A stretch of DNA of 64,000 bases from Bacteroidia bacterium (GCA_037969175.1 JBBKWX010000055.1:65758-129757), one strand, 5' to 3'; shown: positions 1 through 64,000, counted from the first letter of the stretch. Program-made: numbers and translations. Notes: a model not told the origin generated them from the sequence alone.

Positions 1-72
1 CGAACACTTAAAAAAGATGATGTTGTGAAAGTTGTAGCCAAAGAAGATCTATTTAAAGACAAGAAAAATTAA
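1..72 (+). CDS. 3' end of an upstream gene, partial. Reads ...RTLKKDDVVKVVAKEDLFKDKKN* with the stop at 70-72. Product unknown.
   Basis: Open frame 1 runs from the window edge to a TAA at 70-72. No start is visible because the gene is truncated by the window. Confidence 0.25.
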   Translation, partial: RTLKKDDVVKVVAKEDLFKDKKN

Positions 73-75
73 CCT

Positions 76-771
76 TTGTCGTACATTCTTAATATAGAAA
101 CATCAACTTCTGTTTGCTCTGTTTCACTTTCTTTTAACGGGGAATTAAAATTATTTCGGGAAGATAATTCGGGAATGAAGCATGCTGTGCAACTCAGCAT
201 TTTTATTGAGGAATTATTGAAGCAAGAAGCCATTGGAATAAAACAACTTGACGCTATTGCTGTAAGCTCCGGTCCCGGTTCCTATACAGGTTTGCGGATA
301 GGTCTTTCAACTGCAAAAGGACTATGTTTTTCAAATGATATTCCACTGATCACAATTCCTTCTTTGGATATTATTGCATATGGAATAAAGCATGATTCCG
401 AATTTTCAATAGTTGATGGAGAGTTCATTTATCCCATGATCGATGCGCGAAGAATGGAAGTATATACTGCTCGATTCGATCATATGTTGAATAGAGTAAA
501 TGAGTATCATGCACTGATAATTGAAGATCCTGATTTTTTTGAATCCTTAAATAATGCTGTTGTTTTTTTTGGAGGAGATGGTGCACAGAAATTCGAGCAT
601 TATAAAAGTGAATTTCCAAATCTTAGATTTACCCGGGTTCTTTCATCTTCAAAATATATGTGCATTTTGGCAAATGAGAAATTAATTAAAGGCCAATTTG
701 CAGATCTTGCTTATTCAGAACCATTCTATTTAAAAGATTTTGTTGCAGGTAAACCCAAGTCGCAACTTTGA
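76..771 (+). CDS. tsaB: tRNA threonylcarbamoyladenosine (t6A) biosynthesis protein TsaB (YeaZ-like inactive Kae1/YgjD homolog)
   Basis: The N-terminus 'ILNIETSTSVCSVSL' matches the TsaB 'ILAIDTSTxxcSVAL' motif. The protein is 231 aa and 'GPGSYTGLRIGLSTAKGL' is conserved. The start codon at 76 is TTG, the first start after the in-frame stop at 70-72. Confidence 0.8.
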   Translation: MSYILNIETSTSVCSVSLSFNGELKLFREDNSGMKHAVQLSIFIEELLKQEAIGIKQLDAIAVSSGPGSYTGLRIGLSTAKGLCFSNDIPLITIPSLDIIAYGIKHDSEFSIVDGEFIYPMIDARRMEVYTARFDHMLNRVNEYHALIIEDPDFFESLNNAVVFFGGDGAQKFEHYKSEFPNLRFTRVLSSSKYMCILANEKLIKGQFADLAYSEPFYLKDFVAGKPKSQL

Positions 772-863
772 TTTTGGCCAAATAATCAAAGGATTTCACC
801 CATAATAAGTTGCATTTCATATAAAATTCGATGTAATTACCTGGATTTTTATTAAATTTCGTT

Positions 864-3800
864 ATGCTTCTATTCAGGACCCCTGATCCTCTTTCCTTAA
901 GAGTCCTGTTGATTGTAACGTTTTCCTTCATTTTTGTTAACGTGAAGGCTCAACTTACAGTTAATAGTACACCCACACCCACACAATTGGTTCAAAACAA
1001 TTTATTGGGTTCCGGAGTAAGTGTTTCCAATATTCAATATACCGGCCCACCTTTATCTAAAGGTACATTTGCAAATGGTGGTCTTACAAATCTTGGCATT
1101 AATTCAGGAGTAATATTAAGTTCAGGTAATGCCAGTGGTGCCATTGGCCCTAACAATACAGGAAGTACAAGTACTAATTTTGGAAGCCCTGGTGATGCTT
1201 TTTTAAATACACTTGTTTCACCCAACCCAACTTTTGATGCTTCAATTCTTGAATTTGATTTTGCTGTTGCATCAGATTCAATTCGTTTCAAATATGTTTT
1301 TGGATCTGAAGAATATAATGAGTGGGTTAATTTTACATATAATGATGTATTCGGATTTTTCTTAAGTGGTCCGGGTATACCGGGCGTAAGGAATCTTGCA
1401 ACTATTCCGGGTGCTGGAATACCTGTATCCATCAATAATGTGAATAATGGGGTTTCACCTCCGGGTATTCCTGCTACCGGTCCATGCACAAATTGTGCTT
1501 ATTACCGGGATAACACAGCTGGTACTTCTTTGCAATATGATGGTTTAACTACAGTATTGACAGCAAAGTCTAATGTTACTGTTTGCGAAACGTATCATAT
1601 CCGACTCGCTATTGCTGATGCGGGTGATCCTAATCTTGATTCAGGTGTTTTTCTTGAATCAAACTCTTTCACAAGTTTTGGGAATATCAATATTTCATCA
1701 AGCGGTGGTACACAGTCGGGTGATACGATCTTCTTTTGTCCGGGAACACCAATAACATTGTGTGCCGTGCCTTCAGTGAATTATAGCTGGTCAACAGGTG
1801 CAACTACACAATGTATAACTGTTACCACACCCGGCTACTATTCCTGCTTCACTTCAAAGGGGAGTTGTTTTGCATGGTCTAACCAGTATATCCTGGTTCC
1901 TGCTGCTGCACCGGCGATTACCGTAACTGCAAGTGGCCCTACTCAACTTTGTCCGGGTTCAAATGTTACCCTTACTGCTAATTCTGCCATTTCTCCGGTT
2001 ACCTGGTCTAATGGTGCAACAACCCAAAGCATTACTGTTAATTCAGCCGGAACATATACAGCTTCAGTTACTACTGGTGGAACATGCGCTGTTTCAAGTG
2101 CAAGTATTTCAGTAACGATGGTAAGCAACGTTGCAACTGTCACTGCTTCCGGTCCAACTACCATCTGCCCTACAAACACAGTTACACTTACTGCCAATTC
2201 AGGGAGTTCTTATCTGTGGTCAAATGGCGCTACAACTCAAAGTATTGTTGTAGGAACAACCGGAAATTATTCAGTCACAGTATATCAACCGGGTGGTTGT
2301 AGTGCTGTTTCTGCACCGACAAATGTCACCATTTCTATGCCTGTGGCTACAGTCACGGTAACTGGAAATCCTGTTATCTGTCCGGGTGCATCCGTTGTAC
2401 TTCAAGCAAATGCAGGTTCAGCCTGGTTATGGTCAAATGGAGCTACAACTCAAAATATTAATGTTACTACCCCGGGTTCATATTATGTTCAGGTTACAAA
2501 TGCTTTCAATTGTCTTACATCTTCCAATAGTGTTAGCGTTACACCGAGTTTTCCAACAGCGACTATTTCAGTCAGCGGAAATCAAACTCTGTGTCCGGGT
2601 GATAATGTAACACTGACGGCAAATTCAGGTAGTGCATATTTATGGAATAATGGAGCAACAACACAAAGTATAGTTGTTTCAACAGCCGGTAATTTTAATG
2701 TCATTGTTACAAATACAGATCTATGTAATGCAACATCAACAGGCATTCCTGTAAACATGAGCAACCCTATCGCAAGTGCGACAGCAGGTGGAAACACTAC
2801 ATTATGTCCGGGACAAAATGTAACGCTCAATGCAAATTCAGGCTCTTCCTGGCTTTGGTCCAATGGCTCTACAACACAATCTATAACTGTTGGTAGCGGA
2901 GGAACGTATTCTGTTAGCGTCATGAATGCTGATGGCTGTTCTGCAAATTCAAATCTGATCCCTGTCGTAAATAGTATCCCTACGGCTGCTGTCACTGCAT
3001 CAGGTCCCGTAGATCTCTGCCCCGGAACAAATGTGACACTTAATGCTAATGCTGGCCAAAGCTACCTTTGGAGTAATGGCTCTACCTCATCAAGTATCAA
3101 CGTTAGTTCGCCCGGAAGTTATTCAGTTCAGGTAACAAATACAGATAATTGTACTGCAGCTTCAACTGCTATAAATGTTACTTCACTGCTTGCAGTAGCT
3201 TCGATCACACCATCTGGATCTACACTTTTGTGTCCTGGAAATAATGTAAATCTCAATGCAAGTTCCGGAAGCGCATGGCTGTGGTCGAACGGTGCTACAA
3301 CGCAGACTATTTCAGTGAATCAGGCAGGTAACTATAGTGTCACGATCATTAACTCGAATGGATGTACAGAAGTTTCTGCACCAATGGCTGTTAGCTTGTC
3401 TAATCCTTCGGCAACAGCTACTCCGGCAGGAAACACAATGTTATGTCCGGGACAAAATGTTGCTCTCAACGCAAATTCAGGATCTTCCTGGCTTTGGTCA
3501 AATGGGTCTACAACGCAATCTATAAATGTGGGAAGTGGAGGAACGTATTCTGTCAGTGTTACAAATTCTGATGGCTGTACTGCAATTTCCAATCTGATCG
3601 TAGTTTCTGAGAGTAATCCTTTAGCTAATATCACTGCTTCAGGACCATTAGATCTATGCCCTGGCGAAAACGTAACGCTTACAGCAAACCCAGGCCAGAG
3701 CTATCTCTGGAGTGATGGATCTACATCTTCTACTATTACAGTTTCAAGTTCCGGAGTGTATTCTGTACAAGTGACAAATACGGATAATTGTGTTGCTGTT

Positions 3801-5453
3801 TCAAGCAATACAAATGTAAATACGCTGAATGCTGTTGCAACAATTACGGCAATGGGACCCACACAATTATGTCCGGGCGGAAATGTTGTTTTGGCTGCAA
3901 GTGCAGGTAGCGCATGGCTTTGGTCCAATGGAGAAACTACACAAAACATCACCGTTACACAATCAGGAAACTATAGTGTGAATGTTGTGAATTCAAATTC
4001 ATGTGCAGCTCTCACGTTGCCTGTTTCAGTATCATTCTCAACGCCAACCGCAAGTGCAACAGCATTGAGTTCAACAGATATTTGCCCCGGATCCAGTGTT
4101 GGTTTGACCGCAAATAACGGATCAGCATGGCTTTGGAGTAATGGAGCTACTACTCAACAGATCCAGGTTACTACTTCCGGCAACTACTCCGTTCAGGTTA
4201 CTGATCCTACAGGATGCATAGCCAATTCTAATAGTATCCCGGTTCAGGTAATTACTCCGCTTGCAAATATCACTGTTCAGGGAAATACAGATCTTTGTCC
4301 CGGTCAGCAAGTAATATTGATTGCAAATACAGGATCTAATTATTTATGGTCGACAGGTGCAACAACACAACAGATCACTTTAACTCAAACCGGCAGCTAC
4401 AGTGTTCAGGTTATAAATTCGATTGGTTGTACGGCACTTTCTGCACCGATCACAGTAAATGCGCTCACAGCTGATGCAACTGTTTTTGCAAATGGCCCGC
4501 TTAAGTTTTGTGAAGGTGGAGATGTGACTCTCAGTGCGAATCCGGGTTCTTCCTGGCATTGGTCAACGGGAGAAACTACACAAACTATCGTAGTTAATAC
4601 AAGTGGAACCTATACTGTAGAAGTTGTAAATACCAATGGATGTCAAAAACTTTCACAACCGCTTAATGTTACAGTAGCTCTTAATCCGGTAGTAGATTTT
4701 TATCCTGATTTGTTTGGTGGTTGCGCTCCTTTGAAAGTTAATTTTTCTGATCTATCAAGTACAACAAATAATGCATCCTATCTATGGAATTTTGGTGACG
4801 GACAAAGTTCGCAGGACAAAAATCCGACACATATTTATAGTGGAGTTGGATTGTATTCGGTACAACTAATTGTTACTTCTTCTGAAGGTTGTAAGAGCGA
4901 ACTGATCAAACCTGACTTGATAGATGTAGCAGATAGCCCTGTAGCATTCATGTCATTCTATCCAAATAACCCATTGCTATTCAGTTCAACAGTTCAGTTT
5001 TCTGATTCATCTGCAGGAGCTACTTCCCGGATCTGGCATTTTGGTGATGGTACCCGCTCAGACCTTAAAGATCCTTTGCATACCTATGATGAGCCGGGTC
5101 AATATACAATTCGTCTTGAAGTGGAAAATGGTTTTGGATGTTCGAATGAGATCATAAAAGATATTTATGTATTCCCGTTTTATCTTCCGAATGCATTTTC
5201 TCCTAATGGAGATGGTTACAACGATTCATTCTATGAAATGAATTTCAATATGAATGTTACATCTTTTGGAATGCACATTTATAACAGATGGGGGCAACTT
5301 ATTTTTGAATCAGACAGTCAAGCTAAGACTTGGGATGGAAAAGATCTGAATAAAATGGATTCACCGCAAGGAGTTTATATCGTTATTATGGATGTAAAAA
5401 CGCTACAGGGTACAGACCATCAATTTAAAACACAACTTACGCTGATCCGGTGA
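864..5453 (+). CDS. Giant secreted cell-surface protein (1529 aa). It has a signal peptide and an N-terminal choice-of-anchor-L-like domain. About 14 tandem ~80-aa Ig-like repeats follow, then 2 PKD-like domains and a T9SS type-B C-terminal domain (gliding-motility-associated CTD, CHU_C).
   Basis: The N-terminal signal peptide is 'LLIVTFSFIFVNVKAQ'. 'FGSEEYNEWVNFTYNDVFGFF' is typical of the choice-of-anchor L domain. The repeat unit is 'LCPGxNVTLTANxGSxYLWSNGATTQSIxVxxxGxYSVxVTNxxGCxxxS'. Two 'WNFGDG'/'WHFGDG' PKD cores are present. The C-terminus 'YLPNAFSPNGDGYNDSF...' is the hallmark of the TIGR04131 / CHU_C domain. Confidence 0.9.
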   Translation: MLLFRTPDPLSLRVLLIVTFSFIFVNVKAQLTVNSTPTPTQLVQNNLLGSGVSVSNIQYTGPPLSKGTFANGGLTNLGINSGVILSSGNASGAIGPNNTGSTSTNFGSPGDAFLNTLVSPNPTFDASILEFDFAVASDSIRFKYVFGSEEYNEWVNFTYNDVFGFFLSGPGIPGVRNLATIPGAGIPVSINNVNNGVSPPGIPATGPCTNCAYYRDNTAGTSLQYDGLTTVLTAKSNVTVCETYHIRLAIADAGDPNLDSGVFLESNSFTSFGNINISSSGGTQSGDTIFFCPGTPITLCAVPSVNYSWSTGATTQCITVTTPGYYSCFTSKGSCFAWSNQYILVPAAAPAITVTASGPTQLCPGSNVTLTANSAISPVTWSNGATTQSITVNSAGTYTASVTTGGTCAVSSASISVTMVSNVATVTASGPTTICPTNTVTLTANSGSSYLWSNGATTQSIVVGTTGNYSVTVYQPGGCSAVSAPTNVTISMPVATVTVTGNPVICPGASVVLQANAGSAWLWSNGATTQNINVTTPGSYYVQVTNAFNCLTSSNSVSVTPSFPTATISVSGNQTLCPGDNVTLTANSGSAYLWNNGATTQSIVVSTAGNFNVIVTNTDLCNATSTGIPVNMSNPIASATAGGNTTLCPGQNVTLNANSGSSWLWSNGSTTQSITVGSGGTYSVSVMNADGCSANSNLIPVVNSIPTAAVTASGPVDLCPGTNVTLNANAGQSYLWSNGSTSSSINVSSPGSYSVQVTNTDNCTAASTAINVTSLLAVASITPSGSTLLCPGNNVNLNASSGSAWLWSNGATTQTISVNQAGNYSVTIINSNGCTEVSAPMAVSLSNPSATATPAGNTMLCPGQNVALNANSGSSWLWSNGSTTQSINVGSGGTYSVSVTNSDGCTAISNLIVVSESNPLANITASGPLDLCPGENVTLTANPGQSYLWSDGSTSSTITVSSSGVYSVQVTNTDNCVAVSSNTNVNTLNAVATITAMGPTQLCPGGNVVLAASAGSAWLWSNGETTQNITVTQSGNYSVNVVNSNSCAALTLPVSVSFSTPTASATALSSTDICPGSSVGLTANNGSAWLWSNGATTQQIQVTTSGNYSVQVTDPTGCIANSNSIPVQVITPLANITVQGNTDLCPGQQVILIANTGSNYLWSTGATTQQITLTQTGSYSVQVINSIGCTALSAPITVNALTADATVFANGPLKFCEGGDVTLSANPGSSWHWSTGETTQTIVVNTSGTYTVEVVNTNGCQKLSQPLNVTVALNPVVDFYPDLFGGCAPLKVNFSDLSSTTNNASYLWNFGDGQSSQDKNPTHIYSGVGLYSVQLIVTSSEGCKSELIKPDLIDVADSPVAFMSFYPNNPLLFSSTVQFSDSSAGATSRIWHFGDGTRSDLKDPLHTYDEPGQYTIRLEVENGFGCSNEIIKDIYVFPFYLPNAFSPNGDGYNDSFYEMNFNMNVTSFGMHIYNRWGQLIFESDSQAKTWDGKDLNKMDSPQGVYIVIMDVKTLQGTDHQFKTQLTLIR
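1731..4690 (+). repeat. In-frame coding tandem repeat array inside the 864..5453 gene. About 14 units of ~240 bp each encode one Ig-like beta domain per unit.
   Basis: The CPG...LWSNGATTQ...GxYSV...C motif recurs periodically. Nucleotide-level similarity between units is obvious, for example 'ttatgtccgggacaaaatgt' at 2805 and again at 3441. Confidence 0.7.
2760..4037 (+). repeat. Two adjacent copies of a 639-bp block (2760..3398 and 3399..4037). Each block holds three Ig-like repeats, so this is a recent intragenic segmental duplication.
   Basis: The two 213-aa segments align end to end: 'SNPIASATAGGNTTLCPGQNVTLNANSGSSWLWSNGSTTQSITVGSGGTYSVSV...' and 'SNPSATATPAGNTMLCPGQNVALNANSGSSWLWSNGSTTQSINVGSGGTYSVSV...'. 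Nucleotide identity is roughly 85-90 percent. By contrast, other repeat pairs are similar only at the protein level. Confidence 0.7.
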
Positions 5454-5464
5454 TAAACTGATGA

Positions 5465-7558
5465 TCATCTTAGCAGTTTCATTGCTTCTGAGACTTCTTG
5501 TACGGGCAGTTTACAACTTCCTTTCTCACATACATAGATCATAGTTTTCCCATCCACAAATCTGTTTTCGAAAAGTGGAATAGTTGATTCTTTTTCGGAT
5601 GCCAGAATAAAATAATTTCCTTTTGCCTTTTGTCTTAATTCCTGTGCAATTGATTTTGCATTTTTTCCTGCAATAACAATTTCGTTAAATTCATAAACCT
5701 GATTTAACATTAGCATAGCATAATTTGAATATCCACTGGGGTATAGTTTCATCTTATGTTTTACAGAAAACAATAATTTATCAGAAATAGTTGAATATTG
5801 CTCTTTGCCTGTGATCAGTCCAAGTAGAAATAAACCCTTGCTCATGCTGCTATTTGATGCCGGAATTACATTGTCATGCATTTCCCTGCTTCTGGTTATC
5901 AATGCAGGATCAAGATCCGATGTAAAATAAAAAGTACCGGAGTTTGAATCATAAAAATGTTTGATTGTATACTCTGCCAGTTCTTCGGCTTTGCTAATCC
6001 AGCGATCATCATACGTAGCTTCGTAAAGTTTCAATAGCATTTCAATTGTGAAACTGTAATCTTCCAAATATGCATTGATCTTTGCTTTCCCTTCTTTATA
6101 ACTATGCAATAATCCTCCATCTTTTGACCTCATTTTACTTAGTATGAAATCAGCATTTCGAATTGCACTTTTCAAAAACCGATCTTCGGTAAATACTATG
6201 TATGCATCAGCGTAAGCCTTTGCCATCAAAGCATTCCAGGAACATAATTGTTTGTCATCCAGACCGGGTCGGATCCTGTTTTTTCTATTCTCGAAAAGTT
6301 TGTTGATCGATCTTTTTTTAATCTCTGAAAATGATTGATCCGTGATTTTATTTCTAGAGATAAAATCCTGATCATTCTCGATTCTGAGTAATATGTAATT
6401 TCCTTCCCAAGCACCATGTTTGTTGATGCTAAAATATTCTCCCATGAGTTTGGCATCTTCCCCTAAAACGCTTTCAAACTCTTCTTTGGTCCAAACATAA
6501 AATTTCCCTTCTTCGCCTTCGCTGTCGGCATCCAGTGCGGAATAAAATGCTCCTTCAGTGGATGTCATTTCTCTTTCAATAAAATCCAAAGTTTGATAAA
6601 CGATTTCTTTGTATAAAGGATTTGGATTCAATGCATAAGCAGCTGAATAAAGTGAGATCAGTTGAGCATTATCATACAGCATCTTTTCGAAGTGCGGAGC
6701 TTTCCATAGTCCATCAGTTGAATAACGTGCAAACCCTCCACCTATCTGATCGTAGATACCACCCAGCGCCATCTTTTCGAGAGTTAATTCTGTTTGTGCC
6801 CAGGCGCTTTTGTTCTTAGTGTTACGATAATATTCAAGGATAAATTCCCAGTTATTTGGAAGCGGGAATTTAGGAGCCCGGCTGAATCCTCCTTCTACCT
6901 TATCAAATGTTTTTTCAAATTCTGAATAGTACTCATCCAGTGTTGATCTTTCAAAATGGATATCTCCTTTTGCAACTTCTATGAGATCCATTCCTTTGAT
7001 TCCATCATGTAATTTTTCTGCGTATTCAATAAATTTTTGAGGTTGCGTTTTGTAGGATCTGTCCAACTCCTGCAGTATTTCCTGCCATTGCTTTTTTGGA
7101 TAATACGTTCCGCCAAATACGGGTCTGCCATCCGGTAAGGTGAAACAATTCAATGGCCAACCGCCTCTTCCTGTCATTAACTGTACTGCATTCATATAGA
7201 TCTGATCTACATCAGGTCGTTCTTCACGATCTACTTTGATACATATAAAATCACGATTCATGATCTCAGCAGTCTCTACATCTTCAAAGGATTCATGTTC
7301 CATTACATGGCACCAATGACAAGCGCTGTAACCTATACTTACAAGTACAAGTTTGTTTTCTGCTTTCGCTTTTTCAAATGCTTCATCGCCCCATGGATAC
7401 CAGTTTACCGGATTGTGTGCATGCTGCAATAAATACGGACTGCTTTCATGTATCAGCGAATTGGTAAATTTATGCTCACTTTGTTTCATAGTAGTTTTTC
7501 CATTATTGCAGGCCAGAGAGCTTACAAGTATTAAACATAAAAAACGAGTTGTCCTCAT
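5465..7558 (-). CDS. Thioredoxin-domain protein of the DUF255 / YyaL / SPATA20-like family. It has an N-terminal thioredoxin fold and a C-terminal six-hairpin glycosidase-like domain. It is a probable lipoprotein.
   Basis: '[20 protein letters not shown]' is the CxxC thioredoxin motif typical of DUF255. The protein is 697 aa. The N-terminus '[14 protein letters not shown]' is a lipoprotein signal. Confidence 0.8.
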
Positions 7559-7630
7559 TATCTTAAGTTAAGAAAAAATAGGACATCGATTTTGAAATAG
7601 ATTCGTTTCCGAAAACTTATACTCAACGTA

Positions 7631-8071
7631 TCACTTTGAAATTATGATAGAAGCAGTGGTTTCCGTATTAGAATAATTACCGGATCTGTCGATGAGATAA
7701 ACACTAAAAGTTGCAGCTTCAGAATTGCCGCCATTTGTAATTCCCATTGGAGGTAATTCAATATTCAATTTCCCTCTGATCGCAATATTTTCTCCGTTGG
7801 GAGTCAAGGTCTGAATTCTGAAAGCATGTACAATTCCTATTCTATTATCTTTTACCCAAAGGTTCTTTACATCAGGATCATTTGCCCCAAGATCTCCATT
7901 TCCATCCTCATAACTTAAGGTTAAGATCAATCCGTTTTCATATTCTTTTATCGAACTTTTATTTAAAAATACATTTGATATGACCGGTGTTTCAGAAATA
8001 AGTGGTTCATCCTTTTTACAAGATGAAAATAGAAAGATTACAGAGGCTAAAAACAAAGCGTATCTCATCAT
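7631..8071 (-). CDS. Small lipoprotein of 146 aa, predicted beta-rich, function unknown. It is the last gene of the DUF1501 operon.
   Basis: The signal is 'LFLASVIFLFSSCKKDE' (lipobox Cys followed by KKDE). Its start overlaps the stop of the upstream gene at 8071. No motif was recognised. Confidence 0.55.
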   Translation of the reverse strand: MMRYALFLASVIFLFSSCKKDEPLISETPVISNVFLNKSSIKEYENGLILTLSYEDGNGDLGANDPDVKNLWVKDNRIGIVHAFRIQTLTPNGENIAIRGKLNIELPPMGITNGGNSEAATFSVYLIDRSGNYSNTETTASIIISK

Positions 8072-8982
8072 TATTGTATCTTAAATGAATACACTGATTT
8101 TATATAAGACAATGTGCTGTTTGTCGGATAACCCGTCGCGACCGCATGTTGAGGGTCTCTGGCGAAATAACGCATATAGTAAATACCTCCGGTAGTTAGT
8201 GAAGAAGTATTGAATGTAACAAACCACAATTTTAGATTCCCTAATAGTACATAAGTTGCCTGATGTAAAACAGGGTTGCTGAAATCGTCGATCGAAGTAG
8301 AAAGTTTCAATTGATTTTGCAAAAGATTTTCAACTGCAGTACTATCATCTTGCAATACAAAATAGATGGTCATGTTTGTTGCTGATGGAACAATAAAAGG
8401 ATTGTATGCAATTCCATCAACACGGTTTGTATCAATACGAGTACCGTTTCCATCGAAAGCCGCATAAGCTACCAGTTCCGGTTCCTGATTCGGATAGCTT
8501 GGCAAAACAGATACATTTCCATTGATATCACGTGCTCCATTTGAGATCCAGTTGTTGATATGGCCTAGCTCAGTACTGTTCAGCGGAGTGCTGTATAATG
8601 GCATTCTACCGAGCACGGAATCTCCGGTTACCAACCGTTCATGCAACCACGAATTATTTACATCAAAAGGTATGACTCTGTAGTTGAATGTTCCCTGAGA
8701 ATTATTCTTAATTACTTTATGATAAACCAAAGAGGAATAGGTACTCTGAACACTTCTAAAATCAGGTTCGAAATTTCCGTCATGACAACCCGGATTATTG
8801 CATTTCACATTGAAGATATTTTTATGCAGTCCGGTAATACTGTTGGGGTCAGGCTCAACAGGAGGATTAGTTCCTCCACTATTTATCCCGTCATAAGGAT
8901 TTGGAGGATCGATAACATCACTTTTACATGCATAAAGGATCACGCACAACGAAACACACAGAAAGGTCAGATACTTTATCAT
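8071..8982 (-). CDS. Lipoprotein of 303 aa with an N-terminal planctomycete-cytochrome-C-like (PSCyt1-like) module
   Basis: The signal is 'LCVILYACKSD'. The segment 'FNVKCNNPGCHDGNFEP...SWLHERLVTGDSVLGRMPLYSTPLNSTELGHINNWISNGA' fits the PSCyt1 consensus 'PIL..C..CHg....LrL....peeSlLi.rv....erMPp...Ls.eei..l..WI.qGA'. The heme-type motif here is C-x4-CH rather than CxxCH. An ATGA overlap with the DUF1501 gene lies at 8979-8982. Confidence 0.55.
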   Translation of the reverse strand: MIKYLTFLCVSLCVILYACKSDVIDPPNPYDGINSGGTNPPVEPDPNSITGLHKNIFNVKCNNPGCHDGNFEPDFRSVQSTYSSLVYHKVIKNNSQGTFNYRVIPFDVNNSWLHERLVTGDSVLGRMPLYSTPLNSTELGHINNWISNGARDINGNVSVLPSYPNQEPELVAYAAFDGNGTRIDTNRVDGIAYNPFIVPSATNMTIYFVLQDDSTAVENLLQNQLKLSTSIDDFSNPVLHQATYVLLGNLKLWFVTFNTSSLTTGGIYYMRYFARDPQHAVATGYPTNSTLSYIKSVYSFKIQ

Positions 8983-10301
8983 ATAAAGGCTTGCGTTAAT
9001 GCTGCCCCGGGTAATAATCCTCCGGGTATCTCATTGTTAAATCCAAGTATGTATGAAATTGTAGGAACAATATCTATGCTTTGACCCAACACAGAATTGA
9101 ATACGGTGTTTTGTTTTACGATAGAAGGAGGTCCTACTACCATACAAAATATTTCTCTGGATGTTTGATCACTTGTATGATCCAGGGCGAACCTACCATT
9201 GGTATCAACAACTGTGTTTGCTTGCAGATTCCGACCATGCTCCGGAGCAACGATCAGAATAGTGTCGTTTGCCATTCCGGGAGTGTTTTGTATGGTCTGC
9301 CATAGATGTGCCACGGCCCAATCGGATTTGCGCAAATTGTTACAGTACCCGCTAAAATTTGAATGACAAATATCTACATCCTGCATATTTACAACAAGTA
9401 ATTCGGGCTTGAATTCCTTGATGATCTCTTCAGCAAAAAAGATATTGTACATATCATTATTCATTGCCGATCCTACACCCCAGGGATTATTGTATTGACC
9501 GGATACGGCTTTGTTGAACGCGCCACTGATGAAGTTTTGGAGAATTGTTTTTTCTATTTCAGGATTGATCACACCTGCATCACCACCGACGATCTGACCC
9601 ACAAAATTCTTATCTGTGAACTCTCTCATATTGGTTATCATAGCTTGTTCAGAACTGCTGAACTGCCTCATGTTGCCCAAGACATCATATCCTGCGGAAG
9701 AAATGAGTGATGTGGGTGCTATGAAATTTGCACCATATTGAGCTCCGTATCCGGGGTATTTGCTGAAGTTTAATGCCGGGTAGGGTCCTAATGAATTACT
9801 TACCCACCAGGAATTAAGTGTTGACATAGCCGGACTGTTATGCTTCCTGTAATATTCGAAGATTGTGGGATATGCAGGATGATCTCTAAGGTTCAGATCT
9901 GCACTTGTATATTGTCCGGTAACTGCAGTGGTATGGCCGTTGAAATGACCGGTTGGTCCGGCAGCATATCTGAATTCTTTAAACAGTGTACCGTAATTTT
10001 GTAAAGGCAACGGGAGTGGGGAAGGAGGTAATGCACTCATGGATCCGATAATATCGGGTGAGATCGCTTCTGTACCATTGAACATAGCACGCATTAAATT
10101 TCCTTCTGCCTTTTGCACGGACTCAAAATTCCGAACCCCGCCGGCAAAAAGACAAAATACCACATGATTAGCTTTTCGCGCTCCGGTGGCTGCAAACAAT
10201 CTTCCACTTGGCAAAATATAGGGCAGAGTCATCATGCCTGCCGTTGCCAGGCTAGCCTTACGTAGAAATTCTCTTCTTGCAATTGTTTTAGTGGTCGACA
10301 T
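8979..10301 (-). CDS. Tat-exported DUF1501 family protein (alkaline-phosphatase / sulfatase superfamily)
   Basis: The twin-arginine signal is 'TIARREFLRKASLATAGMM'. 'HVVFCLFAGGVRNF' matches the DUF1501 N-terminal 'lvvvflrGGlDg'. The C-terminal 'GRFALDHTSD...SIDIVPTISYILGF' matches 'GRDHw...hDlhATilhllGl'. It is 440 aa with ATGA overlaps at both ends. Confidence 0.85.
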   Translation of the reverse strand: MSTTKTIARREFLRKASLATAGMMTLPYILPSGRLFAATGARKANHVVFCLFAGGVRNFESVQKAEGNLMRAMFNGTEAISPDIIGSMSALPPSPLPLPLQNYGTLFKEFRYAAGPTGHFNGHTTAVTGQYTSADLNLRDHPAYPTIFEYYRKHNSPAMSTLNSWWVSNSLGPYPALNFSKYPGYGAQYGANFIAPTSLISSAGYDVLGNMRQFSSSEQAMITNMREFTDKNFVGQIVGGDAGVINPEIEKTILQNFISGAFNKAVSGQYNNPWGVGSAMNNDMYNIFFAEEIIKEFKPELLVVNMQDVDICHSNFSGYCNNLRKSDWAVAHLWQTIQNTPGMANDTILIVAPEHGRNLQANTVVDTNGRFALDHTSDQTSREIFCMVVGPPSIVKQNTVFNSVLGQSIDIVPTISYILGFNNEIPGGLLPGAALTQAFI

Positions 10302-10792
10302 CAGTAGTATCTATATTCATTACTGGTCATCATAGCATAATAGACCATAGCAGGATTTATCCCTGCATTTTTTTCTATCAGATCTTTTATATACCAGGCT
10401 TCAAATGCCTGCGCTTCTCTGTTAAAAAATTTGAGATAAGATTTAAGAATGAATGCATTAATATCAGATCTCATTTGAGCATCTGTAGGCAATTGCACTC
10501 CGGGTTTATTCAGGAAGTTCCGGATGATCATATCTTCAATTAATTTCCTGTCACCAAAACTTTGATATGCAAGATCAAGTTTGATCAATTCTGCTGAGGA
10601 GATTCCGGTGCCAAAAAGATCTGAATATGCGATCGAGATAAATTCTATTGTAGATTTTACGTTGTCTTTCCCGGATCCGGATTGACTTACTGTAACCGGG
10701 TTTAGCTCATAGATGTAGTCTTGTTCTTTTTTACAAGAACTGAAAAATATCAATAAGCTTATGATGAATATATATGAACTTTTTAATATCAT
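10301..10792 (-). CDS. Small lipoprotein of 163 aa with one DUF1549-like motif module
   Basis: The signal is 'ISLLIFFSSCKKEQD'. 'LKFFNREAQAFEAW...AMVYYAMMTSNEYRYY' resembles the DUF1549 segments 'RRvsLDLtGLpPtpeEv...LLaSprYGErw'. A 4-nt overlap with the upstream gene lies at 10789-10792. Confidence 0.55.
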   Translation of the reverse strand: MILKSSYIFIISLLIFFSSCKKEQDYIYELNPVTVSQSGSGKDNVKSTIEFISIAYSDLFGTGISSAELIKLDLAYQSFGDRKLIEDMIIRNFLNKPGVQLPTDAQMRSDINAFILKSYLKFFNREAQAFEAWYIKDLIEKNAGINPAMVYYAMMTSNEYRYY

Positions 10793-11667
10793 AGTCCTGC
10801 GTATTCATTACTGATCAAAATGGTTTTTTGCATTTGTGAGTAACTACCACTTTGCTTATACTTTGAAGTGAGATCACTCATCTCAACGGATGTAGGTTCG
10901 CGAAATAAAAACCGTTTATAGGATAGGCGAACCTGACCTTCGTAATAATCGTCGGAGTTAAAAAACAGATTAATCAGATCAATTTTACTTTTTCCAAATT
11001 GTAAAAATACGATGGCATTTTTTCCATCCACCATATCGATTGCGGATAGTAATTCTGATTGTGTTGGATATCTCAACAAGAAATGTTGCCATAATGAAAC
11101 AACAAAATTCAGACTCCCCATGTTGAGTTGATCATAGAAATTATTGTTAACACAACGCAAAAACATTTCTTTAATATTGATAGTTCCGTTTTGCAATTTG
11201 AAAGGTATTTCACGCATAAGCTCTAATCGATCTATTTCATCCTGAATTAGGTCGTAGAATAGGATATAAGCAGGATCTTGTAATAAAATGGAATAAAGAA
11301 AGATCTGCTGAGCGATCAGATTCGTATCCATACTATTTAGCAAGTCAGCACGGGCCAAGGTATATAAATTGTCTTTGTATGCAGGTTTCGAAATTATTCC
11401 TTCGATAAATGTTGCTCGGGTAGAACTGGAGAAGTTTGTATTTTTAAGATCGATCCTTGCCGTATTGAATTCGATGCTATCCGGTTCTCTTGCCAGCAGA
11501 CTTATATAACTCCGGATGATATATGTCTCAATTGTAGCATTTGAGATGGTAGGGTCAGCAGGTGCATCATTCCCCGGAACTGCAATAATATCATCTTTGC
11601 GGCAAGCACTAAATGCCGTCAACATCATAGCAAGTATAAATATATTTTGTGCTCTGAAAAACTGCAT
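10789..11667 (-). CDS. Lipoprotein of 292 aa containing three reiterated DUF1549-like motifs. It is the first gene of the operon.
   Basis: The signal is 'LAMMLTAFSACRKDD'. The motifs are 'YISLLAREPDSIEF...IISKPAYKDNLYTLARADLL', 'LWQHFLLRYPTQSELL' and 'FLFREPTSVEMSDL...ILISNEYAGL'. The C-terminal 'SNEY' motif is shared with the 163-aa neighbour. Confidence 0.55.
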   Translation of the reverse strand: MQFFRAQNIFILAMMLTAFSACRKDDIIAVPGNDAPADPTISNATIETYIIRSYISLLAREPDSIEFNTARIDLKNTNFSSSTRATFIEGIISKPAYKDNLYTLARADLLNSMDTNLIAQQIFLYSILLQDPAYILFYDLIQDEIDRLELMREIPFKLQNGTINIKEMFLRCVNNNFYDQLNMGSLNFVVSLWQHFLLRYPTQSELLSAIDMVDGKNAIVFLQFGKSKIDLINLFFNSDDYYEGQVRLSYKRFLFREPTSVEMSDLTSKYKQSGSYSQMQKTILISNEYAGL

Positions 11668-11944
11668 ATATCAAATATACAAATTGAATGGTATTTATAA
11701 CAATTGAATCCATGAAAAATTGTTTTGCGCCATTGATAGCAGAGAAAAGCCCACAGCCCACAAATTTTTTAGGCGAGGATTTACAGCGTATATCCTGACC
11801 CTGTCGAGCTTTACGAAGGCAGTGAGGCGCCCAAAATATTTTTATTCACCAATATATATGAATTACTAACTTTATGCGCTTGAATTAATTATTGACATCC
11901 GTTTAAGCCGGATACTATTTACCTGTGTTTGATATAGAAAATTA

Positions 11945-12907
11945 ATGATGAAAGAATTTGTAAAGAGTTTATTTGTTGAGGAAGTTGAGATAAAAGACAA
12001 CCTCGTAATAATGCATTCTCAAGCAGCTGATATGAATCAGAAATTGACAAATGATGCATTCTCTGAGAAGTGGCTTGCTGCGGCAGATAAGGGTGTAATG
12101 ACAGGAGAAGGATTGGAATTTCAGAAGAATTGGTATTTGGATCTGTATGGATTTGAATCTTTTGATATTTTGAAAGATTTCTTGACCACAAAAAAAGTGA
12201 TCCTTGATGCCGGTTGTGGATTGGGGTATAAGGCAGCAATGTTCGCAGAGTTTGCTCCCAACTCAATTGTGATTGGGATGGATTTTTCAGATGCAGTTAT
12301 AGTTGCAAGAGAAACGTATAAACATCTTCCCAATTTATTTTTTGTAAAAGGAGATATTGCGAATACAAAATTGAAAAGCAATTCCATTGATTATGTCTCC
12401 TGTGATCAGGTACTTCATCATACAACAGATCCGTTGAAAACCTTTGCCCATCTATGTGATATTACGAAAAAGGGTGGTGAATTTGCAACATATGTGTATG
12501 CAAAGAAAGCATTGCCACGTGAATTGTTAGATGAATATTTCAGAGATAATGTGAAGAATCATTCGAATGAAGAGATATGGGCATTGTCTGAACAACTAAC
12601 GGAATTGGGGAAAACACTTTCAGAGTTGAATATTAAATTCAATTGTCCGGATATTCCATTATTGGGTATCAAGGGAGGGGAGCAAGATCTTCAGCGATTT
12701 ATTTATTGGAATTTTATCAAATGTTTCTGGAATGAAAAAGTAGGATATGAATATTCATTATCCACCAATTTCGATTGGTATATTCCAACAAATGCATATC
12801 GATATTCTGAACAGGATTTTAGAGATATGATAAGTAGTAATTCATTGGAGATATCTTATTTTCATTCTGAAGAAGCTTGTTATTCCGGGCGTTTTAAGAA
12901 ACCTTGA
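11945..12907 (+). CDS. Class I SAM-dependent methyltransferase
   Basis: Motif I is 'VILDAGCGLGYKAAMFAE'. Motif II is 'DYVSCDQVLHH'. The protein is 320 aa. Confidence 0.8.
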   Translation: MMKEFVKSLFVEEVEIKDNLVIMHSQAADMNQKLTNDAFSEKWLAAADKGVMTGEGLEFQKNWYLDLYGFESFDILKDFLTTKKVILDAGCGLGYKAAMFAEFAPNSIVIGMDFSDAVIVARETYKHLPNLFFVKGDIANTKLKSNSIDYVSCDQVLHHTTDPLKTFAHLCDITKKGGEFATYVYAKKALPRELLDEYFRDNVKNHSNEEIWALSEQLTELGKTLSELNIKFNCPDIPLLGIKGGEQDLQRFIYWNFIKCFWNEKVGYEYSLSTNFDWYIPTNAYRYSEQDFRDMISSNSLEISYFHSEEACYSGRFKKP

Positions 12908-12930
12908 TCTAAATATTAATATGTATTTCA

Positions 12931-12966
12931 AAAAAAATCCCTGTTCATATGAACAGGGATTTTTTG
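12931..12966. terminator. Bidirectional rho-independent terminator between the convergent methyltransferase and dipeptidase genes
   Basis: A-tract, then hairpin 'atccctgttc atat gaacagggat' at 12937..12960, then 'ttttt' at 12961-65. Confidence 0.5.
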
Positions 12967-12981
12967 ATCTTACAAGAATTA

Positions 12982-14352
12982 TTATTTGCTCATTTCAGCA
13001 TAATTCAAAAAGAAATGAGGAATAGTTTCTATACCTTTTAGATAATTAAAAATTCCATAATGTTCATTGGGAGAATGGATGTCATCTGAATCCAATCCGA
13101 ATCCCATCAACACAGAATCGAGTCCCAGCTCCGTTTTGAACAATGCAACAATGGGAATACTACCACCACCTCTCACAGGAATAGGCTTTTTACCAAAGGT
13201 AGTTTCCATGGCTTTTGCTGCCGCCTGATATGCAACAGAATTGGTTGGAGTTACAACCGGCTCACCACCATGATGCGGACGTACCGATACCTTTACACCT
13301 TTGGGAGCTATGGATTCAAAATGTTTTATAAATAACTCAGTAATTTTTTCGCTGTTTTGATTTGGAACAAGACGCATACTTACTTTCGCAAATGCTTTTG
13401 AAGGCAACACAGTCTTAGCTCCTTCACCAATATATCCACCCCAGATCCCATTCATCTCTAAAGTAGGACGGATAGAGGTTTGTTCGTTTACGCTATATCC
13501 CGCCTCACCAATGGTTTCTTCAATTGATAGATCTTTCATGTATTTGTCTTTGCTAAATGGAGCCTTTGCCATTTCAGCACGTTCAGCATCCGAGACAATT
13601 TCAACATCATCATAAAAACCCGGAATAGTTATGTGATTATTCTCGTCTTTCATGGAAGCGATCATCTGGCAAAGTATATTAATTGGATTGCCAACAGCTC
13701 CTCCATAAACTCCGGAATGAAGATCTTTATTGGGACCTGTAACTTCAACTTCCACATAACTTAATCCGCGCAACCCAACAGTGATTGAAGGAACATCATT
13801 TGCGATCATCGAAGTATCAGAAATCAAAATAACATCAGCCTTCAGCTTGGCTTTATTTTCTTTTACAAATTTTCCCAGATTATCAGATCCCACTTCTTCT
13901 TCACCTTCGATCATGAATTTGATGTTGCAAGGCAAAATGGATTCTTTTTGCATGATCTCAAAAGCTTTTACATGCATATAAACTTGCCCTTTGTCATCAC
14001 AAGCACCACGTGCGAAAATTTTATTGTCAATAATGACCGGTTCGAATGGCGGACTATTCCACAGGTTCAACGGATCAGGAGGCTGTACGTCGTAGTGACC
14101 ATACACCAGGACTGTAGGCAATGACGCATCTATGATCTTCTCACCATAAACTATTGGATGGCCTGCCGTTTCACAAACTTCTACCTTGTCAGCTCCTGCG
14201 GTTTTAAGACTATTGCTCACAAACTCGGCAGCCCTTCTTACATCGTCTTTGTATTTACTGTCAGCACTTACAGATGGAATTTTCAATAATTCCAATAATT
14301 CATTGACATAACGATCTTTATTATTTTCAATCTGTTTTTTTATATTTTCCAT
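12982..14352 (-). CDS. M20-family dipeptidase (ArgE/DapE/ACY1/CPG2 superfamily metallopeptidase)
   Basis: 'VYGHYDVQPPDP...W..PPFEP', 'GACDDKGQ' and 'MIEGEEEVGS' are M20 metal- and catalytic-site motifs. The length of 456 aa is typical of cytosolic non-specific dipeptidases. Confidence 0.85.
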   Translation of the reverse strand: MENIKKQIENNKDRYVNELLELLKIPSVSADSKYKDDVRRAAEFVSNSLKTAGADKVEVCETAGHPIVYGEKIIDASLPTVLVYGHYDVQPPDPLNLWNSPPFEPVIIDNKIFARGACDDKGQVYMHVKAFEIMQKESILPCNIKFMIEGEEEVGSDNLGKFVKENKAKLKADVILISDTSMIANDVPSITVGLRGLSYVEVEVTGPNKDLHSGVYGGAVGNPINILCQMIASMKDENNHITIPGFYDDVEIVSDAERAEMAKAPFSKDKYMKDLSIEETIGEAGYSVNEQTSIRPTLEMNGIWGGYIGEGAKTVLPSKAFAKVSMRLVPNQNSEKITELFIKHFESIAPKGVKVSVRPHHGGEPVVTPTNSVAYQAAAKAMETTFGKKPIPVRGGGSIPIVALFKTELGLDSVLMGFGLDSDDIHSPNEHYGIFNYLKGIETIPHFFLNYAEMSK

Positions 14353-14594
14353 GTGTTTTTTCTAGGATCGTAAAGATAAGATTTTAAGATGTGAAGCTGT
14401 AATTATTGATTCGATAAAACAAGAATCTTCGTTTCAATATTGTGTGTCAACTCAATTAGCAAATATAAAAGCGAATTTCTACTCCTCTGTTATTTAATAA
14501 TTTAAATATTATTTTTTGTGTGCAAACTTAAAAGAACAACATATATCCATGCTTTCGGACTGCTGAGATCGTTAGTTCTTGCTTGTCCATTTTC

Positions 14595-14624
14595 TTGTAA
14601 AACGAGTAAAAAATCGTAAGTTTG
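14595..14624 (+). promoter_or_regulatory. Candidate Bacteroidetes sigma-A promoter for the 14662 gene. It has a -33 TTG at 14595-97 and a -7 box 'TAAGTTTG' at 14617-24.
   Basis: The -7 box matches the TAnnTTTG consensus exactly. It lies 19 nt downstream of a TTG and about 38-70 nt upstream of the two candidate start codons. Confidence 0.35.
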
Positions 14625-14661
14625 TTTTGCTCGGTCCCCTATTGCCGAACCCTTTACCACC

Positions 14662-17600
14662 ATGAACCTATCCAGAAACGAACGCACGTTCATTTCCATG
14701 AAGGCTTTTACCCTGATTGGGTTGATGCTTTTGTGCATTCCTGTTTTTTCACAAGTACCCGCAAATAATTTGTGTTCAAATTCACAGGTGATCACTATCA
14801 GTCCCAGTGGAACAACATGTGTTTCAGGCACAAATTTAAATGCAACATCTGACGGTTTTTTTAATGCATGTAATGCACCTACCGGGGGTAATGAAGTATG
14901 GTATACATTTATAGCTACCGGAACAAATAATACAATTACTGTTAATCCTGCTGCCGGAGCCGGAGCTGCACAGTCATTAGTACTAACGATTAATTCAGGA
15001 AATTGCAGTACTCCGGCTTCACTGATATGCGATGCTGCTCCCGGTCCCGGAGGAAGTGCATCCGCTTCATGGGTATTTACTCAAGGAGTACAAGTGTGGT
15101 TCGAAGTAACAACGCTGGGTGCAGCGGGTAATTTTGATGTGTGCGTTACCTCAGTTACACCACCACCTAACCCGGGCGGTACTTGCCCTACAGCTACAAC
15201 TCTTTGTGACAAGAGTGATTTTACAGTGACCACCTTACCTGTAGGAACTTCTGGTTATATGACCGGTTGTTTTTCTAACTCACCACAGAATGACTCCTGG
15301 TTTCAATTTACGGTTGGAGTAACAGGTACTATCGAATGGACAGCCACTCCAAATGGACTAACAGAGTACGATTGGGCTTTATATGATATCTCAGCAGGAT
15401 GTCCGGGTACTCAGATAGCATGCAATTATTTTTACTCAAACTCATTGGGAGCTCCGTTTGGAATGTCTGCTGCATCTGTGGGTTGTATCTTGGATGATTT
15501 CTGCCCTTCATTGATAGTGACAGCCGGAAATACATATGTTTTACAGATCGATAATTTTGATGCGAATGGTGTTGGATTCGATTTCGTTTGGGGGGGTACA
15601 TTCAAGATCGCTCCTACTTCAAGTTTTTCGGTCAACACTCCTACAGGTTGTGGAGTTGTAAATACAGGATTTACAAATACCAGTGTGGGTGCAAGTTCCC
15701 AAACCTGGAATTTAGGAAATGGAAACACTTCAGCTGCAGTTAGTCCGGCTGTACAAAATTATCCTTCACCTGGGAATTATTTAGTGGCACTCACAGTTTC
15801 TTCTGCAACGGGTTGCACGCAAACCAGTACCAATGTTGTTACAGTAAAATCAATTCCTACATCTACATTCACAAATACACTATCGGTATGTGTAGGAGCG
15901 GCAGCGACCATAACTTATACAGGCACGGCATTGGCTGCTGCGACGTATACCTGGGCTTTTGCAGGGGGAACAATAATATCCGGTTCGGGACAAGGACCCT
16001 ACCAAGTAAGCTGGGCTACACCTGGTGTAAAGAACGTTTCGCTGCTAGTAACTGAAAACGGATGTGTTTCAGCTATAACAAATAACAATGTTACCGTAAA
16101 TGCGATTCCAACTTCTACATTTACTGCAAACGCAACAGCATGTGTTGGGCAAAACTATAATGTAAGCTATACTGGTACAGCATCTGCCGCAGCAACTTAT
16201 GCATGGAATTTTGGCGGTGCTGCTATCGTCTCCGGAAGCGGACAGGGGCCTTATGTATTGACTTGGCCTGCTGCCGGACCGCGTTCCATCACCTTGACAG
16301 TTACCGAAAATGCTTGCGTATCTGTACAAACTCAGGTAAATCTGACGGTAAATTCTGTACCCACATCTACATTTACTGCTACTCCGGCCTTATGTGTAGG
16401 TTCAAGCGCAACAGTAACATACACAGGTTCAGGAAGCGCTCTTGCTACATATAATTGGAATTTTAGTGGAGGAACGATCTCTTTGGGTTCAGGTCAAGGG
16501 CCTTATCAAATAAATTGGGCAAGTCCGGGCATCAAAAATTTAGGACTGACCGTTACGGAAAATGGATGTACTTCAGCTTCAACAGCCGTAAATGTGACAG
16601 TTCACCCCATCCCGACAAGTACATTCACTATTACACCTTCTGCCTGTGTTAATCAGGCTGTCGCTATTACGTATACAGGATCAGCAACTGCCGGAGCTGC
16701 TTTTACCTGGAACTTTGGAGGAGCCACTGTTATCAGTGGAACCGGACAAGGTCCCTATTCAATTAGCTGGCCTGTGTCCGGTACACCCAATGTTAGTTTG
16801 AGTGTGACCGAAAATGCCTGCGTTTCTCCGATAACTATTTTGCCTATCACCATTAACCCGATTCCAACAAGTACATTCACGATACCGGCCCAAAGTTGTG
16901 CAGGTGATACTGTTTCTTTGGTATACACCGGTACCGGTGGTGCTGGAGCAACATACAATTGGAGTTATGTTCCGGCAAGTTTTGTTAGTGGAGCAGGGCA
17001 AGGCCCAATTCAAATAAGTTATGCCGGTGCAGGTGCATTTTTACCTACTCTGACAGTGATCCAGAATGCATGTACTTCAGCAGTTTCAAATCAACCTATA
17101 ACAGTTTATCCAATTCCTTCATCGGCCTTTACGATCAATGCAGTCGCTTGCGAAGGTGATACACTTACCGTTACATACACAGGCTCTTCGCTACCCGGAG
17201 CAACCTATAACTGGAACTTTGGTTCGGCCACAGTAATTAGTGGAGCAGGGCAAGGCCCCTATTTGGTAAAATGGTTTGGCGCAGGTAACTACTCAGTCAG
17301 TTTGCAAGTCACGGAAAATAGTTGCTTATCACCGATAACCAGTTCTCCTATACTTGTAAAACCTGTACCCATTGCTTCTTTTTCTATGCCTATTGTAGCA
17401 TGTCAGGGAGATACAATTACTATCACATACACAGGGAATGCGACTGCTCTGGCAACATATAACTGGACTCTTGGTTCAGCGGTACTGGTTTCAGGAACAG
17501 GACAAGGGCCTATAAGGGTCAGTTGGAATTCAAGCGGGGTTCAAAATATCAGTCTGCAAGTCACTGAGAATGGTTGTTCCTCAATCAATCAATTACAAAG

Positions 17601-19920
17601 TATCACGGTCAATCCTATTCCCGGTAATAGTTTCAGCTTGTCTCCGCTGTCTCTTTGTGATCTCAATCCTACTACCGTAACATATACCGGGTCTGCAGGT
17701 CCTGCTGCCACTTATACCTGGAACTTCGGATCTGCAAATATCATTAGTGGTGGAGGTCAAGGACCGTATGATCTAAATTATTCCTTTTCAGGTAGCTATC
17801 CCATCACATTACAAGTGATGGAAAATGGATGTACATCTGCGATTCTGAGTCAAAATGTCTCTGTTTTTTCTACACCAACATCCGATTTTGGTATTTCGCC
17901 TATTCAAGGTTGTGAAGGTGAACCATTGATATTTACTTATACAGGAACAGCATCTCCAACGGCTACATACGCCTGGAATTTTAATGGTGGAACTGTTGTT
18001 TCAGGTTCTGGGCAGGGACCCATATCTGTTACCTGGCCGGGTACAGGAATCCCTCAGATTGATCTTACTGTGACCGAGAATGGTTGCACTTCAATTACAA
18101 ATACCTTGTTTGGTGTGATCATCCCAAAACCAACATCAGATTTTAATTTTGATCTGGTTTCAGGTTGTGAGAATGATGTCTTTACACTCACATGGACAGG
18201 TTCAGCAAATGGAAGTGCATTCTTTGACTGGAACTTTGGAACTGCAACTATCATTTCCGGCAGCGGTTCGGGTCCGTATACACTGAGCTGGCCAAGTGCC
18301 GGTATACATACAGTTACCTTGCAGATAGATGACTTTGGCTGTACTTCAACGGTCCATTCTGAAAGTGTTACAATTTACCAGATACCAAATACGAATTTTG
18401 TGATCTCGCCTTCTCCTATCTGTACCAATGAGATAGCTACGATTACTTATACAGGGAATGCCAGTGCTGCAGGGAGTTTTAATTGGAATTTCTGGAATGC
18501 GAATGTCATTTCAGGAAGTGGGATAGGCCCCTATCAAGTACAATGGAATGTGCCCGGATTTGAGATCGTTTCCTTGCAAGTTTCAGAGAATGGATGCAAT
18601 TCAGGTAATTGGGATGAATTTGTTCAAGTAGAACAAGCACCTCTTTCCGTTGCAGGGGCAAATCAAGTGATCTGTTCCGGAGATATCATAAGTCTTGGAG
18701 ATCCTGCCACAGTTGGGTGGAGTTATCAATGGATTCCTGCAACCGGGCTGAGTAATGCAACAAGCGCACAACCAAATTTCACACTGATGAATCCCGGACC
18801 GAATGCAATGGTTTTGGATTATATTCTGGAAGTGAGATCCGGGATCTGTGTAGATCGGGATACGGTTAGAATCACCGTTACACCTTTCCCTTATCTGGAT
18901 ATTCAAGCTGTTACAGGACAATGCCTGACAGGGAATAGTTTTAATTTTACTTCAGGAGGAACTTTTCTTCCATCTGCTAATGTAAACTGGATTTTCGGAC
19001 CTGATGCGAATCCTACCGTTTCTTCTGTCCAAAATCCAAACGGCGTAACATTCCAAAATCCGGGGAGCTATACAATTTATGCCAGCATCAATCAGAACGG
19101 TTGTCCGGGGAATTTAGATTCAACAATAGTAGACGTTTACCCAATGCCTGTTGCCGATTTTTCTTCTGATATCCAAAAAGGTTGTCCTCCATTGGAAGTG
19201 CAATTTATCGATCAAAGTACAGGTGAGCCGGCTGTTTCCCATGCATGGAATTTCGGAGCTGCAGGGAGCTCAACCGATTCAGATCCATTGCATGTTTTCC
19301 CTGTATCGGGAGTTTACAATGTTTCACTTACAGTAACTACAGCAGACGGATGTACTTCTACAGCTACTCAGCCAAATTATATTGAAGTGGATCCGCTACC
19401 ACAAGCACTTGCTATTGCTGATCCAATAAGAGCGAGTATCCTGAATCCATTATTCCAATTTTCTTCTGTTGGCTTTTCTGTCGACAGTTGTTTCTGGGAT
19501 ATGGGTGATGGGAATATAGTATCCGGATGTGATATTCAATATGCATATGCGGATACCGGAAAATATGAAGTGACACTTTATACTGTAAGTATTAATGGTT
19601 GTATTGACAGTATCAAAGTGAATGTATTCGTTGATGCTGAATATACATTGTATGTTCCAAATGCATTTACACCAAATGGAGATGGAAAGAATGATCTTTT
19701 CAGAGCAATTGGTCAGTATGTGAACAATTTTGAAATGATCATTTTTAATCGATTAGGAGCAATCGCTTTTGAGACGAATGATATCAATGCATATTGGGAT
19801 GGTAAGTTCAAAGGAACAAATGCAGAAGCACCCCAGGGTGTGTATTATTATATCCTGAAAGCACAAGATAGCAGGGGTAGATTCCATGAGATCAAAGGGA
19901 ATCTGAGCCTGATCAGATAA
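14662..19920 (+). CDS. Giant secreted cell-surface protein (1752 aa). The N-terminal region holds two PPC-like (pre-peptidase C-terminal-like) beta-sandwich domains. Eleven tandem ~85-aa repeats follow, then Ig/PKD-like domains and a T9SS type-B CTD (CHU_C).
   Basis: The signal peptide is 'MKAFTLIGLMLLCIPVFSQ', so the true start may be the ATG at 14698. 'NEVWYTF...SLVLTINSG' and 'NDSWFQFTV...GTIEWTA...YDWALYD' are PPC-like motifs. The repeat unit is 'PTSTFTxxxxxCxGxxxxxTYTGxAxxxATYxWNFGGAxxxSGSGQGPYxxxWxxxGxxNxSLxVTENGCxS', 11 times. The C-terminus 'YVPNAFTPNGDGKNDLF...YWDGK...GVYYY' is the CHU_C domain. Confidence 0.9.
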   Translation: MNLSRNERTFISMKAFTLIGLMLLCIPVFSQVPANNLCSNSQVITISPSGTTCVSGTNLNATSDGFFNACNAPTGGNEVWYTFIATGTNNTITVNPAAGAGAAQSLVLTINSGNCSTPASLICDAAPGPGGSASASWVFTQGVQVWFEVTTLGAAGNFDVCVTSVTPPPNPGGTCPTATTLCDKSDFTVTTLPVGTSGYMTGCFSNSPQNDSWFQFTVGVTGTIEWTATPNGLTEYDWALYDISAGCPGTQIACNYFYSNSLGAPFGMSAASVGCILDDFCPSLIVTAGNTYVLQIDNFDANGVGFDFVWGGTFKIAPTSSFSVNTPTGCGVVNTGFTNTSVGASSQTWNLGNGNTSAAVSPAVQNYPSPGNYLVALTVSSATGCTQTSTNVVTVKSIPTSTFTNTLSVCVGAAATITYTGTALAAATYTWAFAGGTIISGSGQGPYQVSWATPGVKNVSLLVTENGCVSAITNNNVTVNAIPTSTFTANATACVGQNYNVSYTGTASAAATYAWNFGGAAIVSGSGQGPYVLTWPAAGPRSITLTVTENACVSVQTQVNLTVNSVPTSTFTATPALCVGSSATVTYTGSGSALATYNWNFSGGTISLGSGQGPYQINWASPGIKNLGLTVTENGCTSASTAVNVTVHPIPTSTFTITPSACVNQAVAITYTGSATAGAAFTWNFGGATVISGTGQGPYSISWPVSGTPNVSLSVTENACVSPITILPITINPIPTSTFTIPAQSCAGDTVSLVYTGTGGAGATYNWSYVPASFVSGAGQGPIQISYAGAGAFLPTLTVIQNACTSAVSNQPITVYPIPSSAFTINAVACEGDTLTVTYTGSSLPGATYNWNFGSATVISGAGQGPYLVKWFGAGNYSVSLQVTENSCLSPITSSPILVKPVPIASFSMPIVACQGDTITITYTGNATALATYNWTLGSAVLVSGTGQGPIRVSWNSSGVQNISLQVTENGCSSINQLQSITVNPIPGNSFSLSPLSLCDLNPTTVTYTGSAGPAATYTWNFGSANIISGGGQGPYDLNYSFSGSYPITLQVMENGCTSAILSQNVSVFSTPTSDFGISPIQGCEGEPLIFTYTGTASPTATYAWNFNGGTVVSGSGQGPISVTWPGTGIPQIDLTVTENGCTSITNTLFGVIIPKPTSDFNFDLVSGCENDVFTLTWTGSANGSAFFDWNFGTATIISGSGSGPYTLSWPSAGIHTVTLQIDDFGCTSTVHSESVTIYQIPNTNFVISPSPICTNEIATITYTGNASAAGSFNWNFWNANVISGSGIGPYQVQWNVPGFEIVSLQVSENGCNSGNWDEFVQVEQAPLSVAGANQVICSGDIISLGDPATVGWSYQWIPATGLSNATSAQPNFTLMNPGPNAMVLDYILEVRSGICVDRDTVRITVTPFPYLDIQAVTGQCLTGNSFNFTSGGTFLPSANVNWIFGPDANPTVSSVQNPNGVTFQNPGSYTIYASINQNGCPGNLDSTIVDVYPMPVADFSSDIQKGCPPLEVQFIDQSTGEPAVSHAWNFGAAGSSTDSDPLHVFPVSGVYNVSLTVTTADGCTSTATQPNYIEVDPLPQALAIADPIRASILNPLFQFSSVGFSVDSCFWDMGDGNIVSGCDIQYAYADTGKYEVTLYTVSINGCIDSIKVNVFVDAEYTLYVPNAFTPNGDGKNDLFRAIGQYVNNFEMIIFNRLGAIAFETNDINAYWDGKFKGTNAEAPQGVYYYILKAQDSRGRFHEIKGNLSLIR

Positions 19921-21439
19921 GTTCTTTACCGCTCATCTCAATAGGTTTATCAATTCCCATGATCTTCAAAATTGTAGGTGCAATATCAGCGAGCTTTCCA
20001 TCCATTACGCTTTCCGTATGATTTGATGAGATCAGGATCCAAGGAACCGGATTTGTAGTATGTGCTGTATTGGGTGTGCCGTCATCATTGATCATATAAT
20101 CACCATTTCCATGATCAGCAGTAATAAGAAAAGCGTACTTGTTTTTCAATCCGGCTTGAACAACTTCTTTAACACATTTATCCGTCGTTTCCACTGCTTC
20201 TATTTCTGCACTGTAAACCCCGGTGTGGCCTACCATGTCCGTATTTGCAAAATTGAGACAGACAAAGTCTACTTCTCCTTTTTCTAATTCAGATACAATT
20301 GCATCTTTTACTTCAAATGCACTCATGGAAGGTTTCAGATCATAGGTGGGCACTTTGGGAGACGGGATCATTATTCTTTTTTCACCATTGAAAATTGCTT
20401 CTCTTCCGCCGGAAAAAAAGAAAGTGACATGAGGGTATTTTTCTGTTTCAGAGATCCGGATCTGGCTTAGATCGTTTTTAGAAATAACTTCACCAAGTGT
20501 GTTTTCTAAATTATTTTTTGGAAACAATATATGAATGTTTTTAAAATTTTCATCGTAAGGTGTCATTGTGGAATAATGAAGATCCAGTTTTTTCATTTCA
20601 AGATCAGACATATCAGATTGAGTTAATACTTCTGTTATTTCTCTGCAGCGATCTGTTCTGAAATTGAAGCAAATGACAGCATCACCACTCTTGATCGCAT
20701 GTTTATTATTCATGCCACTTGCAGCTAGAACTAATGGATCCATAAATTCATCCGTTATTCCATCTGCATATTTCGATTCTATGCTATTAATCAGGTCCAG
20801 ACTTTCTTCTCCTTTGCGATGTACTAAAAGGTCGTATGCATTTTTGATTCGCGTCCATCTTTTATCTCTGTCCATTGCATAGTACCTGCCTATGATACTA
20901 ACTAGTTTTGCTTTTTTGTTTTGAATAAATGAAAGCAGTTCAGAGATAAAATGAATTCCACTTTTCGGATCCGTATCTCTACCATCTGTGAATCCGTGAA
21001 TGTATATTTCATTTAAACCGGCTTCTTCAGCCAGATCAGATAATGCTATAAGGTGATCGATATGTGAATGAACTCCACCGTCTGAAATTAGCCCCATCAA
21101 ATGCAGGGGCTTGTTGTTAATTCTGCAATATTCAAATGTTTCAATTAATGTCTCATTTGATCTGAGTTTATCTTCAGCAATCGATTTATTTATTTTAACA
21201 AGATCCTGATAGACAACTCTACCCGCTCCTATATTTAAATGACCAACCTCAGAGTTGCCCATTTGTCCTTGCGGTAAACCGACAGCTTCCCCGCTGGTAT
21301 GAAGTTTTCCATTTGGGTAGTTCCGAATGAGTTCATCATAAAATGGCGTATTGGCAGCTAATATCGCATTTGCCGCATTCATAGGCCCAAGGCCCCATCC
21401 ATCCATTATGATGAGTACTAATTTTTCTTTTGGGATCAT
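19913..21439 (-). CDS. gpmI: 2,3-bisphosphoglycerate-independent phosphoglycerate mutase
   Basis: 'LVLIIMDGWGLG' and 'SEVGHLNIGAGR' are present. The protein is 508 aa. The C-terminal 'ADHGN' phosphotransferase motif is present. Confidence 0.95.
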   Translation of the reverse strand: MIPKEKLVLIIMDGWGLGPMNAANAILAANTPFYDELIRNYPNGKLHTSGEAVGLPQGQMGNSEVGHLNIGAGRVVYQDLVKINKSIAEDKLRSNETLIETFEYCRINNKPLHLMGLISDGGVHSHIDHLIALSDLAEEAGLNEIYIHGFTDGRDTDPKSGIHFISELLSFIQNKKAKLVSIIGRYYAMDRDKRWTRIKNAYDLLVHRKGEESLDLINSIESKYADGITDEFMDPLVLAASGMNNKHAIKSGDAVICFNFRTDRCREITEVLTQSDMSDLEMKKLDLHYSTMTPYDENFKNIHILFPKNNLENTLGEVISKNDLSQIRISETEKYPHVTFFFSGGREAIFNGEKRIMIPSPKVPTYDLKPSMSAFEVKDAIVSELEKGEVDFVCLNFANTDMVGHTGVYSAEIEAVETTDKCVKEVVQAGLKNKYAFLITADHGNGDYMINDDGTPNTAHTTNPVPWILISSNHTESVMDGKLADIAPTILKIMGIDKPIEMSGKELI

Positions 21440-22407
21440 GATACTTTATCACATTTAAAACAGATCTCAAAGATACTACCCTTAGGCGAATTATCCTTTA
21501 TGACAATTTTCCCGGAATGTTTTTCAACTATATTATTTACAATATATAATCCGAGTCCGGTACCTTGCGATTTTCGCGTTTCTTCGTTACCTACCCTATA
21601 AAATTTTTGAAATATTTTAAGCTTTTCTTCATCATCTATTCCTAGTCCTTTATCAGCCACAGAAAGAAAGATATTATTTTTCTCTTGTATCATCTTTACT
21701 TCAACTTCAGCTGGCGTGTCACTATACTTAATTGCATTACCTACAAGGTTTCTAATAAGAATATCAAAAGCCATTTTGTCAATATTGTAACTTATTTCAG
21801 GTTCAATATTTCTGGTAATTATTATACTTCCTGTATGTTCTTTTTCATAATCATTAAGTACTTTTTCAAGGATTAAACTAAGGTCACTTTCTTCAGGATG
21901 AAAAAGATAATTTCTATTGTCGAGCATAGCAGCCATCAATACATTTTCAACAAGTTCATGAAGCCTCAGGGTATCTTCTAAAGAATTGTCTATCATTTCA
22001 ATTTGCTTATCTCTTGATAACTCACGAATCTTCATGGTCTGTAATGCAAGCTTGATCGCTGATATAGGTGATTTGAATTCATGCGTTACGGATAATAAAA
22101 AGTTCCGTTGTTGTTTTGAAAGCAGAATTTCCTTTTTAAAAGCATTACGTGTTTGAACAACTCCAATAGAAAGGATTATGATAAAAACTAATCCTTCTCC
22201 TGCGATCATCATCCATTTATTCTTTAAACTATTTTCAAGAATTCCCTTTTCATTTAAATATTCAGCATGAGACTCTTCCGTCAAGGAGAGATTTTCTATT
22301 CTGTGTTCATAAACTTCCGCATTCAGGTCTACCAACAGAACAGCCCACCAGGTGAATTGCAAAAACACATAGATAACAAGCACATAAAAGATAACAAGCA
22401 ACCGCAT
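21436..22407 (-). CDS. Membrane sensor histidine kinase (HisKA + HATPase_c), two transmembrane segments
   Basis: The H-box is 'SVTHEFKSPISAIK'. The N-box is 'LIRNLVGNAIKYS'. The G-boxes are 'DKGLGIDDEE' and 'GTGLGLYIV'. Its stop overlaps the gpmI start (ATGA at 21436-39). Confidence 0.85.
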   Translation of the reverse strand: MRLLVIFYVLVIYVFLQFTWWAVLLVDLNAEVYEHRIENLSLTEESHAEYLNEKGILENSLKNKWMMIAGEGLVFIIILSIGVVQTRNAFKKEILLSKQQRNFLLSVTHEFKSPISAIKLALQTMKIRELSRDKQIEMIDNSLEDTLRLHELVENVLMAAMLDNRNYLFHPEESDLSLILEKVLNDYEKEHTGSIIITRNIEPEISYNIDKMAFDILIRNLVGNAIKYSDTPAEVEVKMIQEKNNIFLSVADKGLGIDDEEKLKIFQKFYRVGNEETRKSQGTGLGLYIVNNIVEKHSGKIVIKDNSPKGSIFEICFKCDKVS

Positions 22408-22451
22408 ATCCGAAAGATACAGATTTATCCTTGATCATATTGTGGCCTTTT

Positions 22452-22487
22452 ATACAAAAAAAGCCCCTTGAAAAGGGGCTTAGAAAA
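22452..22487 (-). terminator. Rho-independent terminator after the giant PKD gene (minus strand)
   Basis: Hairpin 'agcccctt gaaa aggggct' at 22462..22480. On the minus strand a T7 run follows it (plus-strand 'aaaaaaa' at 22455-61). Confidence 0.55.
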
Positions 22488-22506
22488 ATGATTTGTATAG
22501 ACTTAA

Positions 22507-25500
22507 TTATTTATCCTCGAAATAAACTGTATTCGGATTTGTTTTTTTCAAGAATTTCCAATTACCATGGATGTCTTGTTTTTCAATTATATAATAATCA
22601 ACATCTGTGTCCCAACCAAAATAAGGTGTCCATGTCAATACATTGGTATCATTAACCCGCTGAGCTTTCAAGAGTACAGAAACACCCGGATTACTCATCA
22701 ATGAATTGACATCGCAATTGTTCATCGCTTTTACCTCATATTGATATTTATTTGCTTTTACATCTACATCCATATCCAAATAGTTTTGATTGCCCACAGG
22801 AATTGATGTCACAAATGTGTAATTACTATTATTGGTATATCGGTATACATTGTAATAAGCTACTTTATCAGGGAAATTAACCGGAGCTTTCCATTCTGTA
22901 TAAACATATTTATCTCCTTCAACAGTTGATCTGATGATCTCTACTTGCTGGTCAGATAAGAAGTCTATCGGTCTGGCAACAGAGGTGTCACTTAAAGATA
23001 TGTATGGTTTACTACAAAGATCATTACCAATGATCAGATATGAATAATCCCGTGGACATGGAATATCAGTATCCAAAAATTCAAATACATTTCCGGGTAC
23101 AGTACCGACTTTCACCGTGGCTCCTGAGATCAAATCCGTTCTCAATATGTCATATTGACTTACCGAACAACCACCGTAAGCATTCCAGGTTACATTGATA
23201 TCTAGATTATTCGCAATGGCAGATACATTTATTGTACTGTGAGCTGTAAGCTGATCCAATCCGATCTCATATCCACAGATGTCTCTTGTAAGCAATTTAT
23301 AAGTGTAGACATTATCCAAAGTATTCAACGAACTGTCAACAACCATTGTATCCAGCGTAAATGTTGTGCTGTTCGGATTATTAATAACCCTGATAGGATC
23401 AAAAGATCCATTGACCTGATTGTATCTGTATAGAACATAGGATTCCAGATCTATCGCAGTATTTTGTTCCCATGAGATCTGTACAGTTGTATTTGATGTA
23501 ACTGTTACACTCAATATATTCGTTATCGCAGGTGGTATCGTATCATTTACTCTTATCATATTTGGAAGAGACATCGTATCCGAACATCCATTGCTATTCG
23601 TTACAACAAGTGATACATTATAAATACCCGGTAGTGGATAAGAAACTGATGGGTTTGTAGCAGTTGATGTAGTGCCATTTCCAAAATCCCAGAAATAGGA
23701 AGCTCCAAATAATTGAGAACTGTTATTCATGAAATTTGCAATAAGTGGTGGACACCCGATATTCACATCGACAGTAAAATCAGGCACCGGGGTTTCGTCT
23801 ACAACAAAGGGACTGGCAAAAACAAATGTATCCGTGCATCCGAAATTATTACTCACTATCAAACTGGCATAGTATGAACCTGCATTCAAATAAACATATG
23901 TAGGATTTGGTAAAGTCGAAGTACCGCCATCGCCAAAGTTCCATTCAAAAGTAGTTGCACCGCTAGACTGTTCATTGAATACCACTGTGTATGGATTACA
24001 GCCTTGTGTTCCGGTTGCAGTGGCCATAGCCGTTGGTGAAGGATAAACAGAAAGTGGGCCCGGATAAGTAAAGAATGATTGGCATCCCAGACTATCCTGA
24101 GTGATCAAGGTAACCGTATAAGATCCTACATTGGAATACGTATTAATAGGATTTTGTAATGTGCTGGAACTTCCATCACCAAAACTCCAATTCCAGGAAA
24201 TGGCATTATATGAAAGATCAGTAAAGTGTGCTTCCAGTGTGGTACAACCACTTGTAGGTGCTACCGAGAAATTAGATACAGGTCCCGGAATAGCAATATA
24301 ATCCACCTTTATCAAGGTATCAATACAACCAATACTATTCGTAACTATTTGTGTTATCGTATAGAATCCGGCAATATTGTAAATATGAGATGGGTTTTGT
24401 GATGTTGAATTTGTTCCGTCTCCAAAATCATAATACCAGCTCACAGCATCTATCGATTGATCAATAAAATTCACCAATGTTGGTGCACAAGCTGCTACTG
24501 TTGGGGTGTAAAATTCAGCTTTCGGTTTTATAACATTTACTAATACCGGATATACTATTGTGTCATAACATCCGGTAGTTGATTGTGCGATCAAGGTAAC
24601 ATCAAATGCACCTCCTGCAGTATACATATGAACCGGATTTTGTACTGTACTGGTATTTCCATCACCAAATATCCACAACCAGGAAATAGCATTTTGTGTG
24701 ATATCCGTGAAAGTTGTGATCAATGGAGCACAGCCACTTGTATTGCTTGCAGTAAAATCAGAAACGAAATAATTTACATTTGGACTTGACTTTGTTCCGC
24801 TGCATCCATTTGAATCATTGATCGTCAAATTAATATTTCCACTCGGAGGTGAGTTATATATATGTACCGGATTTTGTAAAGTTGAACTGGTTCCATCACC
24901 AAAATCCCACATCCATGAAGTAGCATTTGTACTTAAACTTGTGAAAGTTGCTGTTATTGGAAAACAAGATCTGTTTTGAGTAAATGTGAAATTTGCATTC
25001 GCCGCATTTACTGTAATGGCATTCGAGATCGACTTTGTTTGACTGCAATTATTTTTTATTGCAGTGAGTGTTATTGTATAAGTGCCGGGTGTTGTATATG
25101 TATATGTCGGATTTTGCAAATTGGACGTCACACCGTTTCCGAAATTCCATAAATAGGACGTGGCATTTGTCGATGTGTTTGCCAAAGTAATGCTAACCGA
25201 ATTACACCCTGATGTAGAGCTGGTGATCGAGAAATCCGCTAATGGATTGTTTACTTTTACAATAGGACTTATGGTGAATGTTTGCGAACATCCACTCGAA
25301 TCAGTAACAGTAAGTGTTACTGAATATGTGCCAACTGTACTGTATAGTTTCTTTGGATTTTTTTGAGTTGATGTTGTTCCGTCCTTGAAATCCCAGAGAT
25401 ACGAAGCCATATTATTCAAAGAGCAATTGAATTGTATCGTATCACTGGTACAAACTTCTGTTTGATTTGCAGTAATTGGATTTGTAACTCCAACTGTTAT

Positions 25501-27630
25501 GTTCAAAGAAGTTGAAGTCGTACACTGCACATCACCAACACCTGTGATACTTGCCGGGCCTGGAGAGAATGCCAATAAATTTACATTGTATAATCCGGGT
25601 GCTAAGTAGGTATGAGAAGGATTTTGTAATGTGCTTGAATCTCCATCACCAAAAGTCCACGACCATCCGGTAGCACCTGGTGCTGAAGAAGTAAAGGTAG
25701 CCAGAAATGGCGGGCATAAACCCACCGATGCGGATACGGAAGTTGTGATCGTTACTCCCATGATATTGTAAACAGCATAAGGAGAAAAAGTTTGTGAACA
25801 ACCACCTGCCATTTGAGTTACCAGAGTCACTACATATGTACCGGGATTATTATATGTATGACTTGGGTTTTGCATTGTAGATGTAGTACCATCACCAAAG
25901 TCCCATAACCAACCGGAACTTCCGGTTGTAGGATCCAAACATTGTGCAGTATATGGAGCGCATTGATAATTTGGTGCAGGTGGAGTATAACTTGAAGTCG
26001 GATTTACCACTTTCACATAGTTTGATCGAATGATAGTATCCTTGCACCCAAAAGAGTTTGTTGTGATCAAAGAAACCGTATAGTTGCCAATAGCAGAATA
26101 TATATGAGTCGGATTCTGGAGTGTGGAAGTATTTGCAGCACCTGATGCAGGGTCACCAAAATTCCAGTCCCACTGATTGTTACTACCGGAATTTGCACAT
26201 GTAAAATTAACAGTTAACGCAGGACAACCGGTGATAGGAGAAGCTGTGAAATTTGCAGAGCTCTGTCTAACCAAGATCATGTTGCTTATTGTCTTGATAT
26301 CTTCACATCCATTGGCAGAAATTGTTGTAAGTGTGATGCTGAAATTACCGGCATTGTTAAAAAGGACCGTCGGGTTTGGCAAAGTGGAGGTCTGCCCGTT
26401 ACCAAAATCCCATAGATAAGTATTTCCATTTGTTGAACTATTTGTAAATGTAACAGACAAAGGTTTACAGCCTACAACAGTTGAAGCACTAAAGTTTGAA
26501 GTAGGACCGGCTTGCATGCTTATATAATTAGGCATACTTACACTACTTGTGCATCCACTTGCACTGGTAGTTGTCAATGACACATTAAAATTTCCAACAG
26601 TACTATATATTGAACTTGGGTTTTCCAATGTAGAAGTCAAACCGTTTCCAAAGTTCCAATTCCAACTTGTCGCATTGGCAGTTGTACTTGCAAAGCTGAT
26701 AGTGTAAGGAGGACAGCCCATCGTTGAATTGGATGTGAAACTTGCCGGTAAATTATTTTGAATATTAATGTAATTGGTCTTTATTAAAGTGTCTTTACAG
26801 CCATTCGAATTGGTCACAACCAATGTAATAGTATAAGCTCCAAATGCAGTATACGTTTTAGTTGGATTTGCCTGAGTGCTGGTTGTACCATCACCAAAAT
26901 TCCATAGATAAGATGTAGAGCCCGGTGAAGCAGATGTGAAGTTAAAAACCTGACCTAACTGGCAAGCACTCGTTGGACTTGCACTGAAAGCAGAAACAGG
27001 TTTTGGATGTATGGTTATATATGAATTACGGATCTTAATATCATTACATCCATAAGCATCTGTTGCGATCAATTTTACATTATAAATTCCGGGAGTTGTA
27101 TATGCATGTGATGGATTCGTCAAAGCCGATGAACTTCCATCTCCAAAATCCCAGATATATGAACTTGCATTGACTGACAAATTGTTGAAAACTACAAGCT
27201 GCGTATTAATACAGGATGTCAATGGTCCTGCCGTAAAATCAGCAGTTGGTCTGGCGATAACTGAGATATGTGAATTTTTTATCAAAGTATCAATTTGACC
27301 TAATGCGTTTGTCACAATGAGGGTCACCGTATAATTACCAATATTGGTATAGATAATTGACGGATTGATCAAAGTAGAAGTGTTCCCATTTCCGAAGTCC
27401 CAAAAGTAACTGACTCCATTGCTGGAGTTATTTACAAATTGTACACTTAAAGGAGCACATCCAATTGAATCATTCTGGCCGAATGAGGCTACGGGCGCTT
27501 GTGCTTGTAACTTTCCGGCTTGCATAAATAATATGAAAAGCATTCCAAATACTTGGATCGCATTCATAACGGTAGAATACTTTTGATTAGTCATAGTACT
27601 AATTTTTGCCTTCCTGTTGCCTTGAGTCAT
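22507..27630 (-). CDS. Giant secreted protein (1707 aa). It has a signal peptide, 16 tandem PKD domains, and a ~450-aa C-terminal region of about 4 fibronectin-III-like domains. No recognisable T9SS CTD is present.
   Basis: Sixteen 'W[DN]FG[DN]G' PKD cores recur about every 80-85 aa, for example 'WDFGNGNTS', 'WNFGDGTTS' and 'WYYDFGDGTNS'. The C-terminus '...YTYKLLTRD..., ...YEVKAMNN...' is FN3-like and ends 'VYFEDK*' with a terminator immediately after. The probable true start is the internal Met 'MNAIQVFGMLFILFMQAGKLQAQA' near 27567. Confidence 0.9.
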   Translation of the reverse strand: MTQGNRKAKISTMTNQKYSTVMNAIQVFGMLFILFMQAGKLQAQAPVASFGQNDSIGCAPLSVQFVNNSSNGVSYFWDFGNGNTSTLINPSIIYTNIGNYTVTLIVTNALGQIDTLIKNSHISVIARPTADFTAGPLTSCINTQLVVFNNLSVNASSYIWDFGDGSSSALTNPSHAYTTPGIYNVKLIATDAYGCNDIKIRNSYITIHPKPVSAFSASPTSACQLGQVFNFTSASPGSTSYLWNFGDGTTSTQANPTKTYTAFGAYTITLVVTNSNGCKDTLIKTNYINIQNNLPASFTSNSTMGCPPYTISFASTTANATSWNWNFGNGLTSTLENPSSIYSTVGNFNVSLTTTSASGCTSSVSMPNYISMQAGPTSNFSASTVVGCKPLSVTFTNSSTNGNTYLWDFGNGQTSTLPNPTVLFNNAGNFSITLTTISANGCEDIKTISNMILVRQSSANFTASPITGCPALTVNFTCANSGSNNQWDWNFGDPASGAANTSTLQNPTHIYSAIGNYTVSLITTNSFGCKDTIIRSNYVKVVNPTSSYTPPAPNYQCAPYTAQCLDPTTGSSGWLWDFGDGTTSTMQNPSHTYNNPGTYVVTLVTQMAGGCSQTFSPYAVYNIMGVTITTSVSASVGLCPPFLATFTSSAPGATGWSWTFGDGDSSTLQNPSHTYLAPGLYNVNLLAFSPGPASITGVGDVQCTTSTSLNITVGVTNPITANQTEVCTSDTIQFNCSLNNMASYLWDFKDGTTSTQKNPKKLYSTVGTYSVTLTVTDSSGCSQTFTISPIVKVNNPLADFSITSSTSGCNSVSITLANTSTNATSYLWNFGNGVTSNLQNPTYTYTTPGTYTITLTAIKNNCSQTKSISNAITVNAANANFTFTQNRSCFPITATFTSLSTNATSWMWDFGDGTSSTLQNPVHIYNSPPSGNINLTINDSNGCSGTKSSPNVNYFVSDFTASNTSGCAPLITTFTDITQNAISWLWIFGDGNTSTVQNPVHMYTAGGAFDVTLIAQSTTGCYDTIVYPVLVNVIKPKAEFYTPTVAACAPTLVNFIDQSIDAVSWYYDFGDGTNSTSQNPSHIYNIAGFYTITQIVTNSIGCIDTLIKVDYIAIPGPVSNFSVAPTSGCTTLEAHFTDLSYNAISWNWSFGDGSSSTLQNPINTYSNVGSYTVTLITQDSLGCQSFFTYPGPLSVYPSPTAMATATGTQGCNPYTVVFNEQSSGATTFEWNFGDGGTSTLPNPTYVYLNAGSYYASLIVSNNFGCTDTFVFASPFVVDETPVPDFTVDVNIGCPPLIANFMNNSSQLFGASYFWDFGNGTTSTATNPSVSYPLPGIYNVSLVVTNSNGCSDTMSLPNMIRVNDTIPPAITNILSVTVTSNTTVQISWEQNTAIDLESYVLYRYNQVNGSFDPIRVINNPNSTTFTLDTMVVDSSLNTLDNVYTYKLLTRDICGYEIGLDQLTAHSTINVSAIANNLDINVTWNAYGGCSVSQYDILRTDLISGATVKVGTVPGNVFEFLDTDIPCPRDYSYLIIGNDLCSKPYISLSDTSVARPIDFLSDQQVEIIRSTVEGDKYVYTEWKAPVNFPDKVAYYNVYRYTNNSNYTFVTSIPVGNQNYLDMDVDVKANKYQYEVKAMNNCDVNSLMSNPGVSVLLKAQRVNDTNVLTWTPYFGWDTDVDYYIIEKQDIHGNWKFLKKTNPNTVYFEDK

Positions 27631-27983
27631 TAATATTGATTAAAGACAAATCATTTTGGCGGGTTTCAATGGTATTAGTTTTGGTCTGGATTCAAAAGTA
27701 GCGGTATACGAAACCTGAAAATTCCGAATATGAAACCTATAATTGCAGATGTAAGATTCTGTAAGAATTATTCGAAATTTAAATCAGTTGATCGGGTCTA
27801 TTATTGAATCAAATGCCTGACAGAACTGAATTTGTTATTCAATCATGTGTGTTTATAACTTTCAATAGTAAGTGAGATATTTCCCTGTTTTTTTAATGAC
27901 TTTTGTAATTAAGCCCCGAAAAAGGGGGATATATTGCTTTCAACTAAGTATATTCTATTAATTGATAACTAAGCCGGTCCTCC

Positions 27984-29438
27984 ATGGAAGATTTGAGTAA
28001 AACAATAAAAAAACTCTCAGAAGAAGATTACAAAATCCTTTTGGAAGAAGTATCAGGTAAAAAGAAAAACAAGCCGTTTGTTGTTTTGGAAGCGCTTCGA
28101 AATGAAGAAATTGACGACTCCGAATTGATGGAAAGACTGGAAGTCAACAGAAGTACTTATTATACATTGAAATCCAGGTTGAACACAAAAGTAGCTTCAA
28201 TTCTTGCGAAACAGGTAAATAATCCAATAAGTGCTCTGAAAGAAGAAGTGGCAAGGGTTTCTGCGAACTTGTATGGAAATAATAAGATTTTTTCTATCCG
28301 GGCACTCAAGGAATTAGAAAAACAATTGATTGAATATGATCTGTCAAATGAATTGATCATAGTTTATAAAACACTTGCAAGACTGCACCAGTACACAGAT
28401 GAATTCAAAGAGTACGAGCAGTTATATAACAAACATGTCGCTTTTTCACTTGCTGTCGTGAAGGTAGAAGATCTGTTTTATGATTTTATCAGAAAGATCG
28501 GGAAATGGTATCTGACCAGAAATGAAGAAGATCTGGAATTGGTCAGAGGAGTATTAAGGGAGATGATCAATATTCTGGAATTGTATAATTCTCACCGAAT
28601 GTTTGTCATGTATAATATTGTTAGAATATACTATCACTGTTCTGATCCATCCAAAAGAGAAGGACTTCATTTGATGGAAATCGAAATTGAGACAACATTG
28701 AATCAGATCAATACAATTTTCGAAAAATACACACTAGATACATTTTACCAAAACATTAAAAGTCTGACTGATTTTCTTTTGTTTGAATATTATCAGAAGA
28801 CAAATAATATGATCAGAGCTGATCATAACCATCAAAAATTGATCGGTCAGGTACCGGATCTTGCTTCAAAGCATATCATGGCTTTTCATGTTGTGCAATT
28901 TTTGAATTCCAAAATCGAAAAATTCCTCGGTGATGGTGACCTTACCAAGCTCTTAATGCTGAACAAAGTTTTAGAGGAAAATCTGGAAATTGATCCGAAT
29001 GAAGCTTTCCATTTTTATTCATGGAAAAGATATTTAGCGGTATGCAGATTCTATCAGAGTGATTATTCAGGAGCCGCTAAGATCATTAACGTCTTGAGAA
29101 ATAATGTCAACTTAAAACAATTCATTTATGCCGATGTTGAATGTAAATTGTTTCAGGCATTGCAATATTGTATCATAGGAGAAGAAGGTCTGTGTCAACA
29201 GATCATTCAAAGCATCAAGCGTCAGATGAAAGAAGGCGAAAAGGATTACGAAGATGTTGAGTTATATATCAAATTGATGAAAACAGCTATGAAACCGGCT
29301 GATTTCAGAAAGAAGATGAAAAAGCTGACTGAAATATGGAAACAGATAGTAGAATTAAATGTTTCTCATAGCAGTATATTATGGTATGTTCGTCTCGATG
29401 AAAGTATGATGAGACGTATGGGAAATCCAATAAAATAA
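27984..29438 (+). CDS. Hypothetical regulatory protein (484 aa). It has an N-terminal HTH-like segment and a large alpha-helical (TPR-like) domain.
   Basis: 'FVVLEALRNEEIDDSELMERLEVNRSTYYTLKSRL' looks like a helix-turn-helix. The rest is Leu/Glu/Lys-rich and helical with no enzymatic motif. It is divergent from the giant PKD gene, with a 344-bp leader region. Confidence 0.45.
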   Translation: MEDLSKTIKKLSEEDYKILLEEVSGKKKNKPFVVLEALRNEEIDDSELMERLEVNRSTYYTLKSRLNTKVASILAKQVNNPISALKEEVARVSANLYGNNKIFSIRALKELEKQLIEYDLSNELIIVYKTLARLHQYTDEFKEYEQLYNKHVAFSLAVVKVEDLFYDFIRKIGKWYLTRNEEDLELVRGVLREMINILELYNSHRMFVMYNIVRIYYHCSDPSKREGLHLMEIEIETTLNQINTIFEKYTLDTFYQNIKSLTDFLLFEYYQKTNNMIRADHNHQKLIGQVPDLASKHIMAFHVVQFLNSKIEKFLGDGDLTKLLMLNKVLEENLEIDPNEAFHFYSWKRYLAVCRFYQSDYSGAAKIINVLRNNVNLKQFIYADVECKLFQALQYCIIGEEGLCQQIIQSIKRQMKEGEKDYEDVELYIKLMKTAMKPADFRKKMKKLTEIWKQIVELNVSHSSILWYVRLDESMMRRMGNPIK

Positions 29439-29440
29439 GC

Positions 29441-29854
29441 TTAGAAATTTATTGCTTCCAGGTATTTTTCGCTCAATGGTTTATTGAGATACTTAAATAC
29501 ATGCGGATTGGTTGAAGCTTTATTTATGTCTTCCGGGCTAATGGATGATGATAGAACAATAACTTTGCATCTTGTTTTCATCCATTCTGCCATGGTATCA
29601 AATTCAGCTAGAAAAGAAAACCCGTCCATGATAGGCATGTTTAGATCCAGAAAAATCAATCTGGGAAAATCTTCTTGCTCTCCGGTATAGTTGCGGATAT
29701 AATCAAGCGCAACAGCTGCAGAATTTTTTACCAATACAGCTTCTGCAAAATTGCTGGATGTGATAATTCTCTCGTTGATGAAATTGTCAATTTCGTTGTC
29801 ATCGATCAACAAAACGGACTTGTATTTGCAAGAAAATGTATTCTTGTTCTTCAT
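29441..29854 (-). CDS. Single-domain response regulator (CheY-like receiver only)
   Basis: 'KSVLLIDDNEIDNF' carries the acid pocket. 'LIFLDLNMPIMDGFSF' is the phospho-acceptor Asp region. 'KVIVLSSS' is present. The start was reset to the ATG at 29854 because the longer ORF overlaps the tRNA-Phe. Confidence 0.8.
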   Translation of the reverse strand: MKNKNTFSCKYKSVLLIDDNEIDNFINERIITSSNFAEAVLVKNSAAVALDYIRNYTGEQEDFPRLIFLDLNMPIMDGFSFLAEFDTMAEWMKTRCKVIVLSSSISPEDINKASTNPHVFKYLNKPLSEKYLEAINF

Positions 29855-29879
29855 CCTCGATAGGTTCCATGACGGTTTG

Positions 29880-29952
29880 TGGTGATGAATGGAATCGAAC
29901 CATCGACACAAGGATTTTCAGTCCTTTGCTCTACCAACTGAGCTACATCACC
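29880..29952 (-). tRNA. tRNA-Phe (anticodon GAA)
   Basis: The reverse complement is GGTGATGTAGCTCAGTTGGTAGAGCAAAGGACTGAAAATCCTTGTGTCGATGGTTCGATTCCATTCATCACCA. It has a 7-bp acceptor stem, D-loop AGTTGGTA, anticodon loop CTGAAAA and T-loop TTCGATT. It is near-identical in architecture to E. coli tRNA-Phe. CCA is not encoded. Confidence 0.9.
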
Positions 29953-30049
29953 GTAAATGTGCGGGCAAAAGTATGAAAATTTTCAATAAGAAGTACATTT
30001 GTAAAAAAAACTCAGAAGAACAATTAATTTATATTTGTCAAACTATTTT

Positions 30050-30811
30050 ATGACACCTAGAAAAAACCCTTTAGTGATATCCTATAATCTTTCTCTTGAT
30101 ATCGGAAATACGAGAGTCAAAGCCGGATTGTTTATTGGGAGAGAATTTAACCGAAAAATTGAATTTGATATCATAGAAGGTCGAGAATCCTTTTATGCCT
30201 GGGTCGAAGGAATCGCAATTTCAAATGTTATTTGCAGTAGTGTCAATAAGGAGATAGATCTACGTTCGGTATTAGCTTTTAATTATGTGTCCTGGATGGA
30301 TCTGGATAAGGATACATTGCTGCATTTCAAAAATAGCTATACAAGTCCTGAAACATTGGGAAAAGATCGTCTGGCGGCAATTGCAGGAGCCAAAGCACTG
30401 TTTCCGGATAAAAATGTTTTAGTTTTTGATGCAGGGACATGTCTTACTGCAGACTTTATGGATCACACCGGCAATTACCTGGGTGGCAGTATCTCTCCGG
30501 GATTAAAAATGAGATTTAAAGCCTTGCATACGTTTACGGCTCGATTACCGTTATTAGACCCGCAATTGGAATTTGAGTTAATTGGTACCGACACCAGGAC
30601 TTCAATATTAACAGGCGCAATTATGGGTATGAAGCTTGAAATTGAAGGTTTTATTAATGAATACAGACAGATTTACCCTGAGTTGGTAGTAATTCTTACC
30701 GGGGGGGATCATATATTTTTTGATAAGAACCTTAAAAATGACATCTTTGTAGCCCCTAATTTAGTTTTGCAAGGGCTTAACGAAATCCTTTATCATAATC
30801 ATGCTTTTTAA
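30050..30811 (+). CDS. coaX: Type III pantothenate kinase
   Basis: 'LSLDIGNTRVKAGLF' matches the type III PanK 'DxGNT' motif. 'GKDRLAAIAGA' and 'LTGG' are present. The ORF-track start at 30035 is TTG and overlaps the -7 box. The ATG at 30050 ('MTPRK') is preferred. Confidence 0.85.
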   Translation: MTPRKNPLVISYNLSLDIGNTRVKAGLFIGREFNRKIEFDIIEGRESFYAWVEGIAISNVICSSVNKEIDLRSVLAFNYVSWMDLDKDTLLHFKNSYTSPETLGKDRLAAIAGAKALFPDKNVLVFDAGTCLTADFMDHTGNYLGGSISPGLKMRFKALHTFTARLPLLDPQLEFELIGTDTRTSILTGAIMGMKLEIEGFINEYRQIYPELVVILTGGDHIFFDKNLKNDIFVAPNLVLQGLNEILYHNHAF

Positions 30812-32108
30812 GAAACTGCCCATTTTCAGGATATTTTTCATCCTGTTGTCCGGCTTATTGAGTGTTACAGCCACCGCTCAGATCAATAACCAAAGTCCGT
30901 ATTCCCGTTTTGGAATAGGTGATATCCTGCCTCGAAGTACCACTGAAAACCGTGCTATGGGAGGAAGTGGAATCGGTATGTCATTTAGTGACAGAATAAA
31001 TCTATTGAACCCGGCATCTCTGAGTAAGATCAATGTTACCTCCTTCGGAGCTGCGCTGCAGTCTGACCTGGTAGGCATCACTGATGGTAAAAGTAGCCAA
31101 CTACAGAACAGAACAAATCTGGGATATCTCGATCTTGCATTCCCTCTAAAAAAGGGAAAAGCCGGAGCCAGTCTGGGATTGACACAGTACAGTACTACCG
31201 GATATAATATCAGGAATAGCGTGCTGGATCCTTCCGTTGGATCTGTGTTTTATGCATATGAAGGTGAAGGAGGCATAAACCAGGTACATGCAGGTTTAGG
31301 TTTTGATTTGGGAAAAGGGTTTTCGATTGGCGGTAATGCCTATTATAATTTTGGAATACTCAATAAATTCAGAAAAGTTGAATTCAGGAAAGATTCTCTT
31401 TATTTCTTCAATACCAGAGTAACAAGCAGAACATCTATCAGTGATATAAGTTGGGATGCAGCTATACAATATAACAAGGATCTAAACGAGAAAAGCAAAC
31501 TTGGACTTGGATTCAAGTTACAAGGACCTGCTTCCCTTTCTGCAAAACGCACTAGTTTGGCTGAACGATATCAGTTAAATATCAATGATGCCGTTGTTGT
31601 ACTCGATACAGTTAATTTCGATTCAAATCTTGAAGGTGAGATCAGCTTACCTATTAGTTTTGGTTTCGGAGTAGCTTATGAATATGATAAAAAATGGCTG
31701 TTAGGACTGGATTTTGGATTACAAGATTGGAGTACATATAAGTCATTTGGAGAATCAGATTCATTAAGCAATAGCTATTATATTGCCGCTGGAGCACAAA
31801 TGATCCCTGATCATGCATCAGTTACAAGTTATTGGAAGCGTGTAAACTACAGAGCCGGTTTGAGATATTCAAAAACTTATCTTGACATTAACAACAAAAA
31901 CTTAAATGAGGTTGGCATAACTTTTGGTTTAGGTTTACCCGTTAGAAGAACACCATTCGGAAGATCTTTCTCAACTGCAAACCTCGCTATTGAATTAGGA
32001 CAAAGAGGAACTACAGAAAGTAATCTTCTCAAAGAAAATTTTGCAAAGATCACAATAGGTTTTACATTAAATGATGATAGTTGGTTCATCAAAAGAAAGT
32101 ATGATTAA
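30801..32108 (+). CDS. Outer-membrane beta-barrel protein, possibly of the OMPP1/FadL/TodX transporter family
   Basis: The signal peptide is 'FFILLSGLLSVTATAQ'. 'RAMGGSGIGMSFSDRINLLNPASL' resembles the FadL N-terminal hatch with its NPA motif. The C-terminal half has alternating aromatic and small residues typical of beta strands. The family call is from memory only. Confidence 0.4.
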   Translation: MLFKKLPIFRIFFILLSGLLSVTATAQINNQSPYSRFGIGDILPRSTTENRAMGGSGIGMSFSDRINLLNPASLSKINVTSFGAALQSDLVGITDGKSSQLQNRTNLGYLDLAFPLKKGKAGASLGLTQYSTTGYNIRNSVLDPSVGSVFYAYEGEGGINQVHAGLGFDLGKGFSIGGNAYYNFGILNKFRKVEFRKDSLYFFNTRVTSRTSISDISWDAAIQYNKDLNEKSKLGLGFKLQGPASLSAKRTSLAERYQLNINDAVVVLDTVNFDSNLEGEISLPISFGFGVAYEYDKKWLLGLDFGLQDWSTYKSFGESDSLSNSYYIAAGAQMIPDHASVTSYWKRVNYRAGLRYSKTYLDINNKNLNEVGITFGLGLPVRRTPFGRSFSTANLAIELGQRGTTESNLLKENFAKITIGFTLNDDSWFIKRKYD

Positions 32109-32113
32109 CAACA

Positions 32114-33424
32114 ATGAATATGAAAGCGAGACTATTTAATTTTCTGATTGCCATTTTAATGATAAGTCCGGTTTATGGACAGGACAATGGCGGTTCCGTT
32201 TTTGGTCAGGACAGTATAACATGTATTCAAAATATTTCCTTGTATCGTGAGTATTTCAAACAAGGAAATATAGATGATGCTTATGGTCCATGGAAATGGT
32301 TGACCTTGAATTGCCCTGCTGCCCGTAAAAGCGTGTATGTTGATGGGGTTTCAATTCTTGATAAGAAAATTGCAGCTGAAAAAGATTCTGTTCAAAAAGA
32401 AGCATTGATAGATACACTTTTCTGGTTGTACGATCAACGTATTAAATATTTTAATGAAGAAGGATTTGTTCTTGGCAGAAAGGCTACGGATATGTTTCAG
32501 TATAGACCAAGAGAAAGTAAATTGATTTACGATACATTCAAGAAATCAGTAGAACTTGAAGGCAATAAAACAGAGCCAACTCCAATTTTTAGATATTTCC
32601 AAAGTGCTGCAGATCTTTACAGAGCTAAGAAGTTGACTAAAGAAGAGATTATTGAATTGTACGAAAAAATGTCAGCAATCATCGAAACAAATTTGACAGC
32701 TGGTAATTTTGTAGAAGGATATAATGCAGCAAAAACTAATTTGGAAGCATTATTCAGCCCATACGGTTCTTGCTCAGATTTCATTGCTATTTATGGCCCT
32801 AAGATCAATGATCAAACTACCGATCTGGATTTGCTAAAGCGCGTTTCAAAGCTGATGAAAAGCAAAGGCTGTACTGATTCTGATGTCTTTGCCAAGGTTG
32901 TTGAAAGATTACACAAACTTGAGCCTAGTGCTGCTAGTGCTGCAGGGCTTGCCGATATGAGCCTGAGTAAGAATCAGCATAGTAAAGCATTAAGCTATCT
33001 ACAACAAGCAATAGATCTTGAAACAGATAATGCTAAAAAAGCTGATTACTATTTGTCAATGGCTGATATCAATTTCAGACATTTGAAGAGTTATAGCCAG
33101 GCTAGAACTTATGCTCAGAAAGCAAGTAGTTTGCGCCCTGATTGGGGCAAGCCATACATTTTGATCGGGGATATGTATGCATCAAGTTCCTCTGTTTGTG
33201 GTGATGATTTTGAAAAGCAAACCGTGTTCTGGGCTGCAGTTGACAAATATCAAAAAGCAAGATCGATAGATTCTTCTGTTTCTGATGAAGCAGGTAGAAA
33301 GATAGGAACATACAGTCCTTATATGCCAAGCAAAGATGATTGTTTCTTCCGTGGATTAGCTGAAGGTAGCAGTATTCGTGTTGAATGCTGGATCCAGGAA
33401 TCAACCACCGTTAGGTGTCGTTAA
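32114..33424 (+). CDS. Secreted tetratricopeptide-repeat protein
   Basis: The signal is 'LIAILMISPVYGQ'. TPR-like helical repeats include 'ALSYLQQAIDLETDNAKKADYYLSMADI'. The protein is 436 aa. Confidence 0.55.
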   Translation: MNMKARLFNFLIAILMISPVYGQDNGGSVFGQDSITCIQNISLYREYFKQGNIDDAYGPWKWLTLNCPAARKSVYVDGVSILDKKIAAEKDSVQKEALIDTLFWLYDQRIKYFNEEGFVLGRKATDMFQYRPRESKLIYDTFKKSVELEGNKTEPTPIFRYFQSAADLYRAKKLTKEEIIELYEKMSAIIETNLTAGNFVEGYNAAKTNLEALFSPYGSCSDFIAIYGPKINDQTTDLDLLKRVSKLMKSKGCTDSDVFAKVVERLHKLEPSAASAAGLADMSLSKNQHSKALSYLQQAIDLETDNAKKADYYLSMADINFRHLKSYSQARTYAQKASSLRPDWGKPYILIGDMYASSSSVCGDDFEKQTVFWAAVDKYQKARSIDSSVSDEAGRKIGTYSPYMPSKDDCFFRGLAEGSSIRVECWIQESTTVRCR

Positions 33425-33431
33425 ATTTAAA

Positions 33432-33995
33432 ATGCCCCTTATCCAAATAATTAAGGCATCCTTTATAGCCATGGCCTCTCTTTTACTGGTTGCTTGTGAA
33501 AACGACATCCTGAAAATTGAGGCCTTGGGTCTTGATAAACGAATTCCAATTGAGTCTTCAACGGATATCGTAATTTTATATAGTGATTCAGCAAAGGTAA
33601 AAACTAAGGTAAGTGCCCCTAAAATGGATAGATATACAGGAGTTGATCCCTATATTGAAATGACCAAAGGGATAAACGTTCAGTTTTATACTGACTCTAT
33701 GACAGTGAAGTCTGAACTCTATGCTGATTATGCAATAAGTTATGAGGCTAAGAACACTATGGAAGCAAGAAAAAATGTGGTCGTTGTTAATGAACAGGGA
33801 GAAACATTAAATGCTGAGAAATTAATTTGGGAAAGGGATGCAGCAAAAATTTATTCAGATGGATTTGTAAAGATCACTACCAAAACCGAAATCATATATG
33901 GTGATGGATTTGAATCAAATCAAGAGTTTACCAATTATAAAATTTTCAAAATTAAAGGAACAATCAACTTAGATGAAAATACTCAGAATCCTTGA
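33432..33995 (+). CDS. lptC: LptC-like periplasmic LPS-export protein (lipoprotein-anchored)
   Basis: The signal is 'AMASLLLVACEND'. The size of about 187 aa and the beta-jellyroll-like composition fit LptC. The locus order coaX-OMP-TPR-lptC-hemolysin(gldE)-PPIase is conserved in Bacteroidetes. The ORF-track start at 33378 was rejected because it overlaps the upstream gene. Confidence 0.5.
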   Translation: MPLIQIIKASFIAMASLLLVACENDILKIEALGLDKRIPIESSTDIVILYSDSAKVKTKVSAPKMDRYTGVDPYIEMTKGINVQFYTDSMTVKSELYADYAISYEAKNTMEARKNVVVVNEQGETLNAEKLIWERDAAKIYSDGFVKITTKTEIIYGDGFESNQEFTNYKIFKIKGTINLDENTQNP

Positions 33996-34191
33996 ACTAT
34001 CCTGGCTAACAATTGCGATTGTTAGTATTTTTATTGGTGCTTATGTATACAATACTCAGGGTTTTGGTGAAGCTAAATGGTTTTTTATCTTTACACTTGT
34101 TGCAGGCGTGATGTATGCAGTACGCAGAAAACAACGTATTTCATATTCCCGGAACGAAAAAGATCGATCGGAAAACACCTCAAATTTATAA
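33973..34191 (+). CDS. Small two-helix membrane protein of 72 aa, hypothetical
   Basis: There are two hydrophobic helices, 'WLTIAIVSIFIGAYVY' and 'WFFIFTLVAGVMYAV', with a basic loop and tail. It overlaps the lptC-like end by 23 nt. No homology was recognised. Confidence 0.3.
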   Translation: MKILRILELSWLTIAIVSIFIGAYVYNTQGFGEAKWFFIFTLVAGVMYAVRRKQRISYSRNEKDRSENTSNL

Positions 34192-34212
34192 AAACAGAGC
34201 CCGGGCTCATCT

Positions 34213-35490
34213 ATGGAAACCATACCGGTTATCATTTTATCTCTAGTATTCTCTGCACTTTTTTCGGGCATTGAAATCGCATTTATATCTGCGAATAAAT
34301 TTAGAATCGAACTAGGAAACAAACAAGGCAAACTGACTTCCAAGATTTTGTCCAGATTTGTAAAAAGTCCTTCTCAATTCATTGGTACTTTGCTAGTGGG
34401 TAATAATATTGCACTGGTAATTTATGGTATATTCATGGCAGTTTTATTGACACCCGTGATTCAGAATATTATTCCGGTCAATTATCAAACAGAAGCCACA
34501 ATTTTGTTGATCCAAACTATAATTTCTACTATCCTTATTCTTTTAACTGCGGAATTTTTACCAAAAGTATTATTCAGAATCAACCCAAATCATGTATTGG
34601 ATCTTTTAGCTATACCCATTCTTGTCGTATATTTTATATTGTATCCGGTCGTGTATCTTATCAAAGCTTTTAGTGAATGGGTTTTGAAAACCTTCTTCAA
34701 GGTTGATTTCACTGAACAACAATTGATTTTTGGCCAGGTTGATCTGGACCATTATATCAAAGAAATTCAAACGGTTGAACCTGAAGGGGGAGCATTGGTC
34801 AATACAGAAATTGAAATGTTTCAGAATGCCCTTGACTTTATCAACGTAAAGGTCCGTGAATGTATGATCCACAGAACGGAGATCGTTGCAATCGATAAAG
34901 AGTCTTCTATTGAAGATCTAAGAGCATTATTCATAGAGACCGGACTAAGTAAGATCCTGGTTTTCGAGGAATCAATTGATAATATTATCGGATTTGTTCA
35001 TTCTTATGAAATGTTCAAAAAACCTGCTGAACTTCGTTCTATCATATTGCCCATTTCTATCATCCCTGAGAGTATGTCTGCCAGAGATCTCCTTTCGGAA
35101 TTCACAAGAAATCATAAAAGTATAGCTCTTGTCGTTGATGAATTTGGTGGAACAGCCGGTATCGTTACAATTGAAGATATAATTGAAGAGATCTTTGGAG
35201 AGATCGATGATGAACATGATGTTGAAGATCAGATCGAAGAGAAACTTGGTGAAAATGAGTTTGTCTTTTCAGGTCGGATGGAAATTGACCATATTAACAG
35301 CGAATATAATCTTGAATTACCGGTAAACGATGACTATGAGACGCTGGCCGGGTTTATTATGCATCATCATGGAAGCATTCCGGATACCATGGAAGAAATA
35401 AACATACCTCCATATAAAATTACTATTCTGGAAGTCAGTGAGACACGTATTGAAAAGGTCAGACTTGAAATTTCAGATGAGCTGGAGTAA
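34213..35490 (+). CDS. Hemolysin-family / CNNM (DUF21)-CBS-CorC_HlyC transporter-associated protein (GldE-like)
   Basis: The N-terminal DUF21 has 4 transmembrane helices. A CBS pair is present ('IDNIIGFVHSYEMF', 'ALVVDEFGGTAGIVTIEDIIEEI'). The C-terminal CorC_HlyC domain is present. Confidence 0.85.
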   Translation: METIPVIILSLVFSALFSGIEIAFISANKFRIELGNKQGKLTSKILSRFVKSPSQFIGTLLVGNNIALVIYGIFMAVLLTPVIQNIIPVNYQTEATILLIQTIISTILILLTAEFLPKVLFRINPNHVLDLLAIPILVVYFILYPVVYLIKAFSEWVLKTFFKVDFTEQQLIFGQVDLDHYIKEIQTVEPEGGALVNTEIEMFQNALDFINVKVRECMIHRTEIVAIDKESSIEDLRALFIETGLSKILVFEESIDNIIGFVHSYEMFKKPAELRSIILPISIIPESMSARDLLSEFTRNHKSIALVVDEFGGTAGIVTIEDIIEEIFGEIDDEHDVEDQIEEKLGENEFVFSGRMEIDHINSEYNLELPVNDDYETLAGFIMHHHGSIPDTMEEINIPPYKITILEVSETRIEKVRLEISDELE

Positions 35491-35558
35491 TAAGGGATTT
35501 TCAATTATCATTTACGAGTTGTATATTCGCCCCCTCAAATCACTTCGCATATATTATT

Positions 35559-37661
35559 ATGGCAATTATTGGAAAAATTAGAAATCGCGCAGGTTTATTG
35601 ATCGGATTCGTTGGAATCTCACTCCTGGCGTTCATATTGGGAGATTTACTCACGTCGAACAGAACCTTGTTCGGTAATAATAATGAGGTTGCTGAAATAG
35701 ATGGACAATCTATCACATTTCAAGAGTTTGAAGAACGTGTTCAGACCATGATTAGCAATTATAAGGCTAACAATAAGGTAGATGCTGTTGATCAAAACAC
35801 AACTGAACAGCTTAGAGAACAAGCCTGGACTGAATTATTGAATGAAATCATTTACGGTAAGCAAGAGGATAAACTGGGTGTCAAGGTATCTACAGAAGAG
35901 ATTTATGATATGGTTCAGGGTCCAGATCCTCATCCACAGATCAAACAAGCTTTTACGGATCCCAATACGGGTCAGTTTAATCCTGCCAGCGTTCTACAGT
36001 TTTTGAAGAACATGGATCAGGATGAAACCGGAGCTACGCGTGCCCAATGGATCTCATTTGAAAAATATATCACGAAAGAGAGATCTCGCACAAAATATAA
36101 CGAAGCCATCAAAGGTGGTATTTATGTTACTAAATTTCAAGCTCAGCAGGATTATACTGCTAAATCCAAGATCGCAAATTTACGTTATGTACAAGTGAAC
36201 TACAGTACTATTTCGGATAGTTCTATTGTATTGACAGATTCGGATCTGAGCACTTTTTATAATAAAAACAAGAACCAGTATAAGCAAGAAGCTGCTCGCA
36301 CAATCGATTATGTTGTTTTTCAGGTAACTCCTAGTGAGGAAGATGTTCAAAAGACATTGGAGTATTTACAGAAACAAGCACAGCCTTTTGCAAACGCCAT
36401 TGATGATTCAGCATATGTTGCCCGCTATTCTGATGTTCCATTTAACACAAATTATATCAGTAAAGGTACTTTGACTCCGGATATTGATTCATTGATGTTC
36501 AATAGTCCTGTAGGAACTGTTACAGCACCCTATCTTGATAATAATACGCACTACCGTATGGCTAAATTAAATGCGGTTTCTTTCCGCCCGGATTCTGTGA
36601 AGGCTCGTCATATATTGTTGAGCGTTGCAAGTCCTGATCAGCAAGCTGAAGTGATGGCCAAAGCGGATAGTTTGAAAAAAGTGATTAAGTCAGGTCAATC
36701 TTTTGCAGAATTAGCAAAGAGTTTAAGTCAGGATTTTGGATCAGGTGAAAAAGGAGGAGATCTTGGATGGTTCACTGAAGGAATGATGGTTCCTACTTTC
36801 AACGATGCTTGTTTTGAGGGTAAGAAAGGTGATTTGCCTATCGTCGTTTCTCAGTTTGGAATTCACCTTATAGAGATACAAGATCAAAGTAAGGCAAGTA
36901 AGAGAGTAAGAGTTGCATTCTTAGATAAAGAAGTTGAAGCAGGTAATGCTACTTATCAGGCAGTCTTCACAAAAGCAAATGCTTTTGCTGCGAATAATCG
37001 TTCGGCTGAAGAATTTGATACTGCGGTAGAAAAAGATGCTTTGAACAAAAGAATAGCTGAAAATCTGAAAGAAACAGATCGTACTATTGCAGGACTTGAA
37101 TCTCCAAGAGAAGTAATCCGTTGGGCATACAAGTCAAATAAGGGGGATGTTTCAGAAGCATTTGAACTGGGTGACAAATATGTTATTGCTAAACTTGTAA
37201 GTGTAAGTGATAAAGGTATTGCTCCAATGGATCAGGTAAAGGAAGTAGTAGAAGCCGGAGCCAGAAAAGAGAAGAAAGCTGCAATGATCACAGAAAATAT
37301 TAAATCCAAAATTGGTTCAGAAACTAATCTGGATAACATTGGGTCTAAATTGAATACTCCTGTAATGCCTGCTGACAATGTTACCTTTGCTAATCCAAAT
37401 ATCCCGGGAGTAGCTCGTGAGCCAAAAATCATTGGTTCAGCTTTCGCAATGAAACAAGGCGCAACTTCTGCACCTATCGCAGGAGAACTAGGCGTTTATA
37501 TCATAAACGTTGTTTCATTTGTTGAAGCACCTGCTAAGGATGATTATTCAGCCGATAAGCAACAACTTGTACAGACTATAAAATCAAGAGCTGAGTATGA
37601 AGCCTTCAATGCTCTTAAAGAGAAAGCAAATATTACCGACAATAGAGGTAAGTTTTACTAA
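35559..37661 (+). CDS. Periplasmic chaperone peptidyl-prolyl cis-trans isomerase (PpiD/SurA family, parvulin domain)
   Basis: The N-terminal anchor is 'LLIGFVGISLLAFILG'. The SurA_N-like region has 'EQAWTELLNEIIY'. The parvulin domain is 'ARHILL...GGDLGWFTEGMMVPTFNDACF'. The protein is 700 aa. Confidence 0.85.
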   Translation: MAIIGKIRNRAGLLIGFVGISLLAFILGDLLTSNRTLFGNNNEVAEIDGQSITFQEFEERVQTMISNYKANNKVDAVDQNTTEQLREQAWTELLNEIIYGKQEDKLGVKVSTEEIYDMVQGPDPHPQIKQAFTDPNTGQFNPASVLQFLKNMDQDETGATRAQWISFEKYITKERSRTKYNEAIKGGIYVTKFQAQQDYTAKSKIANLRYVQVNYSTISDSSIVLTDSDLSTFYNKNKNQYKQEAARTIDYVVFQVTPSEEDVQKTLEYLQKQAQPFANAIDDSAYVARYSDVPFNTNYISKGTLTPDIDSLMFNSPVGTVTAPYLDNNTHYRMAKLNAVSFRPDSVKARHILLSVASPDQQAEVMAKADSLKKVIKSGQSFAELAKSLSQDFGSGEKGGDLGWFTEGMMVPTFNDACFEGKKGDLPIVVSQFGIHLIEIQDQSKASKRVRVAFLDKEVEAGNATYQAVFTKANAFAANNRSAEEFDTAVEKDALNKRIAENLKETDRTIAGLESPREVIRWAYKSNKGDVSEAFELGDKYVIAKLVSVSDKGIAPMDQVKEVVEAGARKEKKAAMITENIKSKIGSETNLDNIGSKLNTPVMPADNVTFANPNIPGVAREPKIIGSAFAMKQGATSAPIAGELGVYIINVVSFVEAPAKDDYSADKQQLVQTIKSRAEYEAFNALKEKANITDNRGKFY

Positions 37662-37688
37662 TCTGATCTTATTAACATAATAGAAAAA

Positions 37689-37720
37689 AAAGAGTCCCAA
37701 TATTGGGACTCTTTTTTTTA
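37689..37720. terminator. Bidirectional rho-independent terminator between the PPIase (+) and rodA (-) genes
   Basis: 'aaaaaaaa', then hairpin 'agagtcccaa tat tgggactct' at 37691..37712, then 'ttttttt'. Confidence 0.55.
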
Positions 37721-37811
37721 GGTCAAATTATTTGGATTGGATAAAGATCAAAACAAAAATAATTTGATCCACTATATGGATTTGAACATTTATCAAATCA
37801 TATCCGGATCA

Positions 37812-39074
37812 TTATCTCAGGATCTGAAGTCGGTAAGCATCCAGTTTGATAAATATAAAAAGCAGGACAGTAAAGGACCATAAGGAAGAACCACCATAGC
37901 TGAAGAAAGGGAAGGGGATTCCAATGACCGGCGCAAGACCTATCGTCATTCCTACATTGATAAATAAATGGAAGAATAAGATCGAAGCAACTCCATATCC
38001 ATAGATCCGTGAATAGGGCGACCGTTGCCTTTCCGCAAGAAAAATTATCCGCAACAATAATGTCAGGAATAGTCCGATGACAACAAGAGTTCCAATGAAG
38101 CCCCATTCTTCACCAACAGTACAAAAAATGAAGTCGGTGCTTTGCTCTGGGACAAAATCATATTTGGTTTGAGTGCCTTGCAGGAAACCTTTTCCGGCAA
38201 AGCCACCGGAACCAATGGCGATCATGCTTTGATTCACATTATAACCAGCTCCTTTGAGATCGGTTTCTTTGCCCAATAATACATTGATACGAGTTCTTTG
38301 ATGCGGCTCCATCACATTCTCTATGACATAGTCAACACAATAGACCATGCCACAAGCAAGCACTAAAATACCGGCCACTGTAGCTATGTTTTTTTTTGTT
38401 TTTCGAAGCGGAATCAATGAAAGTCCGGCGATGCTGCTTAATACAATGAATAGTGTAGTTTGTTCAACCAGCAGTGCCATTACAAAAAGTATGATAGCTG
38501 CTAACCCAAGGATCAGGAAATTACCTGATAATCCTTCTCTGTATAATACAAAAATGAAAGCAAAGAATACCAGGGCTGAACCTGTGTCATTCTGTAACAA
38601 GATCATTGCTATAGGGAACAACAGAATCAATCCTGCAATAAATTGGGTCTTAAATTCTTTGAGTTTAATATCCAAGGCACTCAAATATTTGGCTAAGGCC
38701 ATATTGGTTGCAAACTTTGCAAATTCAGAGGGCTGTAATTTAAAATTTCCAATTTCAATCCAGCTCCTTGCTCCTTTTACTTCAGGGGCAATTAAATAGA
38801 CGACAATCAAGCTGAGCATAATAATTCCATAGATGGGGTAGGAGAATGCAGCATAAAATTTTCCGTCTATCACCAAAACTAAAAAAGCTATCAGGAATGC
38901 AGTGATGATCCAGATCATTTGCTTCCCATAGCTTTGAGATATATCAAGTATACTGTTGTGTTCTTCATTATAAACGGCAGCATAAATATTTATCCAGCCC
39001 ATAATAACGAGAACAGCATAAAGTATCACCAGATACCAGTCTATATCTTTTACAAGGTTTTCGCTCCTGCTCAT
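37812..39074 (-). CDS. rodA: Peptidoglycan glycosyltransferase RodA (SEDS family, FtsW/RodA/SpoVE)
   Basis: It has about 10 transmembrane helices and 'GxxxGxxGAxRWI' ('PEVKGARSWIEIG'). It lies at the end of the mreBCD-mrdA cluster. A 1-nt overlap with the mrdA stop occurs at 39074. Confidence 0.9.
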   Translation of the reverse strand: MSRSENLVKDIDWYLVILYAVLVIMGWINIYAAVYNEEHNSILDISQSYGKQMIWIITAFLIAFLVLVIDGKFYAAFSYPIYGIIMLSLIVVYLIAPEVKGARSWIEIGNFKLQPSEFAKFATNMALAKYLSALDIKLKEFKTQFIAGLILLFPIAMILLQNDTGSALVFFAFIFVLYREGLSGNFLILGLAAIILFVMALLVEQTTLFIVLSSIAGLSLIPLRKTKKNIATVAGILVLACGMVYCVDYVIENVMEPHQRTRINVLLGKETDLKGAGYNVNQSMIAIGSGGFAGKGFLQGTQTKYDFVPEQSTDFIFCTVGEEWGFIGTLVVIGLFLTLLLRIIFLAERQRSPYSRIYGYGVASILFFHLFINVGMTIGLAPVIGIPFPFFSYGGSSLWSFTVLLFIFIKLDAYRLQILR

Positions 39075-40906
39075 TATAATTTTTTTACCGGAAGTTCAGA
39101 TTTTGAGGGCATGAGGTTGGCATCCATAATGCGTTTTTCAATTTCAGGTCTGGCAGTAGAATCATTAAGAAATTTCTCTATCATCAATGTAGCAATTGGT
39201 GCAGCCCATACGCCACCAAATCCTGCATTTTCAACCATCACTGCTATCGCGATCTTTGGATTTTCTATGGGAGCAAAAGCAAGAAACAAGGAGTGATCAT
39301 TACCATGGGGGTTTTGTGCTGTTCCTGTCTTTCCTGCAACAGTAATAAATTTCAATTTGGAAGATCTTGCCGTACCCGCCTCAACAACATCTCTCATTCC
39401 TTCAATAATGGGGTCAAAGTATTTAGAGTCAACAACTGTTTTTTGCAATATTGAAAACCGGGGATCAATTTTAGGATTATCTCCAATTTTTTTTATGACA
39501 TGAGGCACGTAAAAGTGACCGCGATTGGCAATAATACATACAATATTTGCCATTTGAAGAGGTGTGATACCTAATTCTCCCTGACCTATTCCCAATGAGA
39601 AAATGGTACTTGCTTTCCATCTGCCCTTGCCATAAAATCTGTCGTAATACTCAACACTAGGTACCATTCCCCGAAGTTCATTTGGCATATCAACATCCAG
39701 TTTCCTGCCAATCCCAAAGCTGAAAAGGTTTTCCCTCCATGCCTCATATCCGGCTTGAATTGTAGGGTACTTGGGGTTTTCCAGCAGGTTCTTGAATGTA
39801 TGACAGAAATAAGGATTACATGAATATTGTACAGCTGCATGCAGATCTGCCGGGCTTGGGTGGGGATGGCAATTTACAGAATGATTACCTACTCTGTATG
39901 AACAGGGATACCTGGTTGAAGGTGTTATGACTCCTTCTTGTTGAGCGATCAATGCATTCACCAGTTTAAAAGTAGAGCCGGGCGGGTAATAAGCCATTTG
40001 TGCTCTATTGAATAAGGGCTTGATCGGATCCAGTAATAGTTGTACATAGTTCTTTGTACGAGCTCGTCCTACGAGCATATTAGGATCATAATTTGGCGCA
40101 GTGACCATTGCAAGGATCTCGCCTGTTTTAGGTTCAATGGCTACGACTGACCCCATCTTATTACGCATGAGTTGCTCTCCATAAGCCTGCAGATCGGCAT
40201 CCAGAGAAGAGATAAGGTTTTTACCGGCTACTGCAACTGTGTCATATTTTCCTTCCTGAAAGCTTCCTTTGGGACGGTTAAATACATCAACCATGATGAT
40301 CTTCAAGCCTCGTTGTCCTCTTAATTCTTCTTCATAACTCTGTTCAATGCCTGAAATTCCTATATAGTCACCTGAGCGATAGTAAGGATTCTTGGCAGTC
40401 ATTGCATCACTTACCTCTCCGATATAACCCAGCACATGTCCACCCATTCGGTCTGGATACTTTCTCAAAGTACGCGGCTGAACAAAAAACCCTTTAAACT
40501 TATATAGTTTCTCCTGAAGAGTTGCGTATGTTTCTGAGCTTAATTGCTTTTCGAAAATAGTTGGCTTTACGGCAGAATAGGTTCTTGCTTTTTTATATTT
40601 CTCCAAAAACACATCGGGAGTTATTCCTATTAATTCACAAAATTCGGTGGTGTCAAAAGCGACAACTTGTTTTGGAATAATCATGAGATCGTAAACAGCC
40701 TCATTATAAACCATTAATTTCCCTTTTCTATCGTATACCAATCCTCTCGCAGGGTACTCGGTTACATAGCGCAAGACATTGTTGTTTGCAGATAATTTAT
40801 ACTCATCTGTCATCACCTGGATATAAAAGATCCGGATAAGATAGATGACGCTGATCACAATGAAGATGGCAGCAATTATAAGACGTCGACCGCTGTATGG
40901 ACTCAT
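39074..40906 (-). CDS. mrdA: Penicillin-binding protein 2 (elongasome transpeptidase)
   Basis: The N-terminal transmembrane anchor is present. The transpeptidase motifs are 'STFK', 'SCN' and 'KTGT'. The protein is 610 aa. Confidence 0.9.
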   Translation of the reverse strand: MSPYSGRRLIIAAIFIVISVIYLIRIFYIQVMTDEYKLSANNNVLRYVTEYPARGLVYDRKGKLMVYNEAVYDLMIIPKQVVAFDTTEFCELIGITPDVFLEKYKKARTYSAVKPTIFEKQLSSETYATLQEKLYKFKGFFVQPRTLRKYPDRMGGHVLGYIGEVSDAMTAKNPYYRSGDYIGISGIEQSYEEELRGQRGLKIIMVDVFNRPKGSFQEGKYDTVAVAGKNLISSLDADLQAYGEQLMRNKMGSVVAIEPKTGEILAMVTAPNYDPNMLVGRARTKNYVQLLLDPIKPLFNRAQMAYYPPGSTFKLVNALIAQQEGVITPSTRYPCSYRVGNHSVNCHPHPSPADLHAAVQYSCNPYFCHTFKNLLENPKYPTIQAGYEAWRENLFSFGIGRKLDVDMPNELRGMVPSVEYYDRFYGKGRWKASTIFSLGIGQGELGITPLQMANIVCIIANRGHFYVPHVIKKIGDNPKIDPRFSILQKTVVDSKYFDPIIEGMRDVVEAGTARSSKLKFITVAGKTGTAQNPHGNDHSLFLAFAPIENPKIAIAVMVENAGFGGVWAAPIATLMIEKFLNDSTARPEIEKRIMDANLMPSKSELPVKKL

Positions 40907-41421
40907 TTTTTTCCTTTCTGTTTACTAAACAGATATTGAACGATGAGTATTAAGATTATTGTCAGGAAAGAACTTAAGATGACTTTAGAAAAAGTAAAGA
41001 AGAATTCATTGAACCTTCCTATCTCAATAAAGAATAATGTGAAATGATGAACCAATACCATAAAGCTGGCATACGTTATAAACCACCGAAAGCCCATATG
41101 TCGCAATGTAGGGGTGCTTTCAAATTCATACCCATCTCTTGGAGCCATCAGCTTCAGAAAGTAGGGTCTGATAAAGCCAATCATCAAAGAAGCTGCTGCA
41201 TTCATGCCCGGTGTATTCAGGAACATATCTACAGTAAGTCCGATCAGCATGGATAGCACCAGGAGTAAGATTCCCGGGATTTCAAACGGCAAGATCAGGA
41301 TAAACAAAACGTATAAAAACGGATTGAACAATCCACTTAATTGCATATTATTTAAAAAGATCACCTGAACAGTAACCAACAAAATAAAACTGATAAGATA
41401 GCGGATGATCTTATTGATCAT
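40903..41421 (-). CDS. mreD: Rod shape-determining protein MreD
   Basis: It is a 172-aa polytopic membrane protein immediately after mreC. Overlaps of 4 and 11 nt with its neighbours are present. Confidence 0.75.
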   Translation of the reverse strand: MINKIIRYLISFILLVTVQVIFLNNMQLSGLFNPFLYVLFILILPFEIPGILLLVLSMLIGLTVDMFLNTPGMNAAASLMIGFIRPYFLKLMAPRDGYEFESTPTLRHMGFRWFITYASFMVLVHHFTLFFIEIGRFNEFFFTFSKVILSSFLTIILILIVQYLFSKQKGKK

Positions 41422-42241
41422 TTAATCCTCCTTCCAGTTTTTTTCGTTCTTCTTTATGCATATTGGTTACAATATATACCCAGGATACATTTGAAAAATT
41501 GGTGGACAATTTTACACGGATATCGTGGAAATTATCGCCGGGTTTTATGGACCCCTTATATACAGTACCGATCACCAGTCCTTCCGGGAATAAGCTTGAA
41601 AAGCTTGTTGTAACAATCGTATCACCGATCCTATATTCTGCATTTTTTGGGATCTCAAGAAGATCTGCTTGTCCGGGATTAGAACCATCCCAGATCAGTG
41701 AACCATAAAAACCGCTTCGTTTAATACTTGCACTAATTCTTGATTCTTTGTGAAGAAGAGAAATGACTGTACAATAATGTTCACTTACATCCTTCACTAT
41801 TCCAACTACACCTGAACCTGTGATCACGCCGGTTTCAGGGCGTATTCCATGTATAGAACCGCGATTTAATGTCAGGTAATTGTTTCTTCTGTTGGTTGTG
41901 TTATTTACAACTTTGGCTTTGATATAACTGTATTGCTGGTGGTAAACCGAGTCAACTACATAGGTTGTATCATTAGATCCGATATAAAAACTCTCCGGAA
42001 GTTTTTCAAGCAGATGCGCATTTTCATCTGCAAGCCTTTCATTCACTTCCTTTAGATTCACATATTCCCTTACTTCATTTACAGATTCAAGGATGCGGGC
42101 TGTAAATGTATTTGCGGAATGCACAAAAGAGGCATTGTGATAATTATTATTCTGAACTATAAGAAATACACAAACCCCTTCCAATAATAGGAAAACTATG
42201 GAGAACTGATATTTCCATAACAGGATAAATATATTGCGCAT
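41411..42241 (-). CDS. mreC: Rod shape-determining protein MreC
   Basis: It has an N-terminal transmembrane segment, the coiled-coil 'NEVREYVNLKEVNERLADENAHLLEKL', and C-terminal beta domains ('GIVKDVSEHYCTVISLL'). Confidence 0.85.
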   Translation of the reverse strand: MRNIFILLWKYQFSIVFLLLEGVCVFLIVQNNNYHNASFVHSANTFTARILESVNEVREYVNLKEVNERLADENAHLLEKLPESFYIGSNDTTYVVDSVYHQQYSYIKAKVVNNTTNRRNNYLTLNRGSIHGIRPETGVITGSGVVGIVKDVSEHYCTVISLLHKESRISASIKRSGFYGSLIWDGSNPGQADLLEIPKNAEYRIGDTIVTTSFSSLFPEGLVIGTVYKGSIKPGDNFHDIRVKLSTNFSNVSWVYIVTNMHKEERKKLEGGLNDQ

Positions 42242-42278
42242 AGGTTATAGTTATCCCTTTTGAGGGATCGAAATCAAA

Positions 42279-43301
42279 TCAGGGAATAAGGAACTTAAAT
42301 CGATCAATATTTTTCAACGCGATACCTGTGCCTCTTACTACAGCCCTTAGTGGATCTTCAGCAACATGAACAGGTAATTTGGTTTTTTGAGCGATCCTTT
42401 TATCAAGTCCTCTCAACAAGGCTCCTCCGCCTGTAAGATAGATTCCGGTACGGAAGATATCAGCAGATAGCTCAGGAGGGGTCATTTCCAAAGCTTTCAA
42501 TATTGCCTCTTCAATCTTTGATATTGACTTATCAAGTGCATGAGCGATCTCACTGTAAGAAACAGTGATCTCTTTCGGGATACCTGTCATCAGATCTCTT
42601 CCATGTACTGCAAAATCTGCAGGTGGGTTTTCAATCTCCGGTAAAGCAGCTCCAACTTCAATCTTTATTCTTTCTGCGGATCTTTCTCCGATAAGTATAT
42701 TATGTTGTCTGCGCATGTAATCCCAGATGTCAGTTGTGAATGCATCTCCTGCTACTCTCAAACTTTGATCACATACAATTCCTCCAAGAGCAATAACAGC
42801 GATCTCACTTGTTCCGCCACCTATATCGATGATCATGTTACCCATCGGTTCTTCAACATCAATGCCGATACCAATTGCAGCTGCCATTGGTTCATGGATC
42901 AGATATACTTCTTTTGCTCCGGCATGTTCTGCAGAATCGCGGACAGCTCTTTTTTCTACTTCAGTAATTCCGGAGGGAATACAGATCACCATTCTCAATG
43001 AGGGAGTGAAAAGTCTTCTGCTCGGATTGATCATACGGATCATCCCCCTGATCATGTGTTCAGCAGCATCAAAATCAGCGATCACTCCATCCTGGAGTGG
43101 TCTAACTGTTTTAATGTTCTCATGCGTTTTTCCATGCATCATCATTGCCTGTTTCCCCACAGCAATGATTTTGGTGGTGGTTCTGTCAATTGCAACAATA
43201 GATGGTTCATCAACAACAACTTTATCATTGTGAATGATGAGGGTATTCGCTGTACCCAGGTCAATAGCGATTTCTTGTGTCAGGAAGTCAAACAGTCCCA
43301 T
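42279..43301 (-). CDS. mreB: Rod shape-determining actin homolog MreB
   Basis: 'IAIDLGTANTLI' and 'IIDIGGGTSEIAVI' are present. The C-terminal 'TGGGALLRGLD' is present. The protein is 340 aa. Confidence 0.95.
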   Translation of the reverse strand: MGLFDFLTQEIAIDLGTANTLIIHNDKVVVDEPSIVAIDRTTTKIIAVGKQAMMMHGKTHENIKTVRPLQDGVIADFDAAEHMIRGMIRMINPSRRLFTPSLRMVICIPSGITEVEKRAVRDSAEHAGAKEVYLIHEPMAAAIGIGIDVEEPMGNMIIDIGGGTSEIAVIALGGIVCDQSLRVAGDAFTTDIWDYMRRQHNILIGERSAERIKIEVGAALPEIENPPADFAVHGRDLMTGIPKEITVSYSEIAHALDKSISKIEEAILKALEMTPPELSADIFRTGIYLTGGGALLRGLDKRIAQKTKLPVHVAEDPLRAVVRGTGIALKNIDRFKFLIP

Positions 43302-43339
43302 ATTGCGTATTCGAGTCTTTATAATCCGGAATCCGGTAA

Positions 43340-44860
43340 TTAATGTTTAAAATGTCTTGTTCCCGTCATTACCATTACAACACCCAGTTTATCTGATGCG
43401 TCAATGGAATCCTGATCTTTTATAGACCCTCCGGGTTGAATAATAGCTTTTATTCCTGCTTGAGCTGAGATCTCCACGCAATCAGGGAATGGGAAGAATG
43501 CATCAGATGCCATGACAGCATCATTTAAGTCAAACTTGAAAGCAGCAGCTTTTGCTATTGCTTGCTTCAAAGCATCAACTCTTGAAGTTTGCCCTACACC
43601 ACTGGCCAGCATTTGTTTGTTTTTTACAATTACAATTGCATTTGATCGGGTATGTTTACAAACTTTATTGGCAAACAACAGATCTTCGATCTGCTCATTA
43701 TTTGCTTCTATCTTGCTTACACATTTCAGGTCAGCTGTTTGCTCTGTCTTTAGATCTTTATCCTGAGATATAAATCCATTTAACAAAGTTCTGACTTGGG
43801 TAGGTGCAAGTTTTACTTTTTTTCTTTTTAGAATGATGCGATTTTTCTTTTCGGATAAAATCTGAATTGCTTCTTCAGTGAATGAAGGAGCAACGATCAA
43901 TTCAAAAAATATTGCATTGGCCCCAGCGGCAACTTCAGCATCAACTTCAGCATTTGCAATCAAAACACCACCGAATGCTGAGACCGGGTCGGCCTGTAAA
44001 GCATCTTTCCATGCATTGATAAGTGTTGATCTGCTTGCGATTCCGCAGGCGTTATTGTGTTTTAATATTGCAAATGTAGGTTCTTCAAACTCATCTATGA
44101 GTTGAACCCCTGCATCCAGATCCAATAAATTATTATAAGATAATGCCTTTCCATTCAACTGCTCGAACATAGCATTCAGGTCACCATGAAAGACACCATT
44201 CTGATGCGGGTTTTCACCGTAGCGCAAACTTTCACCTGAAGCAACACTGATCTTTAAGTTCTTTGAGACAGGTGAAAAATAATTATAAATGGCAGTATCA
44301 TAATGTGAGCTGACATTGAAAGCTTCTGCTGCCATAGCTTTCCGCTGATCCATCGAGCTTTCTCCATTTTGTTGAGTGATGATATCCAACAAGGTGTCAT
44401 AATGATCTTTGGAGGGAACGATCAATACATCTTTAAAATTTTTAGCTGCAGCACGGATCAAAGAAATTCCACCAATATCGATCTTTTCAATGACTGCACT
44501 TTCTTCTGCACCTGAAGCAAGTGTTTCTTCAAATGGATACAGATCGACAATTACCAAATCAATTTCCGGAATTTCATACTCCGCCATTTGAAGCAGATCA
44601 TTCGATTCTTCGCGTCTGCCAAGGATTCCTCCAAAAATCTTAGGGTGTAATGTTTTTACTCTGCCTCCTAGAATTGAAGGATAAGCAGTAAGTTCTTCGA
44701 CGGGAGTAACACTCACTCCAAGACCTTCTATAAATTCCTGTGTACCACCGGTCGAGAAAATTTTCACACCTAATTTAGCAAGACCCTGAATAACAGGTTC
44801 GAGCTTGTCTTTGTAATATACTGAAATTAAGGCGTTTTGAATCTTCTTTTGACTTGTCAT
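43340..44860 (-). CDS. purH: Bifunctional AICAR formyltransferase / IMP cyclohydrolase
   Basis: The MGS-like N-terminus is 'ALISVYYKDKL...GVKIFSTGGT'. The AICARFT domain is present. The start was set to the ATG at 44860 ('MTSQKK') because the upstream TTG extension is unlikely. Confidence 0.95.
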   Translation of the reverse strand: MTSQKKIQNALISVYYKDKLEPVIQGLAKLGVKIFSTGGTQEFIEGLGVSVTPVEELTAYPSILGGRVKTLHPKIFGGILGRREESNDLLQMAEYEIPEIDLVIVDLYPFEETLASGAEESAVIEKIDIGGISLIRAAAKNFKDVLIVPSKDHYDTLLDIITQQNGESSMDQRKAMAAEAFNVSSHYDTAIYNYFSPVSKNLKISVASGESLRYGENPHQNGVFHGDLNAMFEQLNGKALSYNNLLDLDAGVQLIDEFEEPTFAILKHNNACGIASRSTLINAWKDALQADPVSAFGGVLIANAEVDAEVAAGANAIFFELIVAPSFTEEAIQILSEKKNRIILKRKKVKLAPTQVRTLLNGFISQDKDLKTEQTADLKCVSKIEANNEQIEDLLFANKVCKHTRSNAIVIVKNKQMLASGVGQTSRVDALKQAIAKAAAFKFDLNDAVMASDAFFPFPDCVEISAQAGIKAIIQPGGSIKDQDSIDASDKLGVVMVMTGTRHFKH

Positions 44861-44990
44861 TAAGGGGCAGGAAATTATGTGCAAGTTTAGCAAAATTAGC
44901 TACAACAAACAACAACAGAAGCCTGAATTCTCGTATATTTATGAGATATGCTGCCATAGTTTTTTATTACCTTTGGATAATCACGATTTT

Positions 44991-46238
44991 ATGCTTTTCC
45001 TAAGATTTTTAGCCGAGTCATTTAACTTCGCATTACATGCGTTAAGTGTGAACAAACTCAGGACATTTTTGTCTTTGTTGGGAATAAGCATCGGTATTTT
45101 TGCAATCATTTCTGTGTTGACAGTTGTTGATTCATTGGAAAAGAATGTACGTGGCAGTGTGGCTTCCTTGGGAGATAATGTTTTGTATATCCAAAAATGG
45201 CCATGGGCTACTTCTTCAGATTATCCTTGGTGGAAATATTTGAACCGACCTTCGCCCAGTTTACAAGAAGCAGAAGATATAAAGCGTCGTTTGCTTTCGG
45301 TTGAAGCTGTTTCATTTCAGGCCTGGATCCTTTCCAAAACCATTAAAGCAGGTAAAAACTCAGTTGAAAATGTAGGTGTAATGCCTGTGTCTCATGATTA
45401 TGAGCAGATAAAACTTTTCGATCTGGTAGAGGGTAGGTATTTTACAGAATCAGAAAGTGCCGGCGGAAGCCCTGTTGCAATTATTGGCTATGATGTTTAT
45501 GATAAATTGTTTCCTAATGGAAATGCTATAGGCAAAGATATTCTGGCATTAGGAAGAAAAATGTCTGTTATCGGAGTATTTGCGAAAGAGGGATCAAGTC
45601 TGGTAGGAAATAGCATGGATGAACTTGTTTTGACTCCTGTAAAATATGCCCGTAACATTGTGGATATAACTGTTGATCAAAGCCAACCCTGGATCCAGGT
45701 AAAAGGAAAAGCAGGAATAAATAATGCCGAACTCAAAGATGAAGTAAGAGGGATAATGAGATCCTTACGTCAATTGAGTCCTCGTGAAGAAGATAATTTT
45801 GCATTGAATGAATCTTCTTTATTATCCGCCGGAATAACCAGCATATTTGGCGTGATCAATATTGCAGGATGGATAATTGGTGGATTCTCAATTCTGGTTG
45901 GAGGCTTTGGTATCGCAAATATTATGTTTGTTTCAGTGAAAGAACGTACATCGATCATTGGAATTCAAAAGTCATTGGGAGCAAAACGTTATTTCATTCT
46001 GATGCAATTTTTAGTTGAATCAATTATCCTTTGTCTTGTAGGTGGGATCATCGGTTTGATGATCGTTTTCGGATTGACTTATCTGGCTTCTGCATCGATG
46101 GATTTTAAGATAGCTTTGTCTTCCGGCAACATCATAACAGGTCTTGTGATCTCTGTTTCTATCGGAGTTATCTCAGGATTTATTCCTGCTTATACTGCAT
46201 CCAGATTGGATCCGGTAGAAGCGATAAGAGCATCCTAA
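44991..46238 (+). CDS. ABC transporter permease, FtsX/MacB-like (with an N-terminal MacB periplasmic domain)
   Basis: Transmembrane helix 1 is 'LRTFLSLLGISIGIFAIISV'. A periplasmic domain follows, then three C-terminal helices carrying the FtsX motif 'ERTSIIGIQKSLGAKRYFI'. The start was moved to 44991 to avoid a divergent overlap with purH. Confidence 0.8.
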   Translation: MLFLRFLAESFNFALHALSVNKLRTFLSLLGISIGIFAIISVLTVVDSLEKNVRGSVASLGDNVLYIQKWPWATSSDYPWWKYLNRPSPSLQEAEDIKRRLLSVEAVSFQAWILSKTIKAGKNSVENVGVMPVSHDYEQIKLFDLVEGRYFTESESAGGSPVAIIGYDVYDKLFPNGNAIGKDILALGRKMSVIGVFAKEGSSLVGNSMDELVLTPVKYARNIVDITVDQSQPWIQVKGKAGINNAELKDEVRGIMRSLRQLSPREEDNFALNESSLLSAGITSIFGVINIAGWIIGGFSILVGGFGIANIMFVSVKERTSIIGIQKSLGAKRYFILMQFLVESIILCLVGGIIGLMIVFGLTYLASASMDFKIALSSGNIITGLVISVSIGVISGFIPAYTASRLDPVEAIRAS

Positions 46239-47440
46239 TGCTGACCAATTTCTTTATTGACGATCTTATGATCACCGGTTAACACCAATCCCATCATCAT
46301 CATCAGGCTGGAAGTTAAAATTATCAGGAACAAGATCCCTTCACTGAATCCGGGAATCTGATATTTCGGAGGAATACTGTAATAAAGCAAAATAGTGATC
46401 AAGCCTCTGGGTGCAATGAACAGATCCGGCATCAGATCATTCTTTGTAAAAACCCGTAAATAAAGAAATCTGACAATTAAGATTGATAAGATCCCTAATC
46501 CGCCGATCACGATTACATTTAGATCCAACAGGGTTTCGAGCGTAAATGAAAATCCAAATAATAGGAAAAAGAATGTGCGGATAAGGAAAGCCGATTCAGC
46601 TGTGATCATTTTCAACTGTTCCAGTTCATCATGTATTTTTCCGGGTTCAAAATATTTCGCGATCTTCCCTCTAACGATCAGATGTGTATTGTTAATAGTC
46701 ATTCCAAAAGCCAGCACCAGTAACAAAGAGGAAAGATGAACCATTTTACCTACTGAGTAAACGATTACAAGCACAGCAATTACCAAAAAGAACTTTATAT
46801 GGTGGCTGATCTTTTCGATAAAAAACATGAGGAGTAATCCCCCAACAATGGAGATAATTATAATCAGGATCAGACTTAAGCTAAAATCGAGTAAACCTGC
46901 ACCGGTGATCACTTCATTAACCATCACAAAATTGAACAACATGATGCCCAATATGTCACTGAATGTTGCTTCATAAACCAGAAATTCTCTTTTAGATGCG
47001 ATCAGGTTTTTAATACTTGGAATCGCAACGGCACTGCTGATTACACCTAGAGGTATTGCAGTAAGCAAACTTTGGTGAAAGGTAGCATCCAGGAAATAAT
47101 GAATGATATATCCAATGGCAAACGAAGTCGCAACCAAAATGAATAAGGCACTATAGATTGAGTTTTTTATCAAGGGAAGTTTTTCCCGCGATAATTCAAG
47201 ATCCAGCGAACCTTCAAGTACGATTAGAATTAGACCGATGATGCCAAATAATTCCAAGAGTGGTTTAGTATCCGGAAGGTCAAAATGAAATCTAATACTC
47301 ACATATTTCAAGATCAGTCCGGTTCCTAAAAGCATTAAAACGGACGGAACCCGGGTGAGTTTTGAAAGTACATCAAAAAGGTAGGAAAGGATAACAATTA
47401 CCCCAAGGAAGATCAATATTTCATACGAAGAGAATCCCAT
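46235..47440 (-). CDS. Cation:proton antiporter (CPA1 / NhaP-type Na+/H+ exchanger)
   Basis: It has 11-12 transmembrane helices. The N-terminus 'EILIFLGVIVILSYLFDVLSKLTRVPSVLMLLGTGLIL' is typical of the Na_H_Exchanger family. Confidence 0.8.
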   Translation of the reverse strand: MGFSSYEILIFLGVIVILSYLFDVLSKLTRVPSVLMLLGTGLILKYVSIRFHFDLPDTKPLLELFGIIGLILIVLEGSLDLELSREKLPLIKNSIYSALFILVATSFAIGYIIHYFLDATFHQSLLTAIPLGVISSAVAIPSIKNLIASKREFLVYEATFSDILGIMLFNFVMVNEVITGAGLLDFSLSLILIIIISIVGGLLLMFFIEKISHHIKFFLVIAVLVIVYSVGKMVHLSSLLLVLAFGMTINNTHLIVRGKIAKYFEPGKIHDELEQLKMITAESAFLIRTFFFLLFGFSFTLETLLDLNVIVIGGLGILSILIVRFLYLRVFTKNDLMPDLFIAPRGLITILLYYSIPPKYQIPGFSEGILFLIILTSSLMMMMGLVLTGDHKIVNKEIGQH

Positions 47441-47544
47441 ATAATTTCAAATTGAGCCCTATAATACACAATACTTGCATCAAAGAGCGTGTAATATCAG
47501 TACAAAAATTTATTTATTTCAAAACTTAAATCAAAATGTTAAGC

Positions 47545-47586
47545 TAAAAACTATGCTGTAGATATCTACAGCATAGTTTTAAAAAT
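47545..47586 (-). terminator. Rho-independent terminator after the GNAT/nitrilase gene (minus strand; palindromic)
   Basis: A perfect palindrome 'ctatgctgtagatatctacagcatag' at 47551..47576 is flanked by A5 and T4 runs, so it can act on either strand. Confidence 0.5.
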
Positions 47587-47642
47587 AGATGAATTGTTAA
47601 TAGTTTAATTAAATCGAAAAATGATTTTCAAGATCTTGATTT

Positions 47643-49280
47643 TTAAATATCGATTTCCTGATCGTCTTCTGTATACTTGAGTGTATACATGTCTTTCCGC
47701 CTATCTGTCCATGGTTGCACCGAACCGGATTCTCTGTGTTTTTGAAGATTATTCAGATCCAGATCCTGAAAGATCATGGTCTCAATATTTGCATTGCATT
47801 CAGCAGCTATACCATCTCTTGCAAAATGGAAATCGTTGGGTGTAAAAATGGCACTTTCTGCATAATGTACATCCATGTTTTCCACAAAGGGCAAGTTGCC
47901 TACACATCCTGAAGTAACTACATAAACTTGGTTTTCAATACATCTTGCCTGTGAACAATATTTTACTCTGAGGTAAGCTCTTCTTTCATCTGTACAGAAA
48001 GGAACAAAAATTACATTGGCTCCTTTTTTACGTGCGATCCTGGCTAACTCAGGGAATTCGATATCATAGCAGATCAGAATTGCTACTTTTCCTTTGTCTG
48101 TATCAAAAACTTCTACTTTATTTCCGGGTTTTACTCCCCACCATTTTCTTTCATGAGGGGTAATGTGGATCTTATATTGTTTGCCAACTGTTCCATCTCT
48201 TTTGAAAAGAAAGGAAATATTAAAAAGATCAGCTCCTTCAAGCATGATATGTGATCCGCCAATAATATTTGTATTGTATTTAACAGCAAGTCCACTGAAA
48301 AGATCGAGATATTGTTGAGTGAATTCGCTTAACATGCGAATGGTAGTACCGGGACCTTTTTGCGGTAAAAACGATAGCAATTGATTTGTAAACATTTCCG
48401 GGAAAACCACAAAGTCACTTCGGTAATCAGATGCAACGTCAACAAAATATTCTACGTTCGTTGCAAAGTCTTCAAAATGTTTGATCTGTCTGAGCTGATA
48501 TTGAACCGTACAAACTCTCATATATGGATCATATGAGGGCTTTTTCTTTTTGGGTGAATAGTGTATGTTGGTCCATTCAAGATAAGTTGCATACCCACCT
48601 GATTCCAAATCATCCGGTAAGTAATCCGGAATTAGTCTGATCAGTACAAATCCATTCGCCATCTGTGCAGTAAGTACAGGATCAAAAATTGCACGTTCAT
48701 GTACTTTATCTACATACTCATCAGCCGTAATATCCGGGGCATGTTTTGCATAGCCGGGGATTCGTCCGCCAATTGCAATTCGTTTCAGGTTTTGATCGAC
48801 AACAAGTTTTTTTCTTGCTTCATATAACCTGCGTGATAATTTCATATTCCGGTACTCCGGATCCACCATCATCTCTATACCATACAATGTATCACCTTCC
48901 GGATTATGGTTTGTGATATATCCACGATTGGTTATTTCTCTCCAATTATGGGTGTCATTGTACTCATCAAATTCCAGGATCAGTGAGCTCGAGCTGGCAA
49001 CGATCTTACCATTGATATCAATGAGTATCTGACCCTCTTTGAATGTATCGATCATGCTTTTAAATTGCCCTCTGGTCCAGGGCGGCATCTTAGGAAAACA
49101 TAATTTCGAAAGTCCTACAACCTGCTCATAGTCTTCTATGTTGGCAGTTCTGACTTTGATCTTTTTTTGTTGATCCAGGAGATTTATTTTAACTGCTTCC
49201 TTATACCTTGCATTGCTTCCCTTAGCTTTTACTTCGGCTTTAGGGTCAATGAATTTTGGTATGTCTTTTTTCTTCGTCAT
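47643..49280 (-). CDS. Bifunctional GNAT N-acetyltransferase / carbon-nitrogen hydrolase (nitrilase superfamily) protein
   Basis: An N-terminal GNAT fold is present. The C-terminal nitrilase-superfamily motifs carry the catalytic Glu ('VVFPEMF'), Lys ('FLFKRDGT') and Cys ('ICYDIEFPE'). The protein is 545 aa. Confidence 0.8.
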   Translation of the reverse strand: MTKKKDIPKFIDPKAEVKAKGSNARYKEAVKINLLDQQKKIKVRTANIEDYEQVVGLSKLCFPKMPPWTRGQFKSMIDTFKEGQILIDINGKIVASSSSLILEFDEYNDTHNWREITNRGYITNHNPEGDTLYGIEMMVDPEYRNMKLSRRLYEARKKLVVDQNLKRIAIGGRIPGYAKHAPDITADEYVDKVHERAIFDPVLTAQMANGFVLIRLIPDYLPDDLESGGYATYLEWTNIHYSPKKKKPSYDPYMRVCTVQYQLRQIKHFEDFATNVEYFVDVASDYRSDFVVFPEMFTNQLLSFLPQKGPGTTIRMLSEFTQQYLDLFSGLAVKYNTNIIGGSHIMLEGADLFNISFLFKRDGTVGKQYKIHITPHERKWWGVKPGNKVEVFDTDKGKVAILICYDIEFPELARIARKKGANVIFVPFCTDERRAYLRVKYCSQARCIENQVYVVTSGCVGNLPFVENMDVHYAESAIFTPNDFHFARDGIAAECNANIETMIFQDLDLNNLQKHRESGSVQPWTDRRKDMYTLKYTEDDQEIDI

Positions 49281-49295
49281 AAATAATCTGATAAA

Positions 49296-49868
49296 CTAAA
49301 CAATGGGGTTGATCAAATAATATCTTAGATGATCTTCCCAAACACCATTTATATGTAAATATTTTTCTGCTAATCCTTCATTTTTAAATTGACATTTTTC
49401 AAGGACACGTATCGAAGCTATGTTTTTTGGGATTACATTGGCTTCTATTCTATGGAGTTGTAATTGACTAAAAACAAACTGAATTGCGCCACTGATCGCT
49501 TTTGTTGCAATTCCTTTTCCACATTCCGAGTAGTCTATTTTATAACCTAAGTGACAAGCCTTAAAAGCTCCCCAGATAATGTTGGAAAAAGAAATATCCC
49601 CGATTATTCGTTCGGGTTGAACATGACTGGAAATGTAAAATCTTAATGCTCTCCTTTCAGCTTGTAATGAAATTTGATCAATTAATATTTCTTCTTGTTT
49701 TGTTAAGGTATAAAACTCTTTTTTCGGAATTGGTATCCAGGGAGAAAAATGATTTTTATTTCTTTCATGATAATCCAATAAGGGTACTGCAAATTTTATA
49801 TCCGGACCTTTCAATACTATGTCATCAATAATTAGTTTGATAGGTTGCTCAAGTGAGACAGGTTGCAT
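49296..49868 (-). CDS. GNAT-family N-acetyltransferase
   Basis: The acetyl-CoA binding region is 'CHLGYKIDYSECGKGIATKAI'. The protein is 190 aa. It lies 15 nt upstream of the GNAT/nitrilase gene on the same strand. Confidence 0.7.
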   Translation of the reverse strand: MQPVSLEQPIKLIIDDIVLKGPDIKFAVPLLDYHERNKNHFSPWIPIPKKEFYTLTKQEEILIDQISLQAERRALRFYISSHVQPERIIGDISFSNIIWGAFKACHLGYKIDYSECGKGIATKAISGAIQFVFSQLQLHRIEANVIPKNIASIRVLEKCQFKNEGLAEKYLHINGVWEDHLRYYLINPIV

Positions 49869-50004
49869 ACCGGAAAATTAAACCCCGGAACAGCATAACA
49901 ACTAACCGGATACACAGATAATATATTTATCTGAGCTTGCATTAAATATAGTCAAAATAATACAATTTCCCAAAATAGCGGAGGCATTGTATAAGAATAC
50001 CTGC

Positions 50005-53000
50005 TTATTGTGATCCCAATTGTTCAATTAATTGTCTGGCTTTTCCAATCTTTTTCACATCATTGAATCGGATAGATAATCGGCCTTTCTCCTCCTTCAA
50101 TTTGCAAGACCCGGAATTGCTTTGTACAAATTTTAGTACACTCGAAAAACGATCACTTTGATAATAGGCGGAGTTTGGATCTGCTACAAAATAAGCAATC
50201 AACTTTTGATTCTTTAAAATAAACTTTTCTATTCCAATTTCTTTTGCCTTCCATCGAAGCCGGATCGTTTCCATCAATTCTTCAACCTGAAAAGGAACAG
50301 GACCAAAACGATCTTTTAAGGATTCTTCAAAATACAGCAATTCTTTCTCGTTTTCCAAGGAATCAAGTTCACGATAAAGACTTAATCTTTCAGTGATATT
50401 ATTTACATAATCGTTTGGGATCAAGATCTCCATATCCGTATCGATCTGGCAATCCTGAACAAAAGCCCCGGGTGCTTCATCTGCAAACAAATCTTTGAAA
50501 TCACTTTCTTTCAACTCTCTGATTGCTTCATCCAGGATCTTATGATACATCTCGTATCCGATCTCAGAAATGAAGCCACTTTGTTCACCACCCAATAAAT
50601 TCCCTGCTCCCCGGATATCAAGATCGCGCATTGCGATATTGAATCCACTTCCCAGATCGGAGAATTCTTCAATTGCTCTAAGCCTCTGTCTTGCTTCACT
50701 TGTAAGCAATGAAACAGGAGGAGATAACAAATAACAGAAAGCTTTTCTATTAGATCTTCCAACTCTTCCTCTCATTTGATGCAGGTCGCTCAATCCAAAA
50801 TGATGTGCGTTCTGAATTATGATAGTATTTGCATTGGGTATATCCAATCCGGATTCAATAATGGTTGTAGCTACTAACACATCAAAGTCACCATCTATAA
50901 AACCAAGCAAGGTATCTTCCAATTGAGGACCATCCATTTGTCCATGTCCTACTGCAATCCTAGCATCCGGAACAAGCCGTTTTATCAATCCTGCAATGTC
51001 ATGTATATCCTGAACCCGGTTATGTACAAAGAAAACCTGCCCGCCTCTTTCGAGCTCAAACATGATCGCATCCCGGATAGTTTCTTCCGAAAAAATATGA
51101 AGTTCAGTAGTAACCGGAACCCTGTTTGGTGGAGGAGTAGTGATGATACTTAAATCCCGGGCACCCATCAATGAGAATTGCAGTGTACGCGGAATAGGTG
51201 TTGCAGTCAATGTTAATGTATCAACATTGATTCTAATTTGTTTTAATTTTTCTTTTGCAGCGACACCAAATTTTTGTTCTTCATCAATGATCATCAAACC
51301 CAGATCCTGGAATTTAATGTCTTTCCCAAGCAAACGATGTGTCCCAATGATGATATCAATTTTACCTGCTTCCAGTTTTTCAAGACTAAGCTTTTGCTGT
51401 TTTGAAGTTTTGAATCTGTTGATATAATCTACAGTACAGGGCATTTCTTTTAATCGATCAACAAATGTATTGTAATGCTGTAATGCAAGTATGGTTGTTG
51501 GTACAAGAACAGCTACCTGCTTGCCATCCGTAACTGCCTTGAATGCAGCTCTGATAGCAATTTCAGTTTTGCCAAATCCAACATCTCCGCAAATAAGACG
51601 GTCCATTGGAAATGGTTTTTCCATATCCTTTTTGAAATCTACAGTAGCCTTTTCTTGATCGGGAGTATCCTCATAAATAAATGAAGCCTCCAGTTCTGTT
51701 TGTAAATAGGTATCCGGAGTAAAAGCAAAACCTTGTTGTGCTTTGCGTTTAGCATAAAGAGCAATAAGATCTTTTGCAATATCCTTTACTTTCTTTTTTG
51801 TCTTTTGTTTTAAAGTGGACCAGGTATTAGATCCTAACTTGTTGAGTGAAGGTTCTTTTCCTTCTTTGCCGGTATATCTTGTTATTCTGTGTAATGAATG
51901 TATGCTTACATACAGAATATCATTGTCTCTATATACCAGCCTAACTGCTTCTTGAGTCTTTCCATTTACATCGATGATCTCGAGTCCGGCAAATCTTCCA
52001 ACACCATGATCAATATGTGTTACAAAATCTCCGGGTTTTAAAGAGTAGAGTTCTTTTAACGTTAGAGCTTCACTTTTGCTGTACTGTTGTTTGAGCTTGA
52101 ATCGATGATATCTGTTGAAGATCTGATGATCTGTATAACACATGATTTTCAGATCATGATCCTGAAATCCTTCATGAATGCTCATCAGTATAGGATTCAT
52201 ACTCACATCTTTCCCTATATCAGCAAAGATCGCATACAACCTCTCTATTTGTTTTGCGGCATCGGCAAAAATAAGATTGTCATACCCTTTCTGTTTATTG
52301 GATTGAAGATCTTCAATCAGTAAAGGAAAGTTTTTATTGAATGATGGCTGCGGGCTGGTTTTAAACTCAAGTTCTAATGTAGAATTGAAATAAAATCTGT
52401 TGCCAAATTCAATTACTGTAAACTGATTTAATTTACCTAAAATTTCAAGCTTGGTATCAAATAATTCTTCCGGCTTGAGATGTAATAAAAGGCTATCCGA
52501 ATTTGAGTAGAGCTCCTGTGTCTTCTCATAATTGCGATCGATGAAATCGATAGAATCTCGGAGGTCAGAGAACCATAATTTCGTTTCTTTCGGAATAAAA
52601 TCGAAGAAACTTTCCCGGCTTTCTCGGAGCAGATTTTTTTGAACATTTGGAATCAAAGTAACATGATTCATCTGATCCACTTTTAACTGATCAGTTGGAT
52701 TAAAAGTCCGGATCGATTCTACTTTATCTCCGTCAAGTTCTATACGGAAAGGCAATTCATGAGCATAAGAGTAAATATCAATGATCCCGCCACGGATCGC
52801 AAATTGACCGGCTTCATAAACAAAATCACTGTGTTCGAATTCGTATTCCTGCAAAAATTCCATCAGAAAATCCATGCTCAATGGATCTTCCAGACGGATA
52901 TCCATAGTATGTGATGCAAGATTTTTCTTGGTAACTACTTTTTCATTTATTGCTTCCGGAAAAGTAACGATCAACAGATCCCCACCTCTTCGAATCCGAT

Positions 53001-53331
53001 TCAGTACTTCGGCCCTGAGAAGAATATTTGCATTATCAGTTTCTTCAATCTGATAAGGTCTTCTATAGGAAGCAGGATAAAAAAGTGTATGATTACTTCC
53101 TGCTAGATTCTCAATATTATTTAAGAAAAATGCAGCTTCTTCTTTATCCGGTAATACAAAAAGATGGGTTCCTGTATTTTCTTTATATACTGCAGCAGCA
53201 ATGAATGCAGGCATGGAACCGCTACATCCTTTGAGCCTTACCTGATGGTTTTCTTTTGAAGAAAGTGTGGGTATAAGTTTCCTTAATTGTGGGCTTTCAA
53301 TATATCGCTTAAGTAGATCGCTAATATTCAC
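50005..53331 (-). CDS. mfd: Transcription-repair coupling factor
   Basis: An UvrB-homology N-terminal region is present. The RNAP-interacting domain is present. The DEAD/DEAH helicase motifs are 'LICGDVGFGKTE' (Walker A) and 'LMIIDEEQKFGV' (DEEQ). The TRCF C-terminus is present. The protein is 1108 aa with a GTG start. Confidence 0.95.
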   Translation of the reverse strand: MNISDLLKRYIESPQLRKLIPTLSSKENHQVRLKGCSGSMPAFIAAAVYKENTGTHLFVLPDKEEAAFFLNNIENLAGSNHTLFYPASYRRPYQIEETDNANILLRAEVLNRIRRGGDLLIVTFPEAINEKVVTKKNLASHTMDIRLEDPLSMDFLMEFLQEYEFEHSDFVYEAGQFAIRGGIIDIYSYAHELPFRIELDGDKVESIRTFNPTDQLKVDQMNHVTLIPNVQKNLLRESRESFFDFIPKETKLWFSDLRDSIDFIDRNYEKTQELYSNSDSLLLHLKPEELFDTKLEILGKLNQFTVIEFGNRFYFNSTLELEFKTSPQPSFNKNFPLLIEDLQSNKQKGYDNLIFADAAKQIERLYAIFADIGKDVSMNPILMSIHEGFQDHDLKIMCYTDHQIFNRYHRFKLKQQYSKSEALTLKELYSLKPGDFVTHIDHGVGRFAGLEIIDVNGKTQEAVRLVYRDNDILYVSIHSLHRITRYTGKEGKEPSLNKLGSNTWSTLKQKTKKKVKDIAKDLIALYAKRKAQQGFAFTPDTYLQTELEASFIYEDTPDQEKATVDFKKDMEKPFPMDRLICGDVGFGKTEIAIRAAFKAVTDGKQVAVLVPTTILALQHYNTFVDRLKEMPCTVDYINRFKTSKQQKLSLEKLEAGKIDIIIGTHRLLGKDIKFQDLGLMIIDEEQKFGVAAKEKLKQIRINVDTLTLTATPIPRTLQFSLMGARDLSIITTPPPNRVPVTTELHIFSEETIRDAIMFELERGGQVFFVHNRVQDIHDIAGLIKRLVPDARIAVGHGQMDGPQLEDTLLGFIDGDFDVLVATTIIESGLDIPNANTIIIQNAHHFGLSDLHQMRGRVGRSNRKAFCYLLSPPVSLLTSEARQRLRAIEEFSDLGSGFNIAMRDLDIRGAGNLLGGEQSGFISEIGYEMYHKILDEAIRELKESDFKDLFADEAPGAFVQDCQIDTDMEILIPNDYVNNITERLSLYRELDSLENEKELLYFEESLKDRFGPVPFQVEELMETIRLRWKAKEIGIEKFILKNQKLIAYFVADPNSAYYQSDRFSSVLKFVQSNSGSCKLKEEKGRLSIRFNDVKKIGKARQLIEQLGSQ

Positions 53332-53343
53332 TTTCTGATTCTA

Positions 53344-54372
53344 TCAAGCCTCTACTGTAGCATATTTAAGCATAAATTCTTCTGCTTTTTTTACCATTTC
53401 TTCCGAACCAATAAAAAAGGGAACACGTTGATGCAAAGCATCCGGTTTGATATCCATGATACGATTAAAGCCATCTGATGCTTTTCCACCTGCTTGTTCA
53501 ATGATGAAGGCTAATGGATTGCATTCATACAGCAAACGTAATTTCCCATGGGGGGACTTTAATGTGGCGGGATATATAAAGATTCCGCCTTTTAATAAGT
53601 TACGATGAAAATCAGATACCAGTGATCCAATATATCTGCTGGAATAGGGTCTGTTCGTAGCATCATCTTCCTCCTGGCAATACTTTAAATAGTCTTTAAC
53701 ACCCTGCGGAAAATGACAATAATTTCCTTCATTGATAGAGTAGATCGTGCCCGTTTTTGGCGTTATAATATCCGGATGTGACAAACAAAATTCTCCAATT
53801 GAAGGATCAAGTGTAAATCCATTTACTCCTTTTCCTGTGGTGTATACAAGCATGGTAGAGGAGCCATAAGTAACATACCCGGCTGCTACTTGCTTATATC
53901 CTTCCTGATAAAACTCGTCAATTTCACAAACTCCTTGCGGGCTTGTTTTTCTAAATATTGAAAAAATGGTACCTATTGAAACATTTACATCAATATTGGA
54001 TGAACCGTCGAGCGGATCCATAGCTACCAGATATTTGGCATTTTTGGAAACTTCTGAATCGATGACCAGCATATCTGTATTTTCTTCAGATGCAATGGCG
54101 CAACATTCACCACCTGATTGTAAGGCAGCTATAAATTGATCATTTGCAAAAACATCTAATTTCTTTACCTCTTCTCCCTGAACATTTATATCTCCTGCAG
54201 TGCCAAGAATATCAACCAGTCCGGCTTTATTTACTTCCCTGTTAACGATCTTCGCCGCAATTCCTATATCTCTCAATAATCGTGATAGTTCTCCTTTTGC
54301 ATATGGGAAATCTGATTGTCTTTCTATGATGAATTGACCGAGAGTCTTGACTCCGTGTGTATATCGAACCAT
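53344..54372 (-). CDS. fbp: Fructose-1,6-bisphosphatase class 1
   Basis: The FBPase metal- and substrate-site motifs are 'DPLDGSSN', '[21 protein letters not shown]' and 'SRYIGSLV'. The protein is 342 aa. Confidence 0.9.
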
Positions 54373-54437
54373 TATTAAAGAAATTGGTATACAAAGATAC
54401 TAAAAAGGGAGTTTGAGGCTAATTCTTATATTGCATA

Positions 54438-56564
54438 ATGCAAAAGAATATCTTCATTTTTTGCCTGTCAATGATAGTAGTGCCGGTCTTATCCTTTTCG
54501 CAGATAAGGATCAATGAGATAATGGCAGTGCCCTATTCCATGTATAGTGACACTTCCAAAGACATTGGTCAAGAGTGGATTGAGTTAATAAATTCAGAAA
54601 GTGATACTGTAGATATTGGCATTTTTCATCTCAGTGATGACATAAAAAAGCCGGATAAATACAGCTTTCCTTTAAATACAAAGCTGGCCGGGGGTGCTTG
54701 TTTTGTTGTTTATACCGAAGATCTTTTTAAATATACAGGCAGAGGATTCAAATTAAATTCGCGCGGAGAGGTATTATTTTTATTCAACCGAAATAAGGAA
54801 TTGATTGATTCTCTAATTTATCCCAAGCAATATCCGGGTATAAGTTATGGATATCGTGGGGCAGGAGGAGAGGCCGGATATTTCCGAGCGATGAGTCCGG
54901 GTAAAGCAAATGATGGGGATGTTTTTCATTCCTTTTCTGAACCACCTATTGTTGAACCGGCCGGAGGCTTTTACAACTCCGGCAAACAAATTTCAATTTC
55001 ATCAGGACAAAAAGGGATCATCAGATATACACTGGATGGCAGTATTCCGAATGAAAACAGTAAAATATATTCCAAACCTCTAAAGGCCGACAGTCTTCTT
55101 ATGTTAAGGGCAAGGGTGTTTGACAAAGATAATCTGCCAAGTAAGGTCATTACACATACTTACTTTATAAATGTTAGTCATCAGCTCCCAGTATTTTCAC
55201 TTGTAACCGATCCGGATAATTTATTTGATGATAAAATTGGAATTTATGTTGATGGGACCAATGGAGTTGCCGGTAACTGCAATACCACACCGAAAAATTT
55301 TAATCAGAGTTGGAAACGGCCTTTGAATATTGAATTTTTTGATTCGTCCATAAATGTTATCAATCAGGAAGCTGAAGTAAGGATATTTGGAAATTGTAGC
55401 AGACGTTGGCCACAAAAATCACTACTTATCTCAGCAAAAGAGAAATATGGTAAGGACAAATTTAAGCATAGATTCTTTCACGATAAAGAGATCAATAAAT
55501 TCAAATCGATAATGCTTAGAAATTCAGGAACGGATTGGAATAAGACACTAATGAAAGATGCATTCGTGCAGAGCATTACCAGAGACAGAATGGATCTTGA
55601 TCAACAAGCTTACAGAGCCAGCGTTGTTTACATTAATGGGAAGTACTGGGGTATTTATAATATCCGGGAAATGATGGATGATCATTACATCAAAGCAAAT
55701 CACAAAATAGATCTTGATGATATTGATATGATCGAAAATATCACGCTGTTGAAGTATGGAAAACGGGATGATTTTACTTTTCTCATGGATACACTATCCA
55801 AAATTGGATTTGAAAAAGATAACTGTTTAATGATCATGAATAAATATATTGATATGGATAATTTCATGGATTATCATATCGCTCAATTATATTCTGCAAA
55901 TACAGACTGGCCCAATAATAATATTCGGTATTGGAAAGCCAGAAATGATACTTCAAAATGGAGATATATGCTCTATGATACGGATATGGCTTTCGGTTCT
56001 ATGGCATATACGCTAAACCCATATATAAAGCTTAGAACCGAAAAACATAGAGGAATGAATTTCTTTGTAGAATTACAAAAAAATCCTGCTTTTTGTTATG
56101 AGTTTAGCCAGCGATTTGCAGTGCAGATCTATACTACATATGATCCCGATCGGTTGAGCGTAATTCTTGACAGCATAGTCAAAATAATAGAACCTGAAGT
56201 TGATAATCATTTTGAAAGATGGGGTGGCAAAATGACGGATTGGCAAAAACATTTAAGTGTCATTCTTGATTTTGGCAAAAACAGACCGGAATACATGATA
56301 GGTTTTCTTCAGAATGAGAATAAGCTTCTTGCACCGGTACAAGTTACGATGAGCACAGAGAACGGAAAAATTCTTTTGGCAGGTGTGGAAGTTGGAAATA
56401 TTTTTAAAGGAAAATTATTTCCGGGTTTGGTCAGGATCCAGGCAATACCGGATAAGGGTTACAGCTTTAGCCACTGGGAGGGCGGAAGCGTTGATAAAGA
56501 CATGCTCAGCATTCCGGAAGCAAAGGTTCTGGATCTTAAACCTGTTTTTAAAAGAACTAATTAA
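54438..56564 (+). CDS. Secreted CotH-family (atypical protein kinase-like) protein with an N-terminal lamin-tail domain and a chitobiase/Fn3-like domain
   Basis: A signal peptide is present. 'IRINEIMA...' is the LTD. 'IIRYTLDGSIPNENSKIYSKPL' is the beta-hexosaminidase-C-like domain. The central ~350-aa region ('RNSGTDWNKTLMKDAF...YINGKYWGIYNIRE...') is CotH-like. The call is from memory of family features. Confidence 0.55.
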   Translation: MQKNIFIFCLSMIVVPVLSFSQIRINEIMAVPYSMYSDTSKDIGQEWIELINSESDTVDIGIFHLSDDIKKPDKYSFPLNTKLAGGACFVVYTEDLFKYTGRGFKLNSRGEVLFLFNRNKELIDSLIYPKQYPGISYGYRGAGGEAGYFRAMSPGKANDGDVFHSFSEPPIVEPAGGFYNSGKQISISSGQKGIIRYTLDGSIPNENSKIYSKPLKADSLLMLRARVFDKDNLPSKVITHTYFINVSHQLPVFSLVTDPDNLFDDKIGIYVDGTNGVAGNCNTTPKNFNQSWKRPLNIEFFDSSINVINQEAEVRIFGNCSRRWPQKSLLISAKEKYGKDKFKHRFFHDKEINKFKSIMLRNSGTDWNKTLMKDAFVQSITRDRMDLDQQAYRASVVYINGKYWGIYNIREMMDDHYIKANHKIDLDDIDMIENITLLKYGKRDDFTFLMDTLSKIGFEKDNCLMIMNKYIDMDNFMDYHIAQLYSANTDWPNNNIRYWKARNDTSKWRYMLYDTDMAFGSMAYTLNPYIKLRTEKHRGMNFFVELQKNPAFCYEFSQRFAVQIYTTYDPDRLSVILDSIVKIIEPEVDNHFERWGGKMTDWQKHLSVILDFGKNRPEYMIGFLQNENKLLAPVQVTMSTENGKILLAGVEVGNIFKGKLFPGLVRIQAIPDKGYSFSHWEGGSVDKDMLSIPEAKVLDLKPVFKRTN

Positions 56565-56601
56565 TTTTTTAACATGAAATGGATATTTAACTTTGCGACC
56601 T

Positions 56602-57837
56602 ATGGCACGAAAAGATACTTCATTTCCCAGAGAAAAGGTCACTGTATTATTGCTTGAGGGGATAAATGATTCAGCGATCGGAGAGTTCAGATCTGCGGGA
56701 TATCACAGCGTTGAAGTACTGTCTACGGCACTTGATGAAAAGGAATTGATCAAAAAGATCAAAGGGGTGCATATACTTGGTATCCGGTCGAAGACCAAAG
56801 TGACAAAGAATGTGCTTGATGCGGCTGATAAATTACTTGCCATCGGTTGTTATTGCATTGGCACAAATCAGGTTGATCTGGAAGCGGCAACTTCAGCCGG
56901 AGTTGCAGTTTTTAATTCTCCTTTTTCTAACACGCGCTCTGTTGCCGAGCTTGTTATTTCACATTGCATAAGTTTGATGCGGAGAATTCCGGAAAAAAGT
57001 CAGGCAGCACATGCAGGTGCCTGGATGAAAGATCACAGAGGATGTTATGAAGTAAGAGGCAAGACACTGGGTATAATCGGATATGGTCATATTGGTTCGC
57101 AAGTCAGTGTTCTAGCTGAAAACATGGGGATGAATGTGATCTTTTATGATGTGGAATCAAAATTAACTTTGGGTAATGCAAATCCTATAAAGAGTTTAGA
57201 AACTCTTTTGAAGCAAAGTGATATAGTAAGCTTGCATGTGCCGGGTACAGAATCAACTCGTAATTTGATGAATTCAAAACGGATCTCTCAAATGAAAACA
57301 GGAGCTGTTTTGATCAATCTTAGTAGAGGTGATGTATTGGACAATGATGCATTAGCAGAAGCAATAAAGAAAGGAAAAATTAGTGGAGCTGCTGTAGATG
57401 TTTTTCCGAATGAGCCTGCCTCAAGGAATGCAAATTTTAACAATCCCTTACAAGGCTTGGCAAATATTATTCTTACACCTCATATAGGAGGTTCCACAGA
57501 AGAAGCTCAGATAAGTATTGGAATTGACGCTGCCAGAAAATCTATCGGATTTATTGAAACCGGTAGCTGTAGCGGTTCCCATAGTATTCCTGACCTTTCA
57601 CTTCCAATTCAAAGTGATGCTCACAGACTTTTACATATACATAAAAATCAGCCCGGTGTATTGGGTGAGATCAACAGCATTCTTTCAGCAATGAAGGTGA
57701 ATATTCTGGGACAATATTTAAAAACCAATGAACATATTGGTTATGTAGTTCTTGATATTGATAAGAAAACTTCAGGGAAAGCTTTGGAAGCACTTAGAAA
57801 AGTAAAACATACAATCAGAGTAAGGAGTTTATATTAA
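56602..57837 (+). CDS. serA: D-3-phosphoglycerate dehydrogenase with a C-terminal ACT domain
   Basis: The NAD-binding motif is 'GIIGYGHIGSQV'. The catalytic 'SRGDVLD...TPHIGGST' is present. The ACT domain is 'HKNQPGVLGEINSIL'. The ORF-track start at 56593 is TTG, so the ATG at 56602 was chosen. The -7 box 'TAACTTTG' lies at 56588-95. Confidence 0.9.
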   Translation: MARKDTSFPREKVTVLLLEGINDSAIGEFRSAGYHSVEVLSTALDEKELIKKIKGVHILGIRSKTKVTKNVLDAADKLLAIGCYCIGTNQVDLEAATSAGVAVFNSPFSNTRSVAELVISHCISLMRRIPEKSQAAHAGAWMKDHRGCYEVRGKTLGIIGYGHIGSQVSVLAENMGMNVIFYDVESKLTLGNANPIKSLETLLKQSDIVSLHVPGTESTRNLMNSKRISQMKTGAVLINLSRGDVLDNDALAEAIKKGKISGAAVDVFPNEPASRNANFNNPLQGLANIILTPHIGGSTEEAQISIGIDAARKSIGFIETGSCSGSHSIPDLSLPIQSDAHRLLHIHKNQPGVLGEINSILSAMKVNILGQYLKTNEHIGYVVLDIDKKTSGKALEALRKVKHTIRVRSLY

Positions 57838-58325
57838 TGGCCGAAAAAATAATTATAAGAGAGGGAGTAAAAGAAGATCTGCCAGCGGTACTTGAATTGA
57901 TCAATGAACTTGCGGTTTACGAAAAAGCCGCTGAAGAAGTGATCAACACAGTTGAACAAATGGAGATCGACGGTTTTGGTCCAAACAAGATCTTTTATTT
58001 TCTGGTAGCAGAAATCGAAAATGAAATTGTTGGTATTGCACTTTATTATTTCAAATACTCTACCTGGAAAGGTAAATGTATTTATCTGGATGATATAATC
58101 GTAACCGAATCTCAGCGCCGGAAAGGTCTGGGATCTTTACTACTTGATGAACTTATCGTGGTTGCTGAAAAAACCAATGCCATGAAACTGGAGTGGCAAG
58201 TGCTTGATTGGAATGTCAGCGCAATAGATTTTTATAAAAAGTATGATGTGCTTTTGGATTCCGGATGGATCAATTGTATGTTGAAAAGAGATATGATAAC
58301 CAAGCTTGCAAATAGACAGAAATAG
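57837..58325 (+). CDS. GNAT-family N-acetyltransferase
   Basis: The acetyl-CoA motif is 'ESQRRKGLGSLLL'. The protein is 162 aa. Its start overlaps the serA stop and its stop abuts the lysC start. Confidence 0.75.
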   Translation: MAEKIIIREGVKEDLPAVLELINELAVYEKAAEEVINTVEQMEIDGFGPNKIFYFLVAEIENEIVGIALYYFKYSTWKGKCIYLDDIIVTESQRRKGLGSLLLDELIVVAEKTNAMKLEWQVLDWNVSAIDFYKKYDVLLDSGWINCMLKRDMITKLANRQK

Positions 58326-59603
58326 ATGAAGGTTTTTAAGTTTGGCGGGGCATCTGTAAAGGATGCTGATTCTATAAGGAATGTTAAAAAGGTGATTGAT
58401 CTGTACAAGGATGACGATCTGGTGATCATCATATCAGCTATGGATAAGACGACCAATGCACTTGAGGAAGTGGTGTCAGCTTACTTCAGATCAAGAGAAG
58501 CGGCACTTGAGAAACTTCAGAAAGTAAAGGATTTTCATTCTCATATTTTAAAAGGCCTTTTTTCTGATGGTAATGTTAAGCTCGAAGATGATCTGAGCAA
58601 TATTTTTCTGGAAATCGAATGGATCATAGAAGAAGAAGCAGAGCGTGAATACGGTTTTGTTTATGATCAGATCGTTTCCCAGGGAGAGTTTCTGTCAACT
58701 CGAATCATAAGTGCATGGTTGAATTCAGTGGGAGTGAAAAATGTGTGGACTGATGTAAGAGATTATATTCAAACAGATAATACTTATCGGGAAGGCCAGG
58801 TTGATTGGAATACAACAACAGAATTGATCAGGAAATACGTATTTGAATTATTACGATTGAATCAATATGTGATCACCCAAGGATTTGTGGGTGGTACTTC
58901 GGAAAATTTCAATACTACACTTGGCAGGGAAGGCTCTGATTATACAGCGGCTATTTTTGGACATGTGATGGATGCACAGGAAGTATGTATTTGGAAAGAT
59001 GTACCGGGAGTGCTGAATGCGGATCCAAAATATTTTCCGGATTCTGTTTTGTTTGACAAACTAAGCTATCATGAATCTATAGAGCTGGCTTATTACGGTG
59101 CTTCTGTGATCCATCCCAAGACATTGAAACCCTTGGAGAACAAGAATATTCCACTGTATGTAAGGTCATTTAAAAACCCGGAAAACCCGGGGACTTTGAT
59201 TGCAGGTGAAGAACAAATATTGCCTTTGATTCCTTCTTATATTTTCAAGAGTGATCAGACGTTATTTTCAATTTCCGCCAATGATTTTTCATTCATAGTG
59301 GAAGAACATTTAAGCCGGATCTTTTCAATTTTTGCGAGACATCATGTTAGAATCAATCTGATGCAAAATTCTGCATTGAGTTTTTCAGCTTGTGTTGATC
59401 ATGACCCATTCCGAATTCCACCCTTGATCACAAATCTGCAAAAAGAATTCAAAGTCCTTTATAATACAGATCTTGACTTGTACACGGTGCGTCATTATGA
59501 TCAGAAGATCATTGATAAAATAAGTCAGGGGAGAGAAGTGTTGCTTGAACAAAGAAGCAGAACTACAGCTCAATTATTATTCAGAGCAGTTCCGAAAAGT
59601 TAA
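58326..59603 (+). CDS. lysC: Aspartate kinase
   Basis: 'KFGGASVKDADSIRNV' is the amino-acid-kinase N-terminus. ACT-like C-terminal domains are present. The protein is 425 aa. Confidence 0.9.
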   Translation: MKVFKFGGASVKDADSIRNVKKVIDLYKDDDLVIIISAMDKTTNALEEVVSAYFRSREAALEKLQKVKDFHSHILKGLFSDGNVKLEDDLSNIFLEIEWIIEEEAEREYGFVYDQIVSQGEFLSTRIISAWLNSVGVKNVWTDVRDYIQTDNTYREGQVDWNTTTELIRKYVFELLRLNQYVITQGFVGGTSENFNTTLGREGSDYTAAIFGHVMDAQEVCIWKDVPGVLNADPKYFPDSVLFDKLSYHESIELAYYGASVIHPKTLKPLENKNIPLYVRSFKNPENPGTLIAGEEQILPLIPSYIFKSDQTLFSISANDFSFIVEEHLSRIFSIFARHHVRINLMQNSALSFSACVDHDPFRIPPLITNLQKEFKVLYNTDLDLYTVRHYDQKIIDKISQGREVLLEQRSRTTAQLLFRAVPKS

Positions 59604-60553
59604 TATTTGGAATTAATTTTTGCTGCAAGTGTTTGTGCAATTTTTCTGTCAGACTCATAGGTCCATCCTGCAATGTGCGGACTAAGAACAACCCTGTCAG
59701 ATCTTAATAGGTATTGAAGAGGGGTGGGCATTTCAGCATGCTCACCCTCACCATAAAAAGTCTCGAATGAGCCGGTCTCATATTCGAGAACATCCAGACA
59801 GCAACCTTTGATCTTTCCTCCAATTATTCCTTGAACCAGATCATCTGTCTTTACAACTTTCCCTCTCGAAGTGTTTATCAAATAGAATTCATTTTTGAAT
59901 TTATTGATGAACGCTTCATCAAACATATAGTGCGTCTCTTCTGTCAAGGGTACATGCAAACTGATAACATCACATACGGAAAATATTTTTTCAAGAGAAC
60001 ATTCTTCTACAAAATCAGATCCGAATCCTGTTTTGTATTTATCGTAAGCAAGTATCCTACATCCAAAACCGCTTAACTTTTTGGCGAAGGAAGAACCCAT
60101 ATTTCCGAAGCCGATAATACCAATAGTACGTTCGCTTAATTCGATACCCCTGTTAGGTTCACGGATCCATTTACCGATTCGCACCTGTTCATTTACCCGA
60201 TGTAAATTATTTAATAGCATCAGGATCATTCCAATTGCATGTTCAGCAACCGCATCTCTGCTACCTTCCGGAGCCGTGATCACTTCTATTCCTTTTTTTT
60301 CGCAGAGGTCAAGATCTATATGCTCAACACCCACACCATTTCTTGCAATAAATTTCAGATTTCCTGTTTCAGCCAGGATTTCATTATCGATCTTAAATCT
60401 GCTTTTTATAAGGATTCCATCAAACTGAGAAATAACATCTGAACATTGTAAAGGCGTTAATTTCAAGCCATCTGTAATTGTCCAGCCTGCTGCTTCAAGA
60501 ACATTCTTAAAGGCAGGATGAACAGGATCCAACTGAAGGATTTTTTTACTCAT
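59600..60553 (-). CDS. NAD-dependent D-isomer-specific 2-hydroxyacid dehydrogenase
   Basis: The Rossmann motif is 'IGIIGFGNMGSSFA'. The catalytic 'TSRGKVV...HIAGWT' is present. The protein is 317 aa with no ACT domain, so it is not serA. Confidence 0.8.
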   Translation of the reverse strand: MSKKILQLDPVHPAFKNVLEAAGWTITDGLKLTPLQCSDVISQFDGILIKSRFKIDNEILAETGNLKFIARNGVGVEHIDLDLCEKKGIEVITAPEGSRDAVAEHAIGMILMLLNNLHRVNEQVRIGKWIREPNRGIELSERTIGIIGFGNMGSSFAKKLSGFGCRILAYDKYKTGFGSDFVEECSLEKIFSVCDVISLHVPLTEETHYMFDEAFINKFKNEFYLINTSRGKVVKTDDLVQGIIGGKIKGCCLDVLEYETGSFETFYGEGEHAEMPTPLQYLLRSDRVVLSPHIAGWTYESDRKIAQTLAAKINSKY

Positions 60554-61938
60554 ACCATCAACCCTCTCAAGAATAAAATGGCGATGGAGAAATAGATCAC
60601 CAGTCCGGTTACGTCAACAACTGTACTTACAAATGGCGCACTTGATACAGCCGGATCAAGACCAAGTCTTTTTAAGATCAAAGGGAGGATCGATCCCATA
60701 ATTGATCCCCACATAACAGTCCCTATCAAACTAAAACTAACGGTAAGACCTATGGATACCCAATTATCACTAGAGGTGGCTTCAGTATAAGCCCACAAAA
60801 ACACTCTTAGGAATCCCAGGATTCCCAGAATAAGACCCAGTAAAAAACCGGTCAGGATCTCTTTTTTTACAATTTGCCACCAATCTTCAATGGTTATTTC
60901 ATTCAATGCCAGTGCCCGGATAATTAGGGTGCTTGCCTGAGATCCGCTGTTACCGCCACTCGCGATGATCAATGGGATAAATAATGTGAGTGCTACTACG
61001 GATGCGATCTCGTGTTGAAAATAACTCATCGCTGTAGCAGTAAGACTACCTCCAAGTAATAAAACCATCAACCATCCGGCTCTTTTTTTCAGCATCTCAA
61101 CAAGCGAAATGCTCATGTATGGTTCTTCTAAAGCTTCCATACCACCCATCTTTTGCAAATCTTCCGTTTCCTCTTCACGGATGATATCGATTGCATCATC
61201 ATGGGTGATGATACCGATCAATTGATCCTCCGGATTTACAACGGGTATTGCAATAAGGTCATACTTACTGATCTTTTCGGCAACCGTTTCCTGGTCATCA
61301 AGTGCTTCTACGGAAACTATTTCTTCATGATAGATCTGATCTATGATCTCTTCAGGTTCTGCCAAGATCAAATCCTTCAGGGAAATAAATCCCATCAGCT
61401 TTCTATCTTCATCAACCACATAGATATAGTAGATCGTTTCTTTCTTAGGAGCATCTCGTCTTACCTGATCCATTGCCTCACTTACGGTCATGTTAATGGT
61501 GACCGAAGCAAACTCCGAACTCATGATACCACCTGCAGAATCTTCGGGATATGAACTTAGATGCAGTACATTTTCCCGTACTACTTTATTCAAATAGGGA
61601 AGAAGACGTAATTGCTCGTCCTGCTCCATTTGTTGATACAGATCGGCTCTGTCATCACTTTGAATAAATACAAAAAGACGGGCAATTTCTTTTGGGGAAA
61701 GAAATGAAAGGATCTCTATTTGATGATCCGGTTCATGCGAAGCCAGAATATAACCCTGATTTTCCGGAGTAAATAATTTGAATAGACGTAATTCAGTTTC
61801 TTCCTTTAGTTCAGATAAAAATTCTGAAACTTCTACGGTTGGCATTTCCGAAAGTAAAGCCACTACATCTTCGTCCTTGCCTTGAAGCAGGAGGTCATGA
61901 ATCTCTTGTAGTGTATCTATGCTTTGAGCCTGTTCCAT
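60550..61938 (-). CDS. mgtE: Magnesium transporter MgtE
   Basis: The MgtE_N region is present. A CBS pair is present. The C-terminal 5-helix MgtE domain has 'PLIIASGGNSGSQAS'. A 4-nt overlap with the upstream gene is present. Confidence 0.9.
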   Translation of the reverse strand: MEQAQSIDTLQEIHDLLLQGKDEDVVALLSEMPTVEVSEFLSELKEETELRLFKLFTPENQGYILASHEPDHQIEILSFLSPKEIARLFVFIQSDDRADLYQQMEQDEQLRLLPYLNKVVRENVLHLSSYPEDSAGGIMSSEFASVTINMTVSEAMDQVRRDAPKKETIYYIYVVDEDRKLMGFISLKDLILAEPEEIIDQIYHEEIVSVEALDDQETVAEKISKYDLIAIPVVNPEDQLIGIITHDDAIDIIREEETEDLQKMGGMEALEEPYMSISLVEMLKKRAGWLMVLLLGGSLTATAMSYFQHEIASVVALTLFIPLIIASGGNSGSQASTLIIRALALNEITIEDWWQIVKKEILTGFLLGLILGILGFLRVFLWAYTEATSSDNWVSIGLTVSFSLIGTVMWGSIMGSILPLILKRLGLDPAVSSAPFVSTVVDVTGLVIYFSIAILFLRGLMV

Positions 61939-62030
61939 AAAAGGAGCTTATTGTGGGAAGACAGGGGTAAAATTGATGTCGACAAAATTAGTTTTTTTTG
62001 TCTTAACTCGAGTAAGGTACACTCTTTTTT

Positions 62031-62825
62031 TTACTTCCTTCCAGCTATAATGGCTCGTGTCAATTCCTGGAAATCCTGAGGACTGAGCTGTTCAGCTCTT
62101 TTGTCCATGAATGGTAAATCTAAATCAACAGGAAGTAATGACTTCAGTGCATTTCTCAGCGTTTTCCTTCTTTGATTAAACCCGGTCTTGATAACGGTCT
62201 TGTAGAATTTTTCATCCAGATCTTTTGGATCTTCAGCTTTTCGCTTAAATCTCAAAACCCCTGAACGAACTTTTGGACGAGGAGCAAAATCATCTTGCTC
62301 AAGTATCATCAGATATTCGATATCATACCAGGTTTGCATCAGTACGCTGAGTATTCCATAGTCTTTGTTGCCCGGTCCGCTGTGGATCCTGTCAGACACT
62401 TCTTTTTGGAACATCCCTGTTACCATATATACATGGTCTCTTTCGTCCAATACACGAAACATGATCTGTGAAGAAATGTTATAAGGGAAATTACCAATTA
62501 TAGCATATTGATCCGGAAAATATTGTCTTAGATTAATTCTGAGAAAATCACCTTCAATGATTCGTAATGTAAGTTCAGGAAGATGCGTGTTTAAATATTC
62601 TATCGACTCTCTGTCGATTTCTACAACATGCAAATCTGCTCCATGTTTCTTTAGAAGCGTTGAAGTAAGCACACCCATTCCCGGACCCACTTCAAGAACT
62701 TTACAACCTGCTTTCAACTCAAGTGAAGAGGCGATTTGATCAGCTGCTTCAAGATTGATTAGAAAATGCTGCCCAAGATGTTTCTTTGCTTGTACTTTTC
62801 CGGGATGATTTTTTTTAAAACTCAT
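62031..62825 (-). CDS. rsmA: 16S rRNA (adenine1518/1519-N6)-dimethyltransferase
   Basis: 'LGQHFLIN' and 'VLEVGPGMGVLT' form the SAM motif. 'GNFPYNISS' is present. The protein is 264 aa. Confidence 0.9.
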   Translation of the reverse strand: MSFKKNHPGKVQAKKHLGQHFLINLEAADQIASSLELKAGCKVLEVGPGMGVLTSTLLKKHGADLHVVEIDRESIEYLNTHLPELTLRIIEGDFLRINLRQYFPDQYAIIGNFPYNISSQIMFRVLDERDHVYMVTGMFQKEVSDRIHSGPGNKDYGILSVLMQTWYDIEYLMILEQDDFAPRPKVRSGVLRFKRKAEDPKDLDEKFYKTVIKTGFNQRRKTLRNALKSLLPVDLDLPFMDKRAEQLSPQDFQELTRAIIAGRK

Positions 62826-63127
62826 TCAACTATTTCAAGCAACGTACGAAACGCAACAAATTTATTTGCGAATTTTTCATTGTGCTCAGCTTGTAATGCC
62901 GGAGCAAAAAGTTTTTGATATTGGTGCAAATGATCAATGCTTAAACAGCTGTATTGAATAGAGTAAGTATGTCCTTCACCAATGTCATCATTCAAAACAC
63001 GCAACATTCTCGATTCTGAAAACATGCCCGTATTCATCACATCTTTGATATGCGTATGCCTCATCCATTCAAGCCATGCATCATGCGCATCATCATTAAT
63101 ATTTACTGTTACATTATATATTATCAC
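62822..63127 (-). CDS. Small conserved protein, possibly DUF4286 family, co-transcribed with rsmA
   Basis: It is 101 aa with a GTG start and a 4-nt overlap with rsmA. The family call is a recollection, not a verified match. Confidence 0.45.
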   Translation of the reverse strand: MIIYNVTVNINDDAHDAWLEWMRHTHIKDVMNTGMFSESRMLRVLNDDIGEGHTYSIQYSCLSIDHLHQYQKLFAPALQAEHNEKFANKFVAFRTLLEIVE

Positions 63128-63138
63128 GTTCTTATTTA

Positions 63139-64000
63139 TTAATTTACGATGTCTCCACGCATAACCCGGAATCTTTTTCTTGCTTCAATAACAAATAAAC
63201 TACCCGGATATTTCTCAAGCATTAATCCATACAAACGCATGGCTTCCGCCTTATTCTTTAATTGAAATTCCTGAAGTTCGGCTAAAGAAAACAAGGCATC
63301 ATCAGCAAGAATATCTTTTCCATGTTGTTCAAAAACTTTTTGATACAAGGAAGCCGATTCTTCAAATCTTCCCATCTTTTTCAATAATTGGGCTTTTTTG
63401 AATAGTACTTCATCTTCAAGGCTATGACCGGGAAATAAAGTTAAAATAGAATCAAGCGTTGCTAAGCTTTGCGTCTCTCTATTCTGGAATGCATAGAGAT
63501 CAGCTCGAGAATAAAATTCCATCGCCAGGGTGGAGGTATCCAATGCTGTGTTATCAGATATCAAAAGCGACAAAGCAAGCGCATCATTTGCAATTAATTG
63601 GGAAGTTGCACTTTTCAAAACATCCAGTTGTGCGCGAGCCCAATCGAATTCTCCTCTGAAATAAGACAATCTTGCATTTCGTAGTTTAGCTTCCTGGCCA
63701 AGAGCATCTGTACGATAAGCCTTATCCACTTGCCCATATAATAAAGCAGATTCCCATACATCACCTTGCAACACCAACATATCTCCAAGATCCAGTTTAG
63801 CTTCGGCTTGCAGCTGAGGTCTGACACCCGGCATTTCAATTACTTCTTGTAATAGTTTTATTCCTTGTTCCGTATTTTTTAAATGAAATGCTTCAAACTC
63901 TGCAAGACTTTTTAATAATGGAGCTGTGATAGTATTTCTTCCAAGCTCATCCAAAGTAGTATAATATTCACTCTTTAATTTTTGAAGTTCAGCCGGAGAA
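63139..64000 (-). CDS. Tetratricopeptide-repeat protein, 5'-truncated by the window edge
   Basis: TPR-like repeats include 'AMRLYGLMLEKYPGS' and 'AEAKLDLGDMLVLQGD'. The reading frame stays open upstream of the annotated TTG at 63954 as far as position 64000, so the gene extends beyond the window. Confidence 0.55.
   Translation of the reverse strand, partial: SPAELQKLKSEYYTTLDELGRNTITAPLLKSLAEFEAFHLKNTEQGIKLLQEVIEMPGVRPQLQAEAKLDLGDMLVLQGDVWESALLYGQVDKAYRTDALGQEAKLRNARLSYFRGEFDWARAQLDVLKSATSQLIANDALALSLLISDNTALDTSTLAMEFYSRADLYAFQNRETQSLATLDSILTLFPGHSLEDEVLFKKAQLLKKMGRFEESASLYQKVFEQHGKDILADDALFSLAELQEFQLKNKAEAMRLYGLMLEKYPGSLFVIEARKRFRVMRGDIVN

Follow-up and report, generated by a model that had tools for sequence, protein, structure and literature searches.

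Five adjoining genes in the genome of a Bacteroidia bacterium probably encode a single envelope protein machine, which would be a distant and disassembled relative of the modules that combine a DUF1501 enzyme with a helical partner (DUF1800 or PSCyt2/PSD1) and a c-type cytochrome. The genes lie on the minus strand of the 64,000-nucleotide stretch of DNA analyzed here (GCA_037969175.1 JBBKWX010000055.1:65758-129757; hereafter the window), where they specify one Tat-type enzyme and four lipoproteins. Support for a joint function comes from the conservation of the arrangement, from the domain content of the products, and from distant loci in which the same parts are rearranged or fused.

A conserved five-gene cassette

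A sequence-only reading of this DNA had described five translationally coupled minus-strand genes. Direct reading bore out both their coordinates and their 1- or 4-nt overlaps (ATGA at 10789-92, TGATG with a 1-nt overlap at 10301, ATGA at 8979-82, and TAATG with a 1-nt overlap at 8071), and all peptide strings quoted in that reading were present in the translations. In the direction of transcription, the five ORFs encode proteins of 292, 163, 440, 303, and 146 amino acids (aa):

10789..11667, minus strand: 292-aa lipoprotein ORF, lipobox with Cys22 followed by R-K-D-D
10301..10792, minus strand: 163-aa lipoprotein ORF, Cys20 followed by K-K-E-Q
8979..10301, minus strand: 440-aa Tat-type enzyme ORF, alkaline phosphatase superfamily
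8071..8982, minus strand: 303-aa lipoprotein ORF, Cys19 followed by K-S-D-V
7631..8071, minus strand: 146-aa lipoprotein ORF, Cys18 followed by K-K-D-E

Conservation was evaluated across 85 fetched loci, each encoding a relative of the enzyme. By BLAST, the enzyme was detected in all 85, the 163-aa and 303-aa proteins in 82 each, the 146-aa protein in 79, and the 292-aa protein in 77, in the same order and on the same strand, and most of the misses were contig ends. Within 5 kb of one enzyme relative (L064), partner genes were absent. The shared order and strand far exceed chance expectation, and the genes are conserved as a unit, as had been proposed. Flanking genes were poorly kept, with an M20 peptidase in 24 of the 85 loci and a DsbH-like gene in 5, and every locus examined held a single copy of the cassette. 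Its range extends over ~80 to hundreds of uncultured Bacteroidota genomes, and neither Pfam nor NCBIfam holds a model for the enzyme, cytochrome-lipoprotein, or 146-aa lipoprotein families.

The cassette is not confined to Bacteroidota: a Myxococcales metagenome-assembled genome (MAG; L171, 69.5% GC) encodes more divergent orthologs of all five proteins (hhalign, 93–100%). Five orthologs are likewise present in a divergent Bacteroidota copy (L172). A rearranged version (L173) has the order 292-like, enzyme, 163-like, cytochrome, with no ortholog of the 146-aa protein among the genes tested, while that protein was matched at 93% in the Myxococcales cassette and at 99.9% in L172. In two further loci, L168 and L169, the 292-like and 163-like parts form one fused protein directly upstream of the enzyme relative. 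The genes thus travel together across phyla, even when their order is rearranged. Downstream of the enzyme relative in L168 lies a different, multihaem cytochrome without detectable homology to that of the cassette, i.e., a cytochrome partner recurs in a non-detectably homologous form.

The enzyme and its lipoprotein partners

The 440-aa protein is a Tat-exported enzyme of the alkaline phosphatase (AP) superfamily, in a branch related to DUF1501 but not covered by its Pfam model. The twin-arginine signal and the AP-superfamily fold were both present when tested, and the Tat assignment was upheld across 43 homologs, in all of which R9, R10, and F12 are invariant and 15 of which match the Pfam TAT_signal model. 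The main features of the enzyme are as follows:

10260..10280, minus strand: twin-arginine motif A-R-R-E-F-L-R-K, residues 8-14
9915..9959, minus strand: G-P-T-G-H-F-N-G-H-T-T-A-V-T-G, residues 115-129, probable nucleophile loop and helix
9177..9245, minus strand: P-E-H-G-R-N (353-358) and D-H (374-375), invariant alignment columns

By analogy with the NPP/PafA pattern, residues 115-129 probably form the loop and helix that carry the nucleophile in the AP fold, for which T117 and H119 are the candidates: T117, G118, H119, H123, T128, and G129 are invariant in the 43 homologs, and the structural model shows a strand at 104-111 followed by a helix at 119-128. Judging from the alignment, the P-E-H-G-R-N and D-H columns are probably metal-ligand motifs. 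The enzyme keeps the catalytic fold of the superfamily along with His/Asp/Glu metal-ligand motifs. A Gly-Gly stands at the end of β-strand 1 in place of the usual Asp, so that metal binding may involve an atypical or incomplete site.

This protein had been called an unmistakable DUF1501, a label that proved too strong. The window enzyme had no match to Pfam DUF1501 (PF07394; gathering threshold 27 bits) at E ≤ 1, weak matches were obtained for 7 of its 43 relatives (best E 0.01), and three outgroups (P0290, P0299, and P0331), the closest of full length, scored 26–28 bits, around the threshold of 27. Against canonical PSCyt-paired DUF1501 proteins, hhalign returned 27% (E 7e-4; reversed control 0.1%) over 37 columns only, spanning PEHGRN/EFGRQ. 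The signature motifs of DUF1501 can nonetheless be followed along the enzyme, from β1 with G-G rather than Asp, through E-[FH]-G-R, to GR..DH, in the same order as in the DUF1501 consensus (AGGVRN vs YGGPS, PEHGRN vs GEFGRQ, and GRyAlDH vs GTGRDHN).

The description that best fits the profile matches of the 292- and 163-aa lipoproteins is that of helical repeat proteins of the DUF4214 type. By motif, the former is all-helical with three DUF4214-type units (residues ~44-100, 185-240, and 243-292), and the latter has one clear unit (~112-163) and, by eye, one degenerate unit (~50-98). DUF4214 (PF13946) was matched at E ≤ 1 by 52 of 53 members of the 292-aa family and 44 of 55 members of the 163-aa family, with overlapping PBS_linker matches in 16/53 members. 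When members of the 292-aa family were checked singly, 7 of 10 lay above the DUF4214 gathering score of 23.2 bits; the window copies fell short of it, at 18.6 bits for the 292-aa protein and no match for the 163-aa protein. The two families align with each other (hhalign, 88.7%), and profile comparison identifies them as the N-terminal (292-aa) and C-terminal (163-aa) parts of a helical partner that other lineages encode as one chain: proteins encoded upstream of distant enzyme relatives show homology to the 292-aa family over ~210 columns (98.8% and 97.3%), and in the fused partners of L168 (95.4%) and L169 (91.5%) the ~120 residues at the C-terminus align with the 163-aa family.

Both proteins had also been linked to DUF1549 through the motif '[LF][LF]xR[EY]P[TD]xxE', which is indeed present in three copies in the 292-aa product and one in the 163-aa product. 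The link survives as a resemblance over one repeat unit and fails at Pfam thresholds, the two proteins being DUF4214-like. Neither window protein matched PSCyt2/DUF1549 (PF07583) or PSD1/DUF1553 (PF07587), nor did the 163-aa family match either model. In the 292-aa family, PSD1 was matched by 21 of 53 members (best 5e-5) and PSCyt2 by 2 of 53, all below threshold, and in members checked singly the PSD1 match covered ~25 residues at profile positions 215-242 of 244. Comparison of this family with PSCyt2 by hhalign gave 20.8% over 68 columns of the N-terminal unit, and 5–9% with PSD1 (reversed controls 0.1%). The Myxococcales ortholog passes the PSCyt2/DUF1549 threshold (31.4 vs 29.8 bits) through a match restricted to positions 19-76 of the 209 in the profile. 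Taken together, the DUF1549/DUF1553 similarity of the two proteins extends over ~25-70 residues, within one repeat unit only. DUF1800 (PF08811) was absent from the 24 Pfam families matched by the 163-aa set and from the best 25 of the 30 matched by the 292-aa set, and the fused partner in L168, aligned with the C-terminal half of the model, fell just short of its cut-off (25.5 vs 26.1 bits). The view that modules of one large protein have here been split apart is correct for the two helical parts, which are fused in distant relatives; no evidence was found that the cytochrome and the helical modules had ever been fused in this lineage.

The 303-aa lipoprotein consists of a PSCyt1-type class-I cytochrome c domain and an Ig-like β-sandwich (structural model, pLDDT 91), with the following features:

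8533-8850, minus strand: cytochrome c domain, residues ~45-150, from hhalign and a PDB profile search
8782..8802, minus strand: C-N-N-P-G-C-H (C61-H67), putative haem c attachment site, non-canonical C-x4-CH
8599..8604, minus strand: M127-P128, putative distal haem ligand, invariant and aligned with the invariant M-P of PSCyt1
8074-8490, minus strand: Ig-like β-sandwich, residues ~165-303, from Foldseek

The PSCyt1-like block claimed for this protein was supported by hhalign and not by Pfam. None of 48 family members matched Pfam PSCyt1 (PF07635) at E ≤ 10, the only Pfam matches being Cytochrome_CBB3 (2/48) and CTI (2/48), whereas hhalign aligned the N-terminal domain with the PSCyt1 of canonical PSCyt1-PSCyt2-PSD1 proteins (97.1%, E 5e-11, 86 columns; reversed template 0.2%) and with stand-alone PSCyt1 proteins (95.6%, E 1e-8). 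A profile search of the PDB returned c-type cytochromes only, with FoxE first and with cytochrome c6 and one marginal CopM as the other matches, and genuine PSCyt1 produced the same ranking, FoxE being top for both. C61, C66, and H67 are invariant in sets of 48 and 56 sequences, and C-N-N-P-G-C-H aligns with the PSCyt1 CxxCH given a 2-residue insertion. The spacing of the motif varies from C-x4-CH in the window to C-x6-CH in high-GC orthologs. We know of no precedent for a C-x6-CH haem motif, so the first Cys may serve another purpose; C-x4-CH is itself an accepted haem motif (PMC10734462). The C-terminal half of the protein matched Ig-like adhesin domains by Foldseek. For the 146-aa lipoprotein, our guess is a small β-rich domain; its family has a conserved acidic loop, Y-x-D-G-D-G-D-L-G-E-N, and lacks a firm counterpart in Pfam (Aida_C2 matched in 14/53, best 0.0015; DUF5126 in 13/53).

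Localization and proposed function

The arrangement that we consider likeliest is a periplasmic complex, anchored through its lipoproteins, in which the enzyme works together with a cytochrome. The enzyme would be folded and loaded with metal in the cytoplasm, exported by Tat, and docked in the periplasm on the membrane-anchored helical partner, possibly via its invariant N-terminal arm PYILPSGRLFAATGAR. Its substrate would be of the ester type, and a phospho-ester seems likelier than a sulfate ester because of the Thr/His loop and the lack of a formylglycine motif. The monohaem cytochrome lipoprotein may pass single electrons between this complex and the respiratory chain, either to complete an oxidative step or to set the redox state of the metal centre, and the Ig-like domain and 146-aa lipoprotein may serve assembly or substrate binding. 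AP-superfamily chemistry normally needs no electrons, which makes the role of the cytochrome conjectural; the recurrence of a cytochrome partner in L168 suggests that the function involves electron transfer.

A bolder reading, which we advance tentatively and consider doubtful, is that DUF1501-type enzymes, this branch included, are obligately redox-coupled AP-fold enzymes with a c-type cytochrome as catalytic electron partner, and that helical proteins of the DUF4214, DUF1549, DUF1553, and DUF1800 types make up one ancient family of docking partners. The cytochrome might then take part in oxidizing an ester or a reduced compound of phosphorus or sulfur, or else activate a redox-active metal centre. 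It is also unlikely that the cassette encodes an ordinary phosphate-scavenging phosphatase or phosphodiesterase of the PafA/NPP type, with lipoproteins acting as anchors or chaperones and a cytochrome-like domain that is structural or haem-less. The β1 Asp ligand of such enzymes is missing here, with G-G in its place as in DUF1501, and the C...CH and M-P of the cytochrome are invariant in 56 sequences and kept in Myxococcota. The recurring cytochrome partner argues against this reading as well, and four dedicated partners kept across phyla would be unusual for a simple phosphatase.

The inferred periplasmic complex also depends on where the lipoproteins reside, and all four had been thought possibly surface-exposed on account of a Cys followed by K-(K/S)-(D/E). 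This pattern holds for the 163-, 303-, and 146-aa proteins but not for the 292-aa protein, which reads C-R-K-D. The published Bacteroidota surface-lipoprotein export signal is Q-K-D-D-E or K-(D/E)2, with Lys at +3, and we searched for K-(D/E)2 or Q-A-(D/E)2 directly after the +1 Cys (PMC5080379). The minimal motif was found in the 292-aa (C-R-K-D-D) and 146-aa (C-K-K-D-E) proteins, with no K-(D/E)2 in the 303-aa (C-K-S-D-V) and 163-aa (C-K-K-E-Q) proteins, so that surface exposure, with the full signal in only two of the four, is no more than possible. Those two proteins, and the C-K-K-(D/E) with which all four families begin and which resembles the published signal (PMC5080379), would suit a surface-exposed, Sus-like nutrient-capture complex in which the four lipoproteins are flipped outward and the enzyme is separately periplasmic. 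We regard such a complex as quite improbable: strict K-(D/E)2 occurs in only 7/53 (292-aa), 3/55 (163-aa), 8/48 (303-aa), and 21/53 (146-aa) family members, a single K-D or K-E is a weak export signal in experiments (PMC5080379), and no SusC or SusD genes adjoin the cassette. The Myxococcales and L173 orthologs have lipoboxes and no such motif, and fusion and co-inheritance with the Tat enzyme argue that all parts share one compartment. Myxococcota are not known to use the Bacteroidota lipoprotein export pathway. Surface export of the 292- and 146-aa proteins, if real, would preclude contact with the periplasmic enzyme and would count against the joint complex.

Finally, although many top structural neighbours of the enzyme are S1 sulfatases and Verrucomicrobia PSCyt genes often lie near sulfatase genes (PMC5615132), a formylglycine-dependent sulfatase with partners that handle sulfated glycans is very improbable, given that the C/S-x-P-x-R formylglycine motif is absent from the 440-aa sequence on direct reading, Sulfatase Pfam matches reach only 7/43 family members (best 2e-4), and no glycoside hydrolase, SusCD, or maturase genes adjoin the cassette.

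Relation to known modules and significance

In the PVC superphylum, DUF1501 and PSCyt1/PSCyt2(DUF1549)/PSD1(DUF1553) modules have been described with no function reported (Kamneva et al. 2012, PMC3542564; He et al. 2017, PMC5615132). Like these modules, the cassette sets a Tat-signal AP-superfamily enzyme beside a helical partner and a PSCyt1-type cytochrome c domain, shares the enzyme motifs β1-GG, E-[FH]-G-R, and GR..DH as well as the short LxRxPTxxE...SPxY unit that occurs where DUF1549 begins and where DUF1553 ends, and includes extra β-sandwich or Ig modules. Unlike them, it comprises five separate genes, four of whose products are lipoproteins, and the helical partners precede the enzyme while the cytochrome comes after it. 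In addition, its enzyme is not captured by Pfam DUF1501 (hhalign, 27%), only a minor part of DUF1549 and DUF1553, domains of ~200-250 residues, is represented, and C-x4-CH replaces CxxCH as the haem motif. Each examined locus has one copy, whereas PVC genomes carry many paralogs of such modules (PMC3542564).

As in the cassette, DUF1800 + DUF1501 pairs (PF08811 / PF07394) have a helical partner gene immediately upstream of the Tat enzyme. We know of no cytochrome in these pairs. The DUF4214 (PF13946) or phycobilisome-linker-like helical repeats that best describe the 292- and 163-aa proteins in Pfam terms usually occur in large secreted proteins, and not in small enzyme-paired lipoproteins. 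Identity between the enzyme and solved PafA, PhoK, and NPP phosphatases/phosphodiesterases and S1 sulfatases is only 12–18%, and its family differs from them in the missing β-strand-1 Asp, the lack of a formylglycine motif, the invariant N-terminal arm, and the dedicated partner genes. FoxE (Rhodobacter ferrooxidans) and cytochrome c6 share with the cassette domain a class-I layout and a Met-Pro distal ligand, a likeness that is weak (E 0.026), and FoxE is dihaem and not a lipoprotein.

Few unexplained gene families in Planctomycetes and Verrucomicrobia are as large as those of the DUF1501/PSCyt/PSD modules, for which the literature offers no function (PMC3542564, PMC5615132). The cassette presents the same three ingredients, i.e., an AP-fold Tat enzyme, a helical partner, and a PSCyt1-type cytochrome, as small separate proteins; it marks out the minimal modules and links DUF4214, DUF1549, DUF1553, and DUF1800 via a common repeat unit and fused intermediates. 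Expression, co-folding, and assays should be far simpler with these proteins than with their planctomycete counterparts of 700-1100 residues. If the redox-coupled reading were true, it would add a new type of chemistry to the AP superfamily and provide a function for hundreds of PSCyt/DUF1501 genes in Planctomycetes and Verrucomicrobia, and the five-gene cassette would be the simplest form for reconstitution.

The five-gene cassette and its distribution

The sequence-only reading had described a translationally coupled operon, and its five ORFs were all found where it had placed them, at the following coordinates, together with every peptide motif quoted from them.

Genes of the cassette in the window, from ORF reading
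10789-11667, minus strand, 292-aa lipoprotein
10301-10792, minus strand, 163-aa lipoprotein
8979-10301, minus strand, 440-aa Tat-exported enzyme
8071-8982, minus strand, 303-aa lipoprotein
7631-8071, minus strand, 146-aa lipoprotein

Successive genes meet in order at ATGA, TGATG, ATGA, and TAATG junctions, i.e., overlaps of 4, 1, 4, and 1 nt, and the GC content of the operon is 38.6%, versus 38.3% for the window. A 277-nt gap without coding sequence lies 5′ of the operon, and scans for sigma-70-type promoters and intrinsic terminators returned no more matches than shuffled expectation. At 11672-11679 on the minus strand, TATATTTG fits the Bacteroidota −7 promoter consensus, TAnnTTTG, and only 4 nt separate its end from the start codon of the operon's first gene; were this element functional, the operon mRNA would be nearly leaderless. 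A 147-aa ORF antisense to the enzyme/cytochrome gene junction (8641-9084, plus strand) is very likely spurious. Elsewhere in the window, proteins of 1529 and 1752 aa (864-5453 and 14662-19920, both plus strand) are built of many ~75-residue repeats, e.g., '...LCPG..V.LTA..G..YLWSNGATTQ.I...', and by eye their C-terminal ends resemble the gliding-motility/T9SS CHU_C type.

Relatives of the enzyme numbered 1885 in a 90%-clustered protein database, the named ones all coming from Bacteroidota MAGs under the labels "hypothetical", "alkaline phosphatase family", or "Tat signal domain-containing". With each species represented by a single genome, a scan found an enzyme relative in 234 genomes, and the best 80 of these were all uncultured Bacteroidota. 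Across 85 fetched loci, cassette members occurred in the same order and strand for the enzyme in 85, the 163- and 303-aa proteins in 82 each, the 146-aa protein in 79, and the 292-aa protein in 77, with absences mostly at contig ends. Flanking genes are unconserved, an M20 peptidase being found at 24 of the 85 loci and a DsbH-like gene at 5; the cassette is a real, self-contained unit. In the window, this last gene (5465-7558, minus strand, 72 nt 3′ of the operon and on the same strand) encodes a 697-aa thioredoxin-domain protein with a lipobox-like N-terminus, whose equivalent at one comparison locus (L004) is labelled Thioredox_DsbH. Because it co-occurs so rarely, it probably does not belong to the cassette, though it could be co-transcribed with the operon here.

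The cytochrome lipoprotein and the enzyme

None of the 614 members of the 303-aa family carries a Pfam domain, and Pfam called PSCyt1 in 0 of 48 members. The invariant residues include C19 (lipobox), C61, C66, H67, and M127-P128, and the structural model (pLDDT 91) shows a four-helix N-domain followed by a beta-sandwich, with C-x4-CH closing helix 1 and Met-Pro preceding the last helix, the layout of a class-I cytochrome c. Foldseek matched the beta-sandwich to Ig-like adhesin domains, and against the PDB it returned Ig-like matches alone, all from the C-terminal domain, so the cytochrome domain was examined by sequence profiles. The comparison set comprised real PF07635 proteins, fetched using a PSCyt1 bait, and canonical PSCyt1-PSCyt2-PSD1 proteins; conclusions rest on the fetched proteins and none on the bait. 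By hhalign, for which E-values are pairwise and without database correction and reversed templates serve as controls, the 303-aa family matched PF07635 proteins at 95.6% and the canonical proteins at 97.1% (E 5e-11, 86 columns including the haem motif; reversed control 0.2%). Searched against the PDB, the cytochrome-domain profile matched almost exclusively c-type cytochromes, FoxE on top followed by cytochrome c6, a ranking identical to that of genuine PSCyt1. Since hhalign scores and PDB ranking agree in this way, the earlier assignment of the 303-aa protein to PSCyt1 was correct at the profile-profile level. In the alignment, an insertion of two residues converts CxxCH to C-x4-CH, an accepted haem motif (PMC10734462). 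High-GC orthologs carry C-x6-CH, namely CAGQPGLCH (L171, 6438-7370) and CASERGGCH (L173, 7889-8866). To our knowledge, no haem c site spaced in this way has been documented. The neighbourhood of a stand-alone PSCyt1 gene (L086) offered nothing informative.

An exhaustive profile search with the enzyme family recovered 870 cluster representatives at E<=1e-3, only 75 of them at E<=1e-30; the nearest full-length outgroups, about 390 aa long, reach 26-28 bits with the DUF1501 model (threshold 27), and remoter matches belong to the superfamily in general, several of them having T9SS tails. Compared by hhalign with 61 canonical PSCyt-paired DUF1501 proteins, the enzyme family reached only 27% over 37 columns, and phmmer found no PDB match for the enzyme. 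Enzyme and DUF1501 consensus share, co-linearly, a Gly-Gly after beta-strand 1, where the usual residue is an Asp ligand, as well as E-[FH]-G-R and G-R-(x)-D-H, three features that distinguish DUF1501 from NPP and sulfatases. From these sequence comparisons we place the enzyme beside DUF1501, as a probable sister branch, and not within the family. Invariant positions in the enzyme include R9 and R10 of the Tat motif, T117-G118-H119, H123, D310, H313, E354-H355, and D374-H375, among which T117, by analogy with NPP and PafA, may be the nucleophile; a formylglycine sulfatase is rejected because the sequence holds no C/S-x-P-x-R motif. PYILPSGRLFAATGAR (residues 26-42; window 10176-10226, minus strand), which lies after the Tat h-region and ahead of beta-strand 1, is almost invariant in 43 homologs, a conservation unusual for a signal-peptide region, and is poorly ordered and of low confidence in the structural model. 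This segment may be a mature N-terminal arm docking onto a partner.

Helical partners and outgroup loci

DUF4214 was matched by 52 of 53 members of the 292-aa family (7 of 10 checked individually pass threshold) and 44 of 55 members of the 163-aa family, and the two families have a repeat in common (hhalign 88.7%). Other Pfam matches in the 292-aa family were to PBS_linker (16/53), PSD1 (21/53), and PSCyt2 (2/53). The sequence-only reading had seen a DUF1549-like motif in both proteins; the motif is real, but its extent is one repeat unit, and homology over whole DUF1549 or DUF1553 domains was not supported. In individually checked 292-aa members, the sub-threshold PSD1 match aligns ~25 residues, over LGRxPTxxE, with the C-terminal end of the model, and hhalign scored the family at 20.8% with DUF1549, in its N-terminal unit, and at 5-9% with DUF1553 (controls 0.1%), with no match of the 163-aa family to the canonical domains. 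For the 146-aa family, Pfam offered no convincing match and none of the canonical PVC domains showed similarity to it, and NCBIfam gave no usable match for any of the five proteins.

Two loci of borderline-DUF1501 enzyme relatives, L169 (59% GC) and L168 (65% GC), carry directly upstream of the enzyme a gene whose product matches the 292-aa family in its first part (98.8% and 97.3%, ~210 columns) and the 163-aa family over the next ~120 residues (91.5% and 95.4%). Because both families match successive parts of one protein, the 292- and 163-aa lipoproteins of Bacteroidota are the split form of a single partner protein. These fused partners fall slightly under the Pfam thresholds for DUF1553, DUF1549, and DUF1800. 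In L168, the gene at 7197-10274, directly downstream of the enzyme, encodes a protein of 1026 aa in which multihaem motifs of the cytochrome c3/c7 type occur together with LVIVD (beta-propeller) repeats; an EF-hand protein gene comes next. The multihaem protein has no detectable homology to the cassette cytochrome (0.3%), so that the same pair of enzyme and partner is accompanied here by another kind of cytochrome.

A Myxococcales MAG (L171, 69.5% GC) keeps all five orthologs in order (93-100%), with a lipobox on every accessory protein; the 292-like protein of this MAG scores above the DUF1549 threshold over profile positions 19-76. The genes of L173 (65% GC) run 292-like, enzyme, 163-like, cytochrome, and two further loci, L172 and L170, carry divergent copies from Bacteroidota. 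In a Cytophagales MAG, an enzyme relative of 58% identity that is extended at its N-terminus (L064, 4869-6305) has no gene for any of the four partners within 5 kb; upstream of it, the opposite strand codes for another Tat-signal protein. A canonical planctomycete-type PSCyt1/PSCyt2/PSD1/DUF1501 locus (L087, 10001-14493) was called as six short genes, a fragmentation that probably reflects frameshift errors in a metagenome assembled from long reads, not a natural split.

Localisation and relation to known systems

All four accessory families begin with C-K-K-(D/E); the sequence-only reading had taken a K-(K/S)-(D/E) pattern after the Cys of the window proteins for a possible surface-export signal. 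In the published form of the signal, K-(D/E)2, the Lys stands at +3, and a single K-D or K-E was weak experimentally (PMC5080379). Two of the four window lipoproteins, the 292-aa (C-R-K-D-D) and 146-aa (C-K-K-D-E) proteins, do fit it, but the strict motif is a minority in each family and absent from the L171 and L173 orthologs. A periplasm-facing complex agrees better with export by Tat, with haem attachment in the periplasm, and with the evidence from fusion, although some components may lie at the surface.

The nearest known systems are the DUF1501 plus PSCyt1/PSCyt2/PSD1 modules of PVC bacteria and the DUF1800/DUF1501 pairs, and function is known for neither (PMC3542564, PMC5615132, PMC12981691). 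No description of the five-gene cassette was found in the literature on DUF1501, DUF1553, DUF4214, DUF1800, and PSCyt. From folds, motifs, homologies, co-inheritance, fusion, and rearrangement, we infer a lipoprotein-anchored periplasmic complex in which an alkaline-phosphatase-fold enzyme would be partnered with a monohaem cytochrome. The main alternative is an ordinary phosphatase or phosphodiesterase, for which the other proteins would be accessory anchors. For the enzyme-cytochrome complex, a cytochrome partner recurs in a form without detectable homology, which suggests that electron transfer is important for what the cassette does.
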